Below, piece after piece: positions 1 through 64,000 of a stretch of DNA of 64,000 bases. The position numbers and the translations under genes were made by a program. Within the stretch, counting starts at the first letter, position 1. Every line of letters starts with the position of its first letter. The notes under the pieces were generated by a model, which was not told the DNA's origin, ran no database searches, and saw only the letters and a list, made by a program, of their open reading frames with translations. Location of the stretch: NCBI GenBank assembly GCA_902499925.1, contig GCA_902499925.1_4130.1. One strand, given 5' to 3'. This DNA is from Escherichia coli (GTDB lineage Bacteria; Pseudomonadota; Gammaproteobacteria; Enterobacterales; Enterobacteriaceae).

Positions 1-389
1 GTTATAACACTACTACATGAACTTAATGTATTGTTTTGGAATTCATTTTCTTCAATGTTATCAGTACTGGTATTGATGAATTGGATAGTATCTTGTTTCT
101 GATTAGACATTGAAACTAAAGTACAATCAGTATAAGGAGTGTACAAAAACGTCTCATTACTAATTGAACTATCATTAGTATATGATGGTTTGGTAATATA
201 AATCAAACGCATGATATCACGCTCAATACCCGATTTACGACTTTCCACTAAAGAAATCATATCTATATTTTTCATATGATCAACATTGACATGGAACTTT
301 TTGTTGAGAATTACATCTTTTGGAGAATTTTTATATGAAGATAAGATCTCATACATCTCAACTAATTCTCGTGCATTTAATAAACTCAT
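1..389 (-). CDS. Hypothetical protein, 3' end truncated by window edge (family A-like)
   Basis: ATG at ~387-389 overlaps stop of next gene (ATGA); open to window start; contains 'ENEFQNNTL'. Confidence 0.45.
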   Translation of the reverse strand, partial: MSLLNARELVEMYEILSSYKNSPKDVILNKKFHVNVDHMKNIDMISLVESRKSGIERDIMRLIYITKPSYTNDSSISNETFLYTPYTDCTLVSMSNQKQDTIQFINTSTDNIEENEFQNNTLSSCSSVI

Positions 390-814
390 GTTTTGTCTCT
401 TAATGAAAGAATATCCTTAGTATAAACTGAAACTGAAATATGATTATATTTCATCATTAATTTATACACATAAGAAGCTAGTACTAAATCGTAAATTAAT
501 TTAGTATCATACAGTACTCCGTATTGTAAAGCAAGTGAATCAATATCATCTTTACTTTCAATATCCAGAAATGTGCCGAAATATGTAGTACCGTAGAGAT
601 GAAAAGTGGAATTAATGCAATCAATGCATTCATTGTCCAATAGAGTAGATGCTGATGCCCTCGGTGAATCCCAAATAGTCACTGCGTGTATGCCCTCAAC
701 GAACAAATCTATCCATATTTTGTGTCGTTGTCTTTTTTGTTTTTTATATTTTTCTGGATTTGAAAGTGTAGTGTCAATTATATCCCATATGTATAAGCAT
801 TCATCTCTTGTCAT
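386..814 (-). CDS. Hypothetical protein (possible divergent family A member)
   Basis: Complete 142-aa ORF abutting neighbours on minus strand. Confidence 0.6.
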   Translation of the reverse strand: MTRDECLYIWDIIDTTLSNPEKYKKQKRQRHKIWIDLFVEGIHAVTIWDSPRASASTLLDNECIDCINSTFHLYGTTYFGTFLDIESKDDIDSLALQYGVLYDTKLIYDLVLASYVYKLMMKYNHISVSVYTKDILSLRDKT

Positions 815-1392
815 TATAGCACCTTATCCATTGCTGCATTTAATGCTTTTAAACGATCAACATTCAAAGTATTGAAGATGTACGTTCCTAAAATGTGGAA
901 ATCGAACTGGTTCTTTTTGTATGTGTGATAAATTAAACTACAAAAAACAACAGTACTAAGAACCTCTTCCGGTATAACGGTGCTCATCTGAAACAGTTCT
1001 TCATCAACTGTACTTGATTCTGGATTGATAGCTTTTAACTTATACTCTTCATCACCGAATAGTACTTTAATATTATATAAAACACCAACAGTACTAATAT
1101 GAAATGGATGGTGTGAAAAACTTCCATCATCATTAATTTGGATATCGGATCTAATCTCGCACTCTTCATTACTTTTACTATTATTTTTTACAATACAAAT
1201 ATTCCTGGCACCAGAAATAGTAAGAATACCGTGATCGTAATATTCTTTGGACATACATTTAGATGAAAATGACACATCACGGATGAGGTAATGTTTGTTA
1301 ATTTCTTTGGTACTACCAACAATGGATAACATTTTTGTACTGATATCATATAGCTGTTGGTGTCGGGCTGTCATATAACTATAAGCGTTCAT
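814..1392 (-). CDS. Family A paralog (EExxFQxS-motif protein), function unknown
   Basis: Motif 'DEELFQMSTV'; complete ORF overlapping neighbours. Confidence 0.75.
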   Translation of the reverse strand: MNAYSYMTARHQQLYDISTKMLSIVGSTKEINKHYLIRDVSFSSKCMSKEYYDHGILTISGARNICIVKNNSKSNEECEIRSDIQINDDGSFSHHPFHISTVGVLYNIKVLFGDEEYKLKAINPESSTVDEELFQMSTVIPEEVLSTVVFCSLIYHTYKKNQFDFHILGTYIFNTLNVDRLKALNAAMDKVL

Positions 1393-1963
1393 ATGTATCC
1401 TTGATGTTTTTGATTGCCGTGTGTAGCTCTTTTAATGTATCGGATTCACAGTTAATGAACTTACTATACATTACCAATTCACCAGTGTCAATAGCTTTTG
1501 CAGTTTCATAGCAAAGCATCATGTACTCAAACTCCTTGAAGTTGTCAAGTACTGATCTCTGGAAAATGTATGCTTCACGAATGTCTTCACTTTGATCTAG
1601 TTCTGGTGGAATTTCCAAATATGTATCATTCTCTACGTCATCAAAATTGGATTCGACAATTCGATTAATATCTTCGTGTAAAGCATTGACAAATATCATG
1701 TTTGGAGTAATGGAACCGATTTGCTCACTATGCCTTGATGTGCGGATATACATTGCCATAGTATCCCATGAACCTTTTTTCGTCGTTCCATAATCGTAAA
1801 CTTTATAAGACTCCAGTACTACTGAACCAAAACGATATGGTGATTTGCATTCAACTTTAAGACGATAATTTCCAATAGGCTCATGTTCAGTAATGTTGTG
1901 CTTTTCAGATAGTTCTGCAATGTCATGCATCAATTTCATAATTTGAATGTGTTCAGCTTGCAT
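1379..1963 (-). CDS. Family A paralog, function unknown
   Basis: Motif 'EAYIFQRSVLD'; complete ORF. Confidence 0.75.
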   Translation of the reverse strand: MQAEHIQIMKLMHDIAELSEKHNITEHEPIGNYRLKVECKSPYRFGSVVLESYKVYDYGTTKKGSWDTMAMYIRTSRHSEQIGSITPNMIFVNALHEDINRIVESNFDDVENDTYLEIPPELDQSEDIREAYIFQRSVLDNFKEFEYMMLCYETAKAIDTGELVMYSKFINCESDTLKELHTAIKNIKDTYERL

Positions 1964-2526
1964 TATAAGTCCTCTAATTTAACAGGTACATGTTCATTGA
2001 TGAACGTCTTAAGAGCCAGTACTAGATCTTCTAATTCTTCTGTACTGAATTTTAATATAGTTTTAAAGATTATCAATTCATTTCTTTCTATAATCTTTGG
2101 AATTTCATATGCTAACATAAGATTGCGAACAGTACCAGCGTTGTGTATGAGGTTCGCATTGAATAAAAGTACATCGTACTCGTCTTTTTTAATTTTATAA
2201 TTGTACTCTTCAATTACTTCATGTGTGTATGTATTCTTATAAGCAATTTTATTTTTATGAAATTTATAACCAACAGTAACACTATCATCATAAAATGTAG
2301 AACGATAATCTTGTTTTCTATCGCCGGACGAAATGATGTGTAATGCTGTGTATTTGTCCTCAACATCTAACTCAATGTTTGCATAACTGTTAACAGTTTC
2401 ATTCTTTAGGACGTTAATGTTATATTTCTCATTAACTTTAATGTACTGGCGTGAACCATTATCATCAATGAACTTAAAACAATGCTTTACCAACAATGTG
2501 ATTTCTTTAATTAATTCAGTACTCAT
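1963..2526 (-). CDS. Family A-like paralog (degenerate motif)
   Basis: Complete ORF in array; weak motif 'EYDVLLFNANLIHN'. Confidence 0.65.
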   Translation of the reverse strand: MSTELIKEITLLVKHCFKFIDDNGSRQYIKVNEKYNINVLKNETVNSYANIELDVEDKYTALHIISSGDRKQDYRSTFYDDSVTVGYKFHKNKIAYKNTYTHEVIEEYNYKIKKDEYDVLLFNANLIHNAGTVRNLMLAYEIPKIIERNELIIFKTILKFSTEELEDLVLALKTFINEHVPVKLEDL

Positions 2527-2613
2527 ATCTTCTCCTGTACTCTGTTAAAAGCGATTATAACACACCTGAATGCTCATGTAAAGCACTAAACACAAAAAGA
2601 CCCATAAGGGTCT

Positions 2614-3198
2614 TTATTTTGGTAAAACGCTGTCAATGTACGCTAGAGCCTCATCTCGGAGGTACGTTCCATCTATCGTTATGTAATAGTTCTTAGGGAT
2701 ATCACTACCAATCTTCTCGTAAATTTTCATACATGATATCACATCTTCATCACAAATGGTACTCAATTGAAACTGTACTTCATCAGTTAAAGGTACGATA
2801 TCATGTTTAGATGGGGGGTTGGTATTTTCATTCAAAACAATATCAAACAAATTAGGAGTATTCTTTGACGAAATGTAACGATGTTTACTACGAATTACCA
2901 TTCTCGACAGAGAAATACTGGAACTCCATCTTGGGTCCACATCTTCGTATGTTAACGCAATTAACATTTCATAATAATCTTGGAATTTCATTGATGCATA
3001 ATATGTTTTGTCCTCACCGTACATTCCAAATGATTTGAATTCAATGTCACCTACATTGTGTGTATCACTATCACTATTCACGAATTTTAACAGACTGTTG
3101 ATTAGTCTGATTAGAATATCATCTTTATTCATTATCAGATAGCTCCCTGTGCATGTTGTATAAATCTCTAAAGTCCTGATAGAAATCTTTTTCTTCAA
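2614..3198 (-). CDS. Family A paralog, function unknown
   Basis: Motif 'DEVQFQLSTI'. Confidence 0.75.
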   Translation of the reverse strand: MKKKISIRTLEIYTTCTGSYLIMNKDDILIRLINSLLKFVNSDSDTHNVGDIEFKSFGMYGEDKTYYASMKFQDYYEMLIALTYEDVDPRWSSSISLSRMVIRSKHRYISSKNTPNLFDIVLNENTNPPSKHDIVPLTDEVQFQLSTICDEDVISCMKIYEKIGSDIPKNYYITIDGTYLRDEALAYIDSVLPK

Positions 3199-3682
3199 GA
3201 ATATCTTTTAAACTAGGAATCTCATCCATAATCTCATCGATATCAGTTTCAATAGTAAAACCTGATTTATAATTTTGTAAGAGATAACTAAAAGCAACAA
3301 TGTAAAGAATTTCATTTGGTTTATGGATTAACATGTGTTGGAACATAACTGATTCTAAATCAGATTCAGTACAAAGGTCAGCATAACATGTATCGTTTGT
3401 GTCAATTCGTACTTTACTTGAATTTGGATTCCATGTAAAGCAATGTGTTCCAACTGTTCCCAAACATCCTACTCTTGTACTATCATTTGTTCCCAAAAAG
3501 ATATCAAAATACGTTTCATCTGTATAATCGTATTTTTGTACTTTACCTTTTTTAAGGCACAAATCATTATCCTTTCGAAAAGTTTTAGATGATAATGTAT
3601 CAATGATGCACATTAATGTTTTTGCAAATGCAATACAATGACGTAATTCAAGTCTATGGAAATTATAATTAGTAAAATTCAT
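3125..3682 (-). CDS. Family A paralog, function unknown
   Basis: Motif 'ESVMFQHMLI'. Confidence 0.7.
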   Translation of the reverse strand: MNFTNYNFHRLELRHCIAFAKTLMCIIDTLSSKTFRKDNDLCLKKGKVQKYDYTDETYFDIFLGTNDSTRVGCLGTVGTHCFTWNPNSSKVRIDTNDTCYADLCTESDLESVMFQHMLIHKPNEILYIVAFSYLLQNYKSGFTIETDIDEIMDEIPSLKDILEEKDFYQDFRDLYNMHRELSDNE

Positions 3683-4224
3683 AATTGTACCTTCAATATT
3701 TTATCAGCAATTGATATAACCTTCTCACTGAATACATTACCAATCTCAATCCTTATATACATAGCAGGTGGAATCTTTCCTTGAAGTGCATAATATGTTT
3801 GTATACCTAAGTACTCATTATTTGATAATGAAAATTTGATTCTCTCCATATCTATGTCTGATTTTGGTAAATCTAGTAGTTCATGGTGGTAGTCAACATT
3901 TTCAGTGTATATTTGATTTAAGTAATTTGAATGATCACTACTAATGTAGATGCTATCATCACGAATAATTACTTTATAATCAGAAGGTTCAAACTTATCT
4001 TTAGGCGAAAAGAAGACATCATCTATCTTCTCTTCTCGTATACCGAATAACAATTTGCCATCGTACTTTACATCAAGCATACCACCTAGAATAGTAATTA
4101 CACAATGTTCATCAATGTCATGACGTAAAGAACGAGTCTTGTATTTTGGGTTAATGAAAATTTTCATTAATTTTATACAAATGTCGGCAATGCATTTTAC
4201 ATTATCATTTTCTATGTACATCAA
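3679..4224 (-). CDS. Family A-like paralog (degenerate motif)
   Basis: Complete ORF in array, ATGA-type overlap with neighbour. Confidence 0.6.
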   Translation of the reverse strand: MMYIENDNVKCIADICIKLMKIFINPKYKTRSLRHDIDEHCVITILGGMLDVKYDGKLLFGIREEKIDDVFFSPKDKFEPSDYKVIIRDDSIYISSDHSNYLNQIYTENVDYHHELLDLPKSDIDMERIKFSLSNNEYLGIQTYYALQGKIPPAMYIRIEIGNVFSEKVISIADKILKVQL

Positions 4225-4699
4225 AAACCCTCTTTAATTCTTTTACATTTTTAATGAATACTTTCATTGCAGAGATCTCAAAAGATAATGATTTAAAATT
4301 GCAGTACTTTTTAAAGTACGACATAATGAATAGCATCTTGAGTTCTTTTTCTGTGTAAATTAAACTATTTTGAAAGTAACTTTCTTCTGATAAATCATCA
4401 AGAAACGGATATAAAACTCCATTTGTTCTCAAGAACATGATACCTTCACTCCATGATCTAAATGAAAGGTAATCAGTCTTACCACATTCATATAAGGAGT
4501 TTATCATTCCATCAATCATTAAGGAGAACTCAATACTGTATCCTAATCTTTGACACTTGTATCTCTTATCTTCTTTCTTTGTAATTACGAAGTGATGACC
4601 CAGTGAGTCTTTGTTATCGAAAATGAAATCAACTGTCTCTAAACACTCCTTAGCGAACTTCATAGTTTCTCTGTACTTTCGGTTCATTAGTCTCTCCAA
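4205..4699 (-). CDS. Family A paralog, function unknown
   Basis: Motif 'EESYFQNSLIY'. Confidence 0.75.
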   Translation of the reverse strand: MERLMNRKYRETMKFAKECLETVDFIFDNKDSLGHHFVITKKEDKRYKCQRLGYSIEFSLMIDGMINSLYECGKTDYLSFRSWSEGIMFLRTNGVLYPFLDDLSEESYFQNSLIYTEKELKMLFIMSYFKKYCNFKSLSFEISAMKVFIKNVKELKRVFDVHRK

Positions 4700-5100
4700 A
4701 CTTTACCAGGGAAGTGTTTCTCGTAGAACTCATCATCACTTAACATATAATCAGGTGTTTCTACTTCTATGGGTTTGTAGAATGTTTCTGGAATGTGTGT
4801 GATTTTATTTGGTTGTACTTTATGTTCGCGTAAAACCTTCTGTATAGCTCCTAGACGTTGTAAATCAATACAGGTGGGCAGAACTAAGCTGTACTGAAAT
4901 AGCTCATCAGGGGTCATTATAGATACATCCTTGGCTTGTTTGATTTTATTGTTGGCATCAATGAATATATCAAATCCAAGTACTGCATTATAGCTTACAT
5001 ATGTTGTTTTGTTTTTGTCAATAGCTGCACTTAAACTATATCCATATATTCCATGTTGGTCAACAATGCATCGTTGCATAATTTTAATCATTTCGAACAT
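4687..5100 (-). CDS. Family A paralog, function unknown
   Basis: Motif 'PDELFQYSLV'. Confidence 0.75.
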   Translation of the reverse strand: MFEMIKIMQRCIVDQHGIYGYSLSAAIDKNKTTYVSYNAVLGFDIFIDANNKIKQAKDVSIMTPDELFQYSLVLPTCIDLQRLGAIQKVLREHKVQPNKITHIPETFYKPIEVETPDYMLSDDEFYEKHFPGKVWRD

Positions 5101-5446
5101 AATTTACCTCGTATGTGTTATAATTCCACGTTTTAACACTATCCATTTGTATATCCTGAACTTCATGGAAATATTTAAGTACCTTCTGGTATTCCATTAG
5201 TTCGTATACATCTTCAGTATTGACAGTGCTCTCCTGAAACAATTCCTCTTCTGATAAAGTACTATAATCAGGGATTTTTATTTCAGAATATATCTCATTC
5301 ATATATGAATCATTTTGGTAAATCTGTAGATAAAACTGATTATATTCAGGGATATAGGTTACGAAATGGTTCTTGATGAATTCATATCTTGAAGCAAAGC
5401 AATCATTGCCATCCGTCATGTACTGAATTGTTGTTGTATTATGCAT
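5084..5446 (-). CDS. Family A paralog, function unknown
   Basis: Motif 'EEELFQESTV'. Confidence 0.75.
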   Translation of the reverse strand: MHNTTTIQYMTDGNDCFASRYEFIKNHFVTYIPEYNQFYLQIYQNDSYMNEIYSEIKIPDYSTLSEEELFQESTVNTEDVYELMEYQKVLKYFHEVQDIQMDSVKTWNYNTYEVNYVRND

Positions 5447-5921
5447 TCAAATAATCCACGCATTTATGGTATACATCTAAATCTAAAAAGAATCGTTGTT
5501 TGTATTTGTAATGATGAAGTAGTGCACCATAAAGTAATATAGCATTAAGTACTTTTGCATCATGAATACAAGACCCTTGGAAGTACATTTCTTCAGTCAT
5601 GAAAACTAACTCATTGTAAGGGATAAGCACTGAATCTCTAAATGTATCAATGTTAATCTTCAAATCGGACCCTTGGCAATATGAAATATATTCACCTCTG
5701 TAATGAAAGTCATTATCGTCAAAGTACTCAGCATATACTTGATTGTCCCTATTATTTTTAAAGGCAAGTCTTCCTTTGGTTGAACTGAATTGGTCATATT
5801 GGAACATTCCACCAAAAGGAATTCCACCGAAAGGTTGGGGACTTCTGAACTCCTTTGCAATGCGATGAATGTTAGATGCAAATTCTAAAACACCATCGTA
5901 ATCATATTCTGTTGTAATCAT
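5439..5921 (-). CDS. Family A paralog, function unknown
   Basis: Motif 'EEMYFQGSCI'. Confidence 0.75.
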   Translation of the reverse strand: MITTEYDYDGVLEFASNIHRIAKEFRSPQPFGGIPFGGMFQYDQFSSTKGRLAFKNNRDNQVYAEYFDDNDFHYRGEYISYCQGSDLKINIDTFRDSVLIPYNELVFMTEEMYFQGSCIHDAKVLNAILLYGALLHHYKYKQRFFLDLDVYHKCVDYLNA

Positions 5922-6397
5922 AGACCATTTTTCTCCATGTACTCAATGATTTCATCTACGAAGTTTAAATCCATATAGAATCTATCATTTGCGTCATTGA
6001 GTTCATCTTTAAGTACTGTAAAAATTGTAGAACTAAACACGATTCTCTCATTGTACAAAGTACTGTACTGGAAGAATTCTTCTTCTGATCTAACATTAAA
6101 TGTGTCATATTCATCATCAACATCAGATCTAGGATGATAGTACTTAAAACTATCAGATGTATGGAAACAATATGAGATAAAATCCCCTGATGGTGCATCG
6201 TCAAGTACACGAATACCACAGAAATTCTCATCTGTAGTATGCAACAAATTGCTATTCATTGACAAATAATTTTTGTACGCATAAAGTGTGCATCGTGGGA
6301 GAATTATATTCTCTTTAACTGTTACAAGGAACTTATGAAGTTTAATGATATTTTGTGCGATTTTTTGTGCATTGCTAAATGATAGGTCTTTGGACAT
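5918..6397 (-). CDS. Family A paralog, function unknown
   Basis: Motif 'EEEFFQYSTLY'. Confidence 0.75.
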   Translation of the reverse strand: MSKDLSFSNAQKIAQNIIKLHKFLVTVKENIILPRCTLYAYKNYLSMNSNLLHTTDENFCGIRVLDDAPSGDFISYCFHTSDSFKYYHPRSDVDDEYDTFNVRSEEEFFQYSTLYNERIVFSSTIFTVLKDELNDANDRFYMDLNFVDEIIEYMEKNGL

Positions 6398-6456
6398 TGT
6401 GATATAACCCTTTACAATTAATATAAAGAGATTATATCACAAAGATTTGGAGGGTG

Positions 6457-7047
6457 TCAAGAGTTCTCACGAAGTTCTACCATTTCTTTCCATACTAAAT
6501 GGTAATCTTCTAAGTCCAGATAGAAGTCTTCATTTAAGTGCTCATATAAGTACTTGTACATGAATAGTACACCTAAATTGTATTCAGTAGTAAGCAATGA
6601 TTGTTGGAAGTAGTTTTCTTCATTTAGTTCTATATCCATGAACTCAAATCTACCTAGACCTTTTAATGTACGTATCTCAACATGTGAAGTATCTGTTTTA
6701 CTGAAGCACATGAATCCACCTCTAAATTCGGGATCATATTCACATTCATACTGTCCACTGTTATTATAGAAATCTCTATTACCATCCTTATCTTTTGGCT
6801 TAACAACTGATACGTGAAGGTCGTCATCTTTGTACATTGTACGTTCTGGCGTTTTCACACATTTTAACTTATTTTCTTTAATGTACTTGATAATATCAAT
6901 TATATCTTGTGCAGTACTGATTGCTGCCTCGAACGTATCCAACTTAAGATGATTGTATAGAGTTCCCTCGTTCTTTATTTTATCTAACATACTAACCTCA
7001 TAGTTCATACATCTTTGATTTGAATTGCATTGGTCCACCAACTTCAC
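6457..7047 (-). CDS. Family A paralog, function unknown
   Basis: Motif 'EENYFQQSLL'. Confidence 0.75.
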   Translation of the reverse strand: MKLVDQCNSNQRCMNYEVSMLDKIKNEGTLYNHLKLDTFEAAISTAQDIIDIIKYIKENKLKCVKTPERTMYKDDDLHVSVVKPKDKDGNRDFYNNSGQYECEYDPEFRGGFMCFSKTDTSHVEIRTLKGLGRFEFMDIELNEENYFQQSLLTTEYNLGVLFMYKYLYEHLNEDFYLDLEDYHLVWKEMVELRENS

Positions 7048-7336
7048 ATGGATAATTTTCCATAATACGATTCAAAAGTATCTGGTACTGTTGTAGTACT
7101 TCAATTTCCAAATGTATACTACTATCCAGTACTAATGACTCCTGAAACAATTCACCTCTATCTAAACCTGAAAAATCATTTATAGTTAGCATTGGCTTAT
7201 CATTTGTACGCAATGTAAATGATTCCTCATTTCGGATTAATGTACAGAATTCATTATGTTTTCTGTTGTAATCCATTTTAACCAATAATAACTTGGTGTG
7301 AGTTGCGTACATTATTTTTACTAATTCAGTCTTCAT
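6998..7336 (-). CDS. Family A paralog, function unknown
   Basis: Motif 'RGELFQESLVLD'. Confidence 0.75.
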   Translation of the reverse strand: MKTELVKIMYATHTKLLLVKMDYNRKHNEFCTLIRNEESFTLRTNDKPMLTINDFSGLDRGELFQESLVLDSSIHLEIEVLQQYQILLNRIMENYPCEVGGPMQFKSKMYEL

Positions 7337-7685
7337 AACGGAATAAAATTCTCCTGTACTGCTCCGGCTTAGTACTCAATCTCTTCACTGGATAATTGTC
7401 GAAGATCCTTTTCATTTCTTTCTGGATTAAACAAAGAAAATCAAAATCACAATAGTATTTTTTATCCCATACTAAACTTTCTTGAAACAACTCATCTTCT
7501 TGCATTAGCGTAGTATCAATTGTATCTTCACGTGTATTTGAGTACGCTTCATGACATTGAAAACCATCCTCGGATAATCCTAATGTATATGCCGCCATTT
7601 CAAACATATCATCATTTGTCTTTAACGAAAGTAAACAACAAACGTATTTTTTCGTTGTGTAGTAAGTAATGCTAATGGTATTCAT
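7326..7685 (-). CDS. Family A paralog, function unknown
   Basis: Motif 'EDELFQESLVWD'. Confidence 0.75.
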   Translation of the reverse strand: MNTISITYYTTKKYVCCLLSLKTNDDMFEMAAYTLGLSEDGFQCHEAYSNTREDTIDTTLMQEDELFQESLVWDKKYYCDFDFLCLIQKEMKRIFDNYPVKRLSTKPEQYRRILFRYED

Positions 7686-7690
7686 TGGAT

Positions 7691-8293
7691 TTAAACCTCA
7701 GTATAAAGCTTACAATAGCTTTCATCGAAATCAAAAATACTTCTCAAGAACTGACAAAGGTCAGTAAAAATATTTACATTTGCTATATACACATTATCAA
7801 ATTCTGTTCTTTCGAAGAATGTATGCATAGAATTTGTAATATATCTCATTGCAGATTCACGCTGCATTGTTATATCATTTGTGAACATCGCATCTTCATC
7901 AGTACTGACTAATTCAATATCAAATGATTGCATATATGGGATACTCTTCCCTAGTGCAAAGCTATCACCGTATGATGCTTCAACTGCATCTTTAGAATAC
8001 ACCAATTGATATAAGTCCGAAATAGGGTTATAAAAAGTACGACATATTGATGAACATAATTTATTATCTATCCAAAAGAAAACCCTATTTGTATTACCGT
8101 CAAATGCTATACGCAATCCATCACCATCTAACGATATATCACCATCGAGATTAAAAGAGAACTGAACTAATGCTTTTTCTAAGTCCATTCTTTTGTGATA
8201 AATGATTTCTTGCATATAGATAATATCATTTACTAATTTCTTAAAATACAAATGAACCTCAGTACTACAACATTTATTTGCATTTAATAACAT
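7691..8293 (-). CDS. Family A-like paralog (degenerate motif)
   Basis: Complete 200-aa ORF in array; weak motif 'EDAMFTNDIT'. Confidence 0.6.
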   Translation of the reverse strand: MLLNANKCCSTEVHLYFKKLVNDIIYMQEIIYHKRMDLEKALVQFSFNLDGDISLDGDGLRIAFDGNTNRVFFWIDNKLCSSICRTFYNPISDLYQLVYSKDAVEASYGDSFALGKSIPYMQSFDIELVSTDEDAMFTNDITMQRESAMRYITNSMHTFFERTEFDNVYIANVNIFTDLCQFLRSIFDFDESYCKLYTEV

Positions 8294-8880
8294 AGTAGAT
8301 CCTTATACATTGCATGTATTCTTACAATGTCTCTGTAATAACTCATATCTTCACGATTATCATTAAAAACAGTAACACTGAATACAGCAGTACTAATTGA
8401 ACTATCAACAATGTACTCTTTTAATTTATTATAAAGATATATGCACTTAGTAGATGTATCATCCCACATAAGACTATTTTGAAAGATGTTTTCTTCTGTG
8501 TTAGGATATAAGTACTGATCAATCTTGTACCCCAATGAACTATCACAGTTTTTATATACAGAAATAGATGGGACATTCATATTGCACATAATACTAATAA
8601 CATTATCATTGTATGTAGAAATTAAACTGGTACTGGATGCTACACTTTCATCATAATTCAGTACTGAAATTCTTGCATTATCTGTGCAGTACAGATGTTT
8701 CATTCCACCTCTCATAGCCATAGTAAGAAATTTATCAGTGAACCATATTCCTTTTGTTTTCAGTATAGTTTCATGCATAAGATAAGTTTCAATGAAGATT
8801 TTTACACGCTCAAATGCCAAGTCAAGTTCATTGTACATAACGGATATCCTTCTGTAAAGAATCAATATATTCTTTAACAA
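8284..8880 (-). CDS. Family A paralog, function unknown
   Basis: Motif 'EENIFQNSLMWD'. Confidence 0.75.
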   Translation of the reverse strand: MLKNILILYRRISVMYNELDLAFERVKIFIETYLMHETILKTKGIWFTDKFLTMAMRGGMKHLYCTDNARISVLNYDESVASSTSLISTYNDNVISIMCNMNVPSISVYKNCDSSLGYKIDQYLYPNTEENIFQNSLMWDDTSTKCIYLYNKLKEYIVDSSISTAVFSVTVFNDNREDMSYYRDIVRIHAMYKDLLCY

Positions 8881-9019
8881 CTTGTTCCTGATACTGTGTA
8901 CCCAAATACATCAGTACTTTTAATTCTTTGAATTCAGTACCATATGAGTCGATTTGCATCATTCTTTTAGAGTATATACCGAATAGTTTATCAATATCAT
9001 CTTGGTTTATTATTTTCAT
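8828..9019 (-). CDS. Family B paralog embedded in family A array
   Basis: 63-aa ORF with 'LGTQYQEQ' motif. Confidence 0.55.
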   Translation of the reverse strand: MKIINQDDIDKLFGIYSKRMMQIDSYGTEFKELKVLMYLGTQYQEQVVKEYIDSLQKDIRYVQ

Positions 9020-9224
9020 AAACCCTCTTCTGGATTAGTTCCTGTAAGTGCTGAATATAACCCTTCATTGCAACATCCTGTTTGTTAGAGCCAACGAAGA
9101 ACAATAGCTTAAAGTCATGGTAATCCATTTTTGGTTTAGTAGTGAACCATATGTCCCACACTGCACTCACAGTTCTCATGTATTCAATTCGATTAAATGT
9201 TTTTGAATACTTCATCGAAATCAA
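8997..9224 (-). CDS. Family B-like small protein
   Basis: 75-aa ORF with 'VGSNKQD...YIQHLQELI' resembling family B C-terminus. Confidence 0.5.
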   Translation of the reverse strand: MISMKYSKTFNRIEYMRTVSAVWDIWFTTKPKMDYHDFKLLFFVGSNKQDVAMKGYIQHLQELIQKRVYENNKPR

Positions 9225-9726
9225 CCTTTAATAAATTGATATTTAAATTACTGTTAAATGCCATCTGTAATTCCATATAGAACTGAATAATAGCATAGTC
9301 AGGATCAGTACAAGATAGTTGAAAGCACTGTTCTTCAAATGAATTGTAATTGTACTTAGGAATATTAATAGTACGATATAACTCTGGATAACCCCATATC
9401 ATAGTGTACACGTCAATTTCAGTACACTTTTTCTTAAAAGTCATCTGTCGAATAGTTTCAGATCTGGATTCAAGGTATACAACATTCTTATGAACGGCTG
9501 AACCAATTGAAAGCAATGATGTATCAATGACGTGTTTCTCACGTATATCACACTTCTGGAATGCACCATTCCCTTGTAACAGTTTATGGAAATCGTACTT
9601 CTCACTAATAACTGTACTAGGATCAATTAATCCAGTACTGCATTTTTTCAGTACTGGTACGATAGTGCGAATCTTTTTTGATAAATCTTGTAATGCATCA
9701 TAATCATTAATGTTAATTTTTCTCAA
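9193..9726 (-). CDS. Family A paralog, function unknown
   Basis: Motif 'EEQCFQLSCT'. Confidence 0.7.
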   Translation of the reverse strand: MRKININDYDALQDLSKKIRTIVPVLKKCSTGLIDPSTVISEKYDFHKLLQGNGAFQKCDIREKHVIDTSLLSIGSAVHKNVVYLESRSETIRQMTFKKKCTEIDVYTMIWGYPELYRTINIPKYNYNSFEEQCFQLSCTDPDYAIIQFYMELQMAFNSNLNINLLKVDFDEVFKNI

Positions 9727-10169
9727 ACGGATGCCTCTTCTATAGTAACGAAATCAACTAACCTATCAAGTTTTTCAGTGTCTAGATAAAATATATCCAG
9801 TACTGACTTCTGATATAGTACACTAAATGTACATAGATTGTCAAGTGTTCCTTCATTATAAACAGTACTTCCCTGGAAGTACCCTTCTTCTGTACTCAGA
9901 GATAAAATATCAGAAATTTTAAAAGATTCTTCATTCTCATGACGCTCTATCGTAACTTCATCATATTTTCTGTTCAATGAAATATAATCGTATGCTAATT
10001 CAATAGTACTACAGTTGTTGTTGCTAGTGTCAAATAAAGAATCAATTGTAATCTTCGTACCATTAGAAACTTCTCTGCGTTTATCATCTACGTATTCAGG
10101 ATTTTCTTTGAAGAACTTAACAACTTTTAGAATATCATTTGCTTTCTTGATTGCACTTTCGTAACTCAT
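9723..10169 (-). CDS. Family A paralog, function unknown
   Basis: Motif 'EEGYFQGSTVY'. Confidence 0.75.
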   Translation of the reverse strand: MSYESAIKKANDILKVVKFFKENPEYVDDKRREVSNGTKITIDSLFDTSNNNCSTIELAYDYISLNRKYDEVTIERHENEESFKISDILSLSTEEGYFQGSTVYNEGTLDNLCTFSVLYQKSVLDIFYLDTEKLDRLVDFVTIEEASV

Positions 10170-10608
10170 TTTTTCTGGACTCCATATATATCACCTGATT
10201 TAGTTCATATACATAATCTAAATCAATGAATATAGAATTATTAAAGTTCTCTTTCAGAAATGCATTAAAAACTACTAAAGCTCTTAATGCACTATTTGGG
10301 TATATAGTACTGTACTGGAAGTAAGCATCTTCTGAATTTAAGAATAGTACTTCTTCTTCGGTGAATTCAAAATATTTTCCACTTTCATCGATTGAATAGA
10401 AAGTTCCAGAATCCCATACGAAGTACTTGAATTCCAAATCATAATCATGGGACTCGTACTTATATTCATTACCTAATCCTAGAATATCTGTACCAACACT
10501 TATAGTACTAATATATGCCCCTTTATGGTCTAAGTACTTTACATTATTTTGAAAGAACTTTACTATATTAACTAATTCTTCAGCGTGCTTAAGATCACTT
10601 TCGTACAT
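10135..10608 (-). CDS. Family A paralog, function unknown
   Basis: Motif 'EDAYFQYSTIY'. Confidence 0.75.
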   Translation of the reverse strand: MYESDLKHAEELVNIVKFFQNNVKYLDHKGAYISTISVGTDILGLGNEYKYESHDYDLEFKYFVWDSGTFYSIDESGKYFEFTEEEVLFLNSEDAYFQYSTIYPNSALRALVVFNAFLKENFNNSIFIDLDYVYELNQVIYMESRKNELRKCNQESK

Positions 10609-10922
10609 TATATTTCAACCTCTATATATTCTTGGGTAATTAAGTAATCCCAGTAGTACTTCACTTGTTTTTGTATCTCAATTAAAGCATAAAAATTAAT
10701 TCTCTTATCCCATACAAGTGATTCCTGAAAAAGAAATGTTTCATGATCATCTCTGTAATCACATTCAAGGAAGTCAGGAATATAATCACAATCGTGAAGA
10801 TATTCAATCATTAAAGATTCATTACATCTCCTAACTGCAAGATGTTGGAAATTATCATGATCGAAGAAATACATTAGACTAATTGTTCCAGGAATGTACT
10901 GAATACTGTATAAGAATTTCAT
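10608..10922 (-). CDS. Family A paralog, function unknown
   Basis: Motif 'ETFLFQESLVWD'. Confidence 0.75.
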   Translation of the reverse strand: MKFLYSIQYIPGTISLMYFFDHDNFQHLAVRRCNESLMIEYLHDCDYIPDFLECDYRDDHETFLFQESLVWDKRINFYALIEIQKQVKYYWDYLITQEYIEVEI

Positions 10923-11362
10923 CGTTTACCCTTATATACTTCACGTACATATTCATAATCCAAATAAAATCTTGTACTATCAATACTTTTAAAGTACCAC
11001 ATAATAACTAAAGTATCTAGTACTTCATCATCATACAAAGTACTATTCTGAAAGTAATACTCTTCACTATCCCACGGACCTTTCAGTACTTCAAAGTTCA
11101 ATTTTAAAGGTCTGCTGCGATTATAAAAACGGATTTCACCACCATAAGCATAACTGATAAATTCTGCATCTGGATTGTATTGTGAAAAATCTGCGGGACT
11201 TTTGGAATTCAACCCAAGAATAACTGTAGTTGTAGCAAAATCACTATCCTTGTAGTAGTTACCATTCTCGGCTTTGTATACTTCTTCGAACTTCCCAGCC
11301 TTAATGTCTTCAATATATGCCTGTAGTTCTTTTGCTTTATCAAGAGCACTTCGTAATGACAT
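10919..11362 (-). CDS. Family A paralog, function unknown
   Basis: Motif 'EEYYFQNSTLY'; close paralog of the next two genes. Confidence 0.8.
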   Translation of the reverse strand: MSLRSALDKAKELQAYIEDIKAGKFEEVYKAENGNYYKDSDFATTTVILGLNSKSPADFSQYNPDAEFISYAYGGEIRFYNRSRPLKLNFEVLKGPWDSEEYYFQNSTLYDDEVLDTLVIMWYFKSIDSTRFYLDYEYVREVYKGKR

Positions 11363-11828
11363 TATCTTCCCCTACAGTATTCTCTACGTATTCATAATCG
11401 AAATAGAAACTACCAGAACCAATACTTTTAAAGTACCACATAATTACAATAACATCTAATTCTTCTTCATTGTACACAGTACTGTTCTGGAAGTAATATT
11501 CTTCACTATCCCACGGACCTTCTAGTACTGAATACGGAATGATTGTGTCATCAACATCACTATCTGTGTTGTAGATGGTAATATCTTCATTACGGCAATA
11601 ACTAATGTACTGATTGTACATATGATATTCACAGTTATCACTATCACCCGTATCAGTGTGTAGTACTAACGTTTCTGCATGTATCTCTGACTCATCATAA
11701 TCGTCGCGGTCTTTTACAAAAAATTCAGTATCAGATGTTTTATACACCCCAGGAACTGAACCTTCTTGTACCATAATCATGTACTCATGAATCTTCTTTG
11801 CTTCTTTCAATGCACTTTCTAATGACAT
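11340..11828 (-). CDS. Family A paralog, function unknown
   Basis: Motif 'EEYYFQNSTVY'. Confidence 0.8.
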   Translation of the reverse strand: MSLESALKEAKKIHEYMIMVQEGSVPGVYKTSDTEFFVKDRDDYDESEIHAETLVLHTDTGDSDNCEYHMYNQYISYCRNEDITIYNTDSDVDDTIIPYSVLEGPWDSEEYYFQNSTVYNEEELDVIVIMWYFKSIGSGSFYFDYEYVENTVGEDNVITKCS

Positions 11829-11830
11829 TA

Positions 11831-12271
11831 CTAATCCCCTGTACTTAAATATTCACATGCTCCCCAGTCAAGGAAGAAGGGTTCAAAATTCAATTCCTTA
11901 AAGTACCACAAAACAACCAAGGAATCAAGCATTTCTTGGTTAAAAATAAGACTCTGTTGGAAGTAATACTCTTCAGTACCCCACGGCCCATCAAGTACCC
12001 CGAAGTCAACAGGTGTATTTGATGTGTCAAAAGTAATCTTAGTACCTGGAATATATACAAAAAAACTAGTATATTGACTACATGAAGAGTACTGTATAGT
12101 ATTGTCTTTATCATGGCCCATAAGTAAAATATCATCAGAGTATGTCTTTATACCTGATAGATAATACTCATTACCAAATGCACTTACTTTATCACCATAG
12201 AAACCACTTTTTATGTTATCGTGGAAGTGATGTATTTTGTGTGCCAGTTTAAGTGCACTTGCTAAACTCAT
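11831..12271 (-). CDS. Family A paralog, function unknown
   Basis: Motif 'EEYYFQQSLIF'. Confidence 0.8.
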   Translation of the reverse strand: MSLASALKLAHKIHHFHDNIKSGFYGDKVSAFGNEYYLSGIKTYSDDILLMGHDKDNTIQYSSCSQYTSFFVYIPGTKITFDTSNTPVDFGVLDGPWGTEEYYFQQSLIFNQEMLDSLVVLWYFKELNFEPFFLDWGACEYLSTGD

Positions 12272-12738
12272 ATATCCTCTTTTATAACTCGTAGTAGATC
12301 CAAGTCCAAATAGAAGCTAGGACAATCTGTATTATTAAAGTACCACAGAATGACAAGCTTGTCAAGTACATCTTCCTCGTAGATAGTATTCTGCTGGAAG
12401 TAGAACTCTTCACTTCCCCAGTCATTATCCAGTACTGAATACGGAAGATGTTTCTCTGCTGCACCAGTTATAATGTCAGTATCTTGTATTAAAATATCAG
12501 CATCACGACAGAAGTACATGTAATTATCTTCCAAATTAACATCACACCCATTGAGTGTTGTTTCAGAAGAATCTAAGTTTTCTTCATACATGTGAATGTA
12601 CTCACTACTGTCATCGTATATCATTCGACAATAAGCTTTACCTTCCTTGAATAGATACCCATTGAGTCGATTGAGTACTATTTCCTTTTTACATAAATCA
12701 ATTAACTTAGCAATTTCTAATGCTCTTTCAAAACTCAT
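12268..12738 (-). CDS. Family A paralog, function unknown
   Basis: Motif 'EEFYFQQNTIY'. Confidence 0.8.
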   Translation of the reverse strand: MSFERALEIAKLIDLCKKEIVLNRLNGYLFKEGKAYCRMIYDDSSEYIHMYEENLDSSETTLNGCDVNLEDNYMYFCRDADILIQDTDIITGAAEKHLPYSVLDNDWGSEEFYFQQNTIYEEDVLDKLVILWYFNNTDCPSFYLDLDLLRVIKEDI

Positions 12739-12739
12739 A

Positions 12740-12925
12740 TCAACTCCTGTGTTGTGTCTTGATATAATCTCGGTACACCATGTGAATATTAGCTATATAC
12801 AATTCACTAATATCATATGTACCGAAGTACATGTCATTCCTAATGCTGTTGTTATGTCTAATATCAATTACGAATCGTCGAAGTATTGTATTCATGAATG
12901 ATTCCATTTGTTCTTTTTTATTCAT
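12740..12925 (-). CDS. Small hypothetical protein
   Basis: 61-aa ORF filling gap between family A genes. Confidence 0.4.
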   Translation of the reverse strand: MNKKEQMESFMNTILRRFVIDIRHNNSIRNDMYFGTYDISELYIANIHMVYRDYIKTQHRS

Positions 12926-13338
12926 AGCTTAAAACGATACCTATCTTTGGAATCAGTCTCTATACAGATTCTTCTATATTCTTTCATCTTCTGTTGGAGT
13001 TCAATGACTTCCTCTAGTGTACACAAGTACTTCTTGTCAAATATTAATGACTCTTGAAATATTTCAGCCTCACCCTGTACTGTTGTATAGTCTTTCATAT
13101 TTTCTACAACTGTTCCTTTGGACTGATAATCAATGAAGCTAAAGTAAGCACCATTAAATTTAATGTACTGATCCATTTTGTGTTCATAATCACCTTTGTT
13201 AAGATTGCAATACACTTCCAGTGAAGTACTAATCTTAGGTATAAACATAGAAAAATCATATTCCATATTACTCACCTGCATTGAAATAATAACTACTTGT
13301 TGTTGGTGTAGATGTATCAAAGGTGTTTTCTTTAACAT
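12922..13338 (-). CDS. Family A paralog, function unknown
   Basis: Motif 'AEIFQESLIFDKKYLCT'. Confidence 0.8.
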   Translation of the reverse strand: MLKKTPLIHLHQQQVVIISMQVSNMEYDFSMFIPKISTSLEVYCNLNKGDYEHKMDQYIKFNGAYFSFIDYQSKGTVVENMKDYTTVQGEAEIFQESLIFDKKYLCTLEEVIELQQKMKEYRRICIETDSKDRYRFKL

Positions 13339-13633
13339 ATCTCTTCATTTCATTTTGTATAAAAATCATATCTTCTATTGTACATGAGTACTTATTCTTG
13401 TCAAACACCAAAGAAGCTTGAAATAGTTCAACATCATCCAGTACTGTATAATCTGTAATACTTTCAGAGTTATAGTCGAAGTCATCATGCAATACATCAA
13501 TGAAATTAAAACACAAATCCGAGTACTGAATATATAAACTCAACTCATGTTCCGAATCACCCTTGACAAGATTGCAGCACAAATCCCACCCCGTTCTGGA
13601 CTTACAAACGTACATCGAATAATCAAATGTCAT
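13268..13633 (-). CDS. Family A paralog, function unknown
   Basis: Motif 'VELFQASLVFDK'. Confidence 0.75.
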   Translation of the reverse strand: MTFDYSMYVCKSRTGWDLCCNLVKGDSEHELSLYIQYSDLCFNFIDVLHDDFDYNSESITDYTVLDDVELFQASLVFDKNKYSCTIEDMIFIQNEMKRYVKENTFDTSTPTTSSYYFNAGE

Positions 13634-13986
13634 TCTGGTATTCCTATATTGAATTTGTATTCTTGATTAATACTGACATTGCCTTTATTCAAAGAGTCAT
13701 ACTCTTTCATTTCATTTTGTATTGCAATAACTTCTTCAAATGTACACAAGTACTTCTTATCAAATACTAATGACTCCTGAAATAGTTCAGCGGCATCCAT
13801 TACTGTATAATCCGGCATATCCTGATGCGGATACTGTAATGAATTATAATCAATGAATGTGAATTTACCCTGAGTGAAATGAATATACTCATTTGCACTG
13901 TGCATTAAATCACCTTTGTTTAAATTACAAAAGTACTGAAAACTGTTCTTAAAAGAATGTACTGATATTACAAAATCAAATTCCAT
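13630..13986 (-). CDS. Family A paralog, function unknown
   Basis: Motif 'AELFQESLVFDKKYLCT'. Confidence 0.8.
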   Translation of the reverse strand: MEFDFVISVHSFKNSFQYFCNLNKGDLMHSANEYIHFTQGKFTFIDYNSLQYPHQDMPDYTVMDAAELFQESLVFDKKYLCTFEEVIAIQNEMKEYDSLNKGNVSINQEYKFNIGIPE

Positions 13987-14354
13987 CAGTACTCAACCTC
14001 TAAATTAAAAGATTCAGGAAACTTAGTCATATAATCTTCAGGATAGTTCTGCATTGTTTTGATCATCTCTACCTGTGTAGCACGGACGTATTCAATTGGT
14101 GCTCCTGGTAAATTCCAGACAGTACTTTCCTGAAAGAATTCCTCTTCTGACAGTACTGTAAGATTTACAAAATCATTACGGTAATTTTTTGAATCATCAT
14201 ATGTGAAGATTTTAAAAGACCCATTTTCATATAGTACAAGAACAAAATGTGAGAATTTTTGTAATGCACCACCCATTTCCACGTCCGCATGATTCAGTGT
14301 ACAGATGACCTCTTTTTTCCTCATACCGAATTGAATTCTAATTTCTTTTTTCAT
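13986..14354 (-). CDS. Family A paralog, function unknown
   Basis: Motif 'EEEFFQESTVW'. Confidence 0.75.
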   Translation of the reverse strand: MKKEIRIQFGMRKKEVICTLNHADVEMGGALQKFSHFVLVLYENGSFKIFTYDDSKNYRNDFVNLTVLSEEEFFQESTVWNLPGAPIEYVRATQVEMIKTMQNYPEDYMTKFPESFNLEVEY

Positions 14355-14406
14355 AAAATCTCCTTCAGATTAGTACTGAATTTGTACAGAATATTAGAAC
14401 TGTATC

Positions 14407-14493
14407 CATAATCAAATCACCTTTGTTTAAATTACAAAAGTACTGAAAACTATTCTTGAAAGAATGTACTGATATTACAAAATCAAATTCCAT
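14407..14493 (-). pseudogene. Truncated duplicate of the 5' end of family A gene 13630..13986
   Basis: About 80 bp near-identical to 13905-13986 (start codon plus first ~25 codons) with no continuing ORF. Confidence 0.5.
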
Positions 14494-14966
14494 CACTCTT
14501 CCCCTAGATTGAAATAATTACTAAAATTAGTTTCACCAGTTTTACACCATTTATCGATACAATCCTTGTGAATAAATTTGATCCTACGCTGGATTTCAAC
14601 TATCTCTTCTAATGTACAGTTGTACTTCTTATCAAATACTAATGCCTCCTGAAACAGTGCAGCCTCATCCATTAATGTATAATCCAGCATATCGGTTGCT
14701 TTACCCCTAAACCCAGTACTAAAATCCATCAAATAAAATTGAGAATTTTCGAACTTTATAAGTTTGTCCCTTGCGTAGTTTAAATCACGCTTGCACAAAT
14801 TACAGCACGTAATAAACTCACCAGTGTACATCCATGTCCCTATATGAAAATCTTTATATTTCATTTGCATCTTCATTTCAATTGTAATCTTTACTGTAAT
14901 TAATAAGGTAAACTCCAATATAAGGAGCACGTTCGCGGCGGGGTATTTTTTTGTTTCAGGAAACAT
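14493..14966 (-). CDS. Family A paralog; true start probably internal (~14876)
   Basis: Motif 'AALFQEALVFDKKYNCT'; N-terminal extension hydrophobic and unlike paralogs. Confidence 0.7.
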   Translation of the reverse strand: MFPETKKYPAANVLLILEFTLLITVKITIEMKMQMKYKDFHIGTWMYTGEFITCCNLCKRDLNYARDKLIKFENSQFYLMDFSTGFRGKATDMLDYTLMDEAALFQEALVFDKKYNCTLEEIVEIQRRIKFIHKDCIDKWCKTGETNFSNYFNLGEE

Positions 14967-15078
14967 GAACTGTACTCTGAAAACACATTTTAAAACTTTA
15001 TATTAAACATATACCTTAACATGTTTTTCAGCGAAAATTTTTTTGACCCCCCCAGCGGCCTGTGAAAACGAAACGTCT

Positions 15079-15324
15079 CTATTTATTCAGCCTAGAAAGC
15101 TTGATTTCTTCAATCCTTTTCATCGCACAAAGCCTTCGACTCGTCCTCTCGTACATATTCAATACTCGTTGTAATGCATTATCTGTATTATCTGTAACTG
15201 CAATCTGAACCAAATATGTATCCTTCAAAATCGAATCCATCATGAATTCAAAACCTTTCACACTAAAGCAATATACCACTTCCGGCTCTTCAAACGTAAT
15301 CATAATTCCAATCCCCTGTCCCAT
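15079..15324 (-). CDS. Hypothetical small protein
   Basis: 81-aa ORF, minus strand. Confidence 0.4.
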   Translation of the reverse strand: MGQGIGIMITFEEPEVVYCFSVKGFEFMMDSILKDTYLVQIAVTDNTDNALQRVLNMYERTSRRLCAMKRIEEIKLSRLNK

Positions 15325-15493
15325 CTAACCTTCTAAGATATCTTGCGTAAATTATTTCGAAATATCTGTGCAACGAAATTACGGATTGCTCATAATCATC
15401 ATTCCTGTACATTGTGCATGTAAGAAAATCATTTAAACCGTAATCTAAACTGCACTTGAACTTCTCCTTTGCAACATCTCTAAAATTATCCAT
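15290..15493 (-). CDS. Hypothetical small protein
   Basis: 67-aa ORF, minus strand. Confidence 0.4.
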   Translation of the reverse strand: MDNFRDVAKEKFKCSLDYGLNDFLTCTMYRNDDYEQSVISLHRYFEIIYARYLRRLDGTGDWNYDYV

Positions 15494-15656
15494 AATATGT
15501 CCTCTGCACAGCGTAGGTGTACTGTGAACTCAGCACCGTTAATAGGTAATCTATGTTGTAAGCACGATTTCCTCGTTGACTAGCACGACTAGAATAAAGA
15601 ATATTATCCACATATGTATCGAACTGTTCTTCAAATAACTCTTTCATCAGCACCCT

Positions 15657-16211
15657 TTAGCACCCTTTAACAACTTTTGAAATGTAATCTTCTAATGCAC
15701 CAATGTTCTTTGTATTCGTTCGAACTAAAAGATAACTTAAATTCTCGAACTCCTGAACATAATGCTTAACAGCGTACATGCATCGTAATTCAAAATCTGT
15801 ATGAACCGTTTTGTACTGAAATAACATCTCTTCTGAAGCATCTAAAAGCTCTGTAGCTTGTTCTGTACTGAACTTAAAGGGATTCTGTACTCCTGAACTA
15901 AAACACTTTTGTACGTTCGTCTGGACACCCTGTGATAGATATAATCCTGTACTACCATCTTGTGTTGATATCGAATTGAAACCATTACTTGCAACCATTA
16001 AATCTGAACTCAATACAAATAATAATTTATCTTCCTTATGAATTAATAAATCTGACTTCAGGGATTTTATTCCTGTACTGGTTATATCACCTATACTAAG
16101 ATTGTCACTGAACTTCTCAGCGTTGTTCGCAATGCTCTGGACAAGATTTTTTAATCTCTTAATGGCACTTCTGTCTTTTTCTAATGTATCTAATAAACTC
16201 ATTGAACTCAT
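15657..16211 (-). CDS. Family A-like protein
   Basis: Motif 'EEMLFQYKTV'; start moved to ATG preceded by AAGGAAAG (track ORF extends to 16283). Confidence 0.6.
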   Translation of the reverse strand: MSSMSLLDTLEKDRSAIKRLKNLVQSIANNAEKFSDNLSIGDITSTGIKSLKSDLLIHKEDKLLFVLSSDLMVASNGFNSISTQDGSTGLYLSQGVQTNVQKCFSSGVQNPFKFSTEQATELLDASEEMLFQYKTVHTDFELRCMYAVKHYVQEFENLSYLLVRTNTKNIGALEDYISKVVKGC

Positions 16212-16221
16212 TGTACTTTCC

Positions 16222-16566
16222 TTACATATTTGTACTGAACAAAACGGAACTTTGAATGCCATTAATCGACACTTCATGTACATATATATTTTGTCTGAAT
16301 ACCTGAAGCAATTGAACTAAACTCTGTTGCATAATAATATGCATCGCTAAATTATCAAAGGCCGTTTCGTATTGGAATCGTGCAGCATCATCTTCTATGA
16401 AATTCGGAACTTGGACTGGATTTTCAAAATTTGTCCTTGTACTGAACTGTACATCATTGTCCTGTACCTTAATACCATATGAATTATCTTTGTTATCAAC
16501 TACATCAAATTCAATTAAACTACCATCTTTACTGACGTTTACTATATAAACTGAAAATCTACTCAT
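16222..16566 (-). CDS. Family A-like protein
   Basis: Motif 'DAARFQYETAF'. Confidence 0.6.
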   Translation of the reverse strand: MSRFSVYIVNVSKDGSLIEFDVVDNKDNSYGIKVQDNDVQFSTRTNFENPVQVPNFIEDDAARFQYETAFDNLAMHIIMQQSLVQLLQVFRQNIYVHEVSINGIQSSVLFSTNM

Positions 16567-17081
16567 AATCCTATTTCCTTTAAATCTTCCAAAAATGTTT
16601 CATAATCACTTAAGGAAAAAAAGATATCCGTATCGATGTTCGCATCTAATACATTATACAAATTCTGCATCTGTAACACATCAGGAGCATCAATCAATGA
16701 TTGCTGGAAATAGGCAGCTTCATCTTCCAAAATATCTCTGAATGTTCTCTCTCGTACTCTGTGGTGTACTGAATTGAATATTGATTTCTCATCCTTAAGC
16801 ATTGGTAGGTATCGAATGTACATGTGTTCTCTTAGCTCTGGACTGATGGAACCCCTGAACTGTAACACGTATTCGAAGCACATAGCAACATCCTGAAGGT
16901 AATTGGCACTGTAATTATTGCTGTAAACAATCTTATGACTTCTGAACTCATCATCATTTCTGAACCAATTGTCACCTACTTTGGTGTACTTATGACTAAG
17001 CAATCCACCCTCTAACGCTTTGATGATCTTCAAAATGTTGTGTGCAAATGCATATGATGTATTGTACTTGGCCTGATACAT
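16563..17081 (-). CDS. Family A paralog, function unknown
   Basis: Motif 'EAAYFQQSLID'; start moved to MYQAKY... matching paralog N-termini (track ORF extends to 17204). Confidence 0.7.
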   Translation of the reverse strand: MYQAKYNTSYAFAHNILKIIKALEGGLLSHKYTKVGDNWFRNDDEFRSHKIVYSNNYSANYLQDVAMCFEYVLQFRGSISPELREHMYIRYLPMLKDEKSIFNSVHHRVRERTFRDILEDEAAYFQQSLIDAPDVLQMQNLYNVLDANIDTDIFFSLSDYETFLEDLKEIGL

Positions 17082-17293
17082 GTGTGCCTCATCTGCCTCA
17101 TTTGGCGTTAAAATATTCACTGAAATGATTATAACACAAAAGCACCACGATGTTAAGCACTCTGTTGTCAAAATCATCTTGTGATGCAGGATGCAAGGAC
17201 GCATTGATGTTAAAATTCACTATATCATTGTGGAATTGGTATGTGAACAAATCAAACTTCGTATGCCTTTGTTTGATATCATCGGCGGTCATA

Positions 17294-17902
17294 TTATATA
17301 TTCAACCCTTTAACAATGGAAATAAATTCTTTGTATACATTTTCAGGTAAAGCTCTACTACCATAAAGAACACTAAATTCAGGTAACATATCCGAAATCT
17401 CTTTCGCTAAATTTATTTCATCCCTGAACATTTGCACAGGCATGATATCCTGTACCAATGATAACTGAAAGAAAAATGATTCAATATCTTCATGCACCTC
17501 TGAATTTAAATAAATCTCTTCTGGAAACTGGTCTGTACTGTAATAATAAAATACGTCAATTCTTTTTTCATTATTTTGTACAAGAGGTAAATTTCTTTCG
17601 TCTCTCTTATTAATATTTGTTTTCCATGACTCAATGTTATTCGGAACCCAAAACTCATAAGGTGTTTTCTCTCCTGAAATATTATCCAGCTTCAATCCAT
17701 AATATTCACCTTCGCCGTACTTCTGCTTCAAAACAATACCTGTACTACTGATGTTTACAATGTACGTATCAACAATCCCCTCTGCGGTAAAAGGAATATT
17801 TAACTCTGAACCTTCAGGGTACTTAGCATTGAATGCATCTAATGCTTTACTAAGCACTGGAATTGCACTTGTACTGTACTTCATTAATTGATCTATGTTC
17901 AT
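17294..17902 (-). CDS. Family A paralog, function unknown
   Basis: Motif 'ESFFFQLSLVQD'. Confidence 0.7.
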   Translation of the reverse strand: MNIDQLMKYSTSAIPVLSKALDAFNAKYPEGSELNIPFTAEGIVDTYIVNISSTGIVLKQKYGEGEYYGLKLDNISGEKTPYEFWVPNNIESWKTNINKRDERNLPLVQNNEKRIDVFYYYSTDQFPEEIYLNSEVHEDIESFFFQLSLVQDIMPVQMFRDEINLAKEISDMLPEFSVLYGSRALPENVYKEFISIVKGLNI

Positions 17903-18483
17903 TTTAATGCCCCTGTAATCATACTGAAATTTGAACGATACATATCGTACACTGTACTTTCTTTCTTGTGCACAATGAAATCATAAAGATCGACGAATGC
18001 AGGAATAATAATCTTGAATGATTTATTCTTGTACGTCCCAAACTCAACGGTGCTCAATTTTGCAACGAGCATAGCAACAAAGATTTCTTCTGGACTATGC
18101 AATGTACTGTACTGAAAATAATCCTCTGCACTTATTTCACCCATTGCACTAATATCTTGTACTTGTAATGAAATTTTAAGATAATAATAAGAAAAATCAT
18201 TCTCTGATTTGTTTTGTATTTTGTATTGGTCTATGGGTACATCTCTCATGAACCATAAACGGTCCTGACCATAAAAAGGAATGATTGAATTTGGGGAACC
18301 CAAAAAAACTTCTTCTCTATCAATATCCTTTAACTCAATTTGCATACTGGATGAATTGGCAATAATTAATTCATTAAAAATGTAATGAACCTTGTGTACC
18401 ATCTCTTGTACTGAATTGAAATCATCTGGTATTTTAAAATTTTCCATAGGTATCTCCTTAAAAATGATTACACATTGTACCAT
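17899..18483 (-). CDS. Family A paralog, function unknown
   Basis: Motif 'AEDYFQYSTLH'. Confidence 0.75.
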   Translation of the reverse strand: MVQCVIIFKEIPMENFKIPDDFNSVQEMVHKVHYIFNELIIANSSSMQIELKDIDREEVFLGSPNSIIPFYGQDRLWFMRDVPIDQYKIQNKSENDFSYYYLKISLQVQDISAMGEISAEDYFQYSTLHSPEEIFVAMLVAKLSTVEFGTYKNKSFKIIIPAFVDLYDFIVHKKESTVYDMYRSNFSMITGALK

Positions 18484-18519
18484 GCATTTGTACTGGTGTC
18501 AAACAAAAAAGCCCATATC

Positions 18520-19017
18520 TTACGATACAGGCATGTTTATTTGAATTTCATTGTACAAATCATCAATATATAGACATGAAAACGATAAACTTTCTTTAAC
18601 TATATTGTTGTGATAAAGCATTTTAAACACTATATAGAAAAATAAATCAATATCATCATGTACTAAATTCTGCTGGAACCACCACTCTTCTGTTAAATCT
18701 TGTGCATTAAAATCATCAGGAACTTCAATTGACGACATATCAACATCTTCTTTGTACTCAAACCACATGTCGTCATTCGGATAACGTTCATGTTTTTCTG
18801 GGTAACAATTGCTGGGATTAAATGCTAAAATATAAAATGTCGTCGCAGAATGTTCTTTATTAAAAAATGAATTATTCCACACCTGATACCTTTCACCAAC
18901 ATCAATCTCTTTTGATACTGATGTTATTGCACATAATGTACGATATATTGTTTCTATTTTGTGAACAAATTTAAAGGCTGCATCTAAACTGAACTCTAAA
19001 TCAGACATGCGGTGCAT
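18520..19017 (-). CDS. Family A paralog, function unknown
   Basis: Motif 'EEWWFQQNLVHD'. Confidence 0.75.
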   Translation of the reverse strand: MHRMSDLEFSLDAAFKFVHKIETIYRTLCAITSVSKEIDVGERYQVWNNSFFNKEHSATTFYILAFNPSNCYPEKHERYPNDDMWFEYKEDVDMSSIEVPDDFNAQDLTEEWWFQQNLVHDDIDLFFYIVFKMLYHNNIVKESLSFSCLYIDDLYNEIQINMPVS

Positions 19018-19337
19018 AAAATTATCTCAACTAAAATAAGAACGGTATTGAATTCGAGGCAACCTTTGATACCTTGATTGTACATGTACTTTGCTACTAC
19101 ATATTTCTGTACTAAATTATAATTATTAAATTCCTCAAAATTGTAATTTAGAATGAAATTTGTACTCAAAAATAACTTATGCATCTCTAATGCACTCTGA
19201 TAATATTTGTACAACTCACTGATATCAATACTTTGTAAATCACTTTGTTCATATGTATGATAAGGAATGGCGTCAATTTCAATATTATTAAACCATTCTC
19301 TTAACTTATTAATATCAAATGTATTATTCAGCTTCAT
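18996..19337 (-). CDS. Hypothetical protein
   Basis: 113-aa ORF, no family motif. Confidence 0.45.
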   Translation of the reverse strand: MKLNNTFDINKLREWFNNIEIDAIPYHTYEQSDLQSIDISELYKYYQSALEMHKLFLSTNFILNYNFEEFNNYNLVQKYVVAKYMYNQGIKGCLEFNTVLILVEIILCTACLI

Positions 19338-19890
19338 AACTCAATACCTCCATTAAGCACTCATAAACACCATCAATCGCATAAGCACAAAAACTGAAAT
19401 TAATTTTGTTATTCTTGTGTAATGGACTATTGTATACTGTACTCATTATGACATTATAAAATAACAAACGCACTGGTACAAGCATTGAACCTTGGAAAAA
19501 TTCTTCCTCTGATTTATATGTATTGTACTCTATTGCTTTGTTCGTTTCTGTATCATATTTTACCATTACTAACGGGGCATTTTTATTATACCATGCGTAC
19601 TCTAAATCATTCTTTCCAATAACAGCACCAGGGGCAAAATCCAAAAGACTAATAACACTACGGGCATTTGGGGTATCAGGTGTATTGAATCGTTTATCAA
19701 AATGTCTCGTGCACGCAATATATGTATTGTACTTCGATGGAATAATACCAATACATTTGTGGATGTGACGCTTGTAATCTTTCTGTGCATTATATAAGGC
19801 TGCAACAATACAAGCTAACTTTTGTCCCATAAGGATTGCATTAGCGTAGGTGTACTGAATTTCATTGTACTCACTGTACGTCGATGTCAT
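19324..19890 (-). CDS. Family A paralog, function unknown
   Basis: Motif 'EEEFFQGSMLV'. Confidence 0.75.
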   Translation of the reverse strand: MTSTYSEYNEIQYTYANAILMGQKLACIVAALYNAQKDYKRHIHKCIGIIPSKYNTYIACTRHFDKRFNTPDTPNARSVISLLDFAPGAVIGKNDLEYAWYNKNAPLVMVKYDTETNKAIEYNTYKSEEEFFQGSMLVPVRLLFYNVIMSTVYNSPLHKNNKINFSFCAYAIDGVYECLMEVLSYEAE

Positions 19891-20182
19891 AATACGCTCC
19901 TACCTCATAATCTTTCTTGCTTTGGAATTCATTAACGACTTTCTGTATATTTCTTAATGTTACCATGTCATGTCCGTACATGTCAACCACCAATTGCATT
20001 TGGAAAAATTCTTCTTCAGATAATGTATTAAAATCTATAAAATAATCCGTAACAACCTGTGCGTCTAAATTTGCCATGTACCATTGATTGGTATCGACCT
20101 CTTTAACCAAATTCCATGCATCTGAATCGGATTCTAATTCTACATATATTAATGTTAATGTATAAAGCATTTTATACTTCAT
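19871..20182 (-). CDS. Family A paralog, function unknown
   Basis: Motif 'EEEFFQMQLVVD'. Confidence 0.75.
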   Translation of the reverse strand: MKYKMLYTLTLIYVELESDSDAWNLVKEVDTNQWYMANLDAQVVTDYFIDFNTLSEEEFFQMQLVVDMYGHDMVTLRNIQKVVNEFQSKKDYEVGAYYDIDVQ

Positions 20183-20732
20183 AACTGTATCCTTGCATTA
20201 AAAGATCATAAGCAATATCAACTAATTCTAAACGAATGAAAAATTTTAAATTATCTTTCAATGGATTCAAATGCATTGTACTAAACAACATAAGATACTT
20301 CATTTGATTTGTATTGTATATTAGGGATGTCTGAAATACTTCTGCTTCATTGTAAGGATCAATGAATTTTATACCTTCTTCACTGTAATCCGTTTTGGAA
20401 TTCTGATATATAAAATAATCATCACCAGCATTATACCACAAATAACCTTCAAAACTAGAATCAAATTCTGAATTTTCATTTCGCATTAAAGGTGATACTG
20501 AAATTGGATTTGAACCAACTGTTGCACAAACCTCAAGGAAAGCATCTTCACTTCCCTTAACTTCCTCTTTGATTTTATCATTGTACTGACCTGCAAAACC
20601 AGCTTTTACTTCCAAATATAAACTACTACCAACTTTATTAATTCTTAAAAGGGAACTCTGTACTGTATTCGCATTATTCAGCACAAACACTATTGTGCAA
20701 ATCTTATGTACCAATAACTGAATATCATTCAT
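20172..20732 (-). CDS. Family A paralog, function unknown
   Basis: Motif 'EAEVFQTSLIY'. Confidence 0.75.
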   Translation of the reverse strand: MNDIQLLVHKICTIVFVLNNANTVQSSLLRINKVGSSLYLEVKAGFAGQYNDKIKEEVKGSEDAFLEVCATVGSNPISVSPLMRNENSEFDSSFEGYLWYNAGDDYFIYQNSKTDYSEEGIKFIDPYNEAEVFQTSLIYNTNQMKYLMLFSTMHLNPLKDNLKFFIRLELVDIAYDLLMQGYSYEV

Positions 20733-20733
20733 A

Positions 20734-21063
20734 TTATACCCTTGTGCATTTAAGCACTGTAACTAAACCTTTTGCGTTCTTGAAATGCATTAACGATAAT
20801 GATGCATCAACGTATTGTAATGATACAATTACATCTTCTGATGTGTTCTTGAATAAAAATTCCTGTACTGAATTCTCACCAAAATAAATGTACTTTGTGG
20901 ACTCAATTTGCAAATACGGAATTTCTGTACTATGTAAAAAGATATCAATTTTATCATTGTTTTGTAATCTGCAATCAAATTGATATACTTCATAATCAGC
21001 GGCCTGTACTGTATTAGAGAACATTGATAAAATAAATGTTAGAGCTAAAATAATTTTATTCAT
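20734..21063 (-). CDS. Putative secreted/periplasmic small protein
   Basis: N-terminus MNKIILALTFILSMFSNTVQA-ADYE looks like a cleavable signal peptide. Confidence 0.6.
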   Translation of the reverse strand: MNKIILALTFILSMFSNTVQAADYEVYQFDCRLQNNDKIDIFLHSTEIPYLQIESTKYIYFGENSVQEFLFKNTSEDVIVSLQYVDASLSLMHFKNAKGLVTVLKCTRV

Positions 21064-21074
21064 ATTGGTATTCC

Positions 21075-21257
21075 TTAATTTGGTGGATTTGGATGTAATA
21101 AATGATCTATATAATTTAAATGTTCTATTGTAACTAATGAAAGATAATAATTGTAATCATCAATACCACCCTTTAAATGTATATTGTAATACATCTTGAT
21201 ACTTACTAATAAAGAATCATTTAAATCATTTATTGCTTTTGTATTAACGTCTTTCAT
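21075..21257 (-). CDS. Hypothetical small protein
   Basis: 60-aa ORF. Confidence 0.3.
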   Translation of the reverse strand: MKDVNTKAINDLNDSLLVSIKMYYNIHLKGGIDDYNYYLSLVTIEHLNYIDHLLHPNPPN

Positions 21258-21396
21258 TAATGTTCTTCTCTTAAAAAACGCTTAATGGCACAATCTAAAT
21301 AAAAATCATAATACATCATATCTCGATTCTTAACCCATACACAATAATCTGCATTAATATTTCTTAATAATATATTCATATTATAATCTTCACTCC

Positions 21397-21786
21397 CTAA
21401 TCGTGCCATTTAATAGGATACTCCGTTCCATTTATTGTATAAGATATAATCCATCCGTAATGAATAGGACTATTCTTTTCTCCTTTAGGAATAAAATATA
21501 AAGATGTACTAGGATTATAACTGAATAAATCTTTATTGTCAAATGTAAAATGAGATAACGTTATCTTCCTTGAACTTGGACTAATAACATTCTTAACACC
21601 AAACACGGTATCTTGATATTTCTCTGAAAATTCAAACAATGCATCTGTAATTAAATCATTGAATTCTATACATAATGGTTTAAAAGAACCATCATTATCT
21701 TTGAATTCCTTATATAAAGAGCTTCTTGTATTCAAAAGAAATATTACTTTTTTAAGATCCTGAACTATTTCTGGATTCATATTCAT
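21397..21786 (-). CDS. Hypothetical protein
   Basis: 129-aa ORF. Confidence 0.5.
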   Translation of the reverse strand: MNMNPEIVQDLKKVIFLLNTRSSLYKEFKDNDGSFKPLCIEFNDLITDALFEFSEKYQDTVFGVKNVISPSSRKITLSHFTFDNKDLFSYNPSTSLYFIPKGEKNSPIHYGWIISYTINGTEYPIKWHD

Positions 21787-22003
21787 TTATCTCATCCTGT
21801 AACTTAAGCATCAAAATTTGCATATTAATTTTTTGTACAAGGTGATTGAGAAATTTCTGTACTGTATCTTCTTGTTCTTTTGACCCAAGATAAAATAACA
21901 TATTAAATTCCGATAACCTCAGAGCAAAATCGTCATCTCCCCCTTGTAAACAAAAATCCCTGTACTTTGATGCATACAAATAACGGTTTATTTTTTTGTA
22001 CAT
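21752..22003 (-). CDS. Family B paralog
   Basis: Motif 'LGSKEQED'. Confidence 0.55.
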   Translation of the reverse strand: MYKKINRYLYASKYRDFCLQGGDDDFALRLSEFNMLFYLGSKEQEDTVQKFLNHLVQKINMQILMLKLQDEINEYESRNSSGS

Positions 22004-22031
22004 TTATATTGCATCTCCTTTAGGTATATTC

Positions 22032-22343
22032 TTATATGTCAATTTCAATGATCCTCCCTGACATACCTTGTATTAGCTTATCATACATATCGAGCATCAC
22101 TTTTTGAATACTAATTAATACTGGCATCGTGCAAATATCAATGTCGTATATTAAGCTGTACTGGAATAATTCCTCTTCCTGCATTTGTACTAAATTAGGT
22201 AAAAGATAATTGTCTGCCTCTTCATCCTGGTACTTGAAATGCATAACGCCATCCTTTTTGTACAAAAGAATGTCAATATCACCTAACTCTTCTGCATAAC
22301 CAAAAATACATATACTCGATGTTTTTGCTATATTAAATTTCAT
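22032..22343 (-). CDS. Family A paralog (short form)
   Basis: Motif 'EEELFQYSLIYD'. Confidence 0.75.
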   Translation of the reverse strand: MKFNIAKTSSICIFGYAEELGDIDILLYKKDGVMHFKYQDEEADNYLLPNLVQMQEEELFQYSLIYDIDICTMPVLISIQKVMLDMYDKLIQGMSGRIIEIDI

Positions 22344-22352
22344 ATTCTTCTC

Positions 22353-22676
22353 TTATATGTGGAATTCACATACGTGTTGAACAAAATTCTTTGGAAGATG
22401 ACAATGTGTAATCATCTGCTTTTGTACTTCCTTCATATCTTCGAATGTAAATCCTAAAGAATCATCATGTACTAACAAGTACTGAAACTCTTCTTCTTCA
22501 GAGATAGAACATAAATTCGGTACTGAAATTGTTTTTGTTTTTCTTGCACCTAATTTCCAATGAAAAGAATTATTGCATTTTCTGTACTCAAATATCTTCA
22601 ACCCAGAACCTGTATTAAAATCAGCTACTACAATGTAACATGAATTCTTACGTACAATACAATTGAACTTACGCAT
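22353..22676 (-). CDS. Family A paralog (short form)
   Basis: Motif 'EEEEFQYLLVHD'; start moved to MRKFNCIV (track ORF to 22703). Confidence 0.7.
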   Translation of the reverse strand: MRKFNCIVRKNSCYIVVADFNTGSGLKIFEYRKCNNSFHWKLGARKTKTISVPNLCSISEEEEFQYLLVHDDSLGFTFEDMKEVQKQMITHCHLPKNFVQHVCEFHI

Positions 22677-22921
22677 TATCTCCACCTCTCTCCGTCTGTA
22701 CAAGAGTACTGGTACGTTGTCGTTAGGGTAGGAACCATGTTTGTAATGGGCATATTGTTAACAATAACCGTAACAGGCATAAGAATCGTCTCTTCTCTAC
22801 TCTGTCCTGTCCTTGTGCAATTCATCTTCTGCATTTCATCTGAATCCATGAAATACAATACAAATGGTGCAATCCCAAGAACAATACACAAGACGATAAG
22901 GAAATTTAAAAAATTTAACAT
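22676..22921 (-). CDS. Putative small membrane protein
   Basis: N-terminal ~24 strongly hydrophobic residues (LNFLNFLIVLCIVLGIAPFVLYF). Confidence 0.4.
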   Translation of the reverse strand: MLNFLNFLIVLCIVLGIAPFVLYFMDSDEMQKMNCTRTGQSREETILMPVTVIVNNMPITNMVPTLTTTYQYSCTDGERWR

Positions 22922-22990
22922 AATTTTTACCCTCTATTTGAACGCTCAAAAAGTACAGGTACTATAGCACTAAAGAAAAGTACTGTCAAG

Positions 22991-23356
22991 CTAGTATTGC
23001 ACTGTTCTAATGAAAGTACCTGAACTCATGGATTTAAGCTTATGAACCTCTTCCTGTATACCCTTGAGCAACTCTAAAGGCATTGGTACATCATGTACTA
23101 AGCTGTACTGAAAGTATTCTTCTTCAGATAAAGTACTAACATCTGGGACGCCAATTTTAGTTAGATAATCTTGATGTGTTGACCAATAAATTATATCTTC
23201 AGTACAATTGTACTCCCCATATACTGAACAATATTGATGAATATCTTTCCTGTACCCTTGAGCAATAAAGAACTTATCTACGGCATTAATAGAACTCACT
23301 TCGATTGTTACAGTACTTGAGCTTGTTTTTCCTTTATTATGCATATTAATCCCCAA
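22991..23356 (-). CDS. Family A paralog (short form)
   Basis: Motif 'EEEYFQYSLVHD'. Confidence 0.75.
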   Translation of the reverse strand: MGINMHNKGKTSSSTVTIEVSSINAVDKFFIAQGYRKDIHQYCSVYGEYNCTEDIIYWSTHQDYLTKIGVPDVSTLSEEEYFQYSLVHDVPMPLELLKGIQEEVHKLKSMSSGTFIRTVQY

Positions 23357-23532
23357 ATTAGATATCGAACACTATCAGCTTGATAGTTAGTTCCTACTGT
23401 GTGTTTTAATATTAACTCATCTTTCAGTACTGAACATTCTGCATTAGATATAGGAAGTGAATTAATTCTTTGAATTTCTGGTCGCAACATACCGCGAATC
23501 TTGCGATAATCTTCGTATGATAATCTTTTCAT
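23308..23532 (-). CDS. Family B paralog
   Basis: Motif 'VGTNYQAD'. Confidence 0.6.
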   Translation of the reverse strand: MKRLSYEDYRKIRGMLRPEIQRINSLPISNAECSVLKDELILKHTVGTNYQADSVRYLIWGLICIIKEKQAQVL

Positions 23533-23535
23533 GGT

Positions 23536-23880
23536 TTAATACTCAATAATGTGTTCTTCATAATCACCATTAGGCTCCTGTTTAGCTTCTTTCATTAGTA
23601 CTATCATCTTATGTACTAATGGCATAGGAAACTCTAAATCCCATACTAATGATTCCTGAAAGTATTCCTCTGGTGATAAAGTACTTAAATCTTTAATATC
23701 AACGTGCTTGTATATTTTATTTTCGTAATTAACAAATGATATATATAAATCATTAATATAAGAATCATACGTAATTGTGAATGGCTTACCCTTGTAGTCC
23801 ATTACATCTCTACATAGACTACTTTTGATATATATATGTTCATAGGATTTATATACCTTGAGTTGTATATTAGTTTTCAT
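23536..23880 (-). CDS. Family A paralog (short form)
   Basis: Motif 'PEEYFQESLVWD'. Confidence 0.75.
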   Translation of the reverse strand: MKTNIQLKVYKSYEHIYIKSSLCRDVMDYKGKPFTITYDSYINDLYISFVNYENKIYKHVDIKDLSTLSPEEYFQESLVWDLEFPMPLVHKMIVLMKEAKQEPNGDYEEHIIEY

Positions 23881-24121
23881 ATTTCTCTTTATTAGCTTGT
23901 TTGGTTTTATAGTGAATTAAATCTATTAATGTAATCAAGTACAACTTCAAAAAGTACTCTTGATGGTTCGTACCTAATGATACAAAGAACTTATGCTCAT
24001 AAATCAAAACCTGTTTCACTTCAAAGGGACACTTAATCCTCTGTATAGGTTTAAGTAAATGATAGTACTTATTAAATCTATGATACATTTCTAGTTCTGT
24101 CAGTACTTTCATATTAAACAA
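23870..24121 (-). CDS. Family B paralog (LGTNYQE-motif small protein)
   Basis: Motif 'LGTNHQEY'. Confidence 0.65.
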   Translation of the reverse strand: MFNMKVLTELEMYHRFNKYYHLLKPIQRIKCPFEVKQVLIYEHKFFVSLGTNHQEYFLKLYLITLIDLIHYKTKQANKEKYEN

Positions 24122-24335
24122 TCACTCCATTAGCTGTAGCATCACGTAAAGCTCTCAAATACTTCTGTACTGCTTGCTCTTGCTTATTTGTACCTAAAAG
24201 TATATACATCCATAATTCACTGTAATGTACATCTTGTGTATAAGGGTTGTTGTAACTTTTTGATAATATAGCATCAAATTCAGATGCATGAACCCTTGTG
24301 AACTTAAGAATATCTTGTTGTGTTATGATTCTCAT
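24114..24335 (-). CDS. Family B paralog
   Basis: Motif 'LGTNKQEQ'. Confidence 0.7.
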   Translation of the reverse strand: MRIITQQDILKFTRVHASEFDAILSKSYNNPYTQDVHYSELWMYILLGTNKQEQAVQKYLRALRDATANGVIV

Positions 24336-24547
24336 ATCTTTTCCTGTACTATCTGTATAAGAATCCCTATGTGTGAATTAACAGTTCTCTCTTGATGCTG
24401 TGTTCCTAAGAGTGTCAGTACTATCATCTCTGAACGCAAAAGATTTTTCTGAAGTTCACTTATATCAGTCCTCATATCAAGATTCAGAAATTCTTGACTA
24501 TTTTTTCTGAATAGTGCCAAGTACTCTTGATTTGATATTTCCTTCAT
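24332..24547 (-). CDS. Family B paralog
   Basis: Motif 'LGTQHQER'. Confidence 0.7.
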   Translation of the reverse strand: MKEISNQEYLALFRKNSQEFLNLDMRTDISELQKNLLRSEMIVLTLLGTQHQERTVNSHIGILIQIVQEKI

Positions 24548-24774
24548 AGTTTATCCCTGATGCCATTTAAAAGTGCTCTAATATGCTCCTGTACGAATTT
24601 GTACTGACTGTCTGTTCCTAGAGTGAGTAGCAATCTTAAATCTGAACTTTTGATGTGATATTCTAAATCATTATTTGATTCTTGCATCAGTTTCTTAAAG
24701 GATGAGAAGTTTGCAGCCATTAGTTCAATGTATTCTGCTGTTCCTAGTGGTTTGTGTATTGGCTGTTTGTGCAT
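24544..24774 (-). CDS. Family B paralog
   Basis: Motif 'LGTDSQYK'. Confidence 0.7.
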   Translation of the reverse strand: MHKQPIHKPLGTAEYIELMAANFSSFKKLMQESNNDLEYHIKSSDLRLLLTLGTDSQYKFVQEHIRALLNGIRDKL

Positions 24775-24986
24775 TTTAATTTTATTACCCTTTTGAGTGT
24801 ATTAATGTAATTATACACATTGGCTTCTTGATAGTTAGTTCCCAGTGTAGCTTGAACATAGATTTCATTTAACTTAATAATTTTATCAGTATCTGGTAGT
24901 TTTGATGTGTTAATGGCAAATAACTTCAAAAACAGTCCATTTAAGATTGTTAGGTATTCTTCGTCGGTAATGATTCGCATTTGCAT
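24744..24986 (-). CDS. Family B paralog
   Basis: Motif 'LGTNYQEA'. Confidence 0.7.
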   Translation of the reverse strand: MQMRIITDEEYLTILNGLFLKLFAINTSKLPDTDKIIKLNEIYVQATLGTNYQEANVYNYINTLKRVIKLKCTNSQYTNH

Positions 24987-25192
24987 TGGATAAACCTTTT
25001 TAGTTCTTTGATGTAATCATTAATATTGCATTCTTGATAGTTAGTCCCTAGGGTAGCTTGAACATAGATTTCACTCATTAGAATATTTTTTTCTTCATCA
25101 GGTAAATCTGTGGTCTTTGCTATATACAATTTTAGAATTAAACTACTTAATAGTTCGTGGTATTCACTTGGTGAAAGGATTTTCATTTGCAT
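24950..25192 (-). CDS. Family B paralog
   Basis: Motif 'LGTNYQEC'; near-duplicate of 24744..24986. Confidence 0.7.
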   Translation of the reverse strand: MQMKILSPSEYHELLSSLILKLYIAKTTDLPDEEKNILMSEIYVQATLGTNYQECNINDYIKELKRFIQCKCESLPTKNT

Positions 25193-25398
25193 GTTCTCAG
25201 TACAGATTCTTTAAGTTCATCGATGTAGTCCTCAACGAATTGCTCTTGGAAGTTAGTTCCAATATATAAAAGAACTCTTAAATCTGCTCTAAGTAACTCT
25301 TTTTCATCATCATCTATATCAGACAATGTTATGTTTAAGAATTTACTTGTATTAAAGATTAACAATTCTGTTTGTTCACTGTGGCTTAAAATTTTCAT
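25183..25398 (-). CDS. Family B paralog
   Basis: Motif 'IGTNFQEQ'. Confidence 0.7.
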   Translation of the reverse strand: MKILSHSEQTELLIFNTSKFLNITLSDIDDDEKELLRADLRVLLYIGTNFQEQFVEDYIDELKESVLRTCK

Positions 25399-25606
25399 AA
25401 TCTCTTTTTGCTTTCCTCGACAGTAGGTACAAATACGATTCTTCGTATTGTGCTTGGAAGTTTGTGTTTAAGAGTCGAAACAACTTCTGTTCTTCTAGAA
25501 CGAGTTGCTTATCTTCATAACAACGGTAGCGTATCAACTTTTTGTATTCGATGTTGATTACATCCATTACTATAAGCCCATGTTCATCATCTGTCAAGTG
25601 CTTCAT
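25376..25606 (-). CDS. Family B paralog
   Basis: Motif 'LNTNFQAQ'. Confidence 0.65.
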   Translation of the reverse strand: MKHLTDDEHGLIVMDVINIEYKKLIRYRCYEDKQLVLEEQKLFRLLNTNFQAQYEESYLYLLSRKAKRDYENFKPQ

Positions 25607-25845
25607 GCTTTTTTTCTTTTCCTGATGTGTTTAGTTAAAAGGTATATTAGTTTTCTGATGTATTCTTCCTGATAGTTTGTTCCTAATAGTGCAAGAAGTT
25701 TTGCTTCAACTAAAGCTAATTGACGTTCTTCAAATGTGTGTTCCAGTATGTACTTTGGGTTTGATTTTTTAGAAATTGCACTATTAGTTTTCATTACAAT
25801 CTTATGATATTCATTAACTGTTAGGATTTTTAAATTCTTGAGCAT
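25603..25845 (-). CDS. Family B paralog
   Basis: Motif 'LGTNYQEE'. Confidence 0.7.
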   Translation of the reverse strand: MLKNLKILTVNEYHKIVMKTNSAISKKSNPKYILEHTFEERQLALVEAKLLALLGTNYQEEYIRKLIYLLTKHIRKRKKA

Positions 25846-26071
25846 GTACCTTTTCCTTTATAGAGAATTTAAGATATCGAAGCATACTTTCAATGTAATA
25901 CTCTTGTCTGTCAGTTCCAAGAAAGTACAGGAGTTGAATGTATAAAACTTCTGCACTCCTTTCGGCATGTGACTTGTTTGTGTCGTTTGGAAGTTGATTT
26001 GTAAGTTTTCTGGATTTAATTAATCGTTCTTTTAACTCATCGTCTGTTAAGTATTTCATTTGCATTTGCAT
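25814..26071 (-). CDS. Family B paralog
   Basis: Motif 'LGTDRQEY'. Confidence 0.7.
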   Translation of the reverse strand: MQMQMKYLTDDELKERLIKSRKLTNQLPNDTNKSHAERSAEVLYIQLLYFLGTDRQEYYIESMLRYLKFSIKEKVHAQEFKNPNS

Positions 26072-26297
26072 TTACTTTTTCCTTAATAGTGATTTTAAGA
26101 TATCTAATCATACGTGCAACATATTCCTCTTGTCTATCAGTTCCCAGAAGATATGGTAGTGATTGGAATAATACTTCTGCACTCCTTTCTGCTGGGGTTT
26201 GGTTTAGGTCAATTGGACGTTTATTGGTATATCTCTTGGCACGAACTAATCTCTCGACGTATTCATTATAGGTTAAGTATATCATTTCATTTTGCAT
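26037..26297 (-). CDS. Family B paralog
   Basis: Motif 'LGTDRQEE'; near-duplicate of 25814..26071. Confidence 0.7.
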   Translation of the reverse strand: MQNEMIYLTYNEYVERLVRAKRYTNKRPIDLNQTPAERSAEVLFQSLPYLLGTDRQEEYVARMIRYLKITIKEKVNANANEILNRR

Positions 26298-26533
26298 TTA
26301 ATGTTTCTTACGTAAATTGTCTGGATTAAACAATCAATCCAAGTTTGAATATATTGGTTTTGATACTGTGTGCCTAAGAGACTCTGCATTTTAAACTCTG
26401 CTTCAAGTTCATATCTCTTTTCTATAGAAAAGCTCAAATGACCATATTCTTTATCGTATCTTCTCAGTGCTTCCCCAATTCTATCAAATCTTTCTGCTAA
26501 TCTGATGTTATTCACAATATTCATCGCATTCAT
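26282..26533 (-). CDS. Family B paralog
   Basis: Motif 'LGTQYQNQ'. Confidence 0.7.
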   Translation of the reverse strand: MNAMNIVNNIRLAERFDRIGEALRRYDKEYGHLSFSIEKRYELEAEFKMQSLLGTQYQNQYIQTWIDCLIQTIYVRNIKCKMK

Positions 26534-26808
26534 CGATCAGTACACCTCAGTGGTTGGGTCATTTGATGAAAGTACAGCTTACCTCTGATTTCCAGTAGTA
26601 ACTCCGCGATTAAGCGATTTACTTCTGTATCTTGATAGTTTGTTCCTAAGAATACACCCATCTTTAACTCACGCATCATAATCATTTTCTTACTGTGTTG
26701 AATTTCTGGGTTGTGATAGATTGTATTACGTTTGTGCGTAATTTTTGTCATACGCTCGGTATATTCATCTTTACTTAAATTAATCATTTTTATTCTCCAA
26801 AGCATCAC
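26530..26808 (-). CDS. Family B paralog (start probably at internal MINLSKDEY)
   Basis: Motif 'LGTNYQDT'. Confidence 0.65.
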   Translation of the reverse strand: MMLWRIKMINLSKDEYTERMTKITHKRNTIYHNPEIQHSKKMIMMRELKMGVFLGTNYQDTEVNRLIAELLLEIRGKLYFHQMTQPLRCTDR

Positions 26809-27019
26809 ATTTATTTTCGATACAAATCATTAGTTCTCTAAGATAGTTTTTTATCTTACCTTCCTGATGGTTCGTCCCCAGGAAGTTGCATAACTCTGCT
26901 TCTATTATTTTGATTCTTCTGGTGTCAGGTTTCAATTTTTTGTTATTGAAGATTTGAATCCTTATATCCCTTGATGCATTTAAACGTTTTTGATATTCAT
27001 GGAAAGATAAATTAATCAT
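26780..27019 (-). CDS. Family B paralog
   Basis: Motif 'LGTNHQEG'. Confidence 0.7.
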   Translation of the reverse strand: MINLSFHEYQKRLNASRDIRIQIFNNKKLKPDTRRIKIIEAELCNFLGTNHQEGKIKNYLRELMICIENKCDALENKND

Positions 27020-27234
27020 TTACTTTGTATCTCTCTCTTGAGGGCATCAATTAACAACAGTACAGCATTCTCTTGATAGTTTGTTCCTAAGACTGAAAGC
27101 ATCTTAATCTCATTTACTACAATCAACTTCTTTGAGCGTTCAATAATGTTACTATTATAAACGGCGTTACGTGCTGGATAAGTTTTTGCAAGACGAACAT
27201 AATATTCATCTTTACTTAAATTAATCATTTGCAT
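27016..27234 (-). CDS. Family B paralog
   Basis: Motif 'LGTNYQEN'. Confidence 0.7.
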   Translation of the reverse strand: MQMINLSKDEYYVRLAKTYPARNAVYNSNIIERSKKLIVVNEIKMLSVLGTNYQENAVLLLIDALKREIQSK

Positions 27235-27443
27235 TTACTTTGGATCTCCTTGACTAATGCATCAACCCACATGTCTATATACATTTGTTGATAGTTTGTC
27301 CCTATGAGTGCCCCTGCATAGAGTTCAGCTACCATTGCATGTTTTAGGTTGGCAGGGATGCTCTTATCAGATTGAATCTTTACTCTTCTGTTGGCACATG
27401 TTTTCAGAAGCTTAACATATTCGTAACCTATTAATTTTCTCAT
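27225..27443 (-). CDS. Family B paralog
   Basis: Motif 'IGTNYQQM'. Confidence 0.7.
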   Translation of the reverse strand: MRKLIGYEYVKLLKTCANRRVKIQSDKSIPANLKHAMVAELYAGALIGTNYQQMYIDMWVDALVKEIQSKCK

Positions 27444-27655
27444 TCTTTTGATATCACCTTGTTACGTAAGGCACTTAACAATACGTCAGTGTAGATGTTT
27501 TGATAGTTTGTTCCTACGAATACACCCAACTTCATTTCAGCTATTATAACACATTTGTCCTCTTGTGCAATAGACTTGTCTAAAGAAATACTAACAACTT
27601 TCCTTCTTATAGCTTGTAACCTCCAATGATACTGATACTCATTTAGGGTTATCAT
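27440..27655 (-). CDS. Family B paralog
   Basis: Motif 'VGTNYQNI'. Confidence 0.7.
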   Translation of the reverse strand: MITLNEYQYHWRLQAIRRKVVSISLDKSIAQEDKCVIIAEMKLGVFVGTNYQNIYTDVLLSALRNKVISKE

Positions 27656-27890
27656 TCTCTCGCCTCCATTTCTCGGTTCTAATGTGTTGACATTGTGCTT
27701 CGATGAACATATCTATTGATTTGGCAATTGCTTTTTTATCTGTGCCTGTCATCAGTACAAGCATCTCGGCCTCACAGTGAAGTAAACGCATGATATCATA
27801 GGGTAATATTCCAGATACCGTGTCATAGTGTTTCTGTGCCAGTGTCTGTAATAGTTTACAATACATTTTGTGATTTAGTCTGTGTCGCAT
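27639..27890 (-). CDS. Family B-like paralog (divergent)
   Basis: Divergent motif 'TGTDKKAI'; same size and position in array. Confidence 0.55.
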   Translation of the reverse strand: MRHRLNHKMYCKLLQTLAQKHYDTVSGILPYDIMRLLHCEAEMLVLMTGTDKKAIAKSIDMFIEAQCQHIRTEKWRRENDNPK

Positions 27891-28147
27891 TGTTTATTCC
27901 ATTCTTTTTTGGCCTTGATGGTTTTATATTGGATTTGGTTTCTTAATGCTGATAAGTATCGTTGAATGAACAGATCTTGATAGTTTGTTCCAATGAATTT
28001 CATCAGATAAAGTTCACCGTTGATAACATCCACTTCAGGTGCACCATATAAGGCATTGTTTTTTCTAAGGGTATGGATTAAAGAGAATAGGGCAGTTTGA
28101 TACTCAACTCCTGATAAAGTCTTCATGTTTTGTGAGCCAATAATCAT
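27875..28147 (-). CDS. Family B paralog
   Basis: Motif 'IGTNYQDL'. Confidence 0.7.
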   Translation of the reverse strand: MIIGSQNMKTLSGVEYQTALFSLIHTLRKNNALYGAPEVDVINGELYLMKFIGTNYQDLFIQRYLSALRNQIQYKTIKAKKEWNKQCDTD

Positions 28148-28361
28148 CTAGTTTATCCTGTATAACATTCATTAATTGTTCGACATATTCTGTGCAAAAC
28201 TTATCTTGATATTGAGTCCCCATAAAGTACAACAACCATAGCTCATTAACTTTAGCTCGCATTTGGTTCCATGTAAGGCTGGGGTCATCGTAGACTATCC
28301 TTGCTATAGGGGTTAGTTTACGGACTATAGTTTCATATTCATCTAGTGTTAAGTGTTTCAT
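28104..28361 (-). CDS. Family B paralog
   Basis: Motif 'MGTQYQDK'. Confidence 0.7.
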   Translation of the reverse strand: MKHLTLDEYETIVRKLTPIARIVYDDPSLTWNQMRAKVNELWLLYFMGTQYQDKFCTEYVEQLMNVIQDKLDDYWLTKHEDFIRS

Positions 28362-28576
28362 TTACATTTGTCCCTTATTAGATCAGTGAGGGCAACTATG
28401 TGTGCAACAACATACTCTTCCTGAAAGTTCGTCCCCAGTACAGCCATCATGCGTATATCGGTGGTGTTTATCCTGTGTTCCCTTACACATAAACCTTCTG
28501 TGTGAGGAAGTGTAAAATATTTGTTTATTGCAGCAACGATAATTTTATTCTTCTCGGAGTTACTTAAATGTTTCAT
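28358..28576 (-). CDS. Family B paralog
   Basis: Motif 'LGTNFQEE'. Confidence 0.7.
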   Translation of the reverse strand: MKHLSNSEKNKIIVAAINKYFTLPHTEGLCVREHRINTTDIRMMAVLGTNFQEEYVVAHIVALTDLIRDKCK

Positions 28577-28785
28577 AGTTTGCTCTTAATGTATTTCTGG
28601 AGTGCAATTATATACTCATTCAAGAAATGCTCCTGATAGTCTGTGCCGAGGAATGCACCCAATAGTATATCATTTTCCAATACTAATGCTAAGTTTAAAT
28701 CATCAGTCTCTTCATATACTATGAGAATTTCAAGTTGTCTGGCAGCGACGCGTTCGGTATATAGATTTGAGTTAATGCTATTCAT
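28573..28785 (-). CDS. Family B paralog
   Basis: Motif 'LGTDYQEH'. Confidence 0.7.
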   Translation of the reverse strand: MNSINSNLYTERVAARQLEILIVYEETDDLNLALVLENDILLGAFLGTDYQEHFLNEYIIALQKYIKSKL

Positions 28786-28994
28786 AGTTTACTCTTAATG
28801 TAATTCTGGAGTGCAATTAAGTATTCCCCTACATAATACACCTGAAAGTCTGTATCCAAAAATGCACCCATAAGTAAATCTTTTTCTAATACCCTTGATA
28901 AGTTAAGGTCTGCATTTGAAAGGTATATAAGTAAGATTTCACCCTGTGCGGAATTGAAACGTTTCTTATATTCTTCTGGTGTTAAAAAAATCAT
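28782..28994 (-). CDS. Family B paralog
   Basis: Motif 'LDTDFQVY'; near-duplicate of 28573..28785. Confidence 0.65.
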   Translation of the reverse strand: MIFLTPEEYKKRFNSAQGEILLIYLSNADLNLSRVLEKDLLMGAFLDTDFQVYYVGEYLIALQNYIKSKL

Positions 28995-29200
28995 AGTTTC
29001 CTCTTAATATCTTCTATTAAAAATCGAATCCAATCGTCAACATACTCTTCCTGATGGTTTGTGTTCAGTACAGCCAACATGCGGATCTCTGCTCTTGCAA
29101 CTTCAATTGCAGTTTTAGGAAGGTCTTTTCTGATATCCAACATTAAGTCCATGTATCTCAAGATAAGACCGTATGATTGGGTTCGTGTTATAGTTTTCAT
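28991..29200 (-). CDS. Family B paralog
   Basis: Motif 'LNTNHQEE'. Confidence 0.65.
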   Translation of the reverse strand: MKTITRTQSYGLILRYMDLMLDIRKDLPKTAIEVARAEIRMLAVLNTNHQEEYVDDWIRFLIEDIKRKL

Positions 29201-29397
29201 TGTTTCCTCGTGGATAATATTTCATTTTTCAATGCATCCATATATTGAATCACCCATCTTCCCTGATAGCTTGTTCCCAATGTAATCAAAAGGTATAACT
29301 CAATTCGTTCTAAGTTTGTGTCTGTGTTATAAATCTTTACCATGTTTTTACGTAACAGTTCTTGATAATCTTCTTTATTTAAAATACGCATTTTCAT
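29197..29397 (-). CDS. Family B paralog
   Basis: Motif 'LGTSYQGR'. Confidence 0.65.
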   Translation of the reverse strand: MKMRILNKEDYQELLRKNMVKIYNTDTNLERIELYLLITLGTSYQGRWVIQYMDALKNEILSTRKQ

Positions 29398-29591
29398 AGT
29401 CTACCTTTTATGTCCCTTCGTAATTCTTGTAAGTATAGTTCGATATACTTTTCTTGATAGTTAGTTCCTATGAAAAGTTTCATAACCAATTCACGCTTAT
29501 ATGCAATACCACGGATATGTGACATATGTAGGATATATGCCATGTTGGATATGAGTGTGTGGTTGTGCTCTTCTTGAGTTAAAATACGCAT
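29394..29591 (-). CDS. Family B paralog, first gene of array
   Basis: Motif 'IGTNYQEK'; start moved to MRILTQEE preceded by GGAG (track ORF to 29621). Confidence 0.7.
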   Translation of the reverse strand: MRILTQEEHNHTLISNMAYILHMSHIRGIAYKRELVMKLFIGTNYQEKYIELYLQELRRDIKGRL

Positions 29592-29619
29592 AGGGACTCC
29601 ATTAAAAATAATATCAATC

Positions 29620-29650
29620 ATATAATATACAATTCATATAAAAAGTCAAT
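29620..29650 (-). promoter_or_regulatory. Candidate sigma70-like promoter reading into family B array
   Basis: Minus-strand TTGACT, ~17-nt spacer, TATTAT/ATTATA just upstream of gene start 29591; approximate. Confidence 0.35.
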
Positions 29651-29840
29651 AACATTTTATTAGTAATACCCCTTTATCGAAGTCGCTAAGGTTACCCGCC
29701 CTTTAGCCCCCTACGCATTTTGCCATAGTCCAATCCCTTTTTATTCATAAAAGTCAAGGGATTACCTATGCATTTTTTTAACGCTGAAATTTAAAAATGC
29801 CTTGACTTTTTTATGATTCAGTACTAAATCCTTTTACGCA

Positions 29841-30050
29841 TTAATCCTTCGTTACGCTTACGATTATCTGTGTATCCCCATAGTCCTGCCATACTTCCAC
29901 GCCAGCCGCCGCCCTGGTTAGTCGTGCTGTCATCTGCTTAATGGTCTTAGGCTTTAGTGGAACCTGTTGCAGTACTGTACGCATAGCACTATCGACGTTA
30001 TCATGTACGCCTGCAATAGTGCCTAGAACGTTGTATACTGTATAGATCAT
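29841..30050 (-). CDS. Hypothetical protein
   Basis: 69-aa ORF; AGGAG upstream; composition shifts to higher G+C here. Confidence 0.6.
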   Translation of the reverse strand: MIYTVYNVLGTIAGVHDNVDSAMRTVLQQVPLKPKTIKQMTARLTRAAAGVEVWQDYGDTQIIVSVTKD

Positions 30051-30118
30051 GTGTATGTACTCCTGATATAGTTAAGGCCGCTAGAGAGCGGCCTATGATG
30101 TTTGATGATGTGTAACGC

Positions 30119-30520
30119 TTACAACCCTAAGATAGTACGTGCTTCGTTGCGTTCCGTCCACAACTGCATGATGTGAGCAAGTAAGTCCTTGCTAATGTAT
30201 CCGGTGTTCATAGCTTCACGGATAGATACATCATAAGCACCGAAGCCAGTGCGAACGATACGCACATCATTCAGGTTAGTGTTATAGATACCGCCGAGAT
30301 CAACGGCTTCGAATACTGCATCAACAGAATATTCATTGTTGCCATCGTTGAAGTTTTCCAGTGCAATAGTATTGGATACCGCCCAACGTTTGCAGTTTCC
30401 AATGATGCGGCACTGTTCCGGTTGGATAGTGCCATTACTTACAGCGTACTCCAGTGCATCTTTACCAAAAGTCCGAGCCAGTACTAAAACGTCAGCGAAG
30501 GAAGTGATTGAGAAGGTCAT
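30119..30520 (-). CDS. Hypothetical protein
   Basis: Start set at ATG 7 nt after TAAGGAG; track N-terminal extension is the promoter/hairpin read through. Confidence 0.7.
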   Translation of the reverse strand: MTFSITSFADVLVLARTFGKDALEYAVSNGTIQPEQCRIIGNCKRWAVSNTIALENFNDGNNEYSVDAVFEAVDLGGIYNTNLNDVRIVRTGFGAYDVSIREAMNTGYISKDLLAHIMQLWTERNEARTILGL

Positions 30521-30540
30521 GATAAAACTCCTTAATTTAG

Positions 30541-30610
30541 GAGGGAGAACCATTTCCCCCTCTCTATGTAAAACATTATACATGAATCTAAGTACTATGC
30601 AAGTACTTTT
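30541..30610 (-). promoter_or_regulatory. Promoter (TTGCAT-N16-TATAAT) plus 5' leader palindrome
   Basis: Minus-strand reading: AAAAAGTACTTGCATAGTACTTAGATTCATGTATAAT then GGGGGAAATGGTTCTCCC then TAAGGAG. Confidence 0.55.
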
Positions 30611-30942
30611 TACATTTTGATACCTGGATTCAGGTAGCGGTGAGATCCATATTCTGGATCGGTTTCGGCCCAGTACTGTAAATCTATAGTACCTTTAGCG
30701 TTAATCTTGTCTACCAGCTTATTCATCTTAGCGTATACTACATCAGCATCGATGCGTTTAAAGCCAGTGGCTTTAGTGAAGTAGTAGTGATTTGCTTCAC
30801 TATCATTAAGGATGTACCGAGCACCGTTTGCCGTTTGTGCAATAATGATTGAGTATTCTACGTTACGGTCGAGGCCGTCAATGAATACAGAGGAAACATT
30901 AGTACGGATGAAAGCTTTAACGATAGCGATTGAAGTAGTCAT
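30610..30942 (-). CDS. Hypothetical protein
   Basis: 110-aa ORF; upstream TTGACA-N17-GATAAT and AGGAG. Confidence 0.7.
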   Translation of the reverse strand: MTTSIAIVKAFIRTNVSSVFIDGLDRNVEYSIIIAQTANGARYILNDSEANHYYFTKATGFKRIDADVVYAKMNKLVDKINAKGTIDLQYWAETDPEYGSHRYLNPGIKM

Positions 30943-31094
30943 TTTGAATCTCCTAACTTTGTGGGCCGTCGCACCGTTGCCGCCCTACGAGATACATTAT
31001 CGCAGTACTGATATACTTTGTCAATACTTTTTTATTAATAGTTTCCACTCCACCAGCAGATAGTTACTCACCGTTATTAACTATATATTTTGGG

Positions 31095-31180
31095 TACACC
31101 TATGCACCCTGTGGGCTAGTTTTTGTCTATGCGTATATAATAGCAAAGGGACTGACCGGAGTCAATCCCTTTTTTTATTC
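31095..31180. repeat. Copy A of ~90-bp intergenic repeat (GCACCCTGTGGGC motif + AAAGGGACTGACCGGAGTCAATCCCTTTTTT hairpin)
   Basis: Near-identical copies at ~33350, ~36615 and ~40624. Confidence 0.6.
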
Positions 31181-31187
31181 TTTTTTG

Positions 31188-31388
31188 TTAGATGATTCTC
31201 CAATCATCAACGATCATGGTAAGATACCGAACCAGTGATCCGAGTGATTCGTGTTCTCGATAGTCTGCCGCTCCACCAGCGGTACAAGTACAGCCGATTA
31301 AGCCGTTTTGTAGTTCCTGGATCTTTACGTCGATCTGGTTGGCTTTAGCTTCTTTCAGTACTTCAACCAGGGCGATAGCGATAGACAT
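31188..31388 (-). CDS. Hypothetical protein
   Basis: 66-aa ORF with own promoter and leader hairpin. Confidence 0.65.
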   Translation of the reverse strand: MSIAIALVEVLKEAKANQIDVKIQELQNGLIGCTCTAGGAADYREHESLGSLVRYLTMIVDDWRII

Positions 31389-31410
31389 AATGTTTTACTC
31401 CAAACTATTG

Positions 31411-31472
31411 GCGGGAGAACTATTCCCCCGCTCTATGTAAAACATTATACATTACTGGTTAGTACTGTCAAA
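31411..31472 (-). promoter_or_regulatory. Promoter (TTGACA-N16-TATAAT) plus leader palindrome GGCGGGAGAACTATTCCCCCGC
   Basis: Read on minus strand immediately upstream of gene start 31388. Confidence 0.55.
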
Positions 31473-31478
31473 TAGTTT

Positions 31479-31736
31479 TTATGAAATATCTTCGATGTAG
31501 TCGGCCCATTTCATTTTTTCAGTACTGTCAATGGCGACCGGATTATTTGGATCAAACCATTCACCATCACCGCAATACATACCCACGGCTACGGTTTTAT
31601 AGCCATCCTGGGCCGCACTCCACGACATTGCACGATAGATATGGCCTTTAACTGGTTGCAGTACTGGTAACGTTTTATGGTCTTCTACGTAGGCCATAGC
31701 TTGAGGATTTACCCGATATTGTGTGAACTGATCCAT
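31479..31736 (-). CDS. Hypothetical protein
   Basis: 85-aa ORF. Confidence 0.65.
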   Translation of the reverse strand: MDQFTQYRVNPQAMAYVEDHKTLPVLQPVKGHIYRAMSWSAAQDGYKTVAVGMYCGDGEWFDPNNPVAIDSTEKMKWADYIEDIS

Positions 31737-31812
31737 TATGTTTCCCCTTGTAGTTAGTAAAGTTATTACATCAGTACTATCAAGCTATGTCAATAGTACT
31801 GAAATAAAACTT

Positions 31813-32037
31813 TTAGATTAGATTATTGAGGCCGTCAATGGTAGACTCACTTTCTTCTTTCTCCCATTGTCGGTAGTACTTCCATGCTTCATGATAGGTG
31901 GCGATTAGTTCATCTTTTTGATCCTGGTTACATGCCAGTACTGAATCACGGTGAGCGGTGTTATAGATAGAATCGAATGATTTCTTCTCTTCTGCCAGGT
32001 TAGCTACTTCCCGCATCAGTTCATCAAAGTTAGCCAT
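31813..32037 (-). CDS. Hypothetical protein
   Basis: 74-aa ORF; leader palindrome GGGGGAGGATATCTCCCCC upstream. Confidence 0.65.
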   Translation of the reverse strand: MANFDELMREVANLAEEKKSFDSIYNTAHRDSVLACNQDQKDELIATYHEAWKYYRQWEKEESESTIDGLNNLI

Positions 32038-32104
32038 TTTATTACTCCTTTTAGTGGGGGAGGATATCTCCCCCTATGCAAAACATTATACGCTTTATTC
32101 AGTA

Positions 32105-32368
32105 CTATGCAAGTACTTTTTTCATATAAAGATTATATTCTACACCGCCGTAACCTTCTACGATGATATGTTTTGCGTTATCACGTTTGCATATAGTAAA
32201 GGCATCGTTGACGTGTTTTGCATTTTCCAGGGCAACATCGCCGATAGCGGCACATACTGAACTAATAACGATATTCCGCAAAGTACTGGTATCATTAGCG
32301 GTCATAGTAGTTTGCAGTACTACGTTGTCGTATACGTGTGCATTGATAGTGATTTCGATAGTGTTCAT
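32105..32368 (-). CDS. Hypothetical protein
   Basis: Start set at MNTIEIT preceded by AGGAG; track extension MFYIERGKWF... is the translated promoter/hairpin. Confidence 0.7.
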   Translation of the reverse strand: MNTIEITINAHVYDNVVLQTTMTANDTSTLRNIVISSVCAAIGDVALENAKHVNDAFTICKRDNAKHIIVEGYGGVEYNLYMKKVLA

Positions 32369-32455
32369 GGTGTATCTCCTGGACTTGAGGGGAAACCATT
32401 TCCCCCTCTCGATATAAAACATTATACGTTAATCTAACTACAATGCAAGTACTTT

Positions 32456-32647
32456 TTAAATTTTATTTCCGATATAGTCCGGTCTATTCTTTTCGGTCAT
32501 ACGCTTTGCTAATGATTGCATATGGCTTATTGCGTTTAATGTGTCTTCCTCCAGGGATGAATCAACATAATCAGGATCATTCTTCACCTTGCAATGATTA
32601 TGATATCGTAGTACTGCCAGTACTTTTTTAACTTCTTCAACTGTCAT
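32456..32647 (-). CDS. Hypothetical protein
   Basis: 63-aa ORF; ATGA overlap with upstream gene. Confidence 0.6.
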   Translation of the reverse strand: MTVEEVKKVLAVLRYHNHCKVKNDPDYVDSSLEEDTLNAISHMQSLAKRMTEKNRPDYIGNKI

Positions 32648-32916
32648 AATAAGTATTCCACTTCGTTAGCTTTCAGGTTAGTATCAATCATCAGTGGATT
32701 TTTGTAGTTCACAAAACGAGTAGTTTTCTCGATAGCGAATCCCATATAATCCAGCTTACTAACAGTACATTCATTCTTAAAAACTTCTTTCGCTGCATCG
32801 ATGGCTGATTGCATGGATAACCGCCCATCTAAGTTAATATTTCCAAATGATCCACCAGCAGAAGTAGGATTACCGTTCATATCTTTAATGATCATAGTAG
32901 CGGAGTAGCTGGACAT
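32644..32916 (-). CDS. Hypothetical protein
   Basis: 90-aa ORF. Confidence 0.65.
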   Translation of the reverse strand: MSSYSATMIIKDMNGNPTSAGGSFGNINLDGRLSMQSAIDAAKEVFKNECTVSKLDYMGFAIEKTTRFVNYKNPLMIDTNLKANEVEYLL

Positions 32917-32937
32917 AATTTTGTTTCCTTTTAGTAT

Positions 32938-32997
32938 CGGGGAGAACTATTCTCCCCTTGATGTAAACTATTATACAGTACTAATATACTTTGTCAA
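32938..32997 (-). promoter_or_regulatory. Promoter (TTGACA-N16-TATAAT) plus leader palindrome GGGGAGAA-cta-TTCTCCCC
   Basis: Hexamers and perfect 8-bp inverted repeat read directly upstream of gene start 32916. Confidence 0.6.
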
Positions 32998-33000
32998 TAC

Positions 33001-33222
33001 TTAATTACGTTTAAAATGATATGTGCCTTTATCATCCTGTACGCCCCATACTGATTTACCATCAACACCAGTGAAACCGGATTGTAATTCAATATGGAAA
33101 CCATTATTATCAACTACAAAAACTTTTTTATTTTCATCCCGATAACATTGATATTCTGAATCAACATTAAAGGCCGCATCATTCAGAAGATTGGAAGCGT
33201 AAATGCAAGTCATTGTAGTCAT
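33001..33222 (-). CDS. Hypothetical protein
   Basis: Start set at MTTMTCIY after AAGGAA. Confidence 0.65.
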   Translation of the reverse strand: MTTMTCIYASNLLNDAAFNVDSEYQCYRDENKKVFVVDNNGFHIELQSGFTGVDGKSVWGVQDDKGTYHFKRN

Positions 33223-33349
33223 GATTTTATTCCTTAATATACCAGGGAGAACCATTTCCCCCTCTCGATATAAAACATTATACTTGATTCTAAGTACAAT
33301 GCAAGTACTTTTTTAAAAATAGTTTTCAGTACTGAATACTTATATAATA

Positions 33350-33438
33350 TATACACTTCCGCACCCTATGGGTCAGTGAGTTATCTCTCAATGAATATAT
33401 AATAGCAAAGGGACTGACCGGAGTCAATCCCTTTTTTA
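33350..33438. repeat. Copy B of ~90-bp intergenic repeat
   Basis: GCACCCTATGGGTCAGTGAG...TATAATAGCAAAGGGACTGACCGGAGTCAATCCCTTTTTT. Confidence 0.6.
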
Positions 33439-33445
33439 ATCTTTT

Positions 33446-34030
33446 TTATCGTGTTACCTTACTTGCTTCTACATCACGCTTTTTATAGTACTGATTCCAG
33501 ATATTGCGGGTTAAACCGTAATCAAGTACTTTAATAAGTCCATTACGATCCTGGCCGATATTCTGTTTTCTGATATCTCTTATCGTTAGTGTTGATAATG
33601 TATCATCAACGTGTTGTAGTGCATCAGCAAAGCGGTGCTGGCGTTCGATTGCATTACGTTTAATATTGTACTTTAATTCGTTGCACGCGTTAACGTGCTT
33701 CACACTGCCTTTACTTGCAGTACTCAACCGATCCATAACGATAAACATATTATCAGGATCGCATAAATGCATATGCACCTTTGCAAAGTACTGTTTCAAC
33801 TGAGGGCGGTCATAGTCTAAAAAATTCCATACCTTACATTCAGTTTCATTTTGTTCTACACCCGCATCACAATTCGCGACCTTAATCACTAACCGATCAT
33901 TTAAAGCGAAAACTATACGGGAAGAACCAGCACCGATGATCTCCAGGCCAGCTAACCGACAAGCTGAAAGGATCTCTTTGTTGGTTTCCATTTCTGACAG
34001 TGTACGGATGAATTTAGTATAATTACGCAT
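33446..34030 (-). CDS. Putative Ser/Thr protein kinase-like protein
   Basis: Gly-rich loop 'GAGSSRIVF', 'VIKVAN', catalytic-loop-like 'RDIRKQNIG' and DFG-like 'LDYGL'; start at MRNYTKF after GGAG. Confidence 0.6.
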   Translation of the reverse strand: MRNYTKFIRTLSEMETNKEILSACRLAGLEIIGAGSSRIVFALNDRLVIKVANCDAGVEQNETECKVWNFLDYDRPQLKQYFAKVHMHLCDPDNMFIVMDRLSTASKGSVKHVNACNELKYNIKRNAIERQHRFADALQHVDDTLSTLTIRDIRKQNIGQDRNGLIKVLDYGLTRNIWNQYYKKRDVEASKVTR

Positions 34031-34061
34031 TGTTTTATCTCCTTGAGTTAATGAAACTATA

Positions 34062-34304
34062 TTACAGTACTTTACTATCAATGGCAACTACTTTTTTAAC
34101 ATTAACGGCGTGGATCACTTCCTTCGTGTTTTTAGTACTGAATACTTTCGCCGCACCATTCACGACCGTGATACGATAGCGACCATTAACATCAACCATA
34201 TTAATAAAGTCCGGCGTGCTGAATGGTGTTGTTTTACATTTCAGTACTGTTAACAGTTCCACCAGCGATGTAGTTTCTTTGATACGTTTTTCTAAAGTAA
34301 TCAT
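34062..34304 (-). CDS. Hypothetical protein
   Basis: Start at MITLEKRIKE; track ORF begins at a TTG inside the upstream leader. Confidence 0.6.
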   Translation of the reverse strand: MITLEKRIKETTSLVELLTVLKCKTTPFSTPDFINMVDVNGRYRITVVNGAAKVFSTKNTKEVIHAVNVKKVVAIDSKVL

Positions 34305-34361
34305 TTTGTTTCCCCCGTGTTGGTATGTACATATAGTACTAAAACATTTGAGTACTGTCAA

Positions 34362-34580
34362 TTAGATAATATTATATTTCTTAAAATAAAATGCGTCCTG
34401 TGTTGGTTGATACTCGATACCGTTACCGTTATTGACTTCAACTAATAAACCTTTGTCAATAAGTTTTTTAATAGTACGATACCCTTGTTGAAAATTGGTA
34501 AAATGTGAATCATTACGAAAGGTATAACCGTGCTTAACTGCTTCATCAATAGTTTTCTTTTCGATTTTAGATAATTTCAT
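34362..34580 (-). CDS. Hypothetical protein
   Basis: Start at MKLSKIEKK; upstream leader duplicated from the previous gene. Confidence 0.6.
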   Translation of the reverse strand: MKLSKIEKKTIDEAVKHGYTFRNDSHFTNFQQGYRTIKKLIDKGLLVEVNNGNGIEYQPTQDAFYFKKYNII

Positions 34581-34633
34581 TTTGTTTCTCCCGTGTTGGT
34601 ATATGTACATAGTACTAAAACAATTGAGTACTG

Positions 34634-34888
34634 TCAACGTGATATTAGTTTTATTTTCTTATTATATTGTTGGTGTTCATATAGGTTTATCTTTCCTGTG
34701 TTCTCTATTACTATTCTGTTGTTAGTGTCTACATCGATTACACGCAGTTTTCCGTTGCTTAACTTCCTTGGTAATAGGTTACCATTAATAAACTCATTAG
34801 CAAGCTGTACGGCCTTTGTGATGATTCTCTGAGGTGCTTTATAGTGTACCCGCAAGATATTATCTTTATATAGTTGAACCTTAATCAT
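34634..34888 (-). CDS. Hypothetical protein
   Basis: 84-aa ORF directly after a terminator hairpin. Confidence 0.65.
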   Translation of the reverse strand: MIKVQLYKDNILRVHYKAPQRIITKAVQLANEFINGNLLPRKLSNGKLRVIDVDTNNRIVIENTGKINLYEHQQYNKKIKLISR

Positions 34889-34902
34889 TTTAGTTTATCC
34901 TA

Positions 34903-34928
34903 TAAAAAAGGCGGGAACTGATCCCGCC
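34903..34928 (-). terminator. Rho-independent terminator
   Basis: GGCGGGATCAGTTCCCGCC followed by TTTTTT on minus strand. Confidence 0.6.
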
Positions 34929-34950
34929 GTGTTGTTAGTACTGCAAGTTA

Positions 34951-35346
34951 TTAGATAACCTGGCGGCGTTTACTGTATACTGTTACACGATTACCCTTAC
35001 GGTCGTGTCGGATCTCTTTCTGGTTGCGAATCAGTTCACTTGGACGCTTAAGGTTTGCCAGGTGATCCGCGTGAGTCCAAGCGGTATGGTTTACCTGTAC
35101 TTTGATATCAGAACCAGCGATAAACTCATCTTGTGCGTTAAGTACTGCCGCCAGATCTTCCGCTCGTTTTAGTTCTGCTGCTGTTAGTACTGGCTCAGGT
35201 GAATTCACAATATCAGAGATCTCTTTGAACTGTACGGCCCAACGTTGGCCTTTCGGTGCATCTTTGCCCATGTCTTTAAATGCTGCTCCTTCCTCGCGTG
35301 CAACAATACGGGCAGCTTCACGGGTAGCGTAGAATTTAGTAATCAT
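34951..35346 (-). CDS. Hypothetical protein (paralog of 47602..47865)
   Basis: Shares 'YFATREAARI...FKDMG' and 'DRKGNRVTVY' with 47602..47865; start at MITKFYATRE after AGGA. Confidence 0.65.
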   Translation of the reverse strand: MITKFYATREAARIVAREEGAAFKDMGKDAPKGQRWAVQFKEISDIVNSPEPVLTAAELKRAEDLAAVLNAQDEFIAGSDIKVQVNHTAWTHADHLANLKRPSELIRNQKEIRHDRKGNRVTVYSKRRQVI

Positions 35347-35441
35347 GGTATACATCCTATTAGTTAAGTTAGTACTACAAGTTAGAGTCTATTATAAAGT
35401 ACTATCTGGGCAATGTCAAATAGTACTTTAAATGGATTCTA

Positions 35442-35765
35442 TTACATGTCTTTCTTACGTTTTACATCGTAGTAGCGAACTGTTATTTCTTTGTTAATCT
35501 CTTTTTCGATGTGGTGAATAACTTTTTCTTTCGGGTTGAAACCTATAACGGTTTCTTTAATGATCTCCAAACCAGTGTATTCGCCTTGTGTGCCGTAACC
35601 GTATGTAAAGGTTTCATGTCCCAGGTCTTCCCAGCGGTCGCCAATTAACGCAGACACGTAGCAAGAGTGGTAAGTATTGCCGTGTGAATCAGTCCACCGA
35701 TTAACTTTAATGTCAAAGGAGGTTACAATTTTCAATTCTACTTTCTGGGCAAGGATCATAGCCAT
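35442..35765 (-). CDS. Hypothetical protein (paralog of 42290..42613)
   Basis: Shares 'RWTDSHGNTYHSC.VS' and 'FTYGYG' with 42290..42613. Confidence 0.7.
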   Translation of the reverse strand: MAMILAQKVELKIVTSFDIKVNRWTDSHGNTYHSCYVSALIGDRWEDLGHETFTYGYGTQGEYTGLEIIKETVIGFNPKEKVIHHIEKEINKEITVRYYDVKRKKDM

Positions 35766-35852
35766 TTTTATTTCTCTCTTTTAGTTAGGAGGGGAACCAT
35801 TCCCCTCACTTGATGTAAACTATTATACAGTACTAAGATACTTTGTCAATAC

Positions 35853-36035
35853 TTATTTTTTGGAAAGTTTACGCATTAATTCTACGCTTTCTTGTGAACG
35901 TTTTGCTACCTGGCAAGCTGCATGGACAGTAAACATTTTTGTATAGTCTGACGCTTTGCCACCGAACCGAGCGGCACGTTCACGGGCACTTGGAACTAAT
36001 ACTATTTCTTTCTTGCAGATAGTGCACTTAGCCAT
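35853..36035 (-). CDS. Small Cys-rich (zinc-ribbon-like) protein
   Basis: MAKCTICKK...HAACQ; start set 45 nt inside track ORF. Confidence 0.55.
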   Translation of the reverse strand: MAKCTICKKEIVLVPSARERAARFGGKASDYTKMFTVHAACQVAKRSQESVELMRKLSKK

Positions 36036-36123
36036 TTTTATTTCTCTCTCTTTGTTAGGAGGGGAACCGTTTCCCCTCACTCGATGTAAACTATTATACA
36101 GTACTAAGATACTTTGTCAATAC

Positions 36124-36399
36124 TTAATTATTGTAAATGTCGTGAATAGTGATAAAGTTTTTACGACCGTAAACCTGCAAATCAATATCAATGTAGTGCT
36201 TATCTAGTACATCCTCGACGCTTAACGCGGTGTCGTGGATATCTTCGTAGAATTGAGGATCTACAATCTTGCTTAAGTCATCCGGCGTTAACTTATCGTT
36301 AAGCCATTGAACCGCCTGGATATCTGCTTCACGTTTCCAGTCTTCCAGGTTAGTAGTCAGTACTTGTTCGATTTCGTTAGCTGTCAGTAGAATCCGCAT
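36124..36399 (-). CDS. Hypothetical protein
   Basis: 91-aa ORF downstream of tandem promoters and structured leader. Confidence 0.65.
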   Translation of the reverse strand: MRILLTANEIEQVLTTNLEDWKREADIQAVQWLNDKLTPDDLSKIVDPQFYEDIHDTALSVEDVLDKHYIDIDLQVYGRKNFITIHDIYNN

Positions 36400-36423
36400 T
36401 TTTATGTTTCCTTATCAGTGGTT

Positions 36424-36600
36424 GATGTAAGTATTATACTCTTTTACTTTCTATTGTCAAACTATTTTATCAGGGGAGGTTTTCTTATGTCTTACTCCTG
36501 GACTACTTAACGGGGTTACTTGTTTCGTTCCCCGTCCTGATGTAAAACATTATACTTGATTCTAAGTACAATGCAAGTACTTTTTTAAAAATAGTTTTCA
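36424..36600 (-). promoter_or_regulatory. Tandem promoters flanking a ~70-nt conserved structured leader element
   Basis: Two TTGACA/TTGCAT-N16-17-TATAAT promoters; between them CAGGACGGGGAACGAAAC...CCTCCCCTG, repeated at ~46925-46998. Confidence 0.5.
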
Positions 36601-36614
36601 GTACTAGCCACCAG

Positions 36615-36706
36615 CATATAATAGATACATTTATGCACCCTGTGGGCTGATTTGTTTCTATGCGTATATAATAGCAAAGGGACTGACCGGAGTCAATCCC
36701 TTTTTC
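36615..36706. repeat. Copy C of ~90-bp intergenic repeat
   Basis: TATAATAGATACATTTATGCACCCTGTGGGCT...AAAGGGACTGACCGGAGTCAATCCCTTTTT. Confidence 0.6.
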
Positions 36707-36714
36707 AATTATTT

Positions 36715-36864
36715 TTAAACTTCTTTCGGGTTGCGATAGGTGATAGCGTTCGGGTACATTTGTTTAATGTTATTCCATGCCTGGTTAACATTGTAACCAC
36801 TTGAGCGAATCAGTTGGTTACTACCGACACCTTGAAACACTACTTCGAATAAGAATTCTTTCAT
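36715..36864 (-). CDS. Small hypothetical protein (~49 aa), not in ORF track
   Basis: ATG overlaps stop of upstream gene (ATGA); translation MKEFLFEVVFQGVGSNQLIRSSGYNVNQAWNN... Confidence 0.45.
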   Translation of the reverse strand: MKEFLFEVVFQGVGSNQLIRSSGYNVNQAWNNIKQMYPNAITYRNPKEV

Positions 36865-37034
36865 GCTTTCACCTCGCGATCTGCTTTACCTTTACGCCAG
36901 GACATTACTAATTGTTCGCGTTGCCATAAGTCGAGTGATACAAAAAGTTTTGCGGTATCACTTTTAGGATACTCGCCATTAGTACCTAACCGATAAAACA
37001 GATCTTTCAGTACTGATAATTCTACTTGGATCAT
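36861..37034 (-). CDS. Hypothetical small protein
   Basis: Start at MIQVELSVLKD; track extension is the translated leader hairpin. Confidence 0.55.
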   Translation of the reverse strand: MIQVELSVLKDLFYRLGTNGEYPKSDTAKLFVSLDLWQREQLVMSWRKGKADREVKA

Positions 37035-37120
37035 TATACTTTCCTCTTTGTTGGGAGGGGAACTATTCCCCTCTCGATATAAAACATTATACACTTTATT
37101 CAGTACTGTGCAAGTACTTT

Positions 37121-37333
37121 TTAATCTTTCAGCCAATGATCCTGAATGAATTTTTCGCCGGAACCTTGCTGCATAGATTGTAACAGACGTTCACGATGAG
37201 CGGCGGCGAATTGCTCAGTACTATGCGTTACACCTGGTTGATATCTGGATTCACCATTGGGGGCGATGTATTGTACATCCCACGGTTTTTCGTTAGTATC
37301 AGACCATTTACGAACGATTAGTTGACCTTGCAT
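37121..37333 (-). CDS. Hypothetical protein
   Basis: 70-aa ORF with promoter and GGGGAGAATCATTTCTCCCC leader. Confidence 0.65.
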   Translation of the reverse strand: MQGQLIVRKWSDTNEKPWDVQYIAPNGESRYQPGVTHSTEQFAAAHRERLLQSMQQGSGEKFIQDHWLKD

Positions 37334-37416
37334 TTTTCTTTCCTCTTAGTGGGGAGAATCATTTCTCCCCTTCATGTAAACTATTATACAGTACTAGATT
37401 ATCTTGTCAATAGTTT

Positions 37417-37740
37417 TTATTCACCTTGTTTGAATTTAGTTTTCTCCATTGATTCCATGATTGCAACCAATACACCGTGGATCTCGCTTAACGCGGAATC
37501 ACTAAAAGCATTAATGAATAGTCGATCATTCTCGCGAATATTTTTAATGTACTTTTCAGCAGTAGTTGCGAATTCATTCAACGGTAGATCAAATGCTTTA
37601 TCCCATGATGGATGGCGTAATTGTAACAGTACTGGATTATCACGATCACCAGGGGAAAACGTACCAGTGATGAAACATACGCCCGGAATACTTTCGAACT
37701 GGCAACGGACTTCCTTTGTGATAGTAGTATGAATGTACAT
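37417..37740 (-). CDS. Hypothetical protein
   Basis: 107-aa ORF; GAGGA SD; likely co-transcribed with 37768..37956. Confidence 0.65.
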   Translation of the reverse strand: MYIHTTITKEVRCQFESIPGVCFITGTFSPGDRDNPVLLQLRHPSWDKAFDLPLNEFATTAEKYIKNIRENDRLFINAFSDSALSEIHGVLVAIMESMEKTKFKQGE

Positions 37741-37767
37741 TTATTGTTATCCTCTATTAAATTAATA

Positions 37768-37956
37768 TTACAGTTTATGAATCAATTCTTTATCTAAGCG
37801 ATAGCGTACATTATTAATGGTAACAGCATTATTTTTAATGCTACGCTGTACAGGTCCACCAGCAATAACAAATGTTGCTTTATTACCCCGAACAATGATA
37901 GCACTTCCAGGATTACCGAAATCATCTTGTACTAAAATACTTGATAAGTTTTCCAT
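37768..37956 (-). CDS. Hypothetical protein
   Basis: 62-aa ORF; promoter TTGCAT...TATAGT and leader hairpin upstream. Confidence 0.6.
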   Translation of the reverse strand: MENLSSILVQDDFGNPGSAIIVRGNKATFVIAGGPVQRSIKNNAVTINNVRYRLDKELIHKL

Positions 37957-38034
37957 TTTTATTTCCTCTTAGTAGGGGAAGATGTTTCCCCTTGATGTAA
38001 GTACTATAACAGTACTGAAAACTAAATGCAAGTA

Positions 38035-38391
38035 CTATGATAAAATCATGATAGGATATTCACTATCGATCAGTACCTCGAATCCGAAACCTTCGTACCA
38101 TTCTTTAAGATTAAAGGCGTTATCTTCTCCCGTATCGCATTCTAAGATGATACAATCTGAATCATCAGCGGCATCGATAAAGGCATTCATTAATTCGTTA
38201 CCTTCACCATTGCCCCGACTATCAGGATCAACATAAAGAGAATCAATAAACGCTACACGGTCATAATCAAGATCCGGTGCAATGATTCCACGTTTAACAA
38301 ACCAGTACTGCAATTGTGCTACTTTGCCCTGTACTTGATAGCCAGTGATCTCGCCATTGTCAGTAGTACGCGTGATATGTTGTATTCCCAT
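38035..38391 (-). CDS. Putative GNAT-family N-acetyltransferase-like protein
   Basis: 'IDSLYVDPDSRGNGEGNELMNAF' resembles acetyl-CoA-binding motif A; TTGACA-N16-TATAAT upstream. Confidence 0.55.
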   Translation of the reverse strand: MGIQHITRTTDNGEITGYQVQGKVAQLQYWFVKRGIIAPDLDYDRVAFIDSLYVDPDSRGNGEGNELMNAFIDAADDSDCIILECDTGEDNAFNLKEWYEGFGFEVLIDSEYPIMILS

Positions 38392-38455
38392 GATTACTAT
38401 CCTCAGTTAAGATATAAAACATTATACACTATCTTTCAGTACTGTCAATTACTTT

Positions 38456-38713
38456 TTATCTCATAGATCTATGCCAACAATTACGCGGGGGACGTTTAAA
38501 AGTACTATCATGATCCTCCTGGCAAGTAATGCAGTACATGCACCCTATAACGGCCTGGCGTCGATTCTCAGGGATTTTATCGCCGCAGTCGAGGCAATGT
38601 ACTAGTGATTCTCTTTGTGCGTTAATTTGCTTTCTAGCGTGGTTGACGGCGGCCTGAATCACTGCGTTGATCTCGTCTTGTTCGGCCCCGTCTTTCGCGT
38701 ATCCTACTGCCAT
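38456..38713 (-). CDS. Putative DksA/TraR-type C4 zinc-finger protein
   Basis: 'HCLDCGDKIPENRRQAVIGCMYCITCQ' gives CxxC-N17-CxxC spacing. Confidence 0.55.
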   Translation of the reverse strand: MAVGYAKDGAEQDEINAVIQAAVNHARKQINAQRESLVHCLDCGDKIPENRRQAVIGCMYCITCQEDHDSTFKRPPRNCWHRSMR

Positions 38714-39042
38714 TATTTTAACCTCATTATAAAAATACTATAGTACTGTAATGCTACAATAATACTACTAGTGTTTATCTTATTCAAACCATATGATACT
38801 ACATATCCATCAGCATTACCACGGATAGTAACGCCTTTGTACTGTCTATATAAATTCAACTGCGTATATTGCCTTTGATCAAGAATTGATCAGAATTATA
38901 CGCCTTATGCTAAATTAATCCAGTACTTTTTTGATCATTTATTGATCGATATTATATAGTTACATTTGTGCACCCTATGGGTTAGTGACGTTCTCGTCTT
39001 GATGTAAGTATTATGCCAGTACTGGAGGATATTGTCAATAGA

Positions 39043-39240
39043 TTATTTTAATTTTTTTCTGTCATTGATTAATGCTTTCAGTACTATACTAATAACTTGC
39101 AATGATTCATCAATGACAATGAAATTATTCTCTTTCATTAGATGATAGTTACCATTGATTGTATATTCTAACGAGTACTGTTTACGTTTAATTTTTGATA
39201 ATGTTTCTATTTGTTTTTGTACTGATTTCATGCTAATCAT
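39043..39240 (-). CDS. Hypothetical small protein
   Basis: ORF in AT-rich spacer; start taken at first ATG (track begins at TTG). Confidence 0.35.
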   Translation of the reverse strand: MISMKSVQKQIETLSKIKRKQYSLEYTINGNYHLMKENNFIVIDESLQVISIVLKALINDRKKLK

Positions 39241-39313
39241 TGTCAAACGTCCTGTAACGCATTCTAACGAGATAAACGGTTTAGTACTGGCATTGTATAG
39301 GGTAAATGATTAA

Positions 39314-39339
39314 AGCCCACCAGCGTTAACCAGTGGGCT
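39314..39339 (-). terminator. Rho-independent terminator
   Basis: AGCCCAC-N12-GTGGGCT hairpin followed by T-rich tract on minus strand. Confidence 0.55.
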
Positions 39340-39345
39340 ATAATC

Positions 39346-39489
39346 TTACATCTTGCGGATAATCTTAACAGTATCTTTCACCGATTTACCGTTTTGCTGA
39401 CATTGCTCGATCATCGCGTATTGTTCTGCGGTCAGATCCTCGCCAGTTTTTGCCAGTACTGCGTCGATGAATGAATCCAGTGCGATCAT
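39346..39489 (-). CDS. Small hypothetical protein (~47 aa), not in ORF track
   Basis: Own TTGACA-N16-TATAAT promoter; translation MIALDSFIDAVLAKTGEDLTAEQYAMIEQCQQNGK...; terminator downstream. Confidence 0.45.
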   Translation of the reverse strand: MIALDSFIDAVLAKTGEDLTAEQYAMIEQCQQNGKSVKDTVKIIRKM

Positions 39490-39588
39490 TTTGTTTCTCT
39501 CTTAGGTTAAGTTAACTACTGTTTATAAAACTTATTATACAGTACTATCAAACGTTGTCAATATCTTTAATAGTACTGGTAATATATT

Positions 39589-39768
39589 TTAGCGGTAATC
39601 GTCGTATGCTTTATTCACCTGGCGAATGTAACTTTCAAAGGCTTCGTCTACCGTTTCATACTCCCGAACATAATCACCATAGGAAACTACATACATACCT
39701 TTTTGATCTTCAAACGTCATGATGATAGAATCCAGGCCGATGATTTCAGTTTTTGCGATGATAGCCAT
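39589..39768 (-). CDS. Hypothetical small protein
   Basis: Start at MAIIAKTEII after AAGGA; upstream TTGACA-N17-CATAAT. Confidence 0.55.
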   Translation of the reverse strand: MAIIAKTEIIGLDSIIMTFEDQKGMYVVSYGDYVREYETVDEAFESYIRQVNKAYDDYR

Positions 39769-39850
39769 TTTTAATTCCTTAGTAGTGTAGTTGATAAAAG
39801 TTATTATGCCAGTACTATCAATCAGTGTCAATAGTACTGTGATAATATTT

Positions 39851-40063
39851 TTAGTTAATGATAGTCAGTGTAAAATTGTAATCCCCTGCCTGGTATAGTA
39901 CTTTGTCGCCGAACGTTCCAACACGTTTCATATTGCAATAGATACCCATAACACTTTTTACATCTTTGATATTCCGAACGCCAGTAATATCCTTGTTTAA
40001 ATGATCGTGATCAGAAAATAAAACTTGTTTTGCATTTTTCAGTACAGTGCAGATATTAGCCAT
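39851..40063 (-). CDS. Hypothetical protein
   Basis: 70-aa ORF; promoter and GGGGAGAATCATTTCTCCCC leader. Confidence 0.6.
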   Translation of the reverse strand: MANICTVLKNAKQVLFSDHDHLNKDITGVRNIKDVKSVMGIYCNMKRVGTFGDKVLYQAGDYNFTLTIIN

Positions 40064-40157
40064 TTTGTTTTCTCTCTGTTAGTGGGGAGAATCATTTCTC
40101 CCCTTGATGTAAACTATTATACAGTACTATAATCTATTGTCAAACTATTTTTTTATA

Positions 40158-40499
40158 TTATTCGAAATCTTCTGGACCGGACTGATAATCATCTTCACCG
40201 TATGCACTTTCTAACCGCTCACCAGTGTGATCATCAGTTAGTGAGTCATCCTCATAGTTCACGTCTACGCCAGTGATGTAAAACTGGCTATCGTCTGGAT
40301 CATTGAAATTAATTTTTTGGATGTTTACAATAACTGTATTGATACCCAGGACACCGCCATCAGCCGTTACAAAGTACTGATAGTTTTCGCAACCGCCTGA
40401 ATTGAAACCGTAATTAATTTCGGCCCGACCATCATTTAAACGCAGTGCCTGGGCGATGATTTCATTTTCAAAGTTAGATTGAGCAATTGAGATAGTCAT
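40158..40499 (-). CDS. Hypothetical acidic protein
   Basis: 113-aa ORF with promoter TTGCAA-N16-TATAAT and GGGGAAACGGTTTCCCC leader. Confidence 0.65.
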   Translation of the reverse strand: MTISIAQSNFENEIIAQALRLNDGRAEINYGFNSGGCENYQYFVTADGGVLGINTVIVNIQKINFNDPDDSQFYITGVDVNYEDDSLTDDHTGERLESAYGEDDYQSGPEDFE

Positions 40500-40623
40500 G
40501 ATTTGTTTCCTTATTACCAGGGGAAACCGTTTCCCCTTTCGATGTAAAACATTATACGCTTATTGAGATAGTTTGCAAGTACTTTCTACAAATACTTTTA
40601 AAATAGTTTTCAGTACTCAAACA

Positions 40624-40727
40624 TTATATAATAGATACACTTATGCACCCTGTGGGCTAGTGAGCTATCTCTCAATGAATATATAATAGCAAAATGGCTG
40701 ACCGGAGTCAACCACTTTTTTCATTTA
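40624..40727. repeat. Copy D of ~90-bp intergenic repeat
   Basis: TATAATAGATACACTTATGCACCCTGTGGGCTAGTGAGC...AAAATGGCTGACCGGAGTCAACCACTTTTTT. Confidence 0.6.
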
Positions 40728-40864
40728 TTTTTAGCTTTTAGAATCGCCGCCTTTCGCGTCATGCCTTGCTTGATGTATTCCTGTACTTTCGCTTTACGTG
40801 CATTCGCTTTATTTGCTTTCGTAAACGCCGAACAACTTTTATAATTTAAGCCTGTTGGATTCAT
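40721..40864 (-). CDS. Small basic hypothetical protein (~47 aa), not in ORF track
   Basis: Start directly after stop of upstream ORF (TAAATG); Lys-rich; followed by terminator hairpin. Confidence 0.4.
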   Translation of the reverse strand: MNPTGLNYKSCSAFTKANKANARKAKVQEYIKQGMTRKAAILKAKNK

Positions 40865-40954
40865 TTAAATCACCATAAAGAATAGATAGGTTACTAACAA
40901 TGCCGCGATCAATGCACCGACCAGGGCCGAACTATAGTAAGCTAATGATTTCAT
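40865..40954 (-). CDS. Small hydrophobic peptide (~29 aa), not in ORF track
   Basis: ATGA overlap with upstream gene; MKSLAYYSSALVGALIAALLVTYLFFMVI is a single predicted TM helix. Confidence 0.4.
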   Translation of the reverse strand: MKSLAYYSSALVGALIAALLVTYLFFMVI

Positions 40955-41103
40955 TTTTTAGCCTGAAAGTAATGTTTAATTTGAGCGGCGGTCAGTGCAC
41001 AATTACGCAGGAAGTTTTCTGTATAACTGCGGCGAGTACTGAAAGAGAATTGACCTTTGCCGTTACCGATAGTAACATCAAACCGAGCGTTGTATTGTTT
41101 CAT
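40951..41103 (-). CDS. Hypothetical small protein
   Basis: Start at MKQYNARF after GGAG; track extension is promoter/hairpin. Confidence 0.5.
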   Translation of the reverse strand: MKQYNARFDVTIGNGKGQFSFSTRRSYTENFLRNCALTAAQIKHYFQAKK

Positions 41104-41184
41104 TTTGTTTCTCCTGTTATTGGGGAGAATCATTTCTCCCCTTCATGTAAAACATTATACAGTACTAAAAACTAATTGCAAGTA

Positions 41185-41331
41185 CTATTTTTTAGATTTA
41201 CGCAAACTTTCTACCATCTCAGGAGTAAGGCCAGGCGGGTAGAAAACCACTTCATCAACGAAACGTAAAGGGAATACCCCATCTAAGGTTGAACGTGCTT
41301 TCTTGTTAGTACTCTTTTTTGATGCTTTCAT
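41185..41331 (-). CDS. Small basic hypothetical protein (~48 aa), not in ORF track
   Basis: Own promoter (TTGCAA-N16-TATAAT), GGGGAGAA leader and TAAGGAA SD; MKASKKSTNKKARSTLDGVFPLRF... Confidence 0.5.
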   Translation of the reverse strand: MKASKKSTNKKARSTLDGVFPLRFVDEVVFYPPGLTPEMVESLRKSKK

Positions 41332-41400
41332 TTCATATTCCTTAATTAGTGGGGAGAATCATTTCTCCCCTTCATGTAAAACATTATACGCGTTTAAAAA

Positions 41401-41610
41401 CTAATTGCAAGTACTATTTGAAAGTAAATGCTCATACGCTGCATTAACTACGTTTTCAATAACCGACTGTACAGAAAGATCCCCCACGGCCTGGCTATAG
41501 TAGAAATCGCTTACAGTGGTGTCATCGTATGCAAATACTTTACCAGGTACTGCATCAATCACATACATATTAACCTTTAAGATGTCGATCTTATCCTGTA
41601 CAGTAAGCAT
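41401..41610 (-). CDS. Hypothetical protein
   Basis: 69-aa ORF. Confidence 0.6.
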   Translation of the reverse strand: MLTVQDKIDILKVNMYVIDAVPGKVFAYDDTTVSDFYYSQAVGDLSVQSVIENVVNAAYEHLLSNSTCN

Positions 41611-41615
41611 ATTAA

Positions 41616-41888
41616 TTAACCTTTTAAGTACTGGCTTAAGTAGTCTTGTTGATCTTCGGTGATTGCAGCCATCTTCCCTAGTACTGGATTGATGATATAA
41701 TCCCCTGTAACGTCCTGTAACGCATTCTCAGGCGGTTTAACGGCTGGGGTAGCCATAGCCATTGCCTGGACTTGTTCGACGCTGTAACGCTCATAAAGGC
41801 GGCATTCTTCCGGTGTTAACATAGCATCAGTACGCTTCATCGGTTTAATGATGCTTTCGATCTCATTCAGTACTTGATTAACGTTCAT
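41616..41888 (-). CDS. Hypothetical protein
   Basis: 90-aa ORF. Confidence 0.65.
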   Translation of the reverse strand: MNVNQVLNEIESIIKPMKRTDAMLTPEECRLYERYSVEQVQAMAMATPAVKPPENALQDVTGDYIINPVLGKMAAITEDQQDYLSQYLKG

Positions 41889-41939
41889 GGTATAATCCCC
41901 AATATAAGCGGCCTGAATCGACCGCTAACGATGTTTTGA

Positions 41940-42209
41940 TTAATAGGTGTATGGTTGACGCTCAAACAATGATTGCACGTTGTACGCCCCGCTTATGGGC
42001 TTCGCTGGTAAATCAATTTTATATTGTTCACGCTTAAAGATAATAAAACGGCAATTGTTTTTAACATCAAAATTGATTGAACGTTCCAGGAGTTTTCCAT
42101 CGTGCACAAATACAAGATAACCGCTTGCTACTTGTTTTGTAGTACTGGTTGCAACCATAGACCGACGAACATGTGTACCTGCATCGATTAAAGTACTGAT
42201 ATTTTTCAT
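41940..42209 (-). CDS. Hypothetical protein
   Basis: 89-aa ORF. Confidence 0.65.
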   Translation of the reverse strand: MKNISTLIDAGTHVRRSMVATSTTKQVASGYLVFVHDGKLLERSINFDVKNNCRFIIFKREQYKIDLPAKPISGAYNVQSLFERQPYTY

Positions 42210-42289
42210 TATACGATCCTCTTAAGTTAATTTAATTTCTTTCCCCTATGCAGACACTATATCAAAGTATCTGCATAAAGTAAAGCTAA

Positions 42290-42613
42290 TTAAAGATCTT
42301 TTTTGCGTTTAACATTCTGTACAGTACAATGCAACGGGATATTAAGATCATTGCACAAACGAGTAAGGGAGGTTTCATCAGTATTAAGCCCGTCTACTGA
42401 TTCCTTTAAGAGAGATAACGCCGTTTGTTGATATGCATCTTCATAGCCATAAGTAAATGATTCAACCGCCAGATCATTCAAACCGTTATCCAGTTCAACG
42501 CTTACATGACAAGAATGATAAGTATTGCCATATGAATCAGTCCAACGTTTACCGTCAACATTGATTGCACGGATTGCAGCCAGGGAAACGGTGTTAATGA
42601 TAGTTTTAGCCAT
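42290..42613 (-). CDS. Hypothetical protein (paralog of 35442..35765)
   Basis: Shares 'RWTDSYGNTYHSCHVS' and 'FTYGYE'. Confidence 0.7.
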   Translation of the reverse strand: MAKTIINTVSLAAIRAINVDGKRWTDSYGNTYHSCHVSVELDNGLNDLAVESFTYGYEDAYQQTALSLLKESVDGLNTDETSLTRLCNDLNIPLHCTVQNVKRKKDL

Positions 42614-42702
42614 TTTTGTATTCCTTAAATTAATATGTTGTCTTGATAAAATCTATTATGCCAGTACTATCAAACTATGTCAATAGTACTGTGATAATAT
42701 TT

Positions 42703-42846
42703 TTACTTACTTTTTTCTTTCTTTATTACTTCCACCTGGTCGGCCCATTCTTTACCCCATACTTGTAAATTATAATGGTACTGGCAAAGAGCAACGCCCC
42801 GCTTTAAACCCGTAATAGATTTCTGACCACATTGACAAGTTTTCAT
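42703..42846 (-). CDS. Small Cys-containing hypothetical protein (~47 aa), not in ORF track
   Basis: Own promoter and GGGGAGAACCATTTCTCCCC leader; MKTCQCGQKSITGLKRGVALCQYHYNLQVW... Confidence 0.45.
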   Translation of the reverse strand: MKTCQCGQKSITGLKRGVALCQYHYNLQVWGKEWADQVEVIKKEKSK

Positions 42847-42932
42847 TTTAGTTTCCTTGTAGTGGGGAGAACCATTTCTCCCCTTGATGTAATGTATTAT
42901 ACTTTATTCGATTTACTTTGCAAGTACTTTTT

Positions 42933-43160
42933 TTAATTTAATTCATCAAGGCAAAGGATACGCTCAACGCCCAAATCAGTTAAACTAATCGACGGCACTT
43001 GATAGGTTTCAATGTATGCTACACTTGCCCACTGACCGAACTCATTAACGGCCCAGGTATTCATTGCATTTTGCAATTCCGCACCTTCCTTGTTGGTAAT
43101 GACTGCAACTACTTGTTCGTTGCCAGTAGTACCAGATACGCGAGTAATGATAATAGCCAT
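42933..43160 (-). CDS. Hypothetical protein
   Basis: Start at MAIIITRVSG; track extension is promoter/hairpin. Confidence 0.65.
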   Translation of the reverse strand: MAIIITRVSGTTGNEQVVAVITNKEGAELQNAMNTWAVNEFGQWASVAYIETYQVPSISLTDLGVERILCLDELN

Positions 43161-43397
43161 TGTTTTGATTCCTTTGATTTGGAAGGAGAACCGTTTCCCC
43201 CTCTCGATGTAAAACATTATACGCTAATCTCTTAATCGTGCAAGTACTTTTTATTACTTTTTGCAAAATACTTTAAACGCTCTCAATCGCATTACAACGA
43301 CCTTAACGCCACCAGCTAGGGCAATTGCATCAGATAATCAGTTTAATGCGTTAGAATCGTTTCTAGGCGGTGCTGGTGGCCTGGTAAACGATAAACA

Positions 43398-43425
43398 CAA
43401 AAAAGCCCACCATTTAAGGTGGGCT
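43398..43425 (-). terminator. Rho-independent terminator
   Basis: AGCCCACC-ttaaat-GGTGGGCT followed by TTTTTT on minus strand, just 3' of gene 43447..43929. Confidence 0.65.
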
Positions 43426-43446
43426 AGTGATTCAGTACTTTAATTG

Positions 43447-43929
43447 TTATGCTTCAACTTTGCGATGAGCTTCGATCCATTCCTCGCGAGTCATACCGCT
43501 GGAGTTAATCGCATCCAGTACTACAGCAATGCAGTTACCACGCACCGGAATCAGATATTCTTCCCCGTTGTCCAGTACTACCGCTACGCGTTCCTGAATC
43601 CATTTTTTTGCTTTTACTTCTGGCTTATCTTCCCCGTACTTAACCGCCAGGGCTTTTTGTGCCATCTCTGTAACTACTTCCAGATCCAGCCCAACTACTG
43701 CCGCCTGAATACTTTCAATTGTTGCTTGCAGTTCTGCTTCACGGGCCGCTTTCGCCGCTTCAATTTCTGCCGCTTTATTTGCTTGTAGTTCTTTCGCAGT
43801 ACTGTACGCGATGTTAAAATTATTGCGTACCGCTTTCATGGTATCGTTGTCCAGTTCAGCCAGGATCTCAGCCGCGACGTTAGTTTCATTTGCTACCAGT
43901 GCTTTGATGAATGATTTTACATTAGCCAT
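43447..43929 (-). CDS. Hypothetical protein with Ala/Glu-rich predicted coiled-coil region
   Basis: Start at MANVKSFIK; central 'AKELQANKAAEIEAAKAAREAELQATIESIQAA'. Confidence 0.7.
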   Translation of the reverse strand: MANVKSFIKALVANETNVAAEILAELDNDTMKAVRNNFNIAYSTAKELQANKAAEIEAAKAAREAELQATIESIQAAVVGLDLEVVTEMAQKALAVKYGEDKPEVKAKKWIQERVAVVLDNGEEYLIPVRGNCIAVVLDAINSSGMTREEWIEAHRKVEA

Positions 43930-44134
43930 TTTATAAATCCTCAATTAAAGTTTAGTTTACGTTTATTAGTGTATCAAAGTTTTCTCGACGTGTCCAGTTT
44001 TTCGTTCGACTTACTGGCGGTCTACTTAGTGCTCCCCGTCTTGATGTAATACATTCTACGCCTTTTTGCGGTAATGTCAACTACTTTTTTTAAAACTATT
44101 TTCAAAGTATCTCAGTACTACGATACTATAAAAA

Positions 44135-44161
44135 CAAAAAAGCCCACTGTATAAGTGGGCT
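44135..44161 (-). terminator. Rho-independent terminator
   Basis: AGCCCAC-ttataca-GTGGGCT followed by T-run on minus strand, 3' of gene 44179..44478. Confidence 0.6.
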
Positions 44162-44178
44162 AGTGATTCAGTACTAGA

Positions 44179-44478
44179 TTATAAACAGTTAATTACTCCG
44201 GTGTGCGTTACTTTCTCAGTATCCATTACAGTGACCGAACCGCGTTTAGTACTTGCATCGTAATAAATTGTCGTGCTACCTTTTTCGTCTTCTTCATGGA
44301 ACGGGCCGCTTTTAAATGCTTCTGGCTGGATCTCTAAATCCTTTAAAACAATCTCGCCAGTACTTTCATTGGTCATCGCTACAGTGCACTGAATGAATTT
44401 TTCATTACTTACATCTAACGACGCATTAACAGCGAAAGAGGAAACAGATAAAGCCAGGGCGATGATTGCAATTTTCAT
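44179..44478 (-). CDS. Putative secreted/periplasmic protein
   Basis: N-terminus MKIAIIALALSVSSFAVNA-SLDV looks like a signal peptide. Confidence 0.7.
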   Translation of the reverse strand: MKIAIIALALSVSSFAVNASLDVSNEKFIQCTVAMTNESTGEIVLKDLEIQPEAFKSGPFHEEDEKGSTTIYYDASTKRGSVTVMDTEKVTHTGVINCL

Positions 44479-44562
44479 TTGATTATCCTTAGTTACCAGG
44501 GGGAACCGCTCCCCCTTGCGATGTAAAATATTATACAGTTCTAAAAACTATTATCAAGTACT

Positions 44563-44799
44563 TTATGATTTTTTATAAAACATTTCAGCAGTGATATTTT
44601 TACCCGTTGGCTGTACTTTATCCAGGATTTTTTGATGTCCAGGCCGACCAAATGAATATGATCCGTAAACCGTAAACCAGTAGTTACCCTCAGTGTTTAC
44701 ATGTACAGCACAATAAGGAACACCACGCGATTCATCACTAGTAAAGTGTGATACCGTTCCCGTTACATTCGCAGACGTTGATTTGATTTGTTCGAGCAT
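44563..44799 (-). CDS. Hypothetical protein
   Basis: 78-aa ORF with leader hairpin GGGGAACCACTCCCC. Confidence 0.6.
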   Translation of the reverse strand: MLEQIKSTSANVTGTVSHFTSDESRGVPYCAVHVNTEGNYWFTVYGSYSFGRPGHQKILDKVQPTGKNITAEMFYKKS

Positions 44800-44906
44800 T
44801 TTCTTATTCCTTAGTTACCAGGGGAACCACTCCCCTATGCAAAACATTATACGCGTTTAAAAACTAATTGCAAGTATTTTAATAAAAAGTATTTGAAAAA
44901 TAGTTG

Positions 44907-44935
44907 TTGACAAGTGCATCCAGTACTGGCATAAT
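44907..44935 (+). promoter_or_regulatory. Plus-strand sigma70-like promoter (TTGACA-N17-CATAAT) with no downstream ORF
   Basis: Hexamers read on plus strand; followed by CCCACCGGGTGC motif and a hairpin. Confidence 0.5.
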
Positions 44936-44941
44936 TACTAC

Positions 44942-45045
44942 ATAAAGACAAAACAGTCTCTAACCCACCGGGTGCCGAGATCCGTCTATTAAATGATTCA
45001 GTACTGAAAAAGTAACGGGGAGTTATTATCTCCCCGCGTTGTTAT
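44942..45045 (+). ncRNA. Candidate small RNA (promoter-to-terminator unit ~100 nt)
   Basis: Begins after promoter at 44907-44935; contains CCCACCGGGTGC; ends at CGGGGAG-ttattat-CTCCCCG hairpin followed by T-rich tract. Confidence 0.35.
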
Positions 45046-45263
45046 TTGGTAAGGTATAAACAGAAGTCACCTTTATTTGCTACGCCGCCAGTGTAACGCG
45101 ATGAATAGTTAGAAACGTCCTGGACTTCTGCTATTACCAGTGTATCATCATTCATTTCGTCGCAGAAGCAAACGGCTGGATCTTGTACGCCGATTTTGTC
45201 GGCATGTTCCCGCATAGATTTAACCAGTGCTTCCAGTTGGGAAAGAGTAGTGATATTAGCCAT
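45042..45263 (-). CDS. Hypothetical protein
   Basis: Start at MANITTLSQ; track extension is leader. Confidence 0.65.
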   Translation of the reverse strand: MANITTLSQLEALVKSMREHADKIGVQDPAVCFCDEMNDDTLVIAEVQDVSNYSSRYTGGVANKGDFCLYLTK

Positions 45264-45349
45264 TTTATTTTCCTCATTACCAGGGAGAACCATTTCTCCC
45301 TTTGATGTAAACCATTATACAGTACTGAAAACTAATTGCAAGTACTTTT

Positions 45350-45553
45350 TTAATTTAATTGCTTTAAAACATACTCAAAGACACCACGCACATCATTGAT
45401 CATCGCCTGGCGGTTAGCAGGTAACGCATCAGGATCGCCACTATCCCAGGCATTGATAAAACTCCCCAAATCATGATAGATTTTATTCTGTAAGCCGATT
45501 AACTGCAATTCTTTTTCTTCAAGCTCTTTGATACGTTCAATTAAATCACTCAT
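45350..45553 (-). CDS. Hypothetical protein
   Basis: Start at MSDLIERIKE after GAGGA. Confidence 0.6.
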   Translation of the reverse strand: MSDLIERIKELEEKELQLIGLQNKIYHDLGSFINAWDSGDPDALPANRQAMINDVRGVFEYVLKQLN

Positions 45554-45570
45554 TAGATAATCCTCAGTAC

Positions 45571-45855
45571 TTAACTGTAAGATCCGCAACGGTCGCAGTA
45601 GTGCCCGTCCTCGTCATCGTCAACGAATTGACCGACGAAATGATCTACTTTCGCTTTCAGGTTATTATAATCGTTTTCTACTTCCGTTAAACGCTTCTGG
45701 TAGTATTCCAGTGCTTTAAGATATGCCGCATCAGCAGTTTTCTCCTGCATAGCTAAATTCATGCCACGCGTTTCATCGTACAGCCAAAAACCATCGGTGC
45801 ACTCACTGATTGACAATGATTTACTTAACACATTGTACTTTATTACTTTACTCAT
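45571..45855 (-). CDS. Hypothetical protein with C-terminal CxxC
   Basis: Start at MSKVIKYNVL after GAGGA; C-terminal 'HYCDRCGSYS'. Confidence 0.65.
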   Translation of the reverse strand: MSKVIKYNVLSKSLSISECTDGFWLYDETRGMNLAMQEKTADAAYLKALEYYQKRLTEVENDYNNLKAKVDHFVGQFVDDDEDGHYCDRCGSYS

Positions 45856-45911
45856 TAGATAATCCTCAGTAAAGGCGGGAACCATTCCCGCCATTGATTC
45901 AGTACTGAATG

Positions 45912-46151
45912 TTACATTCCAACCATTGCGGCACGGATCGCAGTAGTGCTATACTTGAATCCGTCCGGCGTTGTAGTAGTACCGTTGGCTTTTAATCTGC
46001 GGTACATACATTGGGCCGCAATATCTTTAGTTTTACATTGTGCGATGCAACTTTGAGCAAGCCGATATAATGACTCACCGTTATTAATCCACAATGAAAC
46101 ATTCCAATGAGTTTTGTTTTTGTGCCCGTTGTAAGTTTTAGTACTAGCCAT
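45912..46151 (-). CDS. Hypothetical protein (paralog of 47951..48190)
   Basis: Shares 'GHKNKTHWNVSLWINN' and identical C-terminus 'TPDGFKYSTTAIRAAMVGM'. Confidence 0.7.
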   Translation of the reverse strand: MASTKTYNGHKNKTHWNVSLWINNGESLYRLAQSCIAQCKTKDIAAQCMYRRLKANGTTTTPDGFKYSTTAIRAAMVGM

Positions 46152-46241
46152 TTTTAAATCCTCGTTTGAGCGGGGAACCATTCCCCGCCTCGATATAAAG
46201 TATTATACGCTTTTAAACTTAGTTTGCAAGTACTTTTTGAA

Positions 46242-46853
46242 TTAATATTCGATTGATTCTACTACGCCATCAATAACATTGAATTGATATTCGTTACCCT
46301 CAATCAGTGCCGTAATGTTTTCAGTACTGAATTGATCCTCATATGCATTCTCTAAATCACGGTACAACTTGCGGGATAATTCACGAATAGTTTCAGTGAG
46401 TAGTTCCTCAAGCTCATTAACTAACGTTTCTTGTTTTGCGGTTAAATCAGTGTAAGCCGATTCAATGTACCCGCTTACAGTGTTTTCGTGTGAGTAGCGA
46501 GATTGAGAACGCTTTACACTCATCGCCAAATCATCTTCATTCAGCAGGTGACGGATTGAGCGATACTTAGTTAATGCTCTTACCTTGCGTAAAAACTTCA
46601 CTGCGTCAACGTGGTCAGTACTGATTGATGCACCGTCACCCTGGGACCAAAAACCACTGAATTGTATTTCAGCGTCATTAATGCCATATTCCGGTAATAC
46701 TGTTTCTTTATAGTATTCGATCACTGACTCAGAAAAGAAATCATCCCCGCTTGAACGTTCACGTTCCCGAACCAGTTCGATAGCTGACGTTTTTTGTTCT
46801 GCGTTCAATTCAGAAAAATCCATAACATAAGTAGTAGTAGTGATAGTTTTCAT
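46242..46853 (-). CDS. Hypothetical acidic protein
   Basis: 203-aa ORF; tandem promoters plus structured leader upstream. Confidence 0.7.
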   Translation of the reverse strand: MKTITTTTYVMDFSELNAEQKTSAIELVRERERSSGDDFFSESVIEYYKETVLPEYGINDAEIQFSGFWSQGDGASISTDHVDAVKFLRKVRALTKYRSIRHLLNEDDLAMSVKRSQSRYSHENTVSGYIESAYTDLTAKQETLVNELEELLTETIRELSRKLYRDLENAYEDQFSTENITALIEGNEYQFNVIDGVVESIEY

Positions 46854-46879
46854 TTTGTAACCCTCATTCAGTAGTTGAT

Positions 46880-47035
46880 GTAAGTATTATACGCTTTTAA
46901 AAACATTTGTCAAACTATTTTATCAGGGGAGTTTTTCGTGTGCCTTACTCCTGGGCTACTTAACGGGGAGTTACTTATTTCGTTCCCCGTCCTGATGTAA
47001 AACATTATACGCCTTTAAACATAGTTTGCAAGTAC
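46880..47035 (-). promoter_or_regulatory. Tandem promoters flanking second copy of ~70-nt structured leader
   Basis: Same arrangement and near-identical element as 36424-36600. Confidence 0.5.
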
Positions 47036-47078
47036 TTTTTAAAAATAGTTTTCAGTACTGAATATTAAAAAAAAAGTA

Positions 47079-47107
47079 TTGACAGCATTATCAAGTACTG
47101 GTATAAT
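47079..47107 (+). promoter_or_regulatory. Plus-strand consensus promoter (TTGACA-N17-TATAAT)
   Basis: Followed at ~20 nt by CCCACCGGGTGC; no plus ORF downstream. Confidence 0.5.
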
Positions 47108-47281
47108 ATATCCCATGACAACAGCTAACCCACCGGGTGCACAATTGTAACTATACTAAACTAATTTTTCTATAGATACACTCCCGCACCCTATGGGCTA
47201 CGGCTTATCTGCCAATGAATACATTATGCCAGTACTGACAAAATAAGTCAATACCGGCAATTGTAAAGATTTGTAAACTGC

Positions 47282-47512
47282 TTATACTGCAATCGCGTCC
47301 AGGCTATAATAATAATAAGTGCCGTATTGGTGTACTTTATTACCTTTTATTTCAGTACTGAATGAATCCGAACGATTGGCATATGATGTTAATTTAAAGT
47401 ACTTTGATTTGCTGATACGTTGCCATACACCGCAGATCCGCTGTAAGTAAGTAGTTTTATTAGTGGTAGTATCTTTTACGGTTTTAACTTCAGTCATATA
47501 CATATTGGTCAT
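47282..47512 (-). CDS. Hypothetical protein
   Basis: 76-aa ORF; AAGGAG upstream. Confidence 0.55.
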   Translation of the reverse strand: MTNMYMTEVKTVKDTTTNKTTYLQRICGVWQRISKSKYFKLTSYANRSDSFSTEIKGNKVHQYGTYYYYSLDAIAV

Positions 47513-47601
47513 TTTTTTTTACTCCTTGCTTTAGTGGGGAACTATTCCCCACCTGATATAAAGTATTATACGCTTTTAAACTTAGTTTGCAAGTACTTTT
47601 T

Positions 47602-47865
47602 TTATAGTACTGCTATCTTTTTAGTACGGTACACGGTAACACGATTCCCCTTACGGTCGAGCTTTATTTCTACCACTCGACGCGATACACTAGCAGGACT
47701 TTTCAACGCCGCTAACCAGTACTGTAATGATCTGGCGGTACTACGCTTTACAATGGCCCAACGTTTACCACTTTCCGATTGTACGCCCATATCTTTAAAC
47801 GTTGCCCCGTCCTGGCGTGCGGCGATCCGAGCTTGTTCACGCGTCGCAAAATACTTAATATTCAT
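47602..47865 (-). CDS. Hypothetical protein (paralog of 34951..35346)
   Basis: Start at MNIKYFATREQARIAAR. Confidence 0.65.
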   Translation of the reverse strand: MNIKYFATREQARIAARQDGATFKDMGVQSESGKRWAIVKRSTARSLQYWLAALKSPASVSRRVVEIKLDRKGNRVTVYRTKKIAVL

Positions 47866-47950
47866 GCTGTTGCCCTTATCGTTGGTGTATGAATAAAACA
47901 CTATTATAAAGTACTATCGCAAAAAATGATAGTACTTTAAATAAATTCTA

Positions 47951-48190
47951 TTACATTCCAACCATCGCCGCACGGATCGCAGTAGTGCTATATTTGAATC
48001 CGTCCGGTGTTTTATCTTGTCCAGTCTGTTCTAAAAATAACATCATATGACGGGCCGCATCATTGCGATTAGTGCTATCGTTAATAAAGTCCTGGGCCAA
48101 CCGGTATAATGATTCATCGTTATTAATCCAAAGGCTTACATTCCAATGAGTTTTGTTTTTGTGACCTAAGAACATTTTTGATTTAGCCAT
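47951..48190 (-). CDS. Hypothetical protein (paralog of 45912..46151)
   Basis: 79-aa ORF sharing N- and C-terminal blocks with 45912..46151. Confidence 0.7.
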   Translation of the reverse strand: MAKSKMFLGHKNKTHWNVSLWINNDESLYRLAQDFINDSTNRNDAARHMMLFLEQTGQDKTPDGFKYSTTAIRAAMVGM

Positions 48191-48282
48191 TTTTTAATCC
48201 TCTTATATAGTGGGGAACTATTCCCCACCTGATGTAAAACATTATACGCTTTTAAACTTAGTTTGCAAGTACTTTATTAAAC

Positions 48283-48645
48283 TTATTTGTAAATTTTGCC
48301 ACTGTCAGCCCATACCAGGAAACGATGCATATTATCCCATGCATCTTGTTTTAAATTTAAACCGTGCAATTCCTCAGTAGTTGCCATCCCTGGTACTGGC
48401 TTACTACACACCGCGAAATTTTCTCCCATGTACTGATAAACCATCGTTAAATCATTTGAGATCATTACATGGATCATTGAATCAAGCATCAAAGTAGCGG
48501 CGTATTGTTCACGCTTAAGCGGCAACATTGCAATAAGTTCCCGATAAGCTGCAATGTGAATTTTTACAGTTTCAGCCGGAAGACCTTTCATCTCTTCACG
48601 GAAGTTAACCAGGTTAAGCATGATTTTATTGATTTGAGTCGCCAT
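48283..48645 (-). CDS. Hypothetical protein
   Basis: Start at MATQINKIML; leader palindrome GCGGGAA-gtg-TTCCCGC. Confidence 0.7.
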   Translation of the reverse strand: MATQINKIMLNLVNFREEMKGLPAETVKIHIAAYRELIAMLPLKREQYAATLMLDSMIHVMISNDLTMVYQYMGENFAVCSKPVPGMATTEELHGLNLKQDAWDNMHRFLVWADSGKIYK

Positions 48646-49008
48646 CGTTTTAATCTCTCTTAATGTGTAGCGGGAAGTGTTCCCGCTCTCGATGTAAAAC
48701 ATTATACGCTTTTATCAGTACGGTGCAAGTACTTTCTACAAATACTTTTAAAATAGTTTTCTTTCTATATAGGGGAACTATTATTCAGTACTGCAACCAT
48801 CCAGGGGAACTATCTTTCTATATAGTAGTACTATCATTCAGTACTGAATCAATCCACCAAATCATCCCGATACCCCGTAAAACGGCCTCAGACGCATTCT
48901 AACGCATTAATACACCTAAGCTATACATTTGCACCATTCCAATCATTCCAGGGCTTTACTGGCCGTTTAAACGCGTTAAATTATTTTCAATTATTTTGTT
49001 TTTAGCTA

Positions 49009-49036
49009 TTGACTCAGTACTAAAAAAGCGTATAAT
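49009..49036 (+). promoter_or_regulatory. Plus-strand promoter (TTGACT-N17-TATAAT) in noncoding region
   Basis: Followed by TACTACATAGA...GAGAAAG...GATCCGTCC leader resembling the unit at 44936. Confidence 0.45.
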
Positions 49037-49474
49037 TACTACATAGACGCGAGAAAGCGGATACCCCAGGGGGTGGGAAGATCCGTCCAAAATTCATAAA
49101 ATTTAAAAAGGATACACTCCCGCACCCTAGCAGGTCAAAGCACTTTCTCAGTACTGAAATATAGTACCATAGTCCGGCCCAGGATAGCAAGCAAATTAAT
49201 TAAAACTTTTTGCTTCCAGGGTATTGCTTTATTTTTCCAGTACTGTATAATAGTTCCATCAAGTCGAGAAAGACTCAAGCCCACCGGGTGCATAGTTACG
49301 CCCAAAATTCAGTACTGAAAAAATTTTTAAAAATATCCGTCCAGGCCGTTGACATTGCCCCCAGTTTATAAGATAATGATTCCAGATTCAGAAAAATCTA
49401 ACTCCAGATACTGCGGGGAAACTATCCCCACGCGGTAGGGGAACTATTGGAAAAAACAAAATAAAATTTTGATT

Positions 49475-49620
49475 TAGCCGTCTATACTTCCAGACGTGTA
49501 ACCATCTAGCCGTTTAGCCGTCCAAACGTCTAGCCATCCAGCCATCCAGAAATCTAGCCGTTTAGCCGTCTAGATGGATAGCCATCTTTACTTCCAGACT
49601 TCTGGAGGGCTAGACATATC
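49475..49620. repeat. Cluster of short direct repeats (TAGCCGT / CCATCCAG / TCTAGCC), iteron-like
   Basis: About ten TAGCC(G/A)T-type units within ~150 bp in ORF-free region. Confidence 0.6.
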
Positions 49621-50289
49621 TACGTCCAAAATCCATCCAGGGTAACTACGCCCAAAATCCGTCAGTACTATACCATAGATCTATCTTTTGAAAGGGAGTA
49701 TTCAGTACTGCCATCATAGCCCTCACTATGTTACCCTAGGAGGATGAAGACTATCATGTAGTACTGAATACTGTTAGAGGGAATCCACCAGCTTGTGCTG
49801 GTGGCATAATGCTTTAGATTAAAATCAGTACTGATACCATTCTGTTAATACCAGTACTGTTATTACGATTTTCATATGAGGTTCAAAAAGATGTACCACC
49901 ACAGGAGGAACTATCTTTTCTGTACTGTCTCACGACAGGAGGTAGAGTAAATGAATTGTTCGCAGCAACTCATCTCTCTATGTAGAACATTATACAGTAC
50001 TGAATCATAATGTCAATAACTTTCTTTCACCATTCAGTACTGATATTCTTGAGAACTACCCGACTACAAACATCATTATATCCCACAAATCATAAACGTC
50101 CCAACGTAAATTTCAACTTTCGAAGATCCAACTTTTATTTCATAGGTACTCCAAAATTTTTAGGATCGAGATTTAGGATGGAGTACTAACCAACTTTTTG
50201 CTGGAGCCTCAAGGGGTAATGGAATTTTACCCCGAAGGGTAAAGGGGTAATTGAAATTAAGGTGAAAGTAATAATTCAGTACTAATCAT

Positions 50290-50560
50290 TGCGTGATTAC
50301 TTTTGATTACATTTGATGTAATTTGCAAAATGGAAAAGGAGCTTGGAAACTACAAAGTACGGCAGACTTCCTCTGCCTACTTAGTGGCATATCGACACCT
50401 TCAGTACTGAATACTTTTGGGGCAGTACTGAATCCTTCCCTAGCATTCTTGAGTAATCTTGTCTATAATAATCAGTACTGAATCATATATAATCATTCTG
50501 TGATTCTACGGTGCTCATATAAATGTTTATATATGATTACTTATGACTACATATGATTAC
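50290..50560. repeat. Repeated TGATTAC-type heptamers
   Basis: GTGATTAC...TGATTAC...TGATGTAAT and ATGATTAC...TGACTAC...ATGATTAC read directly. Confidence 0.45.
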
Positions 50561-50683
50561 GGGGTTTAGCCTGGGGAGAATCCTAGTGATCGCATTTGTC
50601 CAGGCTGAATTTTAACATATATAACATATGTTAAAGCCTGTCCAATGCTTTCCCTGCGGAGCTTCCCCTGTCTATATGTTGAA

Positions 50684-50890
50684 TTACTTCCTATATATAA
50701 GCATTAACATATAGTAGTACTGATTATGCTGTACATTCTCTTTAATATTATAAGGGTCTATAGCAATCTCGGTACATCTGTTAAATGCATATCTATTAAA
50801 TGCCAGTACTATTATAGATCTAATCCATGCTTGGTCAGTCGGTGGTAGTTTACTTATATAGTACTCTTTATAATTTTTTATGTTCTGCAT
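50684..50890 (-). CDS. Family C paralog (small protein, N-terminal KEYY...KL motif)
   Basis: MQNIKNYKEYYISKL...YYYMLMLIYRK. Confidence 0.65.
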   Translation of the reverse strand: MQNIKNYKEYYISKLPPTDQAWIRSIIVLAFNRYAFNRCTEIAIDPYNIKENVQHNQYYYMLMLIYRK

Positions 50891-50901
50891 AGTATACCTT
50901 A

Positions 50902-51093
50902 TTATTTCAAAGTACCATATAGTACTCTTAATAGGAAGTAGTACGTATTAGAAATATCATTACTAGTTAAAACAATCTTTGTACACATATTAAATTCGTA
51001 TTGAGTCATTGCCAGGGGGATTAAATTGTTAACCCATGCTTGTTCGTTTTCTTTGAGTTTACTTATATAGAAATCTTTATGTTCTTTATTCAT
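50902..51093 (-). CDS. Family C paralog
   Basis: MNKEHKDFYISKL... Confidence 0.65.
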   Translation of the reverse strand: MNKEHKDFYISKLKENEQAWVNNLIPLAMTQYEFNMCTKIVLTSNDISNTYYFLLRVLYGTLK

Positions 51094-51295
51094 ATAGGAA
51101 TAGTATACCTATGATGCCGGAGTACATATTAGTACTGTTATTATTGGCGTTTGCGTTTAAAGTCATTTGAATACAATTATTGTAGCATACTCTGCCGAAA
51201 TATGTATCAGTACTTAAAGGTGCTGTAGTCCTTAGAAACATTTGTTCTGTGGGGCTGAGGTGTTTGGAATAGAATTCTTTATGTTCTTTATTCAT
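51086..51295 (-). CDS. Family C paralog
   Basis: MNKEHKEFYSKHLSPTEQMFL... Confidence 0.65.
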   Translation of the reverse strand: MNKEHKEFYSKHLSPTEQMFLRTTAPLSTDTYFGRVCYNNCIQMTLNANANNNSTNMYSGIIGILFLYE

Positions 51296-51300
51296 ATTAG

Positions 51301-51486
51301 TTAGTGTCTGTATATAAGTAATAGTAAGAATACGTACTGCACCTGTTCATCTTTAGTATTGAGTACTGTACGTATTGCGTCATGGAACAAGAATATAGTA
51401 CTTGGGTCATTAGAATTTAAGGGGTTTACGGGGACGGCGTGTTTGTAGTTCCCTTTAACAAATTGTATATAGTATTCTCTATGCAT
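51301..51486 (-). CDS. Family C paralog
   Basis: MHREYYIQFV...VFLLLLIYRH. Confidence 0.6.
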   Translation of the reverse strand: MHREYYIQFVKGNYKHAVPVNPLNSNDPSTIFLFHDAIRTVLNTKDEQVQYVFLLLLIYRH

Positions 51487-51487
51487 A

Positions 51488-51676
51488 TCAGTACCTATAT
51501 ATTAGGGCGAGAATGTAGTACAGTTTATATGTATTATAATCTGGGTTGATAGCACATAGTGTGTGGTAGTGGAATTGTTTGGTATTTTTCTTATCCTTGA
51601 TATCTATTGGGTTTAGTGGTATAAGCATTTGGGAGTTTAGTTCCAGATGGTTTAAGTAGAATTCTTTGTTATTCAT
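51488..51676 (-). CDS. Family C paralog
   Basis: MNNKEFYLNHL...YYILALIYRY. Confidence 0.65.
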   Translation of the reverse strand: MNNKEFYLNHLELNSQMLIPLNPIDIKDKKNTKQFHYHTLCAINPDYNTYKLYYILALIYRY

Positions 51677-51875
51677 AGAAGAATATTAGTCCCATTACGC
51701 CTGAGTATTGAATATTTTTGTTATTGTTTTCTAAAGCTTCTAGAGTAATACGTATACAATTATTAAAGCAATCTCTGGCGTGTGGTGTATCTAAACTTAA
51801 AGGTGATACACTCCTTAGAAACATTTGTTCTGATGCACTGAGGTGTTTGGTGTAAAATTCTTTCTGTTCGTTCAT
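51669..51875 (-). CDS. Family C paralog
   Basis: MNEQKEFYTKHLSASEQMFL...; close paralog of 51086..51295. Confidence 0.65.
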   Translation of the reverse strand: MNEQKEFYTKHLSASEQMFLRSVSPLSLDTPHARDCFNNCIRITLEALENNNKNIQYSGVMGLIFFYE

Positions 51876-51885
51876 ATTGGCCTCT

Positions 51886-52074
51886 TTAGTACACGAAAGC
51901 TAGGTACAGTGTATGATACAGTACTCGATGATAGCTATCAAAATCTAGTATACATGCTTTAGTGCACATAGTAAAGTACACTTTATCGTTTTGAGCATTG
52001 ATACCGCGAGGTTTATCTAATAGATTAGTACTGAGGTACATTGGGAAATATTTTGTGTAGTATTCTTTATGCAT
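51886..52074 (-). CDS. Family C paralog
   Basis: Start at MHKEYYTKYF (track ORF to 52119). Confidence 0.6.
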   Translation of the reverse strand: MHKEYYTKYFPMYLSTNLLDKPRGINAQNDKVYFTMCTKACILDFDSYHRVLYHTLYLAFVY

Positions 52075-52075
52075 A

Positions 52076-52258
52076 TTAGTACCTGAATATAAGTAGGATA
52101 GTGTTATATAATTGGTCATAACTACTACTATTTTCTATACTTCGTTCTATGCAGTTATTGAATCCCAGTACTGCCAAATCGTTATCCAGGGGGACTTTGT
52201 ATCTGGCGTAGTGTTCAAAAATGCTGGGGAGAAATTGTGTGTAGTATTCTTTGTGCAT
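52076..52258 (-). CDS. Family C paralog
   Basis: MHKEYYTQFL... Confidence 0.65.
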   Translation of the reverse strand: MHKEYYTQFLPSIFEHYARYKVPLDNDLAVLGFNNCIERSIENSSSYDQLYNTILLIFRY

Positions 52259-52259
52259 A

Positions 52260-52451
52260 TTAGTACTTATATATTAGTAAAAGGATGTGATACAGTACTC
52301 GATTATAGTCTTCAATATATATCGAGGATTTAGTGCACTGAATGAAGTAGTCTTTTTCGTAGTTTTTTTCTATACCCAATGGTTCTGTTGGTAGAAGGTG
52401 TTGGAGATACATTGGGAGTTTCTCTATGTAGTATTCTTTGTGGTTATTCAT
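52260..52451 (-). CDS. Family C paralog
   Basis: MNNHKEYYIEKL... Confidence 0.65.
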   Translation of the reverse strand: MNNHKEYYIEKLPMYLQHLLPTEPLGIEKNYEKDYFIQCTKSSIYIEDYNRVLYHILLLIYKY

Positions 52452-52459
52452 ATTATGTG

Positions 52460-52633
52460 TTATTTCGTGAAAACAAGGGTTAGTACTGCATAGTACAAGT
52501 CATACGTATCTTTAGGGTTAATAGCACCTTTAATACATTCTTTCATTACTTCATTATAGATAATTTTAGTACTGAATGTATTGGATGTTACTATATCGGA
52601 ATTAAGGTACGAGAGGTAGAATTCTTTATACAT
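52460..52633 (-). CDS. Family C paralog
   Basis: Start at MYKEFYLSYL (track ORF to 52696). Confidence 0.6.
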   Translation of the reverse strand: MYKEFYLSYLNSDIVTSNTFSTKIIYNEVMKECIKGAINPKDTYDLYYAVLTLVFTK

Positions 52634-53285
52634 AGTTTGAAATATACGTAATGAGGTGATGAAATTTCTTATCAGTACTGATAAGTTCCTGTACATGTTT
52701 TGTTAGTTTGTACGCGTTTTTATAGAGTCCTGGATTATCGATTACAGTACTGTACATGAATTCTTCTTCCTCGGATAATTCTTTGTGTTCTAGTTCTTTG
52801 AGGAATTGCAGTACTGTATCAGTTTCGTTAGTACGTTGCTTTTGGAAGAAGTGCATGTTATCGTGTATTTTTTCTGAACCCATGCAGTACATATCGCCGA
52901 TTTGGAATTGTGCAGTACTGATATCATGGGTGCTATTACAATTCCCGAAGAAGTATACATTCCCGAAAGATAGAATTATAGTGCACGGGATATTATCCAT
53001 GTGTATATAGATAGATGCATTCTTTAGTGCTTTTGTGCTGGTATTAGTACTCAATACTTTTAAATCAGTATTATAGATATTAATAAAAGCAAGAGCTATA
53101 TTATTTTTCTTCAAGTACGATTTGAGGTTCTTAGATACGAGAACATTTCTGGATTTTTTCTTTTTATTTCGTTTCTTTAGTACACACGGGTCGTAAGTAT
53201 ATGCTGGTGTAAAAGATTCTGCTTGAATACTGTTGAGGTATTTAAAGTGCTTAAGGTATTGTTTGCTGTGTGCATTAAGTTTCAT
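52626..53285 (-). CDS. Family A-like protein embedded in family C array
   Basis: 219-aa ORF with 'SEEEEFMYSTVIDNPG'. Confidence 0.65.
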   Translation of the reverse strand: MKLNAHSKQYLKHFKYLNSIQAESFTPAYTYDPCVLKKRNKKKKSRNVLVSKNLKSYLKKNNIALAFINIYNTDLKVLSTNTSTKALKNASIYIHMDNIPCTIILSFGNVYFFGNCNSTHDISTAQFQIGDMYCMGSEKIHDNMHFFQKQRTNETDTVLQFLKELEHKELSEEEEFMYSTVIDNPGLYKNAYKLTKHVQELISTDKKFHHLITYISNYV

Positions 53286-53294
53286 TTGGTTTCC

Positions 53295-53474
53295 TTTATA
53301 CAGATGCGAGAGCGAGGATTTCCCTGAAGGGATTATCTTTTGTTAGTGCGTGATGAATGCAGCTATTGAGATTAATATTTTTAGTACTGTTAGTTGCCAG
53401 GTTGTAGTACTTCACGAAGGTGTCGTACATGAAACGGTCTTTAATGCTTATGTGTTCTATATAGTATTCTTGCA
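53295..53474 (-). CDS. Family C paralog (~59 aa), not in ORF track
   Basis: Translation MQEYYIEHISIKDRFMYDTFVKYYNLATN...; coordinates approximate. Confidence 0.45.
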
Positions 53475-53483
53475 TATTATTCC

Positions 53484-53672
53484 TTACATAGAGATGAGTT
53501 TCAGTACATCAATATACATATAACGTTCAGATGACAGTACACGGGTAGTGATAATCTCAATCGATATATTTTTAATTCCATGTGCAGATGATTGATGGTG
53601 CTGAATAAATGAGTTGTGCATACTTTGTTCTATGTGGTTTAGTTTATTGAAGTAGTACTCAAAAGTGTTCAT
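53484..53672 (-). CDS. Family C paralog
   Basis: MNTFEYYFNKL...YIDVLKLISM. Confidence 0.65.
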   Translation of the reverse strand: MNTFEYYFNKLNHIEQSMHNSFIQHHQSSAHGIKNISIEIITTRVLSSERYMYIDVLKLISM

Positions 53673-53679
53673 GTCTACC

Positions 53680-53859
53680 TTAGATTGAGATTAGTTTAAG
53701 TACTTCTCTGTACGTGTACTTTTCGTTTTGTGCTTCTACTGTACATGATAGTAGGTATCGTTTTTTATCTCTTTTGTTCCCGACTGTGTAGTACCTTTGG
53801 AATTTATTATAGTTGTATCTATCTTTGTGCTGGAGGTTATAGATATAGAATTCTTGCAT
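53680..53859 (-). CDS. Family C paralog (~59 aa), not in ORF track
   Basis: Translation MQEFYIYNLQHKDRYNYNKFQRYY...YTYREVLKLISI; coordinates approximate. Confidence 0.45.
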   Translation of the reverse strand: MQEFYIYNLQHKDRYNYNKFQRYYTVGNKRDKKRYLLSCTVEAQNEKYTYREVLKLISI

Positions 53860-53867
53860 AGAGTACC

Positions 53868-54053
53868 TTAGATTGCTATCAGTTTGAGTACTTCAATATA
53901 TGTGCGGTACTCTGCTTTAATTAAATTTGTACACACTGTAAGGGAATTTCTTTGTATAAGTTTATTGCCGCTTTTATACGCATTTCTCCACACATAGAGA
54001 TGAGATCTTTCAGGCATAGATAGTTTATTTGTATAGTACTCAAATGTATTCAT
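53868..54053 (-). CDS. Family C paralog
   Basis: MNTFEYYTNKL...YIEVLKLIAI. Confidence 0.65.
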   Translation of the reverse strand: MNTFEYYTNKLSMPERSHLYVWRNAYKSGNKLIQRNSLTVCTNLIKAEYRTYIEVLKLIAI

Positions 54054-54061
54054 ATATTACC

Positions 54062-54265
54062 TCAAATAGAGATTAGTTTAAGTACTTCTCTGTATGTGTA
54101 CTTTTCGTTTTGTGCATCTCTTGTGCTTGTATATAGGTATCCTCGACGATATTTGTTGCTCCCGTTCTTGTAGTTGAATTCGAACTTATTGTAGATGAAT
54201 CTATCGCCAGGCTGTAATTTACTTAAGTACAATTCAATGCTCATAGTATTCTCTTTACATATCAA
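54062..54265 (-). CDS. Family C paralog
   Basis: ...MSIELYLSKL...YTYREVLKLISI. Confidence 0.65.
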   Translation of the reverse strand: MICKENTMSIELYLSKLQPGDRFIYNKFEFNYKNGSNKYRRGYLYTSTRDAQNEKYTYREVLKLISI

Positions 54266-54440
54266 TAAGTTTCAGTACTGCTCTGTACGTGTACTTAGTT
54301 GTTAGTGCTTCTTTTATAGCAATACAGAAGTAATGTTGTTTGTCTCTTATACTACCGCGTTTGTAGTACCATACATTGGAGTTGTGGGTGTACTTGTCCC
54401 TGTCGGATAGATTTTGGTAATAGTATAATATATGATTCAT
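54255..54440 (-). CDS. Family C paralog
   Basis: MNHILYYYQNL...YTYRAVLKLIDM. Confidence 0.65.
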   Translation of the reverse strand: MNHILYYYQNLSDRDKYTHNSNVWYYKRGSIRDKQHYFCIAIKEALTTKYTYRAVLKLIDM

Positions 54441-54649
54441 GGTAATGTAATTAGCCTTACTATATTAAAGTACTCGGTCCCTGGTACACCTTGTAGAATA
54501 TTATCAACTACATTTTCTTGGTGCAGGATTAATACATTCGGTGCGGTTCTTTTAAGGTTTTTTAAAGTACTGTATTCTTGTTTAAGGATGAACTGTACAT
54601 CTTTAGGGAGAATATCTAAGTAGTACTGGTGTATGTTCATAGTTTTCAT
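54437..54649 (-). CDS. Family C paralog
   Basis: MKTMNIHQYYLDIL... Confidence 0.6.
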   Translation of the reverse strand: MKTMNIHQYYLDILPKDVQFILKQEYSTLKNLKRTAPNVLILHQENVVDNILQGVPGTEYFNIVRLITLP

Positions 54650-54660
54650 ATAGTACTCTT

Positions 54661-54846
54661 TTAGAACTTAAAGATGAGGTTCATGATAGATAAGTACTTA
54701 GTTTCAGGAAATTGATGTTCTATTGCATAACGTGTCTCCAGTCTGAAGTCAAATTTATAAAAGGGACTATTCATATCCATAGGTTCATTGGGAAATGAAT
54801 CTCTGTATTGTTTGTGCAGCTTACTACAGTAGAATTCTTTATACAT
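54661..54846 (-). CDS. Family C paralog
   Basis: MYKEFYCSKL... Confidence 0.6.
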   Translation of the reverse strand: MYKEFYCSKLHKQYRDSFPNEPMDMNSPFYKFDFRLETRYAIEHQFPETKYLSIMNLIFKF

Positions 54847-54847
54847 A

Positions 54848-64000: not shown

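Follow-up and report, generated by a model that had tools for sequence, protein, structure and literature searches.

A gene-poor stretch at the terminal-repeat boundary of an Asteriusvirus jumbo coliphage as a probable genome-end control region

A conserved gap in the gene map

The window (the whole 64,000-nt stretch of DNA that was analysed) derives from an Asteriusvirus, a PBECO4/121Q-like jumbo coliphage, and shares 97% identity with Ecwhy_1 and fEgEco12. Towards its right-hand side lies a gap that we treat as extending, in effect, from 48646 to 50683, because the minus-strand gene that flanks it most likely begins at 48645. Asteriusvirus genomes at 97% identity have an unannotated gap at the equivalent place, and an equivalent gap is also present in RaK2 and phiKp_21. 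The gap straddles the boundary between the direct terminal repeat (DTR) and unique DNA and covers the final 1.7 kb of the DTR. The DTR, on the left, is the block that an earlier note on this DNA, made from the letters alone, had described as more G+C-rich. Most of the features listed in that note are found at, or a few bases from, the positions it gave. Two features belong to the left edge:

48701-48728, minus strand: promoter (TTGCAC-16-TATAAT) of the first DTR gene, whose ATG is at 48645
48760-48856, minus strand: 53-bp tandem unit with AGTACTGAATAATAGTTCCCC promoter-like motifs, its copy number differing between relatives

The first DTR gene is annotated as 120 aa in relatives. GGG(G/A)AACTAT repeats, reported previously, are present at 48772, 48804, 49416 and 49438.

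One simple reading of such a gap is that it hides small protein-coding genes missed by gene callers. Several relatives have 30-99-aa ORFs annotated here, and two 19-codon ORFs at ~49892-50009 come with a good Shine-Dalgarno (SD) sequence. However, genomes that are almost the same in sequence disagree in annotation, as do even the two DTR copies within fEgEco12; the indels that separate relatives (+5, +1, +8, +7) do not come in triplets; and repeat copy number varies. We regard hidden genes as very improbable. The earlier statement that there is no ORF of at least 60 aa is nearly right, the exception being a 79-aa ORF (48663-48902, plus strand) that overlaps the left edge and sits in a stretch rich in indels among relatives. 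This ORF, a 59-aa ORF (50010-50189), the two 19-codon ORFs and g614 of fEgEco12 were all rejected as genes because they are inconsistently annotated and broken by non-triplet indels. ARAGORN reports no tRNA gene in the region, where Rfam likewise returns no family at gathering thresholds and, with E raised to 5, nothing beyond eukaryotic matches of the level expected by chance.

Terminal repeat, genome end and predicted cut site

The termini of fEgEco12 have been mapped by PhageTerm and restriction digests (PMC13070987), and published DTR lengths are 20,993 bp for fEgEco12, 21,525 bp for vB_Ec-M-J and 20,668 bp for Sharanji. Position 1 of fEgEco12 corresponds to window position 50381 and its position 20,993 to window position 29689; the GC content of the window climbs at ~30 kb. 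The records of fEgEco12 and of vB_Ec-M-J, the latter with an annotated DTR, both open at the reverse complement of 50381. Judged by near-identity to these relatives with mapped ends, the virion DNA end of the window phage is between 50381 and 50382. The following features, none of them assigned to a strand, surround it:

29689-50381: direct terminal repeat of 20,693 bp, the G+C-richer block, placed by fEgEco12 mapping
50075-50381: nearly invariant last ~300 bp of the DTR, a candidate terminase recognition (pac-like) segment
50213-50250: GGGGTAA inverted and direct repeats, within the invariant terminal segment
50294-50310: TGATTAC-N3-TGATTAC doublet, also within the invariant terminal segment
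50361-50392: predicted physical genome end and terminase cut site
50361-50377: terminal hairpin GGCAGA-cttcc-TCTGCC, followed by ACT/TAGTGGCATAT (the slash marks the cut) with an 11-mer on the unique side
50534-50560: second TGATTAC group, on the unique side, ~155-180 bp past the cut

The earlier note had proposed a packaging or regulatory hub, and this reading gains support since the mapped ends of two close relatives fall inside the region, which also has conserved promoters on both strands. The terminal ~300 bp of the DTR and the 11-mer just outside are the most conserved parts of the region. Summed over 10 relatives that are otherwise 3-15% different, 50075-50381 shows 0-6 mismatches per 25 nt. 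ACT/TAGTGGCATAT is kept, between flanks that vary, in all Asteriusvirus relatives as well as in RaK2 and phiKp_21, and just past the cut site the sequence diverges abruptly and there is a 37-nt indel. The GGGTAA repeats (50214, 50227 on the minus strand, 50237 and 50245) and TGATTAC repeats (50294, 50304, 50534 and 50554) are present as previously described. The two TGATTAC groups bracket the cut site, the second of them in a conserved island (50525-50600) amid variable DNA, and RaK2 too has GGGGTAAT repeats, which lie ~100 bp to the inside of its junction. In the mechanism that we propose, terminase would recognise the invariant terminal segment together with the bracketing TGATTAC/GGGGTAA repeats and cut at ACT/TAGTGGCATAT; the sequence predicted at the virion DNA end is AGTAGGCAGAGG...

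Promoters and outward transcription units

Further features relate to transcription:

49009-49036, plus strand: outward sigma-70 promoter, 11/12 consensus, opening a unit that runs from 49009 to 49165
49224-49251, plus strand: third outward promoter, TTGCTT-16-TG-TATAAT (extended -10), with a unit to 49312 that ends in ACGCCCAAAATTC
49349-49464, plus strand: outward transcription unit comprising a sigma-70 promoter (49349-49377), leader hairpin and mini-ORF and leading into an array of 8-bp units
49409-49437, plus strand: leader RNA hairpin, supported by covariation
49447-49464, plus strand: SD-like AGGGGA, then mini-ORF UUG GAA AAA ACA AAA UAA, leading into the array
49989-50016, minus strand: sigma-70 promoter TTGACA-16-TATAAT, 12/12 consensus, pointing into the genome 366-393 bp from the end

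Promoter-like matches in the region number 9 in total against 9.9 in shuffles, hence show no excess. Four sigma-70 promoters are nonetheless conserved, one pointing into the genome and three toward its end; across 11 relatives their hexamers are invariant and their spacers divergent, and the hexamers of the 49349 promoter are invariant although the 121Q spacer is unrelated. The promoters that had been placed at ~49009 and ~49245 on the plus strand and at ~49985-50020 on the minus strand correspond to those at 49009-49036, 49224-49251 and 49989-50016. The last of these, which points inward and has the full consensus, would be the outermost early promoter, and host RNA polymerase would begin early transcription there, within a few hundred bp of the end.

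On the outward side, the block at 49030-49251 is ~70% identical in RaK2, K64-1, RCIP0023 and phiKp_21. The block that follows the 49009 promoter (to 49165) is a candidate small RNA; the segments that might pair in it do not vary from genus to genus. The unit at 49224-49312 is paralogous to the one at 49009, and the motif CCAAAATYC occurs at 49087, 49302, 49626 and 49652 (four of the five copies in the window). The leader hairpin of the remaining unit consists of 10 pairs that are 100% paired in 12 sequences, five of them with compensatory changes; a swap between UG and GU is compatible with the plus strand only. Its covariation score is 0.433 compared with 0.107 in shuffles, none of 500 shuffles reaches that score, and pairings slid as a control are at most 64% paired; it has no matching Rfam family. 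Downstream of it, the combination of SD, ATG/TTG and GAA is conserved in four genera.

That three strong promoters are aimed at the DNA end is left unexplained by the model that we favour below.

A back-to-back pair of Chi sites

The element that had been noted as a perfect 8-bp hairpin is present, but its nature is that of a pair of E. coli Chi sites:

49785-49804, no strand assigned: back-to-back Chi pair CCACCAGC-ttgt-GCTGGTGG, exact octamers

Chi, 5'-GCTGGTGG-3', is the regulator of RecBCD. The octamers of the pair are invariant in 11 relatives, in which the 4-nt spacer is flipped. The distance from the pair to the genome end is 580-600 bp, and its plus-strand Chi (49797) has the right orientation for RecBCD that comes in from the 50381 end. 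It belongs to a larger accumulation: the window holds 12 Chi sites where 0.36 would be expected. The DTR contains 11 of these (expectation 0.2), a count that tops all 168 octamers of the same composition, the next best having 4 copies. Each copy has a distinct flanking context. Nine DTR copies (minus strand) face the 29689 end and two face the 50381 end. The exact octamer, the correct orientation for both DNA ends and the strong over-representation agree with known Chi. No Chi was seen near the genome end in CBB, Serratia BF or PGT2.

RecBCD would attack the linear ends upon infection, and an oriented Chi would flip it from degradation to RecA loading; Dabert et al. are said to have described protection of linear DNA by Chi in 1992. 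Such a response would protect the genome and favour recombination from repeat to repeat, that is, the formation of circles or concatemers. We know of no description of Chi as an inverted pair with a 4-bp gap, nor of its concentration in a phage terminal repeat.

An array of MetJ-box-like units

Between the outward promoters and the Chi pair lies a periodic element:

49476-49627, no strand assigned: array of 19 in-frame 8-bp units, for example AGCCGTCT, AAACGTCT and AGCCATCC, MetJ-box-like

About ten TAGCC(G/A)T repeats had been counted here; they are present (49475-49579) but number 7, and the accompanying CCATCCAG repeats, confirmed in 4 copies, are found nowhere else in the 64 kb. MetJ operators consist of tandem 8-bp metboxes with the consensus AGACGTCT, at least two adjacent boxes making up each chromosomal site (Augustus & Spicer 2011, PMC3228920). 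We scored the array with the MetJ weight matrix from the same source, counting as a site at least two contiguous boxes that each reach 3.145 or more (1/4 of the consensus score) and together 12.58 or more (the consensus score). The single-box threshold is passed by only 1% of all 8-mers; 14 consecutive units (49476-49587) lie above the published thresholds, their total of 102.8 bits is eight times the site threshold, and the array is the only qualifying MetJ-like site within 64 kb. Fur boxes give background-level matches only in the region, one of them at 13/19.

Comparable arrays occur in GAP32, CBB, Yen9-04, PGT2, Pontus, AhSzq-1 and PR1, and in T5-like, T7-like and other Rak2-like phages the distance between array and record or DTR end is 40-900 bp. 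Array-like matches were found in 90 phage records, 89 of them on Enterobacterales, Vibrionales or Aeromonadales hosts; Xanthomonas was the isolation host of one phage with an array. MetJ itself is confined to five gammaproteobacterial orders, three of which are the host orders of those 89 records. In CBB the counterpart lies 679-844 from the record start; a blast match at 20838-20880 was rejected as not syntenic. The array is absent from RaK2 and T5, where other repeats take its place. In the T5-like phage PR1 it stands in the opposite orientation relative to the boundary, so that we dropped the idea of a conserved polarity relative to the end, and no single polar mechanism fits all cases.

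How close is the resemblance to real operators? As in MetJ operators, the units are contiguous 8-bp blocks without spacers, and a base-frequency matrix built from 104 Rak2-like and 80 T5-like boxes agrees with the MetJ matrix at positions 1, 2, 4, 6, 7 and 8. The operator box, AGAC/GTCT, is palindromic, as would suit MetJ, a symmetric dimer. In the arrays, C stands at position 3 in about half of the units (57%, versus 10% in operators) but G at position 6 in only 6%, which makes the units asymmetric (AGCC half-site), although several T5-like arrays are near-perfect. Chromosomal MetJ sites are runs of about 2-5 boxes. They sit at met gene promoters, the phage arrays, with 14-36 boxes, beside genome ends. 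The openly available literature that we searched yielded nothing linking metboxes or MetJ to phage genome ends.

We propose host MetJ as the ligand of the array. MetJ-SAM would bind it cooperatively, and the bound array could act as a protein roadblock or anchor beside the end and/or, after DNA replication, as a repressor sink. Two other readings have to be weighed. The first is that the ligand is, instead of MetJ, some phage protein that recognises tandem short repeats, for instance a ribbon-helix-helix protein or a small terminase subunit, and that the array serves packaging or genome positioning. The location of arrays less than 1 kb from DTR ends in all three phage groups and the asymmetry of the units would suit such a protein, and the ribbon-helix-helix proteins of plasmid centromeres bind arrays of 7-11-bp repeats. 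If a phage protein were the ligand, one would have to reconcile this with a unit sequence that is common to phages with unrelated terminases and gene sets, whose hosts all come from MetJ-bearing orders, and with the near-perfect metboxes (such as AGACGTCT, GGACGTCT and AAACGTCT) of several T5-like contigs. Moreover, tblastn with an E. coli MetJ query gave no significant match to a phage homologue in the window (64 kb of a ~350-kb genome) or the loci, and a search of 72,556 plasmids found no similar array, for which reason a link to plasmid centromeres was rejected. We therefore consider a phage ligand unlikely.

The second reading is that the array acts as RNA, transcribed from the conserved outward promoter. 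It could be a Rho loading site that ends the outward transcripts short of the DNA end and is gated by translation of the mini-ORF, or else a sponge that titrates an RNA-binding protein. In four Rak2-like genera the array is directly preceded by the promoter, the hairpin with its strand-specific G.U pairs, and the SD and mini-ORF; the plus strand of the array is C-rich and G-poor, and it is followed by a common 3' motif, ACG(T/C)CCAAAAT(T/C)C. But PGT2 and the T5-like phages are without a comparable promoter and leader ahead of the array, its orientation relative to the boundary is reversed in PR1, and Rho sites are not known to need a period of 8 nt. A role as RNA would also be compatible with binding at the DNA level, and it seems to us as doubtful as a phage ligand.

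Is the region a replication origin?

The earlier note had also put forward a replication origin with iteron-like repeats. We find no specific support for this: the region has neither DnaA boxes (TTWTNCACA; none in 48649-50683) nor initiator-type iterons, the supposed iterons being the units of the array, which repeat every 8 bp and score as tandem MetJ boxes. An origin could be of the iteron type or resemble the R-loop origins of T4 (oriF/oriG), in which a promoter transcript stays in an A+T-rich unwinding element downstream and primes leading-strand synthesis. In favour of the latter, an A-rich spacer (GGAAAAAACAAAATAAAATTTTGA) comes after the strong and conserved promoters, much as in T4 a promoter precedes an A+T-rich stretch, and Rak2-like phages reportedly have T4-like replication genes (CBB paper). 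Cumulative GC skew reaches a minimum and changes sign at ~50.2-51 kb, although the minus strand carries the genes to either side as far as 55.3 kb.

That skew signal, which the earlier note had suggested calculating, is real but ambiguous as the mark of an origin, because the DTR boundary and a change in gene class to small genes of odd composition (codon-position-1 skew of -0.03 versus +0.33) fall at the same place. The genome-end model that we favour does not account for it either. In addition, the promoters here have the sigma-70 consensus and are not of the middle-mode kind, and the array is shared with the ends of unrelated T5-like and T7-like phages, whose replication systems are unrelated. 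The equivalent region of T5 is not an origin, T5 origins lying near the genome centre (Davison, bioRxiv 10.1101/866236). We judge an origin to be quite improbable.

A probable genome-end control region

We interpret the stretch as the genome-end control region of Asteriusvirus, a concatemer junction at which unique DNA meets the ~20.7-kb DTR and in which the cut, the Chi sites, the promoters and the array would have the roles set out above. We put the probability of this reading at roughly 0.7.

The closest parallel is Repeat Region 3 (RR3) of T5 (annotated by Wang et al. 2005, AY587007), which is untranslated, lies where the left terminal repeat ends and is a candidate injection stop signal (Davison, bioRxiv 10.1101/866236). 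Both are kb-scale untranslated regions with direct and inverted repeats that straddle the boundary between terminal repeat and unique DNA (RR3 measures 1.2 kb and overruns the boundary by 270 bp; here the figures are 1.7 kb and ~300 bp), both are conserved above the neighbouring ORFs, and in both the adjacent repeat genes are transcribed away. The RaK2 version of the gap even has an exact 23-nt repeat in common with RR3. On the other hand, the paired DnaA boxes and the IRD'/IRC' inverted repeats of RR3 were not found in 48649-50683, and T5 itself is without the 8-bp array and without Chi in RR3. T5, one of the Demerecviridae, is unrelated to the window phage, a jumbo myovirus, and Rak2-like phages are not known to transfer their DNA in two steps as T5 does.

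The left end and concatemer junction of T7 offer a second parallel. There a 160-bp repeat has its boundary flanked by arrays of short repeats (CCTAAAG type), the entering end has strong early promoters of the host type within a few hundred bp, and the phage polymerase transcribes across the junction, as reported by Dunn and Studier in 1983, Molineux, and Zhang and Studier. A boundary beside short-repeat arrays, early promoters near the entering end and transcription directed across the junction recur in our region. The differences are the length of the repeat (160 bp versus 20.7 kb), the unrelated sequence of the short repeats and the polymerase at the junction, which in T7 is the phage enzyme. 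In the T7-like phage PGT2 the 8-bp array lies 43-114 bp from the left end.

PR1 has the boundary, the Chi pair (minus, then plus) and the array in the same order and at nearly the same distances as here, which suggests a shared end module. We tentatively extend this, as a possibility somewhat below even odds, to a portable module situated less than ~1 kb from the repeat boundary of phages that have fixed terminal repeats and infect MetJ-bearing gammaproteobacteria, in which operator arrays for host proteins would recruit repressors. It would span Rak2-like jumbo myoviruses, T5-like siphoviruses and a T7-like podovirus, and its parts would be long MetJ-box runs, interchangeable with Fur-box-like or DnaA-box repeats and often beside an oriented Chi. 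MetJ-SAM would bring the methylation-cofactor status of the cell onto the entering or packaged DNA end. This might serve to stop RecBCD, the machinery of DNA transfer or polymerases, or to hold them in position; or else it might drain the repressor and so derepress methionine/SAM supply.

Hundreds of jumbo and T5-like phage genomes have an unannotated gap here that is currently treated as empty. The present reading offers testable answers on how long-terminal-repeat phages are cut, how linear ends survive RecBCD and how early transcription starts. If MetJ does bind, a virus would be placing the operator array of a metabolic repressor at its DNA end, tying SAM/methionine status to infection, which would be relevant to SAM-dependent restriction and defence. 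In practical terms, the cut-site motif and the array position let ends be assigned in deposited genomes with arbitrary start points.

One further repeat deserves mention. The region had been described as dense in AGTACT, which is true (10.1 per kb) but unspecific. We rejected AGTACT as a region-specific signal because the intergenic DNA elsewhere in the window is just as dense in it (10.9 per kb). A SlmA-like site was also considered, but the flanks of AGTACT (TTCAGTACTGAA) are unlike what we take to be the SlmA consensus. The abundance of AGTACT is instead a genome-wide property, with 284 copies in the whole window against 21.5 expected.

The gap and the mapped genome end

The gene flanking the intergenic gap on its left probably starts at 48645, encoding 120 aa, which is its annotated length in phAPEC6, 121Q and PBECO4; the gap therefore spans 48646-50683. 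The earlier note had seen no ORF of 60 aa or more here, which needs amending at the left edge: a 79-aa ORF (48663-48902, + strand) overlaps it, in a segment that among relatives varies in the copy number of a 53-bp unit and carries many indels. For the unit itself (48760-48856), copy number among relatives runs from one to three or more.

A megablast search with 48400-51000 matched 44 phage records, 34 of them at 80% query cover or more, all from jumbo phages of ~350 kb (E. coli, Salmonella, Erwinia) in or near the genus Asteriusvirus; identity is 97.5% for Ecwhy_1, 97.2% for fEgEco12 and 93% for phAPEC6. Every annotated relative has nothing in this ~2-kb interval, or only inconsistent tiny ORF calls; RaK2 and phiKp_21, Klebsiella phages that are more distantly related, show a syntenic gap of 1.5-2.1 kb. 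In Ecwhy_1, WPEC5, EC.P1 and WPEC3 the match to the 2.6-kb query is split into two or three pieces over ~3.4-3.5 kb, which suggests that an additional segment of ~0.8 kb, or else a paralogous join, lies left of the gap.

PhageTerm and restriction digests gave fEgEco12 a linear genome of 374,733 bp with direct terminal repeats of 20,993 bp (PMC13070987), and PhageTerm gave a 20,668-bp repeat for Sharanji (PMC11895373). In our alignment position 1 of fEgEco12 corresponds to 50381 (reverse strand) and position 20,993 to 29689, while the vB_Ec-M-J record, with an annotated repeat of 21,525 bp, begins at precisely the position where fEgEco12 begins. The implied repeat, 29689-50381, measures 20,693 bp and is the block that the earlier note had picked out as richer in G+C. 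Judged from these alignments, a genome end falls inside the gap, between 50381 and 50382. Because the end maps to 50381, the gap takes in the final 1.7 kb of the repeat and ~300 bp of unique sequence, and in replicating DNA it is the concatemer junction. The location of the end is the known part, since it has already been published for close relatives. What appears to be undescribed so far is how the region is built internally, the loading of the terminal repeat with Chi, the conserved leader and, above all, the MetJ-box-like arrays that phages of three unrelated groups have in common at their ends.

The initial observation was largely correct. Its packaging or regulatory reading is supported by the mapped end of relatives, which lies inside the region, and by the conserved promoters there; the repeats, hairpin and promoters that it listed are found, with small corrections (seven TAGCC(G/A)T repeats rather than about ten; the perfect hairpin at 49785-49804).

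Features of the region (outward, towards the end at 50381; inward, into the genome)
48701-48728, - strand: fifth promoter, serving the first gene of the repeat
49009, + strand: outward promoter
49224, + strand: outward promoter
49349, + strand: outward promoter
49409-49437, + strand: leader hairpin
49476-49627: tandem array of 8-bp units
49785-49804: hairpin with one Chi per strand
49989-50016, - strand: inward promoter, 12/12 consensus, 366-393 bp from the end
50213-50250: GGGGTAA repeats, inside the cut
50294-50310: TGATTAC-N3-TGATTAC doublet, inside the cut
50534-50560: second TGATTAC group, outside the cut

A candidate cutting site

In an alignment of 11 Asteriusvirus genomes (3-15% overall divergence), 50075-50381 is almost invariant, and divergence and a 37-nt indel start a few bases past the cut. 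The cut-spanning motif ACT/TAGTGGCATAT (slash at the cut) is kept in all 11 genomes and in RaK2 and phiKp_21; the hairpin before the cut is unlike in sequence between these two groups, and the RaK2 junction also carries GGGGTAAT repeats. We infer that the near-invariant segment and the cut-spanning motif would form the terminase recognition and cutting site.

Six relatives lack 37 nt (50394-50430) immediately beyond the cut-site 11-mer, and the 10-bp unit TGATTACTTT (50294-50310) has two copies here and three in vB_Ec-M-J. The opposite repeat boundary (29688/29689) sits in a 220-bp intergenic gap (29622-29840) with promoter-like sequences; 3-8 bp inside the 29689 end is a GGGTAA motif (GGGCGGGTAACCT, abutting the boundary), an echo of GGGGTAA near the 50381 end.

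An array of MetJ-box-like units

The repeat units at 49476-49627 follow one another at a strict period of 8 bp. Read in frame and scored with the half-metbox matrix that Augustus and Spicer published (PMC3228920), at their thresholds, 14 consecutive units pass the MetJ-box threshold, which just 1% of all 8-mers do, and sum to 102.8 bits; the runner-up in the 64 kb has two boxes and 10.5 bits, under the site threshold. Comparable arrays occur in other phages, and uncultivated contigs also carry them, some with near-perfect units (AGACGTCT, GGACGTCT, AAACGTCT).

MetJ-box-like units in individual phages
JNE01 (Asteriusvirus): 14 boxes
GAP32 and CBB (Mimasvirus): 7+4+2 boxes
Yen9-04 (Eneladusvirus): 9 boxes
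PGT2 (T7-like): 9 boxes
Vibrio phage Pontus (T5-like): 15 boxes
Aeromonas phage AhSzq-1 (T5-like): 28 boxes

Across 184 boxes, base frequencies and the MetJ matrix agree at six positions out of eight; the two that deviate are position 3, with C in about half of the units (10% in operators), and position 5, with A. A blast search with the Aeromonas array returned 90 phage records, 89 of them on hosts in the Enterobacterales, Vibrionales or Aeromonadales, which are among the five orders possessing MetJ; the one remaining phage, which is Rak2-like, came from Xanthomonas as isolation host. No such array was found in 72,556 plasmids, and our literature search found no paper connecting metboxes with phage ends. 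Judged from its sequence, the array may be bound by MetJ, the main argument against this being the asymmetry of its units. Longer near-perfect 8-bp arrays, often exactly at contig ends, are seen in uncultivated viral contigs; IMGVR_UViG_3300031658_004036 (7257-7544) has 36 units of AGATGTCT/AGATGTCC (356 bits).

Records that begin at a defined end all have the array near that end.

Distance of the array from the genome end
This phage: 755-905 bp
vB_Ec-M-J, CRJP21 and ELP-22: 808-916 bp
CBB: 679-809 bp
Serratia BF and Erwinia relatives: 671-792 bp
PGT2: 43-114 bp
Vibrio Thalassavirus records: 12-600 bp

Providencia phage PR1 (T5-like; NC_041913, 8124-11191) has its left terminal repeat annotated at 1-10,461, and its array is found 770-837 bp from the inner end of that repeat, with one Chi per strand between boundary and array and paired DnaA boxes beyond the array. 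PR1 thus shares the order of boundary, Chi pair and array with this phage, but its array is reversed in orientation.

The closest described counterpart of the region is T5 Repeat Region 3, an untranslated, repeat-dense 1.2-kb element that extends 270 bp past the left terminal repeat and is the proposed site of the injection stop signal (Davison, bioRxiv 10.1101/866236). Unlike our region, it has neither 8-bp array nor Chi; conversely, we found no DnaA boxes in our region, which therefore fails one defining feature of Davison's element. RaK2 differs again, its gap (3060-3600) carrying AAATGAGAATCATTATCATT repeats where other phages have the 8-bp array, and these we take to resemble the Fur box consensus. 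They have an exact 23-nt match to the palindrome/DRC repeats of T5 Repeat Region 3 (AY587007, 9460-9640).

Promoters and a structured leader

Four sigma-70-type promoters keep invariant hexamers among relatives while their spacers diverge; at 49349 the 121Q spacer is unrelated and the hexamers are kept. This is the pattern that would be expected of working promoters. The 49349 unit is common to four Rak2-like genera and three uncultivated contigs, in the order promoter, hairpin, GG(A/T)AGGGGA(A/G)CTA(A/T)TGGAA, A-rich spacer, 8-bp array. Each of the ten base pairs of the hairpin is paired in 12/12 sequences, with compensatory changes at five, one of them a U.G to G.U swap that allows pairing on the + strand only; none of 500 shuffles matches the covariation score, and slid controls reach at most 64% pairing. 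The motif after it reads as a Shine-Dalgarno sequence, a start codon (ATG; TTG in Asteriusvirus) and GAA, opening mini-ORFs of 3-14 codons. We read the leader as a transcribed, structured element, for which a search of Rfam found no counterpart.

Each of the three outward promoter units ends with the motif ACG(T/C)CCAAAAT(T/C)C (49087, 49302, 49626, 49652), which may be a 3'-end or processing signal; a related ACACCCAAAATTCAG sits after the array in GAP32, CBB and Serratia BF.

The earlier note had also named a replication origin as a candidate, and one of R-loop type might be driven by the outward promoters. We consider an origin improbable: it has no specific support, the region lacks initiator iterons as well as DnaA boxes, and its repeats are explained otherwise. 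The sign of the GC skew does switch at 50.2-51 kb, with genes remaining on the - strand until 55.3 kb, but the switch falls together with the repeat boundary and a set of small genes whose composition is atypical. The skew flips there because the coding strand of these genes (50684-55300) is C-rich. They are tightly packed - strand genes of 60-78 aa just outside the repeat, with a codon-position-1 GC skew of -0.03 versus +0.33 in neighbouring genes; the flip precedes the change in gene orientation (55.4 kb) by 4-5 kb.

Chi and AGTACT

The hairpin CCACCAGC-ttgt-GCTGGTGG (49785-49804) consists of the E. coli Chi octamer, once per strand. Its arms are invariant in 11 relatives, and the 4-nt spacer (49793-49796) reads TTGT in some and ACAA in others, an alternation that amounts to loop inversion with both arms unchanged. 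Chi occurs 12 times in the window (0.36 expected), 11 of these inside the terminal repeat (0.2 expected) at 31050, 31273, 32852, 34259, 36608, 37856, 39317, 43309, 43372, 49785 and 49797, each in a distinct flanking context; the remaining 43 kb hold one more (56824). Among 168 octamers of the same composition it ranks top with 11 copies, the runner-up having four. Nine lie on the strand ending 3' at the 29689 end, the nearest 1.36 kb from it, and are thus oriented against RecBCD entering there, while the + strand Chi at 49797 faces the 50381 end from 585 bp in. Chi in this orientation attenuates RecBCD degradation of linear DNA and loads RecA, and by analogy the sites here could do so at the repeat ends.

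The density of AGTACT, to which the earlier note had drawn attention, reflects a real excess in the whole window (284 versus 21.5 expected, 13-fold), yet at 10.1/kb the region equals other intergenic DNA (10.9/kb; coding DNA 3.3/kb), so the excess does not set this region apart. The consensus is tTCAGTACTGa, with examples at 48728-50474 and in the small-gene arrays at 50.7-55 kb; there are none at 15-22 kb and 25-29 kb. AGTACT often adjoins a -10 element (AGTACTGTATAAT).
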